A DNA stretch of 44,331 nt from a bacterium (GCA_046757025.1 JBHHXN010000024.1:1-44331); one strand, 5' to 3'; positions 1 through 44,331 are shown, counted from the first letter of the stretch. Numbers and translations: made by a program. The notes: generated from the letters alone by a model not told the origin.

Positions 1-1
1 A

Positions 2-61
2 AATGAAACGACGTTGGTGGAGACAGTTTTAAAGTCTGAATGTATTATAATGGATTTCTAA
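2..61 (+). CDS. possible 3' end of a gene truncated by the window edge (...NETTLVETVLKSECIIMDF*)
   Basis: Open frame from base 2 to TAA at 59-61; too short to assign a product. Confidence 0.3.
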   Translation, partial: NETTLVETVLKSECIIMDF

Positions 62-186
62 CAAAAATTATTGATTACAATGTTAAAAATCAAAATAAGA
101 ATTTCAAGTATTTTCTTTAAATAATCTGCTTGCTTTTTTCTATTGGTAAGATTATTTTGTTTAACCTCATCAAATTGAGAATTTCA

Positions 187-627
187 ATGAACAAAAATAT
201 TCAAAAACTTCTATTTTTTTTCATTCTAATTGTGCCCTTTGGCTGTTTTTCATGTGGGCATAAGAATTCGCCCAAAGGAGTCGCCGAAGCCTTTTTATAC
301 CGATATTTTATTGAACTAAACCAGCAAGGCGCCCTGGAATTGAGTTCCGGACTCGCTGAAAAAAAATTACAAAAGGAAATCAAACTTTTGCAATCGGTGC
401 GCATGGAGCCAAATTTGGATTTGTCCAAACACAAACCTTTTATCGACTATACTCTGGTGAGCTCCAAAACGCATTCGGATCGTTCCATCACTTTTTATTA
501 TGATGTGAAGATCGAGAATAAAAGCGGGGATGAGTCCGAAAGGAAAATGGTGCTGTCTGCGGTCGATGTGGATGGTGTGTGGAAAGTGAATAATTTTGAT
601 ATTTTTGATGGAACCAACCCGAACTAA
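187..627 (+). CDS. putative lipoprotein, NTF2-like/DUF4878-like
   Basis: ATG at 187 gives a basic N-terminus, a hydrophobic stretch and CFSC; SPKGVAEAFL and C-terminal DGVWKV patterns are typical of small NTF2-like lipoproteins. Confidence 0.6.
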   Translation: MNKNIQKLLFFFILIVPFGCFSCGHKNSPKGVAEAFLYRYFIELNQQGALELSSGLAEKKLQKEIKLLQSVRMEPNLDLSKHKPFIDYTLVSSKTHSDRSITFYYDVKIENKSGDESERKMVLSAVDVDGVWKVNNFDIFDGTNPN

Positions 628-771
628 ACTTTCCTTTAACTATTTATCATTTTTCAGAACAAAAACGTTCACTCTGTTCGCAAGAATATAGATGCTTATG
701 CCGTAAAAATGGCAACGAGGTTGCCTGGCAAAGATGCATTAAAATGAATGGAAAAAAATGAGTAAAATAAA

Positions 772-1863
772 ATGAATCTGACAAAAAAAAACTATCTCGC
801 TGGCAAAGCCATTTCGCCGGCTCCGATCACTTCTGAAATCACCGTGACGGATTTGATCGAAAAATCCTTTTTAGCCTATAACGCCGCGCGTCTGCGCGAA
901 GGGTGTCAGCTTTTTACGGAAAAAATGCTGGCAGAAGATGTGACGGTGGGAATGAGCTTGACCGGCGCGTTGACGCCGGCCGGTCTCGGCATGTCCTGCA
1001 TCATTCCGTTGATCGAGAACGGTTTCGTTGACTGGATAGTGAGCACCGGCGCAAATTTATATCACGATACCCATTTCGCACTGGGGCTGACCATGCATCA
1101 GGGCACCTTCCAGGCCGACGATGTCGAACTGCGTGAACAACACGTGGTGCGAATTTACGACATTTTTTTTGATTATGAGGTGCTGCTCTCAACAGATGAA
1201 TTTTATCGGAAAGTCATTGAAGCGCCGGAATTTCAACGTTCCATGAGCACTTCCGAGTTTCACTATCTCGTGGGCAAATACGTGCACGAACGAGAGCTGG
1301 TGTTGCAGCTCAAAAGCAAATCGCTGCTGGCTGCGGCTTATTCTGCTGGCGTACCCATCTACACTTCTTCGCCGGGGGACAGCTCCATCGGCATGAACAT
1401 CGCGGCAAAAGCGCTGGAGGGGCTTTCGCTAAAACTGGATGTTTCCGCAGATGTCAATGAAACCGCGGCCATCGTGCTGAACGCCAAACGCACGGGCGGT
1501 AAAAGCGCGGTGTTCATTTTAGGAGGGGGCTCCCCCAAAAATTTTCTCCTGCAAACCGAACCGCAAATTCAGGAAGTCCTGGGGATCGATGAAAAGGGGC
1601 ACGATTATTTCCTTCAGTTTACCGACGCCCGCAGCGATACGGGCGGGCTTTCCGGGGCCACGCCTTCGGAAGCGGTGAGCTGGGGCAAAGTGGATCCCGC
1701 GGGTCTGCCGCATACGGTCACCTGCTATTGCGACGCCACCATCGCCTTACCTATTCTCACGGCTTACGCCTTAGCCAATCACCGACCGAGAAAGCCAAAA
1801 CAGCTCTATCATCGGCGAGAGGAATTGCTGGCCAAATTAACAGATGAGTATTTAAAGAAATGA
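772..1863 (+). CDS. speY: deoxyhypusine synthase-like protein (probable homospermidine synthase, SpeY type)
   Basis: Motifs [17 protein letters not shown] and [19 protein letters not shown] (catalytic Lys) of the DHS family. Confidence 0.88.
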
Positions 1864-1958
1864 CGGCTTGCAAGAGTGCGGTAATTGCCGGATAGCTTTT
1901 TCGTTTGTGAAGGAGTTTCAAAGCAGCAAATTGTTTGAGCTCATTCTTCCCTAATTAG

Positions 1959-2112
1959 TAGAACGTTTCCTAATTAATGTTACAACAAATTGTCATTGCG
2001 AGTCCCGCGTTTTGTGCGGGACGAAGCAATCTCCTAACTTGCTGAATATCAGGAGATTGCTTCGTCGTTACACTCCTCGCAATGACTGCCATGATAATAA
2101 GGAATCGCACTA
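1959..2112. mobile_element. MITE-like element with a REP-type palindromic core
   Basis: Imperfect terminal inverted repeats TAGAACGTTTCCTAATTA / TAATAAGGAATCGCACTA (14/18) around nested palindromes GTCATTGCGAG...GAAGCAATCTCCT...AGGAGATTGCTTC...CTCGCAATGAC. Confidence 0.7.
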
Positions 2113-2113
2113 T

Positions 2114-2237
2114 TAGTGTCCCTCCGTAAAGGGCTTTTTTTTGTCATTCGCGCATCTTTAAGCGGGAATCCATTGGTCAGTTAGGCAGGAGATTCCCGAT
2201 AACGGCACTCGGGAATGACGATTACGGATGGACGCTA
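2114..2237. mobile_element. MITE-like element, family A copy 1
   Basis: TIRs TAGTGTCCCTCCGTAA / TTACGGATGGACGCTA; core GTCATTC..GCGGGAATCC...ATTCCCG...CGGGAATGAC; a second copy is inverted at 16435-16531. Confidence 0.8.
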
Positions 2238-2238
2238 A

Positions 2239-4821
2239 TTACTCTCCGATCCTGGCATCGGGCAGCGTGGCGAAAGTGTCCTCATCGTCCGTGACGGGCA
2301 AGAATTTGATATCGGGAAAACCGTTGCCATTTTCATCTGTCACCCGCAAATAGAAACCCCAGTCCTGCAGGCTGTTGCCAACTTTGATCAGCAGTTTGTT
2401 TTTGCCGGGATGCAGCACCACGGTCACGATGTCGTTATCCACCGGCACATCTTCTGTGCGGTAAACTTTCCAGACCAGCTGCCTGTTCAACCACAATTTG
2501 CACGATTCGTCGGTTGCGAGTCTGATCTGCACTATACGCTTTTCAGGCGATTCGATAAGAATCACACCATAACCCACTGACCAGGAAGATTTTTCGAGGG
2601 CGGCTTTCAAATCCACAAAACCGTCGTAGACGCCGTCCTGTGCGACCAGCCAGGTCAGAGTGCGATCTCCCTCGTGATAGGATGCCTTCGGGTCCAGACT
2701 TTCTTCGGGAGGAAAGCGGTGGTCGAAACCGCCGCGGTTTTTAAACGGTCCGATGATGCGCCATTGCTTTTCCAGCGGCGCGCCCAGGGTTTGATATTCT
2801 GACATCAGTTCTGTGGTACGATGATATTTGTTTTGAAATTGCGCCAGCAAGAATCGGGACATGACTTCCAAATCTTTTCTGCCAGCATTCTGAGAGGTTG
2901 CTAACAGTTTTTTGTAATAGGGTAAATCCTGCGCGTCATTTTCATAAGCAAGCCGAATGGCTTCCACGCTGTATTTCCACGATTGGCTGCGACTGGCGGC
3001 CGGCAATTGAGTGAGCAGCTTAAGCAGTGTTTCATTTTGACTCTGACAATACGTTCGGGCTTGTTCATAGTTTCCCAGGCGTAAATACAAAATACCAAGC
3101 AGGAGGTCGTAATTCTGTTTTTGAAGGGTACGTGTTTCACGGGCAGAGAGTTTTTCAACAAAAGGAAAATATTCTGTAGCCGGCAGGTCCGCTTGCAGAG
3201 CGAAGATTAAAAAGGCTTTGAACTCTTCCAGTGTCAACTCTTTGTTTTTAACAGAATTTTTCAATCTGGTCAAATAGTATCTGAAAACTTTACGGGCTTT
3301 GGTAGAATCTCCAATTGAATGGTAAAACTCTCCGGCCGTTAAAACGGTATATACCGATCCGGGATTAATTTTTAAGGCTTTTTGAATATTTTTTTCAGCT
3401 TGCTTGAATTTCTCAAACCGCCAGAGCAATTTGGCTTTTCTCAAAAAACCACCTGCCTGCCAACGATCATTCGCATCCTGCCGCATCCATTCTTCAATAT
3501 ATTTCAAGGCATGTTTTTCGTTGTCGAGCTCGGCGTAAACTTCGCTTAATTGTGCCAACGAATTCGAATAGTTGGGTCTTTTACTGAGGGAGGTTTTGAA
3601 TTGTTGGATGGCGTCATTAAAGCGTCCGGCCATGAGCAAAATTTCACCTTTGCTGTCATAAGGGTTGGGTTCATTGGGCGCTAATTTTTCGTACTTGTTC
3701 AGGTATCTCAGGGCGTTTTTAAAATCTCCACGCCAGGCATATAAATAACCAAGCTGGTTGTAAATGAGTTTACGTTTGGGCGCCAGTTCCAGGATGGTTT
3801 CATACTGTTCCAGGGCGCGGTCATAGTTTCGGTAGCGCATGAGATGATTGGCTAACTGCAATCGCGTATCCACGTCCCGAGGTTCAAATCGCAATAAATC
3901 CTGCATGGCCGCTACCAACTTTTCGATGTCGCCCTCGAGTCTTGCTTCCAGAAGGCGCAGAGAGATTTGTTCAGACTGCGACAGTTTGTTGATATATTTT
4001 CGTGCAGGTAAAAGCAATTTTATGGCAGCCTCTGATTGACCATACTGGGCGGTTCTTTGCGCAAGCATCAAATAGGCCGATGCAAAAGTCGTGTCCAATT
4101 CGATGGCTTTACGCAGGCAAGTATCCGCTTCCATTTGCATAAATTTGTCTTCGTATTCCCGAGCTTTGGAAAAACACTTGAACGCTTCCAACGAGCTGGT
4201 CATTTCATGCAATTTCAATCGTTGGTCTTTGACCGCAACCAAATCACCTCGCAACCCCGTTCGAACCCGGTTTGAAAGCTCATCCACCATCGCAAATATG
4301 CGTTCCAAATTTGGTCCGCTCACCGACTCCCGCTTGAGGGTGTTTTGGGTGGCGACCTCTTTAATCTCTGCGTCGATGAAAAGATGGCCGTCCTGATAAT
4401 AAAATGAGCCGGTAATAATCGTTTCTGCCTGCGCTTTTTTTGAGGTGATAAAGGCAACCTGTGGCTTTTGTAGATCTTCCGAGTTCTGGCCAATTTCGTT
4501 TGCGGATTCGTACAATTTGTTTAAGGGAATCACATTGATATATCGCGACTGCGAAAGTTCGGTTGCGAGCATATCTGCCAGACCGCGGCTCAACCAATCT
4601 AAACTTGCATCTTCGGTTTGATTTTGAAATGGCAGGATGGCGATATTTTGCTGTTCAGCCGGGGCAACTTGCAGCACGCTGGCGGCGCTTTGAATTCGGG
4701 TGTTTGTGGCGGCGGCTTCGTCGGTCAATTTGATCTTGCGTTCCCCTTTATCTGAACAAGCGGTGAACAGCGCCAGATTGGCCAGCAGATAACCGATTAA
4801 GATGACTTGAAAACGATTCAT
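2239..4821 (-). CDS. TPR-repeat lipoprotein with an N-terminal TolB_N/FlgO-like domain and a C-terminal PA14-like beta domain
   Basis: Lipobox LFTAC; IAILPFQN...DWLSRGLADMLATEL motif; many TPRs; C-terminal WRIIGPF...LHPGKNKLLIKV...WGFYLRVTD. Confidence 0.8.
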   Translation of the reverse strand: MNRFQVILIGYLLANLALFTACSDKGERKIKLTDEAAATNTRIQSAASVLQVAPAEQQNIAILPFQNQTEDASLDWLSRGLADMLATELSQSRYINVIPLNKLYESANEIGQNSEDLQKPQVAFITSKKAQAETIITGSFYYQDGHLFIDAEIKEVATQNTLKRESVSGPNLERIFAMVDELSNRVRTGLRGDLVAVKDQRLKLHEMTSSLEAFKCFSKAREYEDKFMQMEADTCLRKAIELDTTFASAYLMLAQRTAQYGQSEAAIKLLLPARKYINKLSQSEQISLRLLEARLEGDIEKLVAAMQDLLRFEPRDVDTRLQLANHLMRYRNYDRALEQYETILELAPKRKLIYNQLGYLYAWRGDFKNALRYLNKYEKLAPNEPNPYDSKGEILLMAGRFNDAIQQFKTSLSKRPNYSNSLAQLSEVYAELDNEKHALKYIEEWMRQDANDRWQAGGFLRKAKLLWRFEKFKQAEKNIQKALKINPGSVYTVLTAGEFYHSIGDSTKARKVFRYYLTRLKNSVKNKELTLEEFKAFLIFALQADLPATEYFPFVEKLSARETRTLQKQNYDLLLGILYLRLGNYEQARTYCQSQNETLLKLLTQLPAASRSQSWKYSVEAIRLAYENDAQDLPYYKKLLATSQNAGRKDLEVMSRFLLAQFQNKYHRTTELMSEYQTLGAPLEKQWRIIGPFKNRGGFDHRFPPEESLDPKASYHEGDRTLTWLVAQDGVYDGFVDLKAALEKSSWSVGYGVILIESPEKRIVQIRLATDESCKLWLNRQLVWKVYRTEDVPVDNDIVTVVLHPGKNKLLIKVGNSLQDWGFYLRVTDENGNGFPDIKFLPVTDDEDTFATLPDARIGE

Positions 4822-4926
4822 AAAACAACTCCTGGAATCAATATAGATTTAAAAAAGCATGGTGAGCGGTTTTCACATTGGTACGTTTACTTTGCGTATT
4901 AGTTTCTTGAAAAACAGAGATTTAAT

Positions 4927-6885
4927 TCAATGGTTATTTTTACGGCAATGCAGAACTACCATGGTTAAATCATCGTGCTGTTTTGCGCCTTGTGCAAATG
5001 AGTCCACTTTATCGAGAATGGTATTCTGCAGTTTTTTTGCGCTGCGCACTTCATTTTGATTGAGTAACTCCAGCAGACGGTCTTCACCAAATTGTTCATT
5101 TGCAAGATTCATCGATTCGGTGATGCCATCTGTGAACAATAGAATCGTGTCGCCATCTGCCAGGATTAAAGTGATTTCTTGCAGAGTGGCTTCGAAGATT
5201 TTGCCGGCTTCCAGCCCCAACCCAATCCCCGGTGGCGTAACAAAACTTGCATGCTGGTTGCCATTTTTATGCAGCAAGGCATTGTGTCCGGCGCGCACAA
5301 ACGTAAACGATTTTGATGTGACATTGAGTACGCCGTATATCATGGTGGCGAAAACTTTTTTGTCGAGACTTATGTAGAGTCGTCTGTTTAGAGCACTCAG
5401 CACTTTTTGCGGAGACAAATTGGCTGAAACCAGTGAAGACATCATGCCTTTGATTTCAGCCATGTAGAACGAGGCCGAGGTGCCTTTCCCGCTCACGTCG
5501 GCGATCACAAATCCGAAATGTTCTTTATCCAATTCGAAAAAATCGAAATAATCGCCGCCCACTTCGTCCGCCGATTTGCACATGCCTTCCACCTCAAACC
5601 CAGGAACGACTGGCGCCTTAATGGGCAGCAATTTTTGCTGAACTTCCCGGGCAATTTCCAGTTCTCGTTTGAGCCGTTCTTGCTCTTTCAGCTCTTCGTA
5701 CAACAGGGCATTTTCCAGCGCCACCGCGGCCTGTCTGGCCAGGGTTGCGATGAATTGTTGCGTTTTCCCATCGATGCTTTTATCCTGATGCACTAATTGA
5801 AAAATCAACAAACCAAACAATTGATTTTTAACCTGCATAGGAATGACCAGGTCCATTTGACTAAGCTGAATAGGTTTCAAAGATGCTTTAATCGCTGCCG
5901 GCGCTTCATGAAACACGATGCCATTTGTGTTTTCACAAAGAACGGCCTGGACATCTGAATCAAATAAAAGCGATTGTCCATGGTCGGGACCGGTATGATT
6001 GGAAGCGATTTCTTCGAATAAATTCGCGTCGTTTTTTTTTCGCAAATACAACCTGGTGTTGTCGGCTCCGATGGCGTTTCCAATGCGATTTCTCACCAGG
6101 CGGCCTAATTGTTCCAACTGAAAGACTTGTCCAATTTCCTGACTCAACTGTTCGATGATTTTGCGCTCCCGCAAACCCGCCGCCATTTCGTTAAATGTTA
6201 GGGTTAGCTTGCCGATTTCATCGCGCGTTTCGGCTTTGACGTTTTGATCCAGCCGTCCCTGTTTAATGGCCGCCATGGCCAGGTTCAGCCGTTCCAGCGG
6301 CCGGGTTAGATGCCGACTCAAAAAAATAGAAATCGTGCTGAAAATAAGCATAAAAATAAAAGCGATGGCCGCATTGCGCGCGATGCTGTTTTGAAGTTTG
6401 TCATTGATTTCGATGAGTGAAAATCCCACGTGGACGCTGCCGAGCACAATGTCACCCGACTGAATGTTGACCCGTTGTGTGCTCATGTCGTTTTGATTTT
6501 GTTTGGAAATCAAGCCTTTATCCAGACGCCGCACAATTTCTGCCTGAGCCGTGCGGGATATTTGCAAGTTGAAATCAATTTCTACCAGATCGGTATTTAA
6601 GGCGTGCGCGCGTAACCAATTACGAGCGTCGAAAATCGCAATGTAAATGATGTCGTCATTTAATTTGATGAAATGTGTAATGTAGGATTGATAATCCTCC
6701 CAGTTTTGCCGATCCAGCAATTGCACAGTGGCAATGTTCTCGGCGATCCTTTTCATCTGCAGTTCAAAATCCGTACGCTTGTCATGCAGCTCGCGAATGG
6801 TGAAAAAATAGGTCGCGATGGCCATGGTCGAAGCGACAATGAACGTAGTCAGGGAAATAAATTTTGCGCGCAGAGTAAATTTCAA
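4927..6885 (-). CDS. membrane-bound PP2C/SpoIIE-family phosphatase (2 TM, HAMP, GAF, SpoIIE; RsbU-like)
   Basis: Two TM helices; HAMP (TRPLERL...DEIGKL); GAF; VGGDYFD, IADVSGKG, RAGH, LFTDGITE, DDLT motifs. Confidence 0.92.
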   Translation of the reverse strand: MKFTLRAKFISLTTFIVASTMAIATYFFTIRELHDKRTDFELQMKRIAENIATVQLLDRQNWEDYQSYITHFIKLNDDIIYIAIFDARNWLRAHALNTDLVEIDFNLQISRTAQAEIVRRLDKGLISKQNQNDMSTQRVNIQSGDIVLGSVHVGFSLIEINDKLQNSIARNAAIAFIFMLIFSTISIFLSRHLTRPLERLNLAMAAIKQGRLDQNVKAETRDEIGKLTLTFNEMAAGLRERKIIEQLSQEIGQVFQLEQLGRLVRNRIGNAIGADNTRLYLRKKNDANLFEEIASNHTGPDHGQSLLFDSDVQAVLCENTNGIVFHEAPAAIKASLKPIQLSQMDLVIPMQVKNQLFGLLIFQLVHQDKSIDGKTQQFIATLARQAAVALENALLYEELKEQERLKRELEIAREVQQKLLPIKAPVVPGFEVEGMCKSADEVGGDYFDFFELDKEHFGFVIADVSGKGTSASFYMAEIKGMMSSLVSANLSPQKVLSALNRRLYISLDKKVFATMIYGVLNVTSKSFTFVRAGHNALLHKNGNQHASFVTPPGIGLGLEAGKIFEATLQEITLILADGDTILLFTDGITESMNLANEQFGEDRLLELLNQNEVRSAKKLQNTILDKVDSFAQGAKQHDDLTMVVLHCRKNNH

Positions 6886-7177
6886 AATAACATCACCTCA
6901 AATGCTTGGGGTACTAAATTCTTTCAGTGTACGTAAATATTCGCTGGATAGTCCCTTTGAAGAAAACGACTCCGTGAACTCGAAAGCCGGAACCCGACAT
7001 TTTATTATTCTCTTGATAATTTCCGGATAAAATGTAGGTTAATCTATTTAGAAAATAAAGTAAAATATTAAATTCCCAACGTTGGCCGCCAACTCTCCAA
7101 CCATGATTTGAAACCGAAGAAAATGAGTGCGGCTGACCTGTTTCATTTTTTCGACTTTAAACGAAAAGGAATCCGCC

Positions 7178-7672
7178 ATGAAAATTGCCGTGATTTCGGA
7201 TATTCATGATCACATCCACAATTTACGTCAAGCCTGTAAAATGATGCAACAGGCTGAAGCATTGCTATGCTGCGGGGATTTGTGCTCGCCATTTATCGTA
7301 AAAGAGCTGGCAGAAGGATTTCCAAACAAGAATATTCACATTGTGTTTGGAAACAACGACGGCGATTTGTTTCGCATCACCCAGAAAGCCAGCGAATACG
7401 AACATCTGTTTGTTTATGGTGAATTTTGCGAGATCGTCCTGGATTCAAGAAAGATTGCTGTTCACCATTTTGACAACGTCGGCCGGCAACTGGCCTGGAC
7501 CGCCAGGTATGATCTCGTTTGTTTTGGGCACAATCAGCAATTTGAAATTTCAAATACCGGCTCCACTCTGGTGGTCAACCCTGGCGAGATCATGGGCGAA
7601 TTGACCGGACAGGCCAGCTTTGTTATGTATGATTCGCGAAGCCATCAGGCGGAAAAGCGGGTTGTTTCATAA
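7178..7672 (+). CDS. YfcE/MJ0936-type metallophosphoesterase
   Basis: ISDIHD, CGD, GNND, FGH and NPG motifs; AAGGA RBS before the ATG at 7178. Confidence 0.88.
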   Translation: MKIAVISDIHDHIHNLRQACKMMQQAEALLCCGDLCSPFIVKELAEGFPNKNIHIVFGNNDGDLFRITQKASEYEHLFVYGEFCEIVLDSRKIAVHHFDNVGRQLAWTARYDLVCFGHNQQFEISNTGSTLVVNPGEIMGELTGQASFVMYDSRSHQAEKRVVS

Positions 7673-7801
7673 AAATATTCATTTCGCTGCTTAAAAAACG
7701 AATTGCGTTTTGCTTTAAGATGAAAGTACGAGAGAAAATGTCATGGACAAATTGAGAGACAGTATGTCGGATCAACTAAATCGCAATGAAATGTGGTGTG
7801 A

Positions 7802-8011
7802 TCAATGCTTGAAAACTAACGAAATGAACGGGCCCTGATTACTGATTTTATGCACAAGCCAGTTGCTTTTGTTTCGGATTCCGATTCGTTTACGGATTTG
7901 CTCTTTCAACGTTTCTGCGGAAACAAAATCTTGAATAGGAATGAGCTCCTCCACATAAATTGCCTGACCGTTTTGCATTTCCTTTTCCATGTTATTTTTA
8001 GATGGCATCAT
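7802..8011 (-). CDS. hypothetical small protein
   Basis: 69-aa ORF with plausible composition and no recognised motif. Confidence 0.35.
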   Translation of the reverse strand: MMPSKNNMEKEMQNGQAIYVEELIPIQDFVSAETLKEQIRKRIGIRNKSNWLVHKISNQGPFISLVFKH

Positions 8012-8447
8012 TGCGAATCGCGGGGATGAAAATTCAGGGAATCCGAATAACGGATGTAAAAACGATTAATTGTGCTCGTTTCATAATAGGAAAATATTTT
8101 ATAAGATACAAATAATATTTATAAATATTCCCATAAATTCAACCGATTCCTGCACCACTTTTTGTGCTGCAAAGTGGTCAGAAAAATAGTCGACCTAGAT
8201 CGGGAAAAACTCCGGTCGGTGTTTTTACTGGTAGAAAAATATCCGCTGGTCAATTTTGCAAGCTGTTTTCTATTGAGCGTTGGGAGGAAATCAAGTCGGC
8301 GATCATGAAAATCATTTTTGAGGAGGAAAAAATGTTGTCATGACCGCCTTTAAGAACAGGTATGTTATTTGAATTACAATTACGACAAGTGAATATTCCA
8401 ATGAAAAAGCCTATCAGAGACCGTTGCAATACGAGTAAATTTCTACA

Positions 8448-8601
8448 TTTGGATTATTCACAAACCAGGATTTTACGCTCAAAATCGAAAAACTGAGTTT
8501 TGAAAAACACATTCGGTGTTCACGCTTCAGCGTGTCCTGGCAGCCTAAAGGCTGAACACCCAACACGTTCGCTGTCCTCTCTTTTGTATGAATAATTCAG
8601 G
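8448..8601. mobile_element. MITE/REP-like element
   Basis: Imperfect TIRs TGGATTATTCACAAA / TGTATGAATAATTCA; internal palindrome GGTGTTCACGCTTCAGC...GCCTAAAGGCTGAACACC. Confidence 0.55.
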
Positions 8602-8706
8602 TACACAAATTTAACGAAAGAAAGCCAGTCATTTTTTGTTCATCCAATTTTAATTGATCATGCTCATTCCAGCCATACCATTGGATAATTTCGTCCGGAA
8701 TTTTTC

Positions 8707-8734
8707 TTGACTAGTTATAAAATATTTTTATATT
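8707..8734 (+). promoter_or_regulatory. sigma70-like promoter
   Basis: TTGACT-N16-TATATT in an AT-rich intergenic region upstream of the TPR gene. Confidence 0.4.
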
Positions 8735-9098
8735 GAATGAAGTCTCAAATAGACACCATTTTCAAATTTCCGACATTTCCTCCTTCCGAAATACGAAGCG
8801 AGTAATCATATATCATCTGGCACTGCTTCCTGGCTACATTCACTTTCTCATGCACAACCAGGTACTATCGTATCATGTTGTGGAGGTTGTCGCTTATGGT
8901 TTGTTTTGTCAACCTGGCTTTCGTCGTCATTCATTCTTGTAAATTCAAGTTACATCAAAATACATCATGCATCTGTTCGTGGCAAAGGTCACTTGCTAAT
9001 GAAATTCACTTTGATTTTGTCTGATACTCCGACCGTAAGCCGAAAAAGTTTCAGGCTGTATTTTTGGCAGGATTCGGAAATTAATCGTCAGCTTCCAC

Positions 9099-10982
9099 AT
9101 GTATGGCCTAAGAAAAAAAAACCGATTCAAAATTGATTTTGCGATTTATTTGATGTTCGCGTGGTGGTTGTTGAATTTAGCGGCTTGCCGGCCATTTCCA
9201 GACGTCGACTGCATCGTCGTCCATTCATTTCAATTGCCCCAAACACAAAAAGCGTCTGATTTGTTCGAGCCTGAGATGTTGGAATACCTGATCGCGCAAA
9301 ATCTCGTCCAATCCAGTAACGAGGTGGTGCTGACGGGAAAGGAGTTCAAGCGTCTCAATCAAAATGTGGAATCCGTTAAAATGCAGATTCAGGGGACGGT
9401 AACTGCCGAAGATGCCGGCTATAAAATCACTTTGAAACTGTTGCAGCCCGATGAAGAAGCGGTGATTATCACGCATGATTTTGCTCATTCGTCGATGCTG
9501 CTAACTGATTCGGCAGACCGAATAATCCGCAGCATACTCGAAGAATTAGGGGTAGCCGCAAAGAAAAAGTCGGTTTTTACACGCAACTGGCAGGCCTTCA
9601 AACATTTTTTTGCCGGGGAAACGGCCAGGGAGAAATTGAACTCGAAATCCGCTCGCCAACAATTTCAGCAAGCCGTGGAGCTGGATCCCGGCTTTGTTTT
9701 GGCTAAATTATACTTAGCTGAGGCGCTAATCCAGGATGGCCGTGCGGATGAGGCTGAAGGAATCGTTCAATCCACGCATCCATTTTTAAGTGCGCTGAGT
9801 CGGCAAGATTCGTTAACAGCGGAATTGCTCTCTGCCCGAATCGCTGGAGATACGAAGAAAGAAATCGACATAGCGCAAAAAATTTACCGCCAAAATCCAA
9901 ACCGCAAACGTTTCGCCTTTTTGTTAGCAGAAGTTTATTTCGAACGCTGCGATATCAAAAACGCCTTGAAATATTGCAAAAAAGCGCTGCAATTGGATCG
10001 GTATTTTGCAAGGGCACACAACCAGCTCGGCTACTGTTACAGCCACCTCGGTAAACACAACCAGGCTCTGCACCATTTTCGAACCCATGTTCAGCTCGAT
10101 TCCACGGCCAGGGCGTTCAGCGGGCTCGCAGACGGGTACCTCACGGCAGGTTTGTTGGACAGCGCTGCCTGGGCGATAGAGCAAGGTCTAAGGCTTGAAC
10201 CAGGTGGCGCTTATTTGTACGGCTCGCTTTGCCTAATTCAAATCGAACAGGGAAAAATTGCCCAGGCCCAGGAGAGTGCTGAAAATTATTTGCGATATGC
10301 CTCCGATTCGTTGGAAAACGCCAAAGGCTATTTTTATCTGGCATTGGTCAAATATTTCCAGCGGGATTATGTTTCCGCACTGAACTTTTGTATGAAATCC
10401 AAAAACTGGTTTGACGGACGAGACCTGATTACCCGGAATCATGATGCGCATTGGCTGATGGGCGTGATTTATGCTCAAACCGGCGTGTATGCACGCGCTC
10501 AAAAAGAGCTAACCGACATGGAAGCCATCATCCAATCAAACAAAATAAATGCAGATAATTACCGCAAGGTAATTTATAAATATATGCTGCATTTAAAAGC
10601 ATGCCTCGCTGCGAAACTTGGTCAAATTGGTCCGGTTTTGAAAATCATAAAAAAATTTGATGGGGCAATTAAGATGAAAATCAAAGATCATGATTCGCCA
10701 TTTGATCTGGCTTTCTTCAATACATCGTTCGGTAAGATGTTTATGGAGTTTAAAATCAATCGGTTGGATTTAGCGGAGGCCCGCTTTAAAAAAGCGCTGG
10801 AATATAATTCTAATTACGTCTGGGCGCATTACCATTTGTGGAAATTGTACCGCAAAGCTCATACGCCTGAAAAAGCACGTCAAGCCCTGAATAAACTGCA
10901 GGATCTCTGGCATGGCGCGGAGGCGGATTTCAAAAAAATTTACGACGTACCCGATACTCCATCTGAAATGACAAAAAAGTGA
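9099..10982 (+). CDS. TPR-repeat protein, probable lipoprotein (alternative start at 9153)
   Basis: Hydrophobic stretch ending LAAC; multiple TPRs (QAVELDPGFVLAKLYLA, AHNQLGYCYSHLG) resembling those of 2239..4821. Confidence 0.8.
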   Translation: MYGLRKKNRFKIDFAIYLMFAWWLLNLAACRPFPDVDCIVVHSFQLPQTQKASDLFEPEMLEYLIAQNLVQSSNEVVLTGKEFKRLNQNVESVKMQIQGTVTAEDAGYKITLKLLQPDEEAVIITHDFAHSSMLLTDSADRIIRSILEELGVAAKKKSVFTRNWQAFKHFFAGETAREKLNSKSARQQFQQAVELDPGFVLAKLYLAEALIQDGRADEAEGIVQSTHPFLSALSRQDSLTAELLSARIAGDTKKEIDIAQKIYRQNPNRKRFAFLLAEVYFERCDIKNALKYCKKALQLDRYFARAHNQLGYCYSHLGKHNQALHHFRTHVQLDSTARAFSGLADGYLTAGLLDSAAWAIEQGLRLEPGGAYLYGSLCLIQIEQGKIAQAQESAENYLRYASDSLENAKGYFYLALVKYFQRDYVSALNFCMKSKNWFDGRDLITRNHDAHWLMGVIYAQTGVYARAQKELTDMEAIIQSNKINADNYRKVIYKYMLHLKACLAAKLGQIGPVLKIIKKFDGAIKMKIKDHDSPFDLAFFNTSFGKMFMEFKINRLDLAEARFKKALEYNSNYVWAHYHLWKLYRKAHTPEKARQALNKLQDLWHGAEADFKKIYDVPDTPSEMTKK

Positions 10983-11064
10983 GCCGATCTTCTTCGTATT
11001 TTTGTCGCAATTTATTGAGTCAAAATTCCACGATGCAAAAGTACTTTATGGAATGGAGTTGTTC

Positions 11065-11328
11065 ATGAGTTTAACTGAGAATGCCGAAGCCCTGGCGCTA
11101 AAATATGTTCACTCATAGCAGGAGCCTGTTGATTTTCTGAAAATGCGCTCGTGTCTGATCGGCGACTTGACGTTTGACAGTGGTCTGCAACGCATTGAAA
11201 GTACAGATTCTTTCATGGCTATGATTCGGGAAACGGAAATACCCCGAGAAAACGACATGTTATTAGCTTGCATTTTTAAAGATGATACGGCCGCGTTACA
11301 GACTTATTGTGCAAAACTAAATGGTTGA
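11065..11328 (+). pseudogene. SnoaL/NTF2-like protein remnant with an in-frame TAG
   Basis: GGAG RBS and ATG at 11065 read MSLTENAEALALKYVHS*QEPVDFLKMRSCLIGDLTFDSG..., in frame with ORF 11143..11328; resembles a SnoaL N-terminus but is short. Confidence 0.55.
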
Positions 11329-11332
11329 ACCG

Positions 11333-12004
11333 ATGAAAATTGAATATTTGAAGCCCTTGATCGCGGCTTTTGAAGCCCAGGCCAATCCCGCGAAAGCGGT
11401 AGACATGAAAAAGTACATGAAAGATCAGTTCGAATTTTATGGGATTCAAAAACCCGAGCGACAGAAAATAACCCAGGCGTTTTTTGAAAAATACGGTTTG
11501 CCAGAGACCGCTCAATTAGAAAAAATTGTGCGGGAGCTCTGGGAGCTTCCACAGCGTGAATATCAATATTTTTGCCAAGGGATGCTGGAGAAGCTCAAGA
11601 AACAGATGACTGTGTCGGAATTGAAGCTGCACGAGTACATGATTGTCACAAAATCCTGGTGGGATACGGTGGATTTGACCGCTGTCAAATTGGTAGGTTG
11701 GTATTTCCAGAAATTTCCTGCAGCCGTGGCTGAAAAAGCGCATGAATGGATCGAGTCGGATAATTTCTGGCTGCAAAGGACGGCGTTGCTTTTTCAGTTG
11801 CAATACAAAGACAAAACCGATTTGGAACTGTTGTTTTCACTCATCAAACGGCGGGCTGATTCAAAGGAATTTTTTATTAGAAAAGCCATTGGCTGGGTGT
11901 TGCGGGAATATTCGAAAACCGATCCCGAAGCGGTAAAGAACTTTGTCGGTGAAAATGAGCTTTCTCCTTTGAGTAAAAGAGAAGCCTTGCGATTGATAAA
12001 GTAA
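11333..12004 (+). CDS. alkD: DNA alkylation repair protein (HEAT-repeat glycosylase)
   Basis: YMKDQFEFYGIQKP, REYQY, KSWWDTVD and EFFIRKAIGWVLREYSKT motifs. Confidence 0.9.
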   Translation: MKIEYLKPLIAAFEAQANPAKAVDMKKYMKDQFEFYGIQKPERQKITQAFFEKYGLPETAQLEKIVRELWELPQREYQYFCQGMLEKLKKQMTVSELKLHEYMIVTKSWWDTVDLTAVKLVGWYFQKFPAAVAEKAHEWIESDNFWLQRTALLFQLQYKDKTDLELLFSLIKRRADSKEFFIRKAIGWVLREYSKTDPEAVKNFVGENELSPLSKREALRLIK

Positions 12005-12090
12005 GCGTTTAATAAAAATGATATGCGACGCAAAAAATATTGCGCCGCATACCTGAAACAGAGTCAAATTCAATACTTATTTGCTCAAAC

Positions 12091-12819
12091 TCAATGCACC
12101 AAAAATCTTTTTTCCGGCTCATTCTGAATGGAGCTGGGCATTTTCATTTTTTTCGCAAACGCGAATTCGCCCGCATCTTCTACATACATTTTCATGCGGT
12201 ACATTTCATTTATGATTCGTACTTTGGCGCCGTCATTTTCCTGAGCCACCACCATTTCAATAGGGTAAGCTCCCGCATGAGCCATACCGGGAAAAGGAAG
12301 TTTTACGGTTCATGTCGCTTCCGGCTTTGACGATTTTGAACAATTTTCTTTCCACAGCCGGACTGGACGCGCCCACGATGGCGATCTTTTCATCTTTGAA
12401 CAGCTCGTGCTGCAAATGGTACTCCGCTCCGATTCCTCCCACCACACTCAAACCAAAACCCCACGACCACTTGCTGTCGGGCCTGGGATCCACGTAACCC
12501 GAAAACGGCATGGGGTAGTATTTTTGATTGGCGGTTGTGAGATCGTTTGCAGGATTTTGAAATTGTACCTCTGGAATCATAACGCCCAGTCTGATTTCCA
12601 ACGCTTTTCGTTGCATAAAAGCCAGTCCGGCCAGATTGGCTAACAGCACGGCGCCGTTATCTGGAATTCCTAACATCGTTCCCCCGCGCGCAAAGGAATT
12701 TGCACAGAAGCAGTTTAAAAGGTAGTCATTGGTGCTGGCCTGGTTGGTTACTAAAAAGCCTTCCTAAACATGAATATAAGGGTCATCAAAACGAGTGTTA
12801 AAACTAAAAGCTATTTCAT
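12091..12819 (-). pseudogene. degraded FadL/TodX-type outer-membrane transporter N-terminus, apparently fused by deletion to the 3' end of another gene
   Basis: GGAGG RBS then ATG AAA TAG at 12819; signal-peptide-like remnant; FadL-like NDYLLNCFCANSFARGGTMLGIPDN...NLAGLAF...WGFGLSVVGGIGAEY; abrupt switch to an unrelated, frameshifted C-terminus (HAGAYPIEMVV...YRMKMYVEDAG). Confidence 0.65.
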
Positions 12820-12841
12820 TATTGCCTCCAATAAGGTCAAG

Positions 12842-13330
12842 TTAAGTGAAAATGATTTCGCCGCCGGCAGAAATTTCGTATAACTTGCCCACGTTGATGA
12901 TATCTTTTACCTGGTCGCAGAAATCGTCTTTTGCAAGGTGAAACATTTCCACCGTGGCTTTGCAGGCGTAAAGGTTTCCGCCCGCGTCGTCGATCATTTC
13001 GATAAATTCACCCACCGGTGGGATATCCAGTTTTTCCATCTCTTTTGACATTTTAGAAGTGGCAAAAGCCGACATCCCCGGAATAATTCCTAACAGAGAT
13101 GGAATGTGCATGGCCGGGTTGCCAACGGTGGCGACTTTTAGTTTATTCATACGCTTTTTAATGATGGCATCCAGCCCAAAAAATGTAAAAAAAAGATTCG
13201 CCTCGATGCCTTCCATCCTGGCCCCGTTGGCCATGATCAATCCCGGATAAACCCCTTCCAGGGAGCCTTGGGACACCACGATGGAGACTTTTTTGATCTT
13301 TTCTGAATTGGTTGAATTGTTTGATGGCAT
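12842..13330 (-). CDS. DsrE/DsrF/DrsH-like (DsrE2-type) sulfurtransferase
   Basis: ANLFFTFFGLD, LYACKAT and GGEIIFT patterns; sulfur-relay gene context. Confidence 0.88.
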   Translation of the reverse strand: MPSNNSTNSEKIKKVSIVVSQGSLEGVYPGLIMANGARMEGIEANLFFTFFGLDAIIKKRMNKLKVATVGNPAMHIPSLLGIIPGMSAFATSKMSKEMEKLDIPPVGEFIEMIDDAGGNLYACKATVEMFHLAKDDFCDQVKDIINVGKLYEISAGGEIIFT

Positions 13331-13389
13331 ATTTTTATCTCCCGATTGTCAATAATTACTCATAAGTTAAAGTGAATCCATTCGATGAT

Positions 13390-13707
13390 TTAGACACAAC
13401 CCTGTGGTTTTCCCAAACCCGCAATTTTAGCCGCTTTTTTGGCCGGTCCTTCGGGAAAGAGCCGGTACAAATCTTTGGTCGGAACGCCGCCAGCGTTTTT
13501 GATGCGCCGGATGGTCGGAATCTGACCTTTTTCTTTGAAATCCTGGCGCATGAAACGAATCACTTTCCAGTGCCCGTCGGTCAACTCGTTGATGCCGACT
13601 TCTTTGGCTAATTCAATTGCCAGCTCTTCGGTCCAGTCATCCGGATTGACTAAAAATCCTTCTGCATCGACTTCTACTGTTTTAGGGGTCATGGTTGTTG
13701 TGGTCAT
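13390..13707 (-). CDS. tusE: TusE/DsrC/DsvC family sulfur relay protein (single C-terminal Cys)
   Basis: VDAEGFL, HWKVIRFMR and LFPEGPAKKAAKIAGLGKPQGCV; only the penultimate Cys is present, so TusE-like rather than true DsrC. Confidence 0.88.
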   Translation of the reverse strand: MTTTTMTPKTVEVDAEGFLVNPDDWTEELAIELAKEVGINELTDGHWKVIRFMRQDFKEKGQIPTIRRIKNAGGVPTKDLYRLFPEGPAKKAAKIAGLGKPQGCV

Positions 13708-13724
13708 AACATTTTTCTCCTTCG

Positions 13725-14423
13725 TTAATTATTAATTGGATTTTTATTTAAGGCCGCTCCGTTTGGATTGGCCATGCTTTTTACAAATTCCAACATGAAC
13801 ACTAATCCCCGTTTCACCTCTGGCTTTCTCAGCTCTTTGAAAATCTCTTGGTAGGTGACATCCTGTTCTACCACAATGTCCATTTTTCTAAAACAGCCGA
13901 GCGCGTTGTTCACGGTACCCAGCATCTCGGGTTGGGTCATGTTTTTCACGGTGAGTAAAATAGACGTGATATTTTCGCGCAGCAAACGCACATCTTCCAC
14001 GCTAAATGACGTGACGATGACGTCGAGGATTTTTGCCGCCTCCCGCATAAAGTCAAAATACCCTCTGCGGTCCAGCTCGTCGAGATTCGCGAGCACTTGC
14101 TGGAAGGCGTTTTTCATGGGTACGCGGGCGTCGTTAAAAAAGTCTGCCGTGCTTTCAACCTGGTCCAGCATCTTGGTCAGATTGCGGGTGTTGCGCAGCA
14201 GCTTTTTGAGCAGGAAGAGTAAGTCATTGGTGTCGAAGTAGGGGGCGACTTCTTCTAATTCCTGAACCGCCGATTGGAAGACATCCTTGCCGATACGGAT
14301 GAGATCATCTTTCAATTCCTGAATCTCTCTTTGTTTGCGCTGCTGTTCGCGCATTTGTTCGGTGATGAAGTTTAGCTTTTCGTGAATATCTGCCAGCTCT
14401 TTTTCAAGGTTTTTCGTTTCCAT
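13725..14423 (-). CDS. DUF1641 domain protein
   Basis: Helical protein with C-terminal ELRKPEVKRGLVFML, located directly downstream of SQR. Confidence 0.75.
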   Translation of the reverse strand: METKNLEKELADIHEKLNFITEQMREQQRKQREIQELKDDLIRIGKDVFQSAVQELEEVAPYFDTNDLLFLLKKLLRNTRNLTKMLDQVESTADFFNDARVPMKNAFQQVLANLDELDRRGYFDFMREAAKILDVIVTSFSVEDVRLLRENITSILLTVKNMTQPEMLGTVNNALGCFRKMDIVVEQDVTYQEIFKELRKPEVKRGLVFMLEFVKSMANPNGAALNKNPINN

Positions 14424-14426
14424 ATT

Positions 14427-15658
14427 TCAGCTCCCCTTTTTTCCGGCCATGAGCATTTGCGCTTCGATAGGCAGCTCGCTTCCTTTCAGCAGGAGATTCC
14501 AGTACACCCAGCGAAACATCATCTTGCCCCAGTGGTTCATTTTGGTTTCCTGCAAAAGCGAGAAGGGACCGACTCCTGGCAAAGGAAACTTGCCGGGCAG
14601 CGGTTCCACTTCATAATTGAAATCGATAAGCACCCCTTTGCCAAAACCGGACTCGATGAAGCAATTGGCATGGCCGTCAAATTTGGGCTGCAGCTCACGG
14701 CCGTCGATGGCGCGAAGAATGTTTTCAAAAAGGACTTCTGCTTCGAAATGCGCCACGGAGCCGGCTTTGGAGCTGGGCAAATCTGTGGCGTCGCCGATCA
14801 CAAAGACATTTTGGTAGTTTTTCGATTGCAGGGTACCGGGGTGGGTCGGTATAAAATTCAGGTCGTCGCCCATGCCGGAGCGAGCGATAACCTCCGCTCC
14901 CATGTTGGTGGGGATGGTGACCAGCAAATCATACGACACCTCTTTTTCATCCCAGGATACGATTTTGTTATTGGAGCTATCTACTTTCCCCACACTAAAC
15001 GCGGGATGAGCTTGATGTTTTTCTTTTCCAGGAATTGCCCTAAAAATTTCGAAGCGATGGGTTTGGTAAACGCTCCGGGCAGCGGCGTCACATATTCGAT
15101 CTCTACTTTGTCGCGAATACCTTGTTCCGTGAACCACCAGTCGGCCAGAAACACAAATTCCAGCGGCGCCACCGGACACTTGATAGGCATCTCAACAATG
15201 TTCACCACCATCTTGCCGCCTTTCCAGTATTTTAAATAATTAGCAAGCGCTAGGGCACCATCTACGGTATAAAAATCGAAGATGTTTTGTCGCCAGGCGC
15301 CGTTCTTTAACCCTTCGGTTTCTTCCGGGTGAATTTGGCTGCCGGTGGCGACGATCAAATAATCGTAACTCAATATTTTGCCGTTTTGGAGCTTCACCTG
15401 GTTATTTACCGGTGTGATTTCTTCGATAGGTGAAATGATGACTTCAACACCGGCTGGAAAAAAATCGCGGCGAGGTTTAATCACGTCTTCTTTTGTGTAA
15501 ATGCCGAACGGGATAAACAAAAAACCGGGCTGATAATAGTGGGTTTCATGTTCATCGACAATGGTAATCTGCCAGTCATTTCCGTTCAGGGCTGACGCTA
15601 ATTTGTTGACCATGATGGTACCGGCGGTACCTCCGCCAAGAACAAGTAATTTTTTCAT
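14427..15658 (-). pseudogene. sqr: sulfide:quinone oxidoreductase-like flavoprotein (type III-like), split by a 1-nt frameshift near 15000
   Basis: N-half GGGTAG...YYQPG...IKCPVAPLE; C-half VIGDAT...SKAGSVAH...HANCFIESG. The span is 1232 nt (one short of a multiple of 3) and the junction reads ATC CCG CG TTT AGT GTG. Confidence 0.85.
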
Positions 15659-15754
15659 AGATTTCCTCTTTTTTATGATTCTTGATAAATTCTCTAGCTG
15701 CTCTCTTTGTATTCCTAAATTCGATTTTCATTTTCAAGTAATTTGTAATTAATT

Positions 15755-16210
15755 TCACTTTCTAATTGTTTGCCTTGTTTTGAATTGATAAAGCAATACT
15801 TTCAATTGATCGCATTGGATGGCGTTTTGATAAACAGTGCATTCGCGACAAATGTCTTCCTGACAATTGCCGTGTAATTCGGTTTTTATCATCCAGCATG
15901 GTTTGATGGAGCTTAAATACGCCGGACACTCCTTCCGGTCTTCCTCCGTGCAGGGTTTCAATTCCCAACAAGGCATCAAAGACAACAATCTGCGAATGCC
16001 TTCGATGTTTAATCGTTGTTCTTTGATGAGTCGTCGAATACAATTCACCTAATGTACATCCATTTCATTGAACAGTCTTTGGCCGGTTTTTGTCTTTTCC
16101 GGAATCAGAAGACCCGACCGTTCGTACATGCGAATGGTTTCAACGGCGATGTTCAAATTTCTGGCGACCTCGCCAATCTTCAACCATTTTTTTTCAGATT
16201 TATCGTTCAC
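15755..16210 (-). pseudogene. MerR-family regulator with a Cys-rich (two-CW) C-terminal domain, interrupted by an in-frame TAG at 16049-16051
   Basis: GTG at 16210 reads ...KIGEVARNLNIAVETIRMYERSGLLIP...GQRLFNEMDVH*VNCIRRLI, in frame with ORF 15755..16048. Confidence 0.85.
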
Positions 16211-16273
16211 AGTGTAGCCCCTTTACCTAAATTTACTGCATTTTAAAAAACTGTATTTTGAAATACAGCCTTA

Positions 16274-16288
16274 TCAAAGCTGGTGCCA
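16274..16288 (-). promoter_or_regulatory. sigma54 (-24/-12)-like promoter of the sulfur operon
   Basis: Minus strand reads TGGCAC-CAGCT-TTGA about 65 nt upstream of the MerR start (consensus TGGCAC-N5-TTGC, one mismatch). Confidence 0.6.
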
Positions 16289-16434
16289 TTTTTAAATACT
16301 CGGTATAAGCCTTTAATTTGTTGTAATTTAGTCTTGTATGAGTAATTTTTGTTTAGAAAGAAATTTCTTAAAATTGAGTAAAAATTAAAAATATCTTCTT
16401 AATATTGCGAACAAATGCCGTGAAAAAGCCTATT

Positions 16435-16531
16435 TAGTGTCCATCCGAATTCGTCATTCCCGACGGACCAATGGATTCCCGCTTAAAAATTGCGGGAATG
16501 AAAAAAAAAGGCTCTTTACGGATGGACACTA
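16435..16531. mobile_element. MITE-like element, family A copy 2 (inverted, internally shorter)
   Basis: TIRs TAGTGTCCATCCG / CGGATGGACACTA; the reverse complement aligns with 2114-2237. Confidence 0.8.
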
Positions 16532-16644
16532 TTTATTAAAGAAAATGATAAATTTTAAGAAGAATCTCAGCCTTTTCGCAGACGCGGCTGCGAAAAGAGA
16601 GCAAACGCAGCCATGAAAATAGAAATTCTGATTCCTTCTAATCG

Positions 16645-16730
16645 CAGATTCGGATGGCGGATTCCGAAATTTAAGCGTAAACTGTTAAAATACACATTCC
16701 ACAATCCACAATTTGAGATTCTCAAATCGG
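16645..16730. repeat. degenerate heptamer tracts arranged as an inverted repeat
   Basis: GCAGATTCGGATGGCGGATT ... ATTCCACAATCCACAATTTGAGATTCTCAAATC, a (AATCCGC)n-like pattern. Confidence 0.4.
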
Positions 16731-16906
16731 TTTTGATGTGCGCTTTCTGATGCATCAACGTATCGACAAAATTTTGCCGACGTCCGGCGCGAAAAGAGGC
16801 TCATAATTTTAGGGTGATTTGTCCTTTGTGAAAGGTTGGAACGGTAAAAGGATCACACAACATGGAGATTTTTAGCTTTAAAAGAAAAACTTAACTGAGA
16901 AAATAC

Positions 16907-16935
16907 TTGTTATTGATTCGATAATTTGTTACATT
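16907..16935 (+). promoter_or_regulatory. possible sigma70 promoter of rpsU
   Basis: TTGTTA-N17-TACATT. Confidence 0.35.
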
Positions 16936-17124
16936 GCTTTTTGAAAAATATTGATGTTTTTGAAACATCGTGTTTTGACCAATTAAAAGAATATAAATTT
17001 TTTGGACTTAATTAATGAACTGGGATAATATGAACCAAGTAAAAGCTATGACTTTTCAATTCATGTTAGAATTATTTCAACAGGAAAACTTAAGTTTGGT
17101 TGTCCCCGGTCGAGGAAATAATGT

Positions 17125-17313
17125 ATGATAGTTGTGAATTTAAAAAAAGGCGAATCAATTGACCGGGCACTGCGCAGATTCAAACAACAATGCCAGCGAG
17201 CGGGTATTTTGAAAGATTTCAAGAAATCGAGCTACTATTTAAAGCCAAGCGAAAAAAAGAAAATTGCCAAAAATTACGCTAAAAGACGGTACAAAAAAGC
17301 GTTGTTACAATAA
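17125..17313 (+). CDS. rpsU: 30S ribosomal protein S21
   Basis: GESIDRALRRFK...YYLKPSEKKK; GAGG RBS. Confidence 0.95.
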   Translation: MIVVNLKKGESIDRALRRFKQQCQRAGILKDFKKSSYYLKPSEKKKIAKNYAKRRYKKALLQ

Positions 17314-17837
17314 CCGCTAAATTAAAAAATTCCAGGTTAAAACGGGTTTACTAAAAGTGAGATTTTTGGAATTGCTGCACGGTATGATTTAATATTAAAA
17401 TTGTGTTCAAGAAAACGAGCCGCTTGAAACATCCGTTTCATTCACAAAGAGAATTTCTTTTGTCTTGAAATGGTATTGACATATAGACCGACATACTTTC
17501 CATGAAAATAATTCAGGTCTAAGTTCTGCTTTCCCCCCCCACCTTAATTAATTATCCTTGCGCATTCAATTATTTTGTAATTTTCAAACCATCTCTTATC
17601 ACACCTGACAAAATGCTCGGGACTTTATCTGTTGAATAATCTATGTGTTCAATTTATCACTCATTAACAGGAATAATCGTATTGTCAGAAAAATCGACTA
17701 AGGTAAAGCAACCGAAAAAACCGCTTTTCATCGGGTTGTTCGTTTGTTTATCAGAAAAAATGAAGGCTTGATTTGGAATTTGGTTTTTAGATTGGTTGAC
17801 TCTTAGCGTCTGGAATGGTAGTGAATTTGAAAAGGAA

Positions 17838-18251
17838 TTAAGAAGGTAATTCGCAGCGTGACCAGTAAAGTTTAATGGCCTGGGTGACCTCCAAAAATTG
17901 TGAATAGTCGGCGGGTTTGACGATGAACCCGGCGGCGCTTTGGTTAAAGCTTTCCACTCGGTCCTGGTCTTCTTTTGAAGTCGTCAGGACGATTACAGGA
18001 ATTTTTCTGAATTCATCGTCTTGTTTTAATTTTTTTAATAAATCAATGCCGTTCATGCGCGGCATTTTTATATCTGTGATGATCAGGCAGGGTTTCTCGG
18101 TTTTGCGGTTGTTCAACAAGCTGAGCGTTTCTTCACCGTTTTTTGTGACGATCAATTTGTTGTTGATATTGGTCTCCTTAAATGCGCGTTGAATTATCAT
18201 GGCATCGATGCGGTCGTCTTCCACTAAAAGAATCGGTTTGCGATTTTTCAT
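17838..18251 (-). CDS. single-domain response regulator (Rcp1-like)
   Basis: ILLVEDD, DIKMPRMNG, IPVIVLTTS and FIVKP motifs. Confidence 0.92.
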   Translation of the reverse strand: MKNRKPILLVEDDRIDAMIIQRAFKETNINNKLIVTKNGEETLSLLNNRKTEKPCLIITDIKMPRMNGIDLLKKLKQDDEFRKIPVIVLTTSKEDQDRVESFNQSAAGFIVKPADYSQFLEVTQAIKLYWSRCELPS

Positions 18252-19423
18252 TTTTTTACTGTAAAAATAAATTTAGTGCGTTTACCGATATTAGATTCAA
18301 TCCAAATTTCTCCACCGGAATTTTCAATAATTTTTTTTACCAGGGATAATCCGATACCGGTATTTTCATAGTCCGATTGCGGCGTCAAAGTTTGAAATAT
18401 CTGGAAAACTTTTTGAAAATGCTGCTCGTCGATGCCGGGTCCGTTGTCCTCAATGGAAATTTCCCAGTGGTCGGGACATTCAACACTCGCGATTTTTATG
18501 ACCCCCCTCGGTTTGTCTATGTATTTGATACTGTTGCTGATTATATTTTGAAATACCTGTTCGATGCGAATTCGTTCAAACTGTACTGTGGGTAATTTAT
18601 TTAATATTTCAATGGTGACGTTTTCGGGCGGGGCCAACAAATCGATCACTTCCTGAACCAGTTCGTTCAAATCGACCTGTACTTTTTGATCTTTGATGCG
18701 GCCAATTCTTGAATACACTAAAATTCCATCGATCAAGTCATGCATTCTTTTTACCCGACCAAGAAGCAAATTCAGTTGCTCTTTCGCTTGCTCATTGAAA
18801 CTGTCCACGTGGTCGGTGTACAGCCAGGTGGCAAGACAATTAATTGCTCGTAGTGGAGCTTTTAAATCGTGTGACACCACATAGGCAAAATCGTTCAGCT
18901 CCTGGTTGATTTTTTTTAACTCCCGGGCTTGCTGTTCAAGTAACTGCTCCTTTTCTTGCAAATACATTAAAACCATACTTAAATCGGTCATTTTTTTTTC
19001 AAGCTCAAGAGCTTGATTTTCCAGAAGCTGCTTTTGTTTAAATAAATTGAGAAAAACGGTAATTTTGCTTTTCAGTATTTTAGGTTGCAAGGGTTTGCGA
19101 AGACAATCCACTGCACCTAAATCGTATCCACGAAGCAGAAAGTTATCTTTATTATTTTCAGAAACGAAAATGAAAGGAACATTTTCTGCTTTTTTGACAT
19201 CGATGATTTTTCGGGATAGTTCGACTTTATTCTGTTCTTCTCCTGAAATATCCATGAGAATAAGCCCTAAATTGCGTTTGAGAGTCGAGTTCAGGGCGCC
19301 GTTGCGGAAACATGACTGAAGCAGGTTTACCTCTTGATTGTCGAGAGTGCTTTTTAGAATGTTGATGATGTCGGGTTTGTCTTCCACTACCAACAGATTA
19401 AATTTTTCATCTTCGTTCAGCAT
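18248..19423 (-). CDS. cytoplasmic histidine kinase with an N-terminal (degenerate) receiver domain
   Basis: REC, coiled coil, H-box AYVVSHDLKAPLR, N-box, DNGPGI and TGIGL; overlaps the response regulator by 4 nt. Confidence 0.9.
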   Translation of the reverse strand: MLNEDEKFNLLVVEDKPDIINILKSTLDNQEVNLLQSCFRNGALNSTLKRNLGLILMDISGEEQNKVELSRKIIDVKKAENVPFIFVSENNKDNFLLRGYDLGAVDCLRKPLQPKILKSKITVFLNLFKQKQLLENQALELEKKMTDLSMVLMYLQEKEQLLEQQARELKKINQELNDFAYVVSHDLKAPLRAINCLATWLYTDHVDSFNEQAKEQLNLLLGRVKRMHDLIDGILVYSRIGRIKDQKVQVDLNELVQEVIDLLAPPENVTIEILNKLPTVQFERIRIEQVFQNIISNSIKYIDKPRGVIKIASVECPDHWEISIEDNGPGIDEQHFQKVFQIFQTLTPQSDYENTGIGLSLVKKIIENSGGEIWIESNIGKRTKFIFTVKK

Positions 19424-19504
19424 GGTTTCAAATAGGCAATGGCCATAGTTATGAAGTGAACATGACTTTTTTTAATTGTAGAAATTGCAGATTCGGTCGC
19501 TTTA

Positions 19505-19531
19505 TTATCGGCATTTACGCATATATGTTTA
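19505..19531 (-). promoter_or_regulatory. sigma28 (FliA-type) promoter of the kinase/regulator pair
   Basis: Minus strand TAAA-N15-GCCGATAA, an exact consensus match, about 80 nt upstream of the kinase start. Confidence 0.75.
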
Positions 19532-19545
19532 ATCATTTGAGAATT

Positions 19546-19728
19546 GTAACTGTTCAGCCAAAACTGTCATGCTGAGCGCAAACTCGCAAATGCTGAGCAT
19601 CTTACCGAAAGTATCTAAACGAAGTGTCTTGCAATCGGTTTGGAGATTCTTCGCATATCCGCGCCTGTGGAGATGAGTAAAAAATCCGGGGTTTGTGCTC
19701 AAAATGACAACCCCGGCTGAATAGTTAC
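19546..19728. mobile_element. MITE with 14-bp TIRs and a 3-bp target duplication
   Basis: ATT|GTAACTGTTCAGCC ... GGCTGAATAGTTAC|ATT; internal TGTCATGCTGAGC...GCTCAAAATGACA palindrome. Confidence 0.8.
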
Positions 19729-19909
19729 ATTGAATTCATGCTGGCATTAAAATTATCCGTACTGGATGACCTGCTGAAGGTCTTCATTTTTGACTGAGAC
19801 AAATTATTCGGATTGAGATGAATTTGGAACGGGGAAATGGATAATTTTAGGATGGTTACTGCAAATCAGAATGGATTGAAGTCATCTCGATTTGAGGAGT
19901 TGTTCGAAT

Positions 19910-19934
19910 TTGGCTGAAATCAACCAATTGGTTG
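19910..19934. promoter_or_regulatory. candidate upstream activator site for a sigma54 activator
   Basis: Perfect 14-bp palindrome CAACCAATTGGTTG (19921-19934) overlapping TTGG-N10-CCAA, about 150 bp upstream of the -24/-12 box. Confidence 0.45.
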
Positions 19935-20077
19935 TTTAAATCAAAAGCTGGCTTTTTTCAGCAATAGAACTTTATTAGAATTTCAAGAGGAAAATTAATA
20001 TTATTTAGGGCGTAAATAATTGAAAATAAATGAATACAAGTCACAGAAACAAACTTGAAAAACGAATTTAATTAAAC

Positions 20078-20092
20078 TGGCACCACCTTTGC
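20078..20092 (+). promoter_or_regulatory. sigma54 (-24/-12) promoter
   Basis: TGGCAC-CACCT-TTGC, an exact consensus match, preceded by an AT-rich tract and about 60 nt before the ATG at 20151. Confidence 0.8.
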
Positions 20093-20150
20093 CTGCAAAG
20101 GGATTGACTGGTAATTAACTGGGTTTTAAACATCATACAGGAGTACCGCC

Positions 20151-20750
20151 ATGAGAAAAGTCAGAAGCTTTTTCGTGCCATTTCTATTGCTGGCTTTGCT
20201 TTTATCTTTTGCCATCAGTCATTGGGGCTGTTCAGATCAATCACCATTGGCTCCGCAAAATTCTCTAGTGACGAATGCCGAAAAAATCCATTTCATTCCA
20301 TTGACCGATGGTTCGAGGGCATTGAGTAAAGGCCAGCACGATCAAAACAAAGCGTCCGCCTGGGTTACCGTGAAAGAGGGGGGCAAGCTGAAGCTGAAAT
20401 ATAAAAATGATGATGTCAAAGTCAAAGTAAAATTGCAAGTGCGGCCCAAAACCATCAATCGGGATGCGGAGCTGACGCTGGTTTTAAATCCGTTGATGTT
20501 GGACATGGAATTTGGACCGGCTGACATCATTTTTAGCTCGCCAGCGATGTTAAATATTGAGGCAAAAGGATTGGATTTGTCCAAAGCAGATCCGGATAAA
20601 ATCGACATTTATTATGTCAATCCACTCACGAACAAGTGGGAAAAAATAGCCCGAGAAAAAGTCAAAGTCGATATAAAGAAGGGAAGTATCAAAGTTGTCA
20701 ACGCAGAGATCGAGCATTTTTCTCGATACGCAGTAGGTTGGGGAGAGTAG
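20151..20750 (+). CDS. secreted lipoprotein with a ZU5-like beta domain and C-terminal HFS motif
   Basis: AGGAG RBS; signal peptide with HWGC lipobox; EGGKL...EFGPADIIFSSPAML...IYY...W...EIEHFSRYAVGWGE*. Confidence 0.75.
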   Translation: MRKVRSFFVPFLLLALLLSFAISHWGCSDQSPLAPQNSLVTNAEKIHFIPLTDGSRALSKGQHDQNKASAWVTVKEGGKLKLKYKNDDVKVKVKLQVRPKTINRDAELTLVLNPLMLDMEFGPADIIFSSPAMLNIEAKGLDLSKADPDKIDIYYVNPLTNKWEKIAREKVKVDIKKGSIKVVNAEIEHFSRYAVGWGE

Positions 20751-20853
20751 AAAGAAACTCAGAATTTGATGAGAAATCGGCTGTAAAGATATTTCAAAAG
20801 CACCATTTCGATGACATTTTTGAAGGGTAACTAATTGAATAATTTATTCTAAT

Positions 20854-20880
20854 TTAAATTGACGGCATTTGTACCGATAA
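20854..20880 (+). promoter_or_regulatory. weak sigma28-like promoter upstream of the TPR/kinase operon
   Basis: TTAA-N15-ACCGATAA (or TAAA-N14), an imperfect match. Confidence 0.3.
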
Positions 20881-21270
20881 AAATAGAAAGGAGAATTATA
20901 CTTTTATGATTTAATTCAGGGTTCAAAAAGAATTTGGTTAACCATTTGAGATGATCAAAATTGGGGGTAATTGGGAGATACGAGATATTTTGTACCAGAC
21001 GACAACGTAAATATGGAATCAGAAGTTAACCTCTAATCGATTGTGTACCAGGTATGACAGGCATGTTTAAATTTAGAAACGGTCTCAGGGATGAGCCCTC
21101 ATCCTTCCTTAACCGGCCAAAGAAAATCTCACTGCTCAAAGCCATTGATTTTAGCGAAGCGAAATTTCAAATAAATGAAAAGTTGCAAGCAAATTTCGAT
21201 TTTTTAATCGGATTTCATGCCTGCGGATCAAATTTATTTGTTTTACTGCATTAGTAAGAAGAGGAAGGTC

Positions 21271-22563
21271 ATGATTCAAAAGCGTCAAAAACAAACGCAA
21301 AATTATTTACAACGATTATCTGATTTTTTAGAACCCAAAGAATCCCCAAAACTACCATCGTACAATTCGTGGTTGTCTATCGTTGCAAACGCCGTTGAAA
21401 AGTTAATCGCAAAACAGAACTGTCAGTCGTTTAGCGAGCAACGAGACGATTCAAACGAATCTCTTTCAAAAGTAAGTTATTATATCGATTTAGCCTTGCA
21501 AACTTTTAAGAATATTCGGGAGCCGTTATTAGATGACAGCAACCAGGCGAACTTTTTATTTGCCTTAAGTGAAACGTATGAGTCTTTGGGTGATTACCCG
21601 TCGGCATTAAAAAACTATGCGACGGTTCTGGAATTGGCTGAGAAGGCAAAAGATCAATCCCTGCAAGGTAAGATAAAGTACCGAATGGCAAGTATCCTTT
21701 CAGAACTTGGTCACTGGCAGCGTGCGAAAGAATTGCTGCAAGAATCCATGCTTGCCCTGAAAACCATCGACAACTATCACGAAACCGCTTATGCTCAGAT
21801 TGAACTCGCAAAGATTTCTTACCGACGAGGTGAGTATCTTGCTGCCATGGAAGCTTTTAAGGCAGCCCGAACCATCAGCGATGCCATCGGTGAAACCCGC
21901 AGCCGGGCAATTATCAATAACCACTTGGGAATAATTTTACGAATGAAAGGCGAGTACGATTTAGCCTACCAGCACATTCAAGAATCACTGGTGGGATTTC
22001 AAAGCGTGCAAGATTACCGCGGAACGGCAGAATGTTTAAACAATCTCGGTGTGGTACATTTTAAACGCCAACAGCCTCAGATGGCCATCAGCTATTTTGA
22101 AAAGGCACATCAGCTATGTCAGGCTACAGGTCATTTTCCGCTGTTAGCCTTTGTTTATTTGAATAAAACGGAATATTACTGTCAGGCCACGGATTATCTC
22201 ATGGCTTTAAATGTGTGCTGTCGGGCACTGGAAAATTTCGTGCGGTTAAACAACCCCATTGGGCTGGCCAAAACCAATTTGCTTTTCGGGAGGATTTTCA
22301 AGCAGGCAGGGCAATTCGAGAGGGCTGAAAAATTTTACCAGGAGAGCCTCAAATTATATCAGGATTTTAAGATTCCACTGGGGCTGGCAAACGGCCATCG
22401 CGAATTCTCACAAATGCTAAAGGAGTGTGGTAAAAGTCAGGAGGCATTGATTCACGAATCGGAGGCCCAAAAAATACTGGCAAAACTGCACATGGAGAAA
22501 ACAGAAACGAAAAAAGCGGTGAATCGTGAGCCTGATTTAATTTCCAGGGTTGTGCCAGATTGA
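21271..22563 (+). CDS. cytoplasmic TPR protein (about 40-aa MalT/Rap-like repeats)
   Basis: GAGGAAGG RBS before the ATG at 21271; repeats such as AECLNNLGVVHFKRQQPQMAISYFEKA; no signal peptide. Confidence 0.85.
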   Translation: MIQKRQKQTQNYLQRLSDFLEPKESPKLPSYNSWLSIVANAVEKLIAKQNCQSFSEQRDDSNESLSKVSYYIDLALQTFKNIREPLLDDSNQANFLFALSETYESLGDYPSALKNYATVLELAEKAKDQSLQGKIKYRMASILSELGHWQRAKELLQESMLALKTIDNYHETAYAQIELAKISYRRGEYLAAMEAFKAARTISDAIGETRSRAIINNHLGIILRMKGEYDLAYQHIQESLVGFQSVQDYRGTAECLNNLGVVHFKRQQPQMAISYFEKAHQLCQATGHFPLLAFVYLNKTEYYCQATDYLMALNVCCRALENFVRLNNPIGLAKTNLLFGRIFKQAGQFERAEKFYQESLKLYQDFKIPLGLANGHREFSQMLKECGKSQEALIHESEAQKILAKLHMEKTETKKAVNREPDLISRVVPD

Positions 22564-22610
22564 AATGCGAGTTTTCTAATTGATTCAAACAATACTGAAA
22601 ACCATTTTTA

Positions 22611-25600
22611 ATGTCTGAGAAATTAAAAAAGATCAAACACTACAAACTGATCGAATTGATTGGCAGCGGTGGCATGGGGGAAGTTCACAAAGCCTTCGAT
22701 TCGATGTTAGAACGCGATGTAGCCATAAAAATCATGCATCGTCACTTGCTGGACGAAGAAAACATCGATGCCCGTTTTATGCGGGAAGCCCGGGCCGCTG
22801 CGAAATTGGTACATCCGAATATCGTTACCATCCACGAGGTGGGCAAGGCAGAATGCGGGCGCTTTATCGTCATGGAATACGTGAACGGTATGCCGCTGAC
22901 CAACTATCTCAAAAGTGAGGAAAATATTAAACCTGAGTTTGCCTTAAAACTGGTAATTCAGATTCTGAAAGGTTTGAGCTGTGCACATAACATGGGCATT
23001 TTTCATCGCGACATCAAACCCGACAACATCCTGGTTGCGGAAAGTGAAATCGCAAAAATATTGGATTTTGGCATCGCAAAAATAGCTGCGAAAGAGGGGT
23101 TGACCGCGGCCGGCGATATACTCGGCACGGTGGAATACATGGCTCCGGAACAGATGCTCGGCGAGGGATTGGACCATCGTTGTGATATTTATGCGACGGG
23201 TGTGGTGCTGTATCAATTTTTAACGAAAAGGATGCCTTTTGTAGGTGAGAATCCCGTGGCTATTCTTTATAAAATACTCAATGAAGATCCCATTCCGCCT
23301 TCCTACTATAACAGCGAAGTCGGTCAAGAGCTGGATCAGGTGGTGCTCAAAGCCATTCACAAAAGTAAAGACGAGCGCTGGGAATCGGCCGTCGCTTTGG
23401 CAGAAGCGCTGGAAGCCATCCTTCGCAGCGGGACTTATCCATCCGGTTTTGCGCAATCGGATGACTCAGAATCCCTGATGGATTTTGAGGCCGAGCTGAA
23501 GACCGAATTTCATACTAGTGCTGCAAACAAAATGAACAGCGTGTTTGTCGGGCGGGAAAATGAATTCAAGCGTCTGGTGAATTTATTTGGTCTGGCGGTG
23601 CGGAATCAGGGACAAACGGTGATTCTTGCCGGCGAAGCCGGCGTGGGCAAAAGTACGCTGGCCGTTCGTCTGCAAGAGTACGCCCGGAAAAATCAAGCCT
23701 GGGTGCTTTACGGCGCCTGTCTTTATCAGGAAGGTATGGACGCCTACCTGCCGTTCATCGATGCGTTGCGCGGATTTTTCAGCAAAGAGAGCCAATATCT
23801 TTCTGAAAAAGAACGCCTGAATTTGAAAAACATTCTGCGAGAGAAAGTGCCTTTGCTGCAGGAGTTTACCGAGCGCTTTCAGACCAGCTTTGGGCCGCCC
23901 ACATCTTCTGAAGGCCAGAATGAAAAGCGCAACATGTTTGAAAGTATCTATCAGCTCATTTCTTTGCTGTCTTCTTTGCGAACGGTGCTCTTGATAATCG
24001 ACGACATTCACTGGGCTGATGAAGCCAGTTTGCGGTTATTTCACTATCTGTCTCATCATGTGGTTCAAAATCGTGTGCTGTTGGTCGGCATCAGCCGCAT
24101 CGAAAGGTACGATTTGTTGAAAGATGGCAAACCCACCATGATCGTGGACATGCTGGCACGTATTCGACGCGAAAGCACCTGCGAACAGATCACCCTGTAC
24201 CGATTGAGCAAAAAGAACTGTGAAGCGCTCGTGGATAAATCCCTGGCCCCGGCGATGTTTACTGAAGAGTTTTATGAGCTGATTTACAACGAGACCAAAG
24301 GCAACCCCCTGTTCGTGCTGGAAACATTGAAATTGATGCGTGAAAACGGTACGGTTTTTTTTAATGCGGGCGCCTGGTACAATAAGCAGGAAGGATTTGA
24401 GCTCGCAGTTCCCAATCGGGTGGAGGATGTCTTTGTTCGACGCTTGAGCGCCCTGAATGAAGATGAGAGGGAAATCCTGCAAGTAGCGGCGGTGATCGGA
24501 TTCAAATTCGATATTTCTTTACTGGCAACCATTTTAGAAACAACCAAAATCAAGCTCTTGAAAAACCTACAGCGTGTGGAAAGAGAATTGCAAATTCTGA
24601 CCAGCACCGAACAGGGATATCAGTTTGAGCACCCCATGTTGCAAGATATGCTGTATAATGAAATTCCGAAAGCACTGGCCCAAGAGTACCATTTGATGAT
24701 CGCGGCGGAGATGGAAAAAATCCATAATGGAGAATATGGCGCTTTGGTGGGAGAGGTGGCTCAACATTTGCGACGGGGCGGCCAGCATGAAAAAGCCGCA
24801 CCGTTGTTATATGAGGCGGCCATGCGAGCTTTCAAGCTCGGAGCGTTTCGTGAAGCGGGCTTGTTTTTCACAGATTTCATGGACTCAGATGAACGCAGTG
24901 GCGGCAACCAGCAAAAATTCATCTCCAATGAAGAGCTGTATTTGAAACTTGGAAGGTGCCATGAGGAGGCCGGTCGTTGGGATGAAAGCATGGAGGCTTA
25001 TAAAATTCTACTCAAATTGAGCGAGAAACGGGAAGATCCAAAAGGACAAATAAATGCTCTGGAACGCATGGGAAGAATCCAGGCCAAACATGGCGACTAC
25101 GATGCCGCCCTTGAAACCTACACTAAATCTATTCAGCTTGCGAACCAGCACCAGATAAGTGGGATACTCAGTCGCCTTTACAACAGTGCAGGTATCATCC
25201 ATTTTGAAAAAAGCGATTTTAATCAAGCCATGGATTATTTTAAAAAAACTATTCAATTGTTGGATAGCGATGAAGGAGACGACCATAAAGCCCATGCTTT
25301 GATAAATATGGGAATCATCGCAAATATTCGGGCTGATTACAAAACGGCGTTAGAGAATTATGAAAAAGCGCTGGAGATTTTCGAAATGAAAATTGACCGT
25401 AAAAATCAAGCAAGGGTTTATCACAACATCGGAATGACCTATTCTGACACGGGTGACTGGAGCAAATCAATTCAAGCATTTGAGCGCTGTTTGGAGCTGA
25501 CCGATAAAGTCGAAGATAAACAACTACGTGGCCTGATTTATTTGAACATGGGCAAGGTTTACGCCTACCAGGAGAGCCTAACTAAAGCTCAGGAAAATGT

Positions 25601-25934
25601 TGAGAAGGCGTTAAAGATGTTCAAGTTAATGGGCGATATTTTAAATGTAGCCGAATCATATCATGCCTTTGGCATCATCCATAGTGCCAGAGGCAACTTC
25701 TCAGAGGCGGAGCTGTACCTGAAAGAAAGTTTCCAAATCAATGAAGAAAAAGAATACCATGAGGCGTTAGCAGAAACCTGCGTCACCTATGGCGATGTTT
25801 GTTATAAACACGGCGATTGTGCGCGTGCGAAAGAGTTTTGGAGCAAAGCGGTTAATTTATTTGATAGATTAAATTTGAAAACCAAAGTTGATAAAGTGGG
25901 GGTTAAATTAAAACAAATTGTTGACGAGGAGTGA
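22611..25934 (+). CDS. Ser/Thr protein kinase - STAND-type AAA ATPase - TPR protein
   Basis: GSGGMG, VAIK, HRDIKPDN, DFG, APE; FVGRENE, Walker A GEAGVGKS, Walker B LLIIDDIHWAD, GNPLF, FEHP; C-terminal TPR array. Confidence 0.92.
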   Translation: MSEKLKKIKHYKLIELIGSGGMGEVHKAFDSMLERDVAIKIMHRHLLDEENIDARFMREARAAAKLVHPNIVTIHEVGKAECGRFIVMEYVNGMPLTNYLKSEENIKPEFALKLVIQILKGLSCAHNMGIFHRDIKPDNILVAESEIAKILDFGIAKIAAKEGLTAAGDILGTVEYMAPEQMLGEGLDHRCDIYATGVVLYQFLTKRMPFVGENPVAILYKILNEDPIPPSYYNSEVGQELDQVVLKAIHKSKDERWESAVALAEALEAILRSGTYPSGFAQSDDSESLMDFEAELKTEFHTSAANKMNSVFVGRENEFKRLVNLFGLAVRNQGQTVILAGEAGVGKSTLAVRLQEYARKNQAWVLYGACLYQEGMDAYLPFIDALRGFFSKESQYLSEKERLNLKNILREKVPLLQEFTERFQTSFGPPTSSEGQNEKRNMFESIYQLISLLSSLRTVLLIIDDIHWADEASLRLFHYLSHHVVQNRVLLVGISRIERYDLLKDGKPTMIVDMLARIRRESTCEQITLYRLSKKNCEALVDKSLAPAMFTEEFYELIYNETKGNPLFVLETLKLMRENGTVFFNAGAWYNKQEGFELAVPNRVEDVFVRRLSALNEDEREILQVAAVIGFKFDISLLATILETTKIKLLKNLQRVERELQILTSTEQGYQFEHPMLQDMLYNEIPKALAQEYHLMIAAEMEKIHNGEYGALVGEVAQHLRRGGQHEKAAPLLYEAAMRAFKLGAFREAGLFFTDFMDSDERSGGNQQKFISNEELYLKLGRCHEEAGRWDESMEAYKILLKLSEKREDPKGQINALERMGRIQAKHGDYDAALETYTKSIQLANQHQISGILSRLYNSAGIIHFEKSDFNQAMDYFKKTIQLLDSDEGDDHKAHALINMGIIANIRADYKTALENYEKALEIFEMKIDRKNQARVYHNIGMTYSDTGDWSKSIQAFERCLELTDKVEDKQLRGLIYLNMGKVYAYQESLTKAQENVEKALKMFKLMGDILNVAESYHAFGIIHSARGNFSEAELYLKESFQINEEKEYHEALAETCVTYGDVCYKHGDCARAKEFWSKAVNLFDRLNLKTKVDKVGVKLKQIVDEE

Positions 25935-25966
25935 TCTTACTTTCATAAAATGTAAAGAGACGAATA

Positions 25967-26278
25967 ATGGAATCTCAATCGGAAAATCAGAACAAATGTC
26001 CCAGATGCTATAAGCAGTATGCGCTAGAAGATAAATTTTGCGGTTTTTGCGGATTTAATCTATCCGCGTTGCCAACGGCAGAAATGATCACACAGCGTGC
26101 CATGCGAGTGAGCGATATCCAGTTTAATCTGGGCATGGTGTATTTCAATATGGGGAAATATGAGCAAGCCCTGCAAAATTTTGAGAAGTGTATCGAAGAA
26201 AGCCCGGATAATTTGAGCTTTCGTGAAATGTATGAAAAAGCTAAACTTGCGTTGAAAGACAAGGTGAAAATTCCATAG
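25967..26278 (+). CDS. zinc-ribbon plus single TPR protein
   Basis: CPRC...FCGFCG followed by QFNLGMVYFNMGKYEQALQNFEKCIEESP. Confidence 0.8.
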   Translation: MESQSENQNKCPRCYKQYALEDKFCGFCGFNLSALPTAEMITQRAMRVSDIQFNLGMVYFNMGKYEQALQNFEKCIEESPDNLSFREMYEKAKLALKDKVKIP

Positions 26279-26307
26279 AATCAGCCACCCATTTGTAAGG
26301 AATCACT

Positions 26308-26700
26308 ATGGAAAGTAAAATATGTAGTTGCTGCAAACACACAAACACTTCAAACAATCATTTTTGCACGCAGTGCGGTTCGCGTCTTGACGACGACTAC
26401 GGTCATAGGCCCCGGCTGCGATTGCTCTACGGCGAACCCAAAGGTGCAGTGTTTGTGCTGGGGCAACGTCAAAACACCATCGGCCGGGACAGCGGAAATT
26501 TGATCGTGCTCGGAGATGAACAAGTTTCAAATAAACACGCTGCCATTACATTAGAGGACGAAAATTACTGGATAGAAGACTTCAATAGCAAAAACGGCAT
26601 TTTTGTCAACGGTAAAAAAGTGAGCAAACGCGAACAATTGATCAACCGCAGTCTGATCAAGATGGGAGCTACCATCATGCGGTTTGAAACCAGTTATTAA
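26308..26700 (+). CDS. zinc-ribbon plus FHA domain protein
   Basis: CSCC...FCTQCG; FHA motifs IGRD, VSNKHA and NSKNG. Confidence 0.88.
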   Translation: MESKICSCCKHTNTSNNHFCTQCGSRLDDDYGHRPRLRLLYGEPKGAVFVLGQRQNTIGRDSGNLIVLGDEQVSNKHAAITLEDENYWIEDFNSKNGIFVNGKKVSKREQLINRSLIKMGATIMRFETSY

Positions 26701-26730
26701 ATCATCACAATTAGTTGCAGCAGGAAGATT

Positions 26731-28365
26731 TTGTTGACACGTTTACTTTCAAAATGGTTGATGGCGTTTTTCGCCAGTTTAGTTTTAACAGGGAGTTTTG
26801 CCGGGTCATGGTCCGTCCGCGGCGCGGTGGTCTTTGCGGAGAAAAGCGAGCCGGCCGTCTACGGCGGTACACTGATAATAGGCATCACCAGCGACGTCGA
26901 TTCCTTCAATCCTCTGTTCGGGGAAACCGCTTTTTCGCAGGAAATAACCCATTTGCTGCTCCTGGGCCTGGCTGATCTCAACGAAAACTCAGAGTTTGTA
27001 CCAGAGCTGGCCACTCACTGGGAACGGTCACACGATTATCGAAAATTAACCTACTATCTTAGAAAAGATGCGGTCTGGTCCGACGGTGTGCCCATCACGG
27101 CTGAGGATGTGAAATTTACTTTCGACCTGCTGATGGACCGCACTGTTGCCAGCCCGAGACAGGGGGTGACCGATTTTATCAAACGCGTAGTCGTGAATGA
27201 CGCCCACAGCGTGACTTTTGAATTTAGCCAATCCTATCCCGATCAAATTTTTGATACCGCTGGCGAAATTCTACCGCGGCACCTTCTGGAACAGGTTCCC
27301 CGGGCTCGTTTGAGAAACCATCGTTTTGGGAGAAATCCACTTTCTTCCGGACCCTTTTTGTTGAAAAAATGGCTGCCACAGCAGTACATCGAATTAATCC
27401 CAAATCCTATGTATTTTGCTGGACGCCCTTACTTAGACCGGGTCATTTTTAAAATTGTGCCGGATGTCAGCAATTTGTTGATTCAAATGCAAACCGGGGA
27501 AATCGATATGATGATCGGCGTACCGCCCGGCGAAGTTGACCGCTTGCTTAAAAAGAATCCACAAGTGAAGATCTATCCGGTTTCCGGACGGATTTACTAT
27601 TACATCGGCTACAATTTGCAGAATCCGTTATTTGCCAGTGTTGCTGTCAGACGGGCGCTCACCTTGGCCATCGATCGACAGGGCATCATAGATGCGTTGT
27701 TGTTTGGATATGGTCGGGTTTGTGTGGGACCGGTACCGCCTATCTTGCAGTGGGCGGTGAATGATGAGATCAAAGAAATCCCATTTGATCCTGAGCAAGC
27801 GCAAAAACTTTTAGCTGCAGAGGGCTGGCTTGATCGCGACAAAGATGGCTGGCTCGATAAGCAGGGACAGCCATTCAAATTTATTTTGAAAACCAACACC
27901 GGCAATCAGCTCAGATCGGATATCGCTGTTATCGTGCAAGACCGTCTCAAGAAAATCGGCATTGCGGTTGAAATTGAAACCATTGAACGGGCGGCGCTAA
28001 TCAAAGCGCTGCGTTCAAAAAATTTTGAGGCGTTTATGGGCGGCTGGAGTACCTCCCTCAACCTGGATCCCACGCCGATTTTCCACTCTGCCTCAACGGA
28101 ACAATTTAATTTTGGCAATTACTCCAATCCCGAAGTGGACCAACTCATTGAACAGGGTCGCATGGAAGTGGAGCGCACACAGGCGATAAAAACCTGGCAA
28201 AAATTCCAGCAGATTATTTATCAGGAACAGCCTTATACTTTTCTTTTCTGGAAGGATCGCCTCATTGCCGTGAACGCACAGTTCAAAAATGTGAATCCCA
28301 TTCCATTGAGCGCGCTGTACGAGCTGGAGAAATGGTACCGTTCCGGTCATGAGTTGACGAATTAG
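26731..28365 (+). CDS. oppA: peptide/nickel ABC transporter substrate-binding protein (family 5)
   Basis: Signal peptide; PELATHW, WSDGVPITAEDVKFTF, GPFLLKKW and VRRALTLAIDR motifs. Confidence 0.9.
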   Translation: MLTRLLSKWLMAFFASLVLTGSFAGSWSVRGAVVFAEKSEPAVYGGTLIIGITSDVDSFNPLFGETAFSQEITHLLLLGLADLNENSEFVPELATHWERSHDYRKLTYYLRKDAVWSDGVPITAEDVKFTFDLLMDRTVASPRQGVTDFIKRVVVNDAHSVTFEFSQSYPDQIFDTAGEILPRHLLEQVPRARLRNHRFGRNPLSSGPFLLKKWLPQQYIELIPNPMYFAGRPYLDRVIFKIVPDVSNLLIQMQTGEIDMMIGVPPGEVDRLLKKNPQVKIYPVSGRIYYYIGYNLQNPLFASVAVRRALTLAIDRQGIIDALLFGYGRVCVGPVPPILQWAVNDEIKEIPFDPEQAQKLLAAEGWLDRDKDGWLDKQGQPFKFILKTNTGNQLRSDIAVIVQDRLKKIGIAVEIETIERAALIKALRSKNFEAFMGGWSTSLNLDPTPIFHSASTEQFNFGNYSNPEVDQLIEQGRMEVERTQAIKTWQKFQQIIYQEQPYTFLFWKDRLIAVNAQFKNVNPIPLSALYELEKWYRSGHELTN

Positions 28366-28438
28366 TTCATCACATGTCAACCAAAAGTTAGCGCGATTCG
28401 CCGCTGCTGTTCCTGGCAGACCGCCGACGTGCATTAGT

Positions 28439-29269
28439 TTGATGACGCCTTCAACCCCTCTCTGCCAGCCAATTTTATTAAATGTAAAAAATCTAACCAT
28501 AAAAATTGCGGGTGGAAACCATTTAGTGGTTCAGAACCTTTCGTTTCAAATCAGTCCTGGTGAAACCCTGGCTTTGGTGGGTGAGTCGGGTTCGGGGAAG
28601 ACCTTGACCGCTCTTGCTTTGTTGGGTTTGTTGCCGCCGCACATTCACCTGGTCGGCGGGCAGGTGGAATTTTTGCAGAAGCGTGTGACCCTCAGCGGCG
28701 AAGTTGCGTTTGCTCATTTGCGCGGCAAGCACATCGCTATGATCTTTCAAGAGCCGCACGCCGCCCTCAATCCCGTTTTCAGAGTGGGCACACAGATCCG
28801 GGATGTTGTGCAAACACATCTTGGGTTGCGCAAAAAGGCGGCTAAAAATTACACCGCGGAATTGCTGTCGCAGGTGGGATTTGCAGAGCCGCACGCCATC
28901 GCCAAAAAATATCCCCATGAGCTCAGCGGCGGTATGGCGCAGCGCATTCTCATCGCCATTGCTTTGAGCTGCAATCCGCAGCTTATCATTGCCGACGAAC
29001 CCACCACTGCGCTGGATGCAACCTCGCAATTACACATTCTGAAGCTCATCGAAAACTTGCAAATCGCACACCGTTTTGCGCTTCTGCTGATCAGCCATGA
29101 TATCGGGCTGGTGGAAAAATTGGCTGACACGGTGGTGGTTTTGAAAAACGGCAAGGCTGTGGAGTACAGTTCAGCAGAACAGCTGTTTCATAGTCCAACG
29201 CACGAATATACGCGGGAATTGATCAATGCCTGCTGCCGGCGAGCGGCATCAAAGGTAAAGGTGATTTGA
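28439..29269 (+). CDS. oppD: oligopeptide ABC transporter ATPase
   Basis: GESGSGKT, YPHELSGGMAQR, DEPTTALD, HEYTREL. Confidence 0.9.
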   Translation: MMTPSTPLCQPILLNVKNLTIKIAGGNHLVVQNLSFQISPGETLALVGESGSGKTLTALALLGLLPPHIHLVGGQVEFLQKRVTLSGEVAFAHLRGKHIAMIFQEPHAALNPVFRVGTQIRDVVQTHLGLRKKAAKNYTAELLSQVGFAEPHAIAKKYPHELSGGMAQRILIAIALSCNPQLIIADEPTTALDATSQLHILKLIENLQIAHRFALLLISHDIGLVEKLADTVVVLKNGKAVEYSSAEQLFHSPTHEYTRELINACCRRAASKVKVI

Positions 29270-30309
29270 GCATGCCGTCGCCAGAAATAATTCTTAAAGT
29301 AGAAAATTTAACCAGAACTTTTAACAGAGTGCAACCGTTCGGGCAGAAAAGATGTCCGCGGCCGGCACTCAATAAAATCAATTTGAATGTTTACAAAAAT
29401 GAGTGTCTGGCTGTGGTGGGCGAATCCGGCAGCGGAAAAACCACCCTGGGCAAATGTCTCATTCGATTGCAGAAAGCTGAATCGGGCAGAGTCCTGCACC
29501 AAGGGGTGGATCTCTTGCAAATGAACGAGAAAGCATTTCGACGATTTCGGCGGCGGTTTCAGATGATTCATCAGAATTACACACAAGCTTTGAATCCAAG
29601 ACAAACGGTGGGAGCGTGTTTGCGCGAGTCGCTGAAAGTGCATGGATGTGTTTCGAAAACAGCTCTTCGCCTCCGCACACAGGAACTGCTACAGCTGGTG
29701 GGATTAAACACGGAACATCTTTCGCGCTTTCCACATGAGCTGAGCGGCGGTCAGCGCCAGCGTGTGGCCATAGCCCGCGCCCTCACCACTTCTCCCAAAT
29801 TTTTAATAGCCGACGAACCGACTTCCAGTTTGGATGATTTGATTCAGCGTCAAATTGTTCAGTTATTGCATGACCTGCGCAAGCGGTTAGGCCTCACCGT
29901 TTTGCTCATTTCACACGACCTGACGCTGGTTGCTGAAATCGCCGACCGGATCGCCGTGATGTATGGCGGCGCCATTATAGAGCTGGCATCGGCGGAAAAA
30001 ATACTGCGGTCGCCCATGCATCCTTACACGAAATTGTTGATACAATGCATGGGCTATCAAGTGGATGACGCAGATGTTCTCCACCTGGAGCAAGAGACTG
30101 GAATCCAAGAGCGGGAGTCTGATCAAGCTGCATGCGTTTATGCACACTGCTGCCCGCGGGCATTCGAATACTGCTTTCAAAGGCCACCTGCTTTACAACG
30201 GGTTTCGGAAGAACACTGGGTTGCCTGTCACGTTGCGGTATTGCCTCGGTCTCCGTTGGTGGCGGACCAAACAACGGTAGCAAATATTGAACATCAAGTG
30301 AAACATTAA
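29266..30309 (+). CDS. oppF: oligopeptide ABC transporter ATPase with a Cys-rich C-terminal domain
   Basis: GESGSGKT, ELSGGQRQR, DEPTSSLD, HPYT, CVYAHCCP...C...VACH. Confidence 0.9.
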   Translation: MSMPSPEIILKVENLTRTFNRVQPFGQKRCPRPALNKINLNVYKNECLAVVGESGSGKTTLGKCLIRLQKAESGRVLHQGVDLLQMNEKAFRRFRRRFQMIHQNYTQALNPRQTVGACLRESLKVHGCVSKTALRLRTQELLQLVGLNTEHLSRFPHELSGGQRQRVAIARALTTSPKFLIADEPTSSLDDLIQRQIVQLLHDLRKRLGLTVLLISHDLTLVAEIADRIAVMYGGAIIELASAEKILRSPMHPYTKLLIQCMGYQVDDADVLHLEQETGIQERESDQAACVYAHCCPRAFEYCFQRPPALQRVSEEHWVACHVAVLPRSPLVADQTTVANIEHQVKH

Positions 30310-30315
30310 CGAACC

Positions 30316-31287
30316 TTGAAAATCCTGACTTATCTTTTGCGACGATTTCTGGTGTCTGCGACGCTGGTTTGGGGTGTACTCAGCCTGACTTTTTTACTCA
30401 TTCACCTCACAGGCGACCCTACCGCGATTTATCTGAATCCGCAGATGGATGAAAAAACCCTTGCGGCGATTCGGCGTCAAATGGGTTTCGACCTCTCTCT
30501 GTGGCAGCAGTATTTCGTCTGGTTGCGCGGATTTATAACCGGCCATTTTGGATTTTCGTTTGTACAAATGCGACCCGTAAGCGATATTTTCGCCGAAGCC
30601 CTGCTGAACACCTTTCAGCTAACCGTAGTGGTTTTTGGTGTGCAGTTGTTTGGCGGAGTGTTGCTCGGAGTCTGCACGGGCATTAAACGCCGATCGAAAT
30701 TGGATGTGATGGTCAATTCGTTTTTACTTTTTATCTATTCTATGCCGGGATTTTGGCTGGCGTTGATCGCCATCATGATCTTCTCGCTCAAATTGCGCTG
30801 GCTGCCTTCGAGCCAGATGCAATCTATCGTAGGGGTAGAGGGATTTTGGCCGCAGTTAGCGGATCGAATCAAACATTTAATTCTTCCCGTGTTGGTTCTG
30901 GCGATGCCGTTTCTGGCTTACACTACGCGTTTTGTTCGTGCTGGTATTTCAGAGGTGCTGGCTCAAGATTACATTCGAACCGCCCTGGCGTTCGGTATTC
31001 GGCGCCGCAAAATCTGGTTCAAATACGCCCTGAAAAATGCCTTGCTGCCGCTGGTCACGATAGGCGGTTTGTATTTGCCTTTTTTACTGGGTGGCGCTGT
31101 GATAACGGAATACATTTTTGCCTGGCCAGGAATGGGCAGTTTAGCCATCAACGCCATTTATGCGCATGATTTTCCGGTCGTTCTGGCCAGTACGTTCATC
31201 GCCGCGTTATCGGTGATTGCTGGAAATTTTTTGGCCGATTTGCTCTATTTTCTGGCGGATCCCCGCATTAAAAAACCAGCGGTTTGA
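30316..31287 (+). CDS. oppB: oligopeptide ABC transporter permease
   Basis: YLLRRFL, GDP, HLILP, DYIRTALAFG, LKNALLP, FAWPGMG, DPRI. Confidence 0.9.
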   Translation: MKILTYLLRRFLVSATLVWGVLSLTFLLIHLTGDPTAIYLNPQMDEKTLAAIRRQMGFDLSLWQQYFVWLRGFITGHFGFSFVQMRPVSDIFAEALLNTFQLTVVVFGVQLFGGVLLGVCTGIKRRSKLDVMVNSFLLFIYSMPGFWLALIAIMIFSLKLRWLPSSQMQSIVGVEGFWPQLADRIKHLILPVLVLAMPFLAYTTRFVRAGISEVLAQDYIRTALAFGIRRRKIWFKYALKNALLPLVTIGGLYLPFLLGGAVITEYIFAWPGMGSLAINAIYAHDFPVVLASTFIAALSVIAGNFLADLLYFLADPRIKKPAV

Positions 31288-32165
31288 GGGTTTTGGTGAA
31301 CATGTCTGAAAAAGTTAAAACATCGTTTGGATTTCATCGTCACTTCTGGCCGCGGTTTTTTCAGCAAACCTCTGTGAAAGCGGGATTGCTTTTGATCCTG
31401 GTCGTAACCGCCGGCTGTGCTTTTAGCAATGTGTTGACGATTTATCCGCCAAACCAGCAGGGCGATCTTCTGACATCACGCTATTTACCCCCCAGCAGCG
31501 AACACCCATTTGGCACCGACAAATTCGCTCGCGACGTGTTCAGCCGGGTTTTGTATGGCGGACGGATTTCTTTGATCATCGCCTTCAGCGTCGTGGCGCT
31601 ATCCATTTCTCTGGGCGTGCTCTATGGCACGGTTTCGGGTTATGCCGGCGGCTTCGTCGATGTTCTGATGATGCGGGTTCTGGATTTTTTATTGGCCTTT
31701 CCCGCTATTTATTTGGTTCTGACGGTGGTGACGGTGTGCCACGCCAATCACTGGTATTTGATTCCGGTTCTGGGCTTGACCGGCTGGATGGAAACCGCAC
31801 GGATGGTTCGTGCGGAGGTCATTTCCATAAAAGAAAGAGATTTTGTTTTGGCTGCGAAAGGCCTCGGTTTCAGTCATTTTCGAATTTTGTTTTTTCACAT
31901 CGTTCCCAACTGTTTGAATCCCGTTATCGTGACGGCCACCTTCAAAGTTGGCGAGGTCATTCTACTGGAATCGGCGTTGAGCTTTCTGGGATTGGGTGTG
32001 CAGCCGCCCACGCCGAGCTGGGGCAGCATCATCAACGACGGTCGGCAAGCGTTGTTAAATGCCTGGTGGGTTTCAACTTTTCCAGGAATGTTTATTGTGC
32101 TGGTGGTCATCGGCTTCAATTTAATCGGGGAAGGTTTGCGCGTTTGTTTAAATCCCCGAGAATAA
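31284..32165 (+). CDS. oppC: oligopeptide ABC transporter permease
   Basis: HPFGTDKFARDVFSRVLYGGRISL, LSFLGLGVQPPTPSWG. Confidence 0.9.
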   Translation: MRVLVNMSEKVKTSFGFHRHFWPRFFQQTSVKAGLLLILVVTAGCAFSNVLTIYPPNQQGDLLTSRYLPPSSEHPFGTDKFARDVFSRVLYGGRISLIIAFSVVALSISLGVLYGTVSGYAGGFVDVLMMRVLDFLLAFPAIYLVLTVVTVCHANHWYLIPVLGLTGWMETARMVRAEVISIKERDFVLAAKGLGFSHFRILFFHIVPNCLNPVIVTATFKVGEVILLESALSFLGLGVQPPTPSWGSIINDGRQALLNAWWVSTFPGMFIVLVVIGFNLIGEGLRVCLNPRE

Positions 32166-32195
32166 AAGTCGCAGTCGGTTGGGGGTGGCCTCTGT

Positions 32196-32222
32196 TAAAG
32201 CAAAAAGGGTGACGGTCGATAC
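32196..32222 (+). promoter_or_regulatory. sigma28-like promoter facing the sigma54 activator gene
   Basis: TAAA-N15-GTCGATAC (6/8 match to GCCGATAA, correct spacing). Confidence 0.4.
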
Positions 32223-32301
32223 ATTATTAAAATGAAGGACCCGTTGAAAAAATAGCCTTTCCCGAACTTGTCTCGGGACTCAGGCTGAAGGTTTCTTTGA
32301 T

Positions 32302-32385
32302 TTTAACGTAGAGGCCGCGGAGAGCGCAGAGCGTCTCGCAGAGTGAGATATTTTTCTCTGCGTCCTAGGCGGCCTCTGCGTTAAA
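32302..32385. repeat. long palindromic REP-like element
   Basis: TTTAACGTAGAGGCCGC...GCGCAGAG ... CTCTGCG...GCGGCCTCTGCGTTAAA. Confidence 0.7.
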
Positions 32386-32409
32386 GAGAAAGGTTAGAAT
32401 AAGTAAAGA

Positions 32410-32564
32410 GTGTCTGAGCGAAAACGACCCGATCTTTCCGAAGGCCTGCTGGACGAGGGTGAATGTCTGCCTCGCTCGGCGGGGCCTGTCCTGAGCTTTG
32501 TCGAAGGGATTCCTTTGCGAAGTGGTTTTTAATTCGCGCATTTCGCGAGTTTTCGGACAGATAC
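32410..32564. mobile_element. MITE-like element
   Basis: Imperfect TIRs GTGTCTGAGCGAAAAC / GTTTTCGGACAGATAC (13/16); contains CCTGAGCTTTGTCGAAGG, related to the core at about 43876-43892. Confidence 0.55.
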
Positions 32565-32740
32565 GAAATAACCACTCAATCACTCTAATTTTGCAATAGT
32601 AAGGAAATCTCTTTCTTATGAATTGTTAAAATACGAATTCATCAGCAGGGCCTTATTTGATTTTGTTTAAATTATCTGACTGCGAGACTTGAGTTATTAA
32701 TTAAATCATTTGCGCTGGAGCCAATTTACTTTCATGTTGT

Positions 32741-33820
32741 TTGACGTTTTTCAAAATGATGCCTGCTGTGAAAACGCCCGGTGAATTTCAGGAACAAATC
32801 ATAGGTCAATCCGCAGTGATCAAGCGGCTGTTGGCCACGGTTGCAAAAATTGCCGGCAGCGCTTCCATTACTACCCTGATCGTTGGTGAAAGCGGCACTG
32901 GCAAAGAGATGGTGGCCCGTCGAATCCACGAATTAAATGCTACCCCTGAGCAGCCGTTTGTGGATATCAATTGCGGTGCGATACCGGAGACGCTACTCGA
33001 GTCGGAGTTGTTTGGCTATGAAAAGGGCGCGTTTACCGGCGCGGAAACCAGCAAGAAAGGCCTGTTTGAGCTGGCCAATGGCGGCACCATTTTTCTCGAT
33101 GAAATTGACAACACTAGCCTGAATTTTCAAACGAAATTGTTGAAGGCCGTGGAGTACAAGCGATTTCGGCGCATCAACGGGTTGGCGGAAATTCAGGTGT
33201 CCACGCGCATCATTGCCGCCACCAATATCGATTTAATGGAGGCCATCAGGGCTGGTCGTTTTCGCGAGGATCTTTACTATCGTTTAAACGTGTGTCAGAT
33301 TTACGTGCCCCCGCTGCGCAGTCGCGGCGATGACGTACTGATCCTGGCGCAATATTTTATCGAGCGCTTTAATCGCGAGTACGAGCGCGAAGTAAAAGGC
33401 CTGGCCCCGTCTGCGGTGAAAGTCATGAAATCCTACGCCTGGCCCGGAAACATCCGCCAGTTAAAAAATGCCATCGAGCGTGCCGTGCTGGTGGAATGCG
33501 ATGAATGGATCGAAGCCGAGCATCTGATGCTGGACCCGGATGGGCAGAGCAAAAATCTTTGGCCGGAATGCGACCAAACCGCCCCACCGGTAACGGTGGT
33601 CAATTCGGATTTCAAACTGTTTGAAATTCCAGCAGAAGGGATTTCTCTTGAAAAAGTGGAAAGGGATTTAATCCTGAGCGCGCTGGCCAGAACCAATGGC
33701 AACGTGAGTCGGGCCGCGCGCCTCTTGCAAATCAACCGCGGCAAATTGCGCTACCGCATGGAGCGGCTGGGCATCACATCTCAGAATATTCATGAGTTGA
33801 AAGCTAAATCTTTTAGCTGA
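32741..33820 (+). CDS. sigma54-dependent transcriptional activator (AAA+ and Fis HTH) lacking an N-terminal regulatory domain
   Basis: GESGTGKE, LESELFGYEKGAFTGA, FLDEI, FREDLYYRL, WPGNIRQL, GNVSRAARLL; the AAA+ domain starts within about 20 residues of the N-terminus; exact start uncertain. Confidence 0.92.
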   Translation: MTFFKMMPAVKTPGEFQEQIIGQSAVIKRLLATVAKIAGSASITTLIVGESGTGKEMVARRIHELNATPEQPFVDINCGAIPETLLESELFGYEKGAFTGAETSKKGLFELANGGTIFLDEIDNTSLNFQTKLLKAVEYKRFRRINGLAEIQVSTRIIAATNIDLMEAIRAGRFREDLYYRLNVCQIYVPPLRSRGDDVLILAQYFIERFNREYEREVKGLAPSAVKVMKSYAWPGNIRQLKNAIERAVLVECDEWIEAEHLMLDPDGQSKNLWPECDQTAPPVTVVNSDFKLFEIPAEGISLEKVERDLILSALARTNGNVSRAARLLQINRGKLRYRMERLGITSQNIHELKAKSFS

Positions 33821-33886
33821 AAAAGATTGATAGCAGAATTGTTGAATTGAACGATTCTTTAGGATGGCTGGTGGTTTTTTTGAAAT

Positions 33887-35335
33887 TCAGGAATTATCTG
33901 CAGTGACAAGGGTTTCCGCATTTGACCACTTGTCAATCGTGGCGATAAGTTGCTTTTTTTTCAGTGGCTTGCACATATAATCATCCATTCCGTGTAGTTG
34001 ACACTTTTCGCGGATTTCCGGTTTGTTATGGGCTGTAAGCGCAATTATCGGAGTACGCCCATACCCGGATTCTTTTTCAATTTTTCTAATTTCTTGAGCG
34101 GCTTGAAAACCGTTCATCACTGGCATTTCCATATCCATAAAAATTAGAGAGGGCAATTTATTTTTGAACTGGCTCACTGCTTGCTGGCCATTTTCAGCAA
34201 AAATCAAATTATACCCTCCATGTTTCTTAATAAACAATTCGATCAAATTCCGGTTGCAAGCGGAATCGTCCACGACAAGGAGCATGGGTTTCTGGCGCAA
34301 CCATTTTGTGAGAAATTGATTGAAATCCATTTTTTCATCGCGAATGATCACAAAATCATCCAGGTTGTGGTTCCGGCATTTTTCTCGAATGCCAGGCATG
34401 TCTTGATACGCATAGGCGATAATTTGCACATGATGCTCATGAGTTTCGCTCTCAATTTTTCTGATTTCTTTCACAACCTGAAAGCTGTCAAAAGCGGAGC
34501 TAAGCACATTCATCAAAATCAAATGGTAATTGAATTTTTTCACTGCTTCCAGCACCAGTGACTTGGTGTCAGCGATTACGCAGGTATGACCAGCGCCTTC
34601 TAAAATATTTTTCATAAAATTCTGTTTGTCGCGATGGTCTTCAACTAGTAAAATTGTGGGGTGACGAGTTTGCAGAGTTTGGTTGGTGTTCCTTTCTTCT
34701 TTGTCCTGTTCAGAATTTTCAGCGATTACATTTGAGCACGAGATGTTTTGAATCTTCACTTCGAGCTGTTTATTGAGATTTTCAAGTTCCAAGTTTCTTT
34801 TTTGGAGTGTTTGATTTTGCTGAATTACACTGTCAAAGGTTGAAAACAACAAATCCAGGATTTGGTGCTTTTCCGACTCGATGACATGATCTTCCCCAGC
34901 GTAATGAAAGAGTACCCCGCTCGACGAAGTACCGGTTTTTCGTAATCGGCGGGTGTTAAAAATATTCTCAATACGGGTTATGAGGTTTGCTGCGTCAAAG
35001 GGTTTCATAACGATATGATCCACCGCGCTTGCCAGACCTTTAAAAAGATCTGCCGTGTGTAACAAACTGGTTAACAACATAACCGGCGTGTCATGTAGTT
35101 CAGGGATGCGCTTGCTTGCCTTGCATAAGTCGTAACCGTTCATATCCGGTAAAATTAAGCTGCTGATGATCAAATTTGGGACATTGGTTTTTAACAACTC
35201 AAGCGCCTCTTTACCGTTGTGTGCCAAGTCACATTGGAAATGACGCTGAATTAAAATCCTTTTCAAAAACAATGCTTGTGTTGAACTGTTTTCTACAATT
35301 AGAATATCCATTTTCTGTTTGTTAAAAACGCTCAT
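33887..35335 (-). CDS. protein with three receiver domains
   Basis: REC1 (IVENSS...IISSLILPDMNG), coiled coil, REC2 (LVEDH...ILMNV) and canonical REC3 (VVDDS...FMDMEMPVMNG...CKP). Confidence 0.85.
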   Translation of the reverse strand: MSVFNKQKMDILIVENSSTQALFLKRILIQRHFQCDLAHNGKEALELLKTNVPNLIISSLILPDMNGYDLCKASKRIPELHDTPVMLLTSLLHTADLFKGLASAVDHIVMKPFDAANLITRIENIFNTRRLRKTGTSSSGVLFHYAGEDHVIESEKHQILDLLFSTFDSVIQQNQTLQKRNLELENLNKQLEVKIQNISCSNVIAENSEQDKEERNTNQTLQTRHPTILLVEDHRDKQNFMKNILEGAGHTCVIADTKSLVLEAVKKFNYHLILMNVLSSAFDSFQVVKEIRKIESETHEHHVQIIAYAYQDMPGIREKCRNHNLDDFVIIRDEKMDFNQFLTKWLRQKPMLLVVDDSACNRNLIELFIKKHGGYNLIFAENGQQAVSQFKNKLPSLIFMDMEMPVMNGFQAAQEIRKIEKESGYGRTPIIALTAHNKPEIREKCQLHGMDDYMCKPLKKKQLIATIDKWSNAETLVTADNS

Positions 35336-35469
35336 TTTGATACTTGTCTTAGTTAGTGTGATGACCCGTAGGTTGATTTTTCATTCTTAATAATTGCCTT
35401 GGTTGCTCCCATAGGAAGTCATCATGCCAAAACGCTTGTTCTGGAGATTTTATTGGCGAATCTTTATTT

Positions 35470-36333
35470 TTACCACCAGTTTTTTTCAGCAGCCTTAGAA
35501 TAAAAAGTCGCGTCGCCAATACGAATGAATTCAAACTCTGAGTTGATTGTTAAGGTGGTTTCTGAGCTACCAAGCACCAATAAACCGGTCGCACTCAAAG
35601 CATTGTAAATATTGTTGAGAATCGTCTGTTTGGTTTTGTCATCAAAATATATCAAGACATTTCGACAAAATATCAGGTCAAACGCACCGGGTTTTAAAAG
35701 TTTGTTTTGCAAAAAATGTCTTTGAAAATGGATAAATTTTTTAACGCATGGTTTTATCTGCCACGCTTCTCCCTGTTGATTAAAATATTTTACCAGATAA
35801 TTTACAGGTAATCCACGACTGACCTCTAATTGTGAGTAAATTCCCATTTTGGCTTTGGATAAGGCTTTTGTGGAAATATCTGTTGCGAAAATTTTTACAT
35901 ACCAGTTGTTAAACCAACCAGACTCTAATGTTAGCATAGCAAGGCTGTAGGGCTCCTGGCCGGTGGAGCAAGCAGCCGACCAGATATTCAGGTTGTTCGA
36001 AGGTTTATATTGTGCTATCATGGGGAAAATAAGTTCCTTCATGGCAACAAACGGCTTTTTATCCCGAAACCAGGAGGTTTCATTGGTAGTCAATGAATCC
36101 ACCACCAACACTTCTATTTGTGGGTTTTGATTTGCTAACTCCGCAATCAATTCACTTAATTTTGACATGCCTAAAAAACGGGCCACAGATTTTAATCTGT
36201 TTTCAATAAGGTAACGTTTCTTTTCTCCTAAAACGATTCCAGTCCGTTGATAAATATAGTTTGATATAAATTTAATACTGTAATCGGAAAGCGTTTCGTG
36301 TGTTAAGTTCGGATTGTTAATGTGTGGCTGCAT
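35470..36333 (-). CDS. cheR: chemotaxis methyltransferase
   Basis: TTNETSWFRD, IWSAACSTGQEPYS, FDLIFCRNVLIYF. Confidence 0.95.
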   Translation of the reverse strand: MQPHINNPNLTHETLSDYSIKFISNYIYQRTGIVLGEKKRYLIENRLKSVARFLGMSKLSELIAELANQNPQIEVLVVDSLTTNETSWFRDKKPFVAMKELIFPMIAQYKPSNNLNIWSAACSTGQEPYSLAMLTLESGWFNNWYVKIFATDISTKALSKAKMGIYSQLEVSRGLPVNYLVKYFNQQGEAWQIKPCVKKFIHFQRHFLQNKLLKPGAFDLIFCRNVLIYFDDKTKQTILNNIYNALSATGLLVLGSSETTLTINSEFEFIRIGDATFYSKAAEKNWW

Positions 36334-36347
36334 CGTACTGTAATCTT

Positions 36348-36713
36348 TTAACTGTTTAGAGACATGTGAATTTTATCGAGGATGATTTCTGGTGTGAAAG
36401 GTTTCATCAAATATTCATCTGCTCCCGCATCCATCGCTTTGAGTATATTGGTAATTTTGTTTAAACAGGTCAACATGATAATTTTAGTGTTCGGAGCCAG
36501 ATTTTCTGTCCGAATTTTTGTTAAAAAGGTCAACCCATCCATTTCTGGCATTTCCCAATCCAACAATATGATATCGATGTCATCGCGAGAGTGGATTATG
36601 TTTAAAGCCTGAACCCCGTTTTCTGCTTCTGAAACTTCGTGCCCATCTGCTACAAGAATATTTTTAATTAAAGTGCGCACGGTTTTGGCATCATCGACTG
36701 TCAATATTTTCAT
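36348..36713 (-). CDS. cheY: CheY-like response regulator
   Basis: Single REC domain (VDD, LDWEMPEMDG, MKPF) inside the che operon. Confidence 0.8.
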   Translation of the reverse strand: MKILTVDDAKTVRTLIKNILVADGHEVSEAENGVQALNIIHSRDDIDIILLDWEMPEMDGLTFLTKIRTENLAPNTKIIMLTCLNKITNILKAMDAGADEYLMKPFTPEIILDKIHMSLNS

Positions 36714-36716
36714 CTT

Positions 36717-37796
36717 CTATTTTCCTTTCTTCGTGCAGCATATTTGGATGAGTTCTTTTGCAATTAATTTTAACGGTAATACCTGCTCGACGCCGCCGCG
36801 ATGGATCGCTTCTTTTGGCATACCGAAAATGACCGAGGTAGCCTCATCCTGTGCAATAGTAAAAGCGCCGGCGTTTTTCATTTCCAGTAACCCTCTGGCG
36901 CCGTCATCCCCCATACCAGTCATGATCACACCGATGGCGTTTGCACCGGCATGGTTAGCCGCTGAACGAAATAAAACGTCCACCGACGGGCGGTGTCGAC
37001 AGACTAAGGGCCCCTCTTTAACTTCAATAAAGAAGTCACAGCCGTTTCGATTGAGAAGAATATGTTTGTTGCCGGGGGCGATGAGTGCACAACCAGGTGT
37101 GATTGGATCATGATTTTCAGCTTCTTTAACCGATATTTTGCAAATGCCGTCCAGGCGCTTAGCAAATGAATTGGTAAAGTGTTCCGGCATATGTTGAACG
37201 ATGGCCAGCCCGGGAATGTTATTGGGTAAAGCCTGTAAAAGTGCGCGCAAAGCTTCTGTGCCGCCGGTGGAGGCGCCAACCACGATCACTTTATTTTTAG
37301 TTTTAAATATTTGATTGGGCGGTTTGGGGGCGAGGACGACGTCAGCCAAATATTTGGGTTCAGAATGGTTTACTTTCGGTATAGTTTTTAGTCGGGTGGA
37401 ATAGGCCGCTTTCACCGCATCACATATTTGAATTTTGGATTCAGCTTTTAATTTTTCGGTACTTAAATTAGGTTTATTGATGATTTCAATCGCGCCGTAT
37501 TCCAGCATTTTTGCACAAAAGTCTGAATTGTTAGCGGTTAAATCCGAAATGATAACTACTGGAATGGGGTGTTGTTGCATGATTATTTTTAAAAATGTCA
37601 CTCCGTTCATTTTGGGCATTTGAATATCCAGTGTTATGACGTCGGGCATTTCCTGACGGATTTTAGTTGCGGCATGAAAGGGATCGATAGCCGTGCCCAT
37701 AACTTCGATCATGGGATCGGATGATAGAATGGTTTTCAGGGCATGGCGAACCAGAGGAGAATCGTCAACAATGAGTACTTTTATTTTTTGAGCCAT
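36717..37796 (-). CDS. cheB: chemotaxis methylesterase
   Basis: REC plus [19 protein letters not shown] and TGMGDDGA. Confidence 0.95.
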
Positions 37797-37817
37797 ACTT
37801 ACCTGCTCTTTTGAACA

Positions 37818-38351
37818 TCAGTTTTCACATTTTGGTTTGTCTTCCAGTTTTCTAACTGGGACTTCTTCACAGTTAGTCTCGGTAAATGCGGTCAATTCTT
37901 CTAATGAGAACACCTTTTGGGTATCCAGGATGATGATGAAATGGTTATCTCGTCGCCCCATGCCCATAATAAATTCGGTATTTAATTGTATCCCGAAATT
38001 TGGGGCGGGTTCGATAACATCGGGTTCAAGTGCCACCACTTCCTGAACGGAATCCGCCAGAGCACCTAGTACAATGGATTCATTATCGTGTTTTATTTCA
38101 ATGATAATGATACAGGGGTCCGTTTTTTGCGCTGGCTTGTTCATTCCAAATTTCTTGCGAAGATCAATGACCGCTACGACGCTGCCGCGAAGATTGATGA
38201 CCCCCGGCATAAAATCCGGCGTTCGGGGTACTTTGGTCATTTTGGTGATATCCAAGACTTCACGGACATTAATAATCTCGATGGCAAATAATTCACTGTT
38301 CAAGGTAAAAGTGAGATAATTTTTAGTTTCAGTAATTTCTTCAACACTCAT
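37818..38351 (-). CDS. cheW: chemotaxis coupling protein
   Basis: YLTFTL, TKVPRTP, GVINLRG. Confidence 0.95.
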   Translation of the reverse strand: MSVEEITETKNYLTFTLNSELFAIEIINVREVLDITKMTKVPRTPDFMPGVINLRGSVVAVIDLRKKFGMNKPAQKTDPCIIIIEIKHDNESIVLGALADSVQEVVALEPDVIEPAPNFGIQLNTEFIMGMGRRDNHFIIILDTQKVFSLEELTAFTETNCEEVPVRKLEDKPKCEN

Positions 38352-38391
38352 ATCGGGCTCCTGATTGGATGCTTTGCTTCATCAACGGCAA

Positions 38392-41277
38392 TTATAAATC
38401 CGTTTCAAGTGCATCGGTATCGTTCATGTCCAGGTCGAATCCTGAGCTGGCCGGGGAGACAATATTTATTTTTTTATCGACTTCTTGTTTTAATTTGCGT
38501 ACCGTCTCTGAATCGATCTGGGTGATTTTTGTTTTTGATAAAGCAGGCATGTTCGATGTAGCGGATTTTTTAACAGACCGTTGCCTCGGTTTGCTATCAG
38601 AATGGTCAATTTTAAAAAATGCCATGGTACCTTGAAGTTGTAATGCCTGGCTGGATAGTTCCTCTGCAGTAGAAGTCATTTCTTCTGCCGCTGAGGCATT
38701 TTGTTGGATGACTTGGTCCAGTTGCTGAATGGCTCTGTTAATTTCTTCGGCACCCAGGGTTTGTTCGTGACTGGCATTACTGATTTGTTTCACTAATTCC
38801 GCCGTTCTCTTGATTTCAGGAACGAGCCTTTCCAACATGGTTCCGGCACGCTCTGAAATTTCAATACTGTTTGCTGATAACTCACCAATTTCACCGGCAG
38901 CGGATTGGCTTCTTTCAGCGAGTTTTCTAACTTCAGCGGCAACCACTGCAAAGCCTTTGCCGTGCTCGCCGGCACGTGCTGCTTCAATGGCCGCGTTTAG
39001 GGCTAAAAGATTTGTTTGCCGGGCGATTTCTTCAATTATGAGGATTTTCTCTGCGATATCTTTCATGGCTGTGACAGATTTTTTCATGGCTTCGCCACTT
39101 TCCTGGGCATTTTGGGCAGCTTTTTCAGCGATTTTCTCAGTTTCACGGGCATTGTCGGCATTTTGCCGGATATTTGAACTCATCTGTTCCATCATGGAGG
39201 AGGTTTCCTGGGCGGCGGATTCCTGTTCCGTGGCGCCCTCGGCCATTTGTTCTGAAGTGGCGCTTAGTTGTACGCTGCCGGAAGCAACGTGTTCTGCAAC
39301 CGACTTGACCTCGCTCACCACTTTGCGCCACCGACTAATCATACTCTGTAATGCGGTTGAAAGCATGCCGATTTCATCTTTTTGATCGATTTCAATATGG
39401 GTGTCTAAATTACCTTTTGCTACCGTATTGGCGAATGCCACCCCTTCAATTAATGGATTGGTGATTTTGTGCGATATGAATAGTGCTAGAAGCGAGACAA
39501 TGGCAGCGAAAATAAAGCAAAATATGATTGTGGAAGTAACTAACGCTTTAATGGGCTCTTTTACTTCATCTTCTTCGATTTCAGCCAACAGCGCCCACCT
39601 GGTTTTGCCAATATCGATTGGCGTATACGCAGACAGAACCTTATGTCCATTATAATCTGAAATAGCTTTTGCACCGGTATTTCCAGAGAGCGCAGCGGTT
39701 ACCGCTTCGGTGTCGACGCCATTTTGTTGTACCGTGCCTAAAAAAGAGGCTTTTACGGAACGTCCCTGTGGATCGAGAAACGAATCTGAACGCATACGTT
39801 TATTTGAACCGACGAGATAAGTTTCACCCGTCCGGCCCATGCCATCGCGTTTTTGCATAATTTTAGCCAAAGATTTCGTGGGGAGTTGCAACGCTATTAT
39901 CATTTCAACTTCTCCCTGATGCAAAATGGGTTCGGCTATAAAAGCAGTTGGTTCATTATTTTTCGGGGGGTAAAGCTCATAATCAACAAATCCAAACTTC
40001 TTTGTATTCAGAATCTCCCGAATGAGTCTGCTGAAATTGGTGTTGCTGTATTTGCCGGTAACCATGTTTGTGTGATAGTCGGATTCTCTCGTTACTGAAT
40101 AAAACACATGGCCGTCCGGATGAATGAGATAAAAGTCCGGATAATCATAGTAGTCTTTATACTTACTATAAAATTCTTTCCCACGCTCATCCATCGGGCT
40201 AAATACTTCAGCAGCGTCGATCTCAGCGACAATCGCCCATCGTTGGTTGGCAAATTCAAGTGGAGCATACGCTGAAAGAACCGGATGGCCATGGTAGTTA
40301 ATTATGACATCTTCTCCTGCCCGACCGGCCAGAGCTTGCCGAGAGGCTTTGGTATCGACTTTGCCATTGGCTGGGTTTGCAAAAGAAACCACAACCGATC
40401 GATTGTCCGGATCTAAATACGAATCAGAGCGCATCAGCAGGTTTTGTCCAACTAGGTAAACTTCTCCAGTTTTACCCAGTCCAATGCGATCTTTCAAAAT
40501 ATTATTTATGGCTTCATTAGAAATTTGAATGGCGAGTACTCCAAACAATTTGCCGTTTTCTAATAAGGGACAGGCTGCGAAGATAGCTGGAGCTCCCGCA
40601 TAAGGCTCTAAATCAGAAAAAACCGGTTTTCCAGCGCGCTGTGTTTCCTTCCAAATTTTGGCAAGAAGGGTCTTTTCTTTTTGGAGCTGTGTTCCAAAAT
40701 CGGACTTTAATTTAGATGAATAAATCACATTACCCTGATCGGGACCAATGAGAAATATATCGGAATAACCAAGGATTTCCTGGTAACGCAGTAAAGTTTT
40801 GTTGTATTCATCGTAGGTGTTTTTAAAGGCCGGATTTTTAAATAAATCCATGCCTGAAAATCCCCTTTGTCGTGCTGTTCTGTCCGCTTTTTTTAATTCC
40901 CAAAAAGCTTTTTTTGTATAAGGATTTTCAGACAATAACTGGATTTCTTCTAATTGTTTTTCAAAAAAATATTGCATCTGATTTTTTCTTATTTCTCTGA
41001 TAGCTATTAGTTTCTGGAAAGCTTCCGTCCGCAAAGTACCCGCGATTTCCACCAGGGCGTCGACATCGTCCTGGCATTCTTTAAAGAATTTTTCAATTTG
41101 CGTTTTTTTAATTTCACGAACCGACTCAAGATGTTCATATGTTTTTTCCATAAGCGATTTAGTTGCAATATGTGCGCTCCACCAACCCATCAATAATAGC
41201 GGTATGCAGCCTATCAGTATGAACATTCCGATAAGTTTCGTTTTTAGTTTCAGGTTGTTTCCAGGTAACATTTCCAC
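38392..41277 (-). CDS. methyl-accepting chemotaxis protein with duplicated Cache-type sensor modules
   Basis: Two TMs, [34 protein letters not shown]; repeated G.G.TGE.YLVG....MRSDS.LDP..RSV. Confidence 0.95.
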
Positions 41278-41404
41278 TTTCCTTTCGTTGGCATATAATT
41301 TACAAATTTAGAATATGAGGTTTCTGTCACTAAGCAAGGACTTTCGTTTTGGTATTTTTTCCTCATCAACTCTCAATTTTTGTGAGATCTGAATTTATGT
41401 TAAA

Positions 41405-41530
41405 TAGATTACAAAACTATTGTAACAAAGAATTTGATTCTCTTACAGATGCTTAAGCAGGCGTCCCCGCCTAAGTAAACGTCAAGCGAGGACGCTTGAC
41501 GGAGCATTTTTACAATTGTCCTGTAGATTA
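41405..41530. mobile_element. MITE/REP-like element between cheA and the MCP gene
   Basis: Imperfect TIRs TAGATTACAAAACTATTGTAACAA / TTTTTACAATTGTCCTGTAGATTA (17/24); internal hairpins AGGCGTCCCCGCCT and GTCAAGCGAGGACGCTTGAC. Confidence 0.55.
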
Positions 41531-41546
41531 ATAAAATTGGCAATTA

Positions 41547-43460
41547 TTAAATATATTTGATTTTTTGGTTTAATGCTTGCTCCTGCCTGACGGCGTATTC
41601 TACCAGTTTCTGAATGTCCAGTATCAAGGCAATAGTGCCGTCGCCTAAAATGGTCGTACCGGAGACGCCTTCAACGTCTTTATAAATTTTCCCTAATGAT
41701 TTGATAACGGTTTGGTAATGTCCAATTACTTCGTCTACCACCAAACCAATTCGGTGGCCGCCAACTTCTGTAATAACCATCTGCTCTACCTCCGGCGGTT
41801 TTCCGCTTATCCTGAACCACTCTCGTAACCGGATATACGGAATGAATGTATCACGTAAAATAATAACACGGCGGTCTGAGCGGTCTCTTTCGTTATCGCG
41901 ATGTTGTTCGATACACTCCACTACAAATGAAAGGGGGATTACATATCGTTTACCCGCAATTGTAACTTGAAGACCGTCTATGATGGACATGGTCAGAGGT
42001 AAATCGATCTTTATGGTCGTACCTAGGGTAGGTTTACTGGAAATTTCTATTCGACCGCCGATTTTATGGATATTTGTCTTCACCACGTCCATACCTACTC
42101 CTCGTCCGGAAATATTGGTCACTTGGGCAGAAGTTGAAAAGCCTGGCAGAAATATCAGCTCCTGGGCTTCGTTTTCAGACAACATCTCTGCTTGCTCGTC
42201 AGTGAGCAACCCTTTTTCCACGACTTTTTGGCGAATTTTTTGATGATCGATGCCCGCGCCATCGTCGATGATCTCCAAAATTACCTGACCACCGTCATGG
42301 TAGGCCTTTAAGATAAGAGTACCTTCAGGAGATTTGCCGGCCTTGATCCGAGTTTGTTCATCTTCGATTCCGTGGTCTATGGCATTGCGAACCAGGTGTG
42401 TTAGCGGATCGCGAATGGCGTCGATTATGGTTTTGTCGAGCTCCGTATCCTGGCCTTCCAGTTTTAATTGAACCTTTTTATTGTTCTGGCGTGCGATATC
42501 GCGAACCACCCGAGGAAACCGACAGAATACGCTGCCTATGGTCTGCATTCGCGCTTTCATGACAATTTCCTGGAGATCATTGGTGATGGAATTGAACCGT
42601 TGACAGGTGGAATTAAAATTAGCGTCGGAAAGGTGCTCTGAAAATTGCAGAATCTGGTTTCGTGACAGCACTAATTCACCCACAAATTCCATAAGACGGT
42701 CGAGCACTGAAACATCTACCCGGATTGAAGAGTCTCCCTGGTGCCATTCGTTAATGATTTCTGTTTGTTTCGTTTGGTTAGCGGCAGATGAATCCGCTTG
42801 CCCGGATTTTGGATAAGTCTTCTTTTTGATCTGTTTTTCGACCGCTGAGTCCGGAAGACCTTCAGTTTTTTCTGACTGCGGTGGAGTTACTTTTTGTGCA
42901 GCAGAGTGATCTGCTTTTTTTTTACTTTCTTCTTTTTTTTCTTCCCCTGGAGGTGATTCAACGTCTTCCGAGCCAGGTTTCGCTGCATTTTTTTCTCGAG
43001 CTACTTTTTCTGCTTTATCTGAGGATATTTTTTGTTCCGGAGTCGCTGCTGATTTTGCATCACAAGATGGCGGAGATTGAATTGTTCTCACCGCGGATTT
43101 TTCAGATGGCTCTTCAACTTCAAGCTGGTCACTGCCAGTTTCTTCCATAGCTTTGTGAAGAATTTTTAACTGATCCAGAGAATCCAGCAAAAAGTTGATA
43201 ACCTCAGAATTGATTTCGCGTTTTCCATCGCGAATTTCAGTTAAGATTTCTTCTGTGACGTGGGACAGGGTGCCAAAGCGGTTCATACCGACGATGCCGG
43301 CATTGCCTTTGAGGGTATGAAACGCTCGAAAAATTTCGTCCAACAGTTCTCGATTATTCGGGTCCGTCTCAAGTTTGACGATTTCCTCATCGAGGAAGTC
43401 GATATTTTCCCTGCATTCGGCGAGAAAAATTTGCATGAGCTCATCCTGCTCGCCCATCAA
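41547..43460 (-). CDS. cheA: chemotaxis histidine kinase
   Basis: Hpt IFRAFHTLKG, low-complexity linker, HLVRNAIDHG, DDGAG, SGRGVGMDVV and a C-terminal CheW domain. Confidence 0.95.
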   Translation of the reverse strand: MMGEQDELMQIFLAECRENIDFLDEEIVKLETDPNNRELLDEIFRAFHTLKGNAGIVGMNRFGTLSHVTEEILTEIRDGKREINSEVINFLLDSLDQLKILHKAMEETGSDQLEVEEPSEKSAVRTIQSPPSCDAKSAATPEQKISSDKAEKVAREKNAAKPGSEDVESPPGEEKKEESKKKADHSAAQKVTPPQSEKTEGLPDSAVEKQIKKKTYPKSGQADSSAANQTKQTEIINEWHQGDSSIRVDVSVLDRLMEFVGELVLSRNQILQFSEHLSDANFNSTCQRFNSITNDLQEIVMKARMQTIGSVFCRFPRVVRDIARQNNKKVQLKLEGQDTELDKTIIDAIRDPLTHLVRNAIDHGIEDEQTRIKAGKSPEGTLILKAYHDGGQVILEIIDDGAGIDHQKIRQKVVEKGLLTDEQAEMLSENEAQELIFLPGFSTSAQVTNISGRGVGMDVVKTNIHKIGGRIEISSKPTLGTTIKIDLPLTMSIIDGLQVTIAGKRYVIPLSFVVECIEQHRDNERDRSDRRVIILRDTFIPYIRLREWFRISGKPPEVEQMVITEVGGHRIGLVVDEVIGHYQTVIKSLGKIYKDVEGVSGTTILGDGTIALILDIQKLVEYAVRQEQALNQKIKYI

Positions 43461-43591
43461 AATCTCCTTTTTTGAAGTTGAAGAATATGGTTGATTTATT
43501 CACAGATAACCGATCACAGCGTTTTCATCTTTTTCTACCAACATCACCCGATAAACCGGATTTACAGTATGACTCCTCTCCAGGTAAAACA

Positions 43592-43807
43592 CTAACTTTT
43601 CTTTTGACTTCTACTTTTTGGGGCCAAAACCTTCAGAAGCCGGCCCACCGGTTTTGCGGTCGCTGTTAAATAATTAACTAATGGCACTTCAAGCGCCATG
43701 ATGATCGCCTGAAATGATTTTAGTTCCAGAATAATTACCTCGTTCACCATGCTATCCGCGTTGAAATTAACAACCACTTTGCCCTCATTAGAAACTTTTA
43801 TTGCCAT
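43592..43807 (-). CDS. short hypothetical ORF, possibly a STAS-like remnant
   Basis: MAIKVSNEGKVVVNF...PVGRLLKVL upstream of cheA; weak resemblance only. Confidence 0.25.
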   Translation of the reverse strand: MAIKVSNEGKVVVNFNADSMVNEVIILELKSFQAIIMALEVPLVNYLTATAKPVGRLLKVLAPKSRSQKKS

Positions 43808-43836
43808 TTGCTTAACCGATTCTGGTTGTTGAGGTA

Positions 43837-44000
43837 GGGGCTGACCCAAAAGTCGTGTTTCTTCACTCTGAGTCCTTCGACAAGATCAGGATTGACTGCG
43901 TCGAAGGGGGTTAGTTGATTAAAAACAGACGTGCTTTCTTGAAGATACTTCGGGACTCAGCATGAAGGTGTGTGTATTTTTGGACTTTTGGGACTGCCCC
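43837..44000. mobile_element. MITE-like element
   Basis: TIRs GGGGCTGACCCAAAAGTC / GACTTTTGGGACTGCCCC (16/18); core CTGAGTCCTTCGAC...GTCGAAGG...GGACTCAG. Confidence 0.75.
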
Positions 44001-44331
44001 CACGTACACGAAATTGTAATCTTACTAATCTCAACCAATAATTTTTTCTGTCCGCTCTTTGAATGCCTTTTTTATACCTCCCCTGATTGACCCGATTATC
44101 AATTTTGATTCCCATGGTAATTTTCTTGAAAAGGAAATCCTGTACATCTTGAGAATCCGGTTGTCCGGTCAAAAATAGGCCCATTCTTTGATATCCCCTA
44201 TGATTGGTTACACTTACCTGATTCTAACGGTCTATTTTACCGCTATCGATAAAAAGAATTTTACTACTCATTTATTGGTTTTAAACTAATGTATGTCACA
44301 TTTACAGTATCGTCACTTTTCATATTTATTT

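Follow-up and report, generated by a model that had tools for sequence, protein, structure and literature searches.

The eleven genes in the 19910-33820 region of the window, by which we mean the whole 44,331-nucleotide stretch of bacterial DNA analyzed here (GCA_046757025.1 JBHHXN010000024.1:1-44331), belong to an inherited cassette, and the first of them encodes a lipoprotein that is a probable peptide precursor. We lean toward an explanation in which a C-terminal tail that the lipoprotein cuts from itself is released, imported by the adjacent Opp transporter, and read by TPR and STAND proteins that control a sigma54 activator. A preliminary description of the cluster stood in its synteny, its Opp importer, and its positive feedback, while its treatment of the lipoprotein as an output and its general kinase-to-FHA relay did not.

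Layout and conservation of the cassette

All eleven ORFs were located on the plus strand at the positions first given for them (Table 1). The gaps from the TPR gene to oppC, described beforehand as under 80 nt or overlapping, measured 47, 32, 29, 30, 73, -4, 6, and -4 nt; 520 nt separate the lipoprotein and TPR genes, and 575 nt separate oppC from the activator gene. A Pfam scan across the block returned a TPR protein, a kinase with an AAA_16 STAND ATPase and TPRs, a zinc ribbon with a TPR, a zinc ribbon with FHA, SBP_bac_5, two ABC ATPases, two permeases, and Sigma54_activat with its lid and HTH_8. The oppC-activator gap holds genome-wide repeats, and at three related loci it shrinks to 67, 81, and 300 nt, so that the repeats are no conserved component of the system. 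Shortening of the activator by these elements was considered and rejected, as relatives with short gaps also carry short activators. A kinase-less STAND-TPR gene of ~800 aa, present in nine related loci, is absent from the window, and neither a remnant nor a second copy of it was found in the source genome (94.8% complete). Rfam gave no match within 19400-34000, and counts of sigma70 promoters and terminators were at chance level.

Table 1. Features of the cassette, in window coordinates
Feature	Position	Strand	Basis or remark
Palindromic upstream activator site, predicted binding site of the cluster's activator	19910..19927	.	168 nt upstream of sigma54 site
Possible weaker second palindrome copy	about 19948-19965	.	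read by eye
Sigma54 (-24/-12) promoter, TGGCAC-N5-TTGC	20078..20092	+	exact match, enriched upstream of homologs
Lipoprotein, 199 aa, Cys27, ZU5/GAIN-B-like beta-sandwich; predicted self-cleaving peptide precursor	20151..20750	+	model and conservation
His189-Phe190-Ser191, predicted autoproteolysis site, cut Phe/Ser	20715..20723	+	loop before last strand, conserved
C-terminal tail SRYAVGWGE, nine residues, predicted released peptide	20721..20747	+	last beta-strand, E192-198 of model
Cytoplasmic TPR protein, 430 aa, candidate peptide receptor	21271..22563	+	Pfam, model, gene neighborhood
Hanks Ser/Thr kinase-STAND ATPase-TPR, 1107 aa, accessory sensor/transducer	22611..25934	+	Pfam
Zinc ribbon-single TPR protein, 103 aa	25967..26278	+	Pfam; between kinase and FHA genes in related loci
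Zinc ribbon-FHA protein, 130 aa	26308..26700	+	Pfam
OppA-like family-5 solute-binding protein, cassette-associated lineage	26731..28365	+	Pfam, neighborhood
OppD, OppF ABC ATPases	28439-29269, 29266-30309	+	Pfam ABC_tran and oligo_HPY
OppB, OppC permeases	30316-31287, 31284-32165	+	Pfam BPD_transp_1
Genome-wide repeated elements in oppC-activator gap	32295..32571	.	179 blastn hits for gap within genome
Sensor-less sigma54 activator, AAA+ and Fis HTH, likely start ATG near 32758	32741..33820	+	Pfam

Versions of the cluster are conserved in several little-studied groups of diderm bacteria. Five related genomes (G018, G005, G052, G027, and G148) carry all eleven genes in identical order, and partial or reduced cassettes occur in G004, G012, G016, G019, G020, and G146. 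Among 60 lipoprotein loci from two phyla, Opp genes were present at 37, the TPR protein at 36, and the activator at 29; 47 of these lipoprotein-selected stretches held at least one other part, 42 at least two, and 13 no further part within the stretch fetched. Three loci (L130, L132, and L139) have Opp with a kinase or activator and no lipoprotein in the stretch. Ignavibacteria-type loci have the genes in a different order but keep the parts together, with lipoprotein-TPR pairs in tandem. One metagenome scan yielded a single locus. An overlap between the lipoprotein gene and a gene for a TPR-HD-domain protein was seen at L107, a metagenome locus. This neighborhood comparison bears out the earlier view of the cluster as a syntenic, inherited unit, in which the Opp and activator genes do not assort independently of the kinase cluster.

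The association also held when searched from OppA: the lipoprotein lies within 20 kb of 33 of 46 close OppA homologs and of none of four distant OppA controls, which had no cassette part at all. The window's OppA scored below the cutoff of every named OppA/DppA/NikA model in NCBIfam. The Opp importer is a dedicated lineage. Trees of the TPR protein and of OppA were grouped by tail type, and three genomes (G000, G032, and G055) hold two cassettes each, with different tails. Congruence of the TPR and OppA trees could arise from shared descent alone.

The lipoprotein and its predicted control

The lipoprotein has an N-terminal signal peptide with a conserved Cys, recognized by eye and by alignment, and Cys27 is kept in at least 90% of 105 lipoprotein sequences. 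Pfam, NCBIfam, and PADLOC assigned it no family, the Pfam ZU5 model did not match its sequence, and its profile found nothing meaningful among PDB sequences; a Pfam ZU5 scan of the source genome was also without matches, but the controls were likewise unmatched. The structure model (pLDDT 88) gave ankyrin ZU5 domains as its top VIA matches, with Z 10.1 for ankyrin-B (rmsd 3.1, 115 aligned), a score modestly above the 7-8 usual for unmatched models, then 9.6 and 9.3; the GAIN domain of CD97 reached Z 8.3 and UNC5b Z 8.2. Foldseek found nothing at E ≤ 0.001, its best rows being ZU5 (E 1.3e-3), and in one cluster among the lipoprotein's Atlas neighbors, 50% of the members carry ZU5. The fold seen in the VIA and Foldseek rows and an H-x-(S/T) motif located in the loop that leads into the final strand mark the lipoprotein as a probable member of the ZU5/GAIN/MAIN superfamily.

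The motif, H189-F190-S191, sits between strands 179-187 and 192-198 of the model, and the C terminus reads HF/SRYAVGWGE, with the slash marking the predicted cut. A homolog search without a word index found HFS near the C terminus in 149 of the top 150 sequences; we prefer it to an earlier search (119 of 120 with HFS, 1 with HLS) that was biased by the word index. Homologs are mostly 170-240 aa long, and the tail after HFS spans 7-11 residues in 147 of the 149 that bear the motif. The nucleophile position is occupied only by Ser or Thr across the 60 lipoprotein loci. None of eight internal duplicate domains retains HFS, compared with six of seven terminal copies in the same proteins; the His is lost in two terminal copies, those of L105 and L142, and the L142 cassette is otherwise intact. 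By analogy with PIDD1 and the MAIN domains, the lipoprotein very probably cuts itself between Phe and Ser. The preliminary description had taken it for a mere output and left the peptide source unnamed; the HFS motif, the tail, and the fold point instead to the precursor role that was overlooked.

Separate small peptide genes with a similar tail were sought among 13462 small ORFs in the loci (10 pattern matches) and 48509 in the source genome (26 matches), and none was convincing. Because the tail forms a hydrophobic beta-strand integral to the fold, its conservation is partly structural. Its SRY residues recur across phyla, and a private signal would not usually be shared so widely.

The exact sigma54 consensus claimed for the start of the block occurs there and nowhere else in the window; one-mismatch matches were at chance level (5 found, 3.2 expected). 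Sites with at most one mismatch lie upstream of 37 of 66 first-in-array lipoprotein genes versus 25 of 669 control ORFs, and exact sites upstream of 22 versus 8. Because sites are enriched in this way upstream of homologous lipoprotein genes, we regard the one at 20078 as genuine. Contig C61 of the source genome encodes a protein with what we take to be the RpoN-box motif. The type B palindrome was found in all 11 type B lipoprotein promoters, from which its consensus was itself derived, and in none of 13 type A promoters, against a background of 49 in 5000 random windows at ≤3 mismatches; when the genome's 552 candidate sigma54 sites were compared, the copy at 19910-19927 was the best of its kind. 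Type A TPR genes are followed downstream by eight sigma54 promoters that played no part in deriving the motif, and five of these bear the type A palindrome.

As claimed earlier, the block ends with a sigma54 activator without a sensor: with only 371 codons between its flanking stops, the reading frame leaves no room for a sensor domain. An AAA+ domain with an intact GAFTGA loop and a C-terminal Fis HTH mark it as a sigma54 enhancer-binding protein. Nine short sensor-less activators form one clade (support 100 in a quick tree), and the window's activator shares the recognition helix INRGK(L/F)RY with the eight others. The broader activator grouping has a support of only 80 in an unfinished tree; 4 of 38 locus-derived activators fall outside it and are bystanders by position or architecture. 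Other members of the lineage bear a receiver-like domain that, by eye, is without the acidic pair and Lys. Since palindrome type tracks activator clade and DNA-binding helix, and sigma54 sites are enriched as above, the activator in all likelihood drives the lipoprotein promoter, which would constitute the positive feedback previously proposed.

A candidate circuit and its alternatives

In the mechanism we propose, the lipid-anchored, ZU5/GAIN-fold lipoprotein would cut itself, its nine-residue tail, once freed, would enter through the neighboring Opp transporter, and in the cytoplasm the TPR and STAND-TPR proteins would read it and control the sigma54 activator, which would turn on the lipoprotein gene. 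It is likely that the tail is both the Opp cargo and the TPR ligand. A free peptide would need a trigger, because MAIN cleavage products, in the available part of bioRxiv 10.64898/2026.05.12.724683, stay bound and are released only by SDS or heat. Our best guess is that the cut tail may keep its place as the final beta-strand until pulling, unfolding, or degradation of the domain frees it, and that the circuit might thereby report contact, crowding, or envelope turnover and amplify itself. We see even chances that the peptide passes between cells. In the window's subtype, the kinase-STAND-TPR, zinc ribbon-TPR, and FHA proteins would act as an added relay, which probably replaces the receiver-like domain of the simpler subtype's activators.

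The candidate receptor gene follows the lipoprotein gene directly, at ≤900 nt, in 31 of the 60 loci. The 430-aa product matched Pfam TPR_12 (E 4.9e-31) and is 24% identical to the TPR part of the kinase protein; among 46 such proteins, Asn258 is conserved in 45, Glu254 in 41, Asn298 in 39, and Asp308 in 41. In fold its model is closest to APPBP2 (Z 30.4) and MalT domain III (29.8), ahead of peptide-bound phage Rap (25.6) and NprR (23.3), and its sequence is nearer to LGN and kinesin light chain than to RapF.

The strongest alternative makes the relay itself the core: a ligand would oligomerize the STAND kinase, and the FHA protein would read phosphothreonine and turn on the sensor-less activator. 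We consider this unlikely, even though the VAIK, HRD, DFG, Walker A, and Walker B motifs of the window's kinase protein are intact, kinase and Walker motifs are likewise intact in type B copies, and most type B loci combine an activator of the sensor-less clade with genes for the kinase, the zinc ribbon-TPR protein, and the FHA protein. Only 16 of the 60 loci have the kinase-STAND-TPR and 3 the FHA gene; type A cassettes have neither, and neither occurs on the 18-kb contig of C105, the second cassette of the source genome. Ignavibacteria-type loci have a kinase and no FHA gene, L069 retains the short activator and FHA without the kinase, and the phosphothreonine-binding Arg is His in 5 of 10 FHA copies; the GR motif of the window's FHA domain is intact. 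Because the commonest form in the host phylum, found also in the source genome, lacks both genes, the kinase and FHA proteins are, on this comparison, accessory components. An obligatory kinase-to-FHA relay, as first described, is therefore unsupported as a general rule. It could hold for the window's subtype only and would then be compatible with the self-cut-tail explanation.

Less probable again is that the system senses another imported ligand (a nutrient or cell wall peptide, a sugar, or a metal complex) and that the lipoprotein is the activator's output, cleaved for maturation or shedding with its tail docked. Several observations fit: MAIN fragments remain associated, the below-cutoff matches of OppA are to binders of peptides, nickel, and glutathione, and some of 24 lipoproteins scanned contain inserts of lectin-like or propeller type (above cutoff for Tachylectin, DUF6923, and Sad1_UNC) that suit an adhesin. 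MalT domain III, a near fold neighbor of the TPR protein, is a sugar sensor. However, another ligand would leave unexplained why the catalytic motif is retained in the terminal domain only, why the protein ends 7-11 residues past the cut, and why TPR and OppA clades follow tail type, even where one genome has two types; moreover, with an N-terminal lipid anchor, cleavage could shed the tail only.

A STAND-TPR protein with an effector kinase also resembles bacterial NLR-like defense proteins, and PADLOC kinase models matched. An Avs/NLR-like anti-phage or conflict system that recognizes invader proteins, with the transporter and lipoprotein as co-regulated passengers, is nevertheless very improbable: the best 25 of 37 PADLOC matches cover the kinase domain only and include no Avs model, the conserved core is independent of STAND proteins, and the putative outputs encoded nearby comprise glycosyltransferase clusters, DUF5916, HD-domain proteins, and histidine kinases with GAF domains. 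Chance proximity of a housekeeping Opp operon and an unrelated activator to a kinase cluster can be practically dismissed, since the two long gaps set the lipoprotein and activator apart from the tight block but the second is filled by repeats and short in relatives, and synteny, the reverse OppA test, the congruent trees, and the palindrome-activator match all contradict it.

Returning to the self-cut tail, its boldest form is a bacterial "free Stachel," in which a GAIN-like lipoprotein would make a diffusible peptide by autoproteolysis that enters through Opp and acts through TPR/STAND proteins on sigma54 autoinduction. This is tentative and falls somewhat short of even chances. If true, several diderm phyla (KSB1/Calditrichota-type, Ignavibacteria, and Gemmatimonadota) would gain a means of communicating by peptides, either from cell to cell or on contact, with peptide types specific to each cassette, and adhesion-GPCR tethered-agonist signaling would gain a prokaryotic counterpart. 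The linked outputs in relatives (glycosyltransferase clusters and HD-domain proteins) suggest that the decisions concern the cell surface or biofilms, in bacteria that are widespread and mostly uncultured. The test set is compact: one protein of 199 aa, a nine-residue peptide within reach of synthesis, and candidate binding proteins and a promoter encoded alongside.

Comparison with known systems

The literature searched, which largely excluded subscription papers, yielded no description of the cassette or of a signal from a folded self-cleaving lipoprotein, in agreement with the earlier remark that no described system was known to combine these parts. Provided that the tail is the signal, a self-cleaving lipoprotein would be a new kind of peptide-signal source.

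Sensor-less sigma54 activators controlled in trans are familiar from PspF-PspA and HrpR/S-HrpV. The cassette activator likewise has AAA+ and HTH domains only, and NCBIfam PspF models match it below cutoff; it differs in belonging to a separate, cassette-specific lineage whose other members have a receiver-like domain.

With MAIN domains the lipoprotein shares a GAIN-B-like beta-sandwich, an HFS cut between Phe and Ser in the loop before a beta-strand, and interchangeable Ser and Thr. The HF/S cut was shown by Edman sequencing for B. subtilis YfkN, and the MAIN proteins of Brogan and Rudner average 158 kDa and release N-terminal cargo from a C-terminal anchor (bioRxiv 10.64898/2026.05.12.724683, available part). 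In contrast, the lipoprotein is anchored at its N-terminal Cys, usually has no cargo, ends nine residues past the cut site, and could release only a 7- to 11-residue tail. The available part of that preprint links no signaling to the C-terminal fragment and leaves open whether it ever signals; its main text is without the words lipoprotein, quorum, ZU5, oligopeptide, and TPR. HF/S self-cleavage is also documented for PIDD1 (PMC9162469, in part), and bacterial ZU5 domains are described, in the part of PMC3482391 available, in RHS toxins and large surface proteins. The animal ZU5/GAIN proteins (PIDD1, Nup98, and adhesion GPCRs) share the fold, the His-Phe-Ser site, and a post-cut strand, which is the proposed signaling element in the cassette as the tethered agonist is in adhesion GPCRs; the adhesion-GPCR strand, however, stays fused to its receptor, whereas the cassette tail would be a free peptide crossing the inner membrane.

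The circuit logic comes closest to RRNPP quorum sensing (Rap-Phr, NprR-NprX, PlcR-PapR, and AimR-AimP), in which, according to the available part of PMC10075063, the signal is the last 4-10 residues of a precursor and re-imported peptides are read by cytoplasmic TPR proteins of Gram-positive Firmicutes. That source gives as criteria a propeptide of 10-100 aa, Sec export with separate peptidases, a TPR receptor of 250-500 aa that binds the mature peptide, and directly neighboring genes -60 to 400 bp apart. The cassette has an exported precursor with its proposed signal in the last residues, Opp import, an adjacent cytoplasmic protein of 430 aa with TPR_12 repeats, tandem precursor-receptor pairs, and variant tails that agree in length with RRNPP peptides; alignments of the TPR model with Rap, NprR, and AimR reach Z 21-26. 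The Arg at position 2 of the tail is reminiscent of the Phr pentapeptides. The precursor and TPR genes are adjacent, with 520 nt between them. There are differences too: the precursor is a folded lipoprotein of 180-230 aa (199 aa here) with its own predicted cleavage chemistry, whereas RRNPP propeptides are cut by other proteases; the hosts are double-membraned; the cassette includes genes for its own importer; a sigma54 activator, STAND kinases, or HD domains deliver the output; and the TPR protein is no closer to Rap than to MalT, APPBP2, or LGN. The cassette fails the RRNPP propeptide-size test, yet its logic resembles RRNPP, and it allows two questions to be tested: whether TPR proteins read re-imported peptides beyond the Firmicutes and whether a GAIN C-terminal fragment can signal.

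Cassette conservation, core and types

On re-reading of the window, the eleven genes of the preliminary description, together with their domains, short gaps and sigma54 site, were all borne out, and its proposed gene-neighbourhood check found the cassette syntenic in relatives. The cassette (a lipoprotein, a 430-aa TPR protein, kinase-STAND-TPR, zinc-ribbon-TPR and FHA proteins, an Opp importer and a sigma54 activator whose gene has no space for a sensor domain) is real and conserved. The source genome, G000, is 5.96 Mb in size and 94.8% complete, with a gene for an RpoN-box protein and 71 exact sigma54 sites. Homologues were labelled Calditrichaeota and Gemmatimonadales. No output gene besides the lipoprotein was evident in the window. 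Other genes and elements in the window are tabulated; three of them, the deoxyhypusine synthase-like, the HAMP-GAF-SpoIIE and the hybrid histidine kinase gene, were not neighbours of the cassette in any of the relatives examined.

Features of the window and of related loci
Feature	Location	Remark
Deoxyhypusine synthase-like gene	window 772-1863	
HAMP-GAF-SpoIIE phosphatase gene	window 4927-6885	
Sulfur-handling cluster	window 12842-15658 (-)	FAD-dependent oxidoreductase, DUF1641, DsrC/TusE-like, DsrE-like genes
FAD-dependent oxidoreductase of that cluster	window 14981-15658 + 14427-15179	overlapping frames; apparently split, possible frameshift
Hybrid histidine kinase + receiver gene	window 17838-19423	transcribed divergently from lipoprotein promoter
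Palindrome, predicted activator site	window 19910-19927	ranks first of its kind across the genome's 552 candidate sigma54 sites
Short elements repeated many times genome-wide	window 32295-32571	between oppC and activator; 179 blastn matches for gap
Chemosensory operon	window 33887-43460 (-)	CheA, MCP with dCache, CheW, CheB, CheY, CheR; last gene (482-aa protein, three receiver domains) convergent with activator gene
Type A cassette, same genome	L030 (G000:C105) 679-17983	simpler paralogue of window cassette
HD-domain or lone receiver genes within type B loci	L027 17960-18781; L028 2065-2913; L078 14608; L069 9073; L022 441-869	
Tandem lipoprotein genes	L078 15955-19596; L088; L090; L095; L096	four or five per cassette, tails slightly different
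Lipoprotein and TPR genes in alternating pairs	L001 7911-14795; L108	
Family proteins with inserted domain	P0169, P0172, P0177, P0187, P0203, P0235, P0250, P0258, P0264	

The lipoprotein profile matched 144 places in 74 of the 167 genomes of the phylum, a count that overstates cassettes, as the weaker matches take in large proteins in which the domain is internal. In a second phylum, that of fetched locus L001 (a Bacteroidota record; the Atlas label for its relatives is Ignavibacteriota), the profile matched 44 places in 26 of the 301 genomes sampled. Sixty stretches around lipoprotein matches were fetched (40 from the window's own phylum, 20 from that of L001), a non-random choice of mostly stronger, short-ORF matches on longer contigs; 37 contained Opp genes, 36 the TPR protein (immediately next gene in 31), 29 the activator, 16 the kinase-STAND-TPR and 3 the FHA gene. 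At least one other cassette part was found in 47 of the 60, and none in 13. In the reverse test, a lipoprotein match lay within 20 kb of 31 of 46 close OppA homologues, with 2 more found on fetching; 9 of the 13 homologues lacking one sit on a short contig or close to a contig end, with other parts still present. None of four distant OppA controls was accompanied by any cassette part. Because of these part counts and the reverse test, the core is lipoprotein, TPR protein, Opp and activator, with the kinase and FHA proteins as add-ons. At one metagenome locus, the lipoprotein gene overlaps a TPR-HD gene.

Among 60 relatives, with 12 candidates scored per genome, six had full-length kinase-STAND-TPR orthologues, at 7 or more places in all, and a seventh had an incomplete copy where its contig ends. 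In the fetched regions of relatives, the gene order of the window's cassette type (type B) was lipoprotein gene(s), STAND-TPR, TPR, kinase-STAND-TPR, zinc-ribbon-TPR, FHA, oppA, oppD, oppF, oppB, oppC and a short activator; it was complete in five genomes (G018, G005, G052, G027 and G148), and six others had it in partial or reduced form (G004, G012, G016, G019, G020 and G146). The kinase-less STAND-TPR gene, present in nine type B loci, is missing from the window. The G004 cassette is split: oppA is absent from the main cluster and lies on a different contig, together with a further copy of the kinase gene (L023, G004:C11; L026, G004:C93). Locus L069 (G012:C20) is a decaying cassette with fragmentary opp genes and no kinase. 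In several type B loci, an HD-domain or lone receiver gene adjoins the lipoprotein or STAND-TPR gene; the window has neither neighbour. The type A cassette of G000 comprises, in order, a sigma54 site, oppB, oppC, oppD, oppA, an activator bearing a receiver-like domain, a second sigma54 site with GTAAC-N5-GTTAC palindromes, a lipoprotein with an 18-residue basic tail, and TPR; three glycosyltransferases, two kinase-like proteins and an ABC exporter follow 3' of the TPR gene.

Lipoprotein fold and predicted cut site

The lipoprotein matched no family in Pfam or NCBIfam. Its predicted structure (105 sequences, pLDDT 88) is a beta-sandwich with residues 192-198 as the final strand and H189-F190-S191 in the loop preceding it. 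The top structural match of the model was ankyrin ZU5 (Z 10.1, rmsd 3.1, 115 aligned), followed by CD97 GAIN (Z 8.3) and UNC5b (Z 8.2); Foldseek also ranked ZU5 first, yet at E 1.3e-3, and Atlas neighbours agreed with ZU5. According to the accessible parts of the respective sources, ZU5, GPS/GAIN and Nup98 form a single autoproteolytic superfamily (PMC3482391), PIDD1 is cut at HF/S (PMC9162469), and bacterial MAIN (microbial GAIN-like) domains are cut at HF/S, as Edman sequencing showed; in these domains Ser and Thr can replace one another, and the cleavage products remain associated (bioRxiv 10.64898/2026.05.12.724683).

HFS stood near the C-terminus in 149 of the best 150 homologues (8585 proteins at E<=0.001; searched without a word index), although the profile itself contains the motif and so favours such matches at the top; in 147 of these 149, the protein ended 7-11 residues past the cut. 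The nucleophile position was Ser or Thr in the fetched loci, and His was lost in two terminal copies. The strongest control for the motif is the comparison of copies within seven tandem-domain proteins (excluding three further two-part proteins, unreadable at the motif position): H-F-S/T was kept in 0 of 8 internal copies, which retain the strand pattern, and HFSRY in 6 of 7 terminal copies. Because internal copies lose the motif and terminal copies keep it, HFS appears to be selected where the predicted cutting would free a short peptide. Some family members carry a lectin-like or propeller insert: a DUF6923/Tachylectin propeller-like or galactose-binding-like domain lies inside the ZU5-like domain, and the terminal HFSRY tail is retained. 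Through such inserts, tail release may be tied to ligand binding or to adhesion.

Promoters, activators and receptor candidates

An exact sigma54 site preceded 22 of 66 first-in-array lipoprotein genes versus 8 of 669 control ORFs; with at most one mismatch, the counts were 37 and 25, respectively. Palindromes upstream of these sites differ by cassette type. The type B motif was found in 11/11 type B and 0/13 type A promoters, and the type A motif in 11/13 type A and 1/11 type B promoters, with the consensus derived from the same promoters scored and 4 of the 11 type B promoters typed by tail alone; backgrounds were 49 (type B) and 238 (type A) of 5000 random windows. Eight sigma54 promoters that lie downstream of type A TPR genes served as an outside check, and 5 of them had the type A motif. 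The recognition helices of the activators vary in step with the palindrome motif. In a quick tree, 34 of 38 locus-derived activators (including two duplicate pairs) stood apart from 43 other G000 activators (support 80), and nine short activators grouped at support 100. Read by eye, the receiver-like domains of type A are without the acidic pair and Lys of true receivers, so control in trans is probably required for the activators of both subtypes.

Certain Asn, Glu and Asp residues of the 430-aa TPR protein are conserved. Among natural proteins of solved structure, LGN/Pins and kinesin light chain were closest to it in sequence, and RapF ranked far lower; by fold, its model was nearest to APPBP2 in complex with a degron peptide (Z 30.4) and MalT domain III (29.8), above peptide-bound phage Rap (25.6) and NprR (23.3). 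The modeled fold shows a putative ligand-binding superhelix and does not imply Rap membership. Tails fall into type B (ending small, acidic or aromatic), type A (basic), a Thr-nucleophile type and an Ignavibacteria type (S-x-Y/F-G-F/W), with two types within one genome in G000, G032 and G055. FastTree trees of TPR (51 rows) and OppA (39 rows) had matching groups, which follow these types; shared descent could suffice for this pattern, which leaves co-evolution unproven.

Proposed circuit and known systems

We favor, with moderate confidence, a reading of the cassette as a peptide circuit. The activator most likely drives the lipoprotein gene, and the lipoprotein is very likely exported, lipidated and then self-cut. 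Force, unfolding or turnover might free the tail, which would plausibly be imported via Opp and then bound by the TPR and STAND-TPR proteins; these would in turn control the activator. For type B, we tentatively assign a probable part in this control to the kinase, zinc-ribbon-TPR and FHA proteins as well; the FHA Arg is replaced by His in 5 of 10 copies. The peptide would either travel from cell to cell or report on the cell's own envelope alone. Among the outputs seen in relatives are glycosyltransferase clusters, DUF5916 proteins, HD domains and GAF histidine kinases.

No description of the cassette was found in the literature searched, which consisted largely of listings and the starts of abstracts, with subscription papers and preprint supplements outside its coverage. 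Compared with RRNPP systems (Bacillota peptide signaling with TPR receptors), as set out in the accessible part of PMC10075063, the cassette would operate alike, but the lipoprotein lies outside the propeptide size that defines them. With MAIN/GAIN domains, as far as the accessible text on them goes, the cassette lipoprotein shares its predicted chemistry, whereas its topology is inverted.
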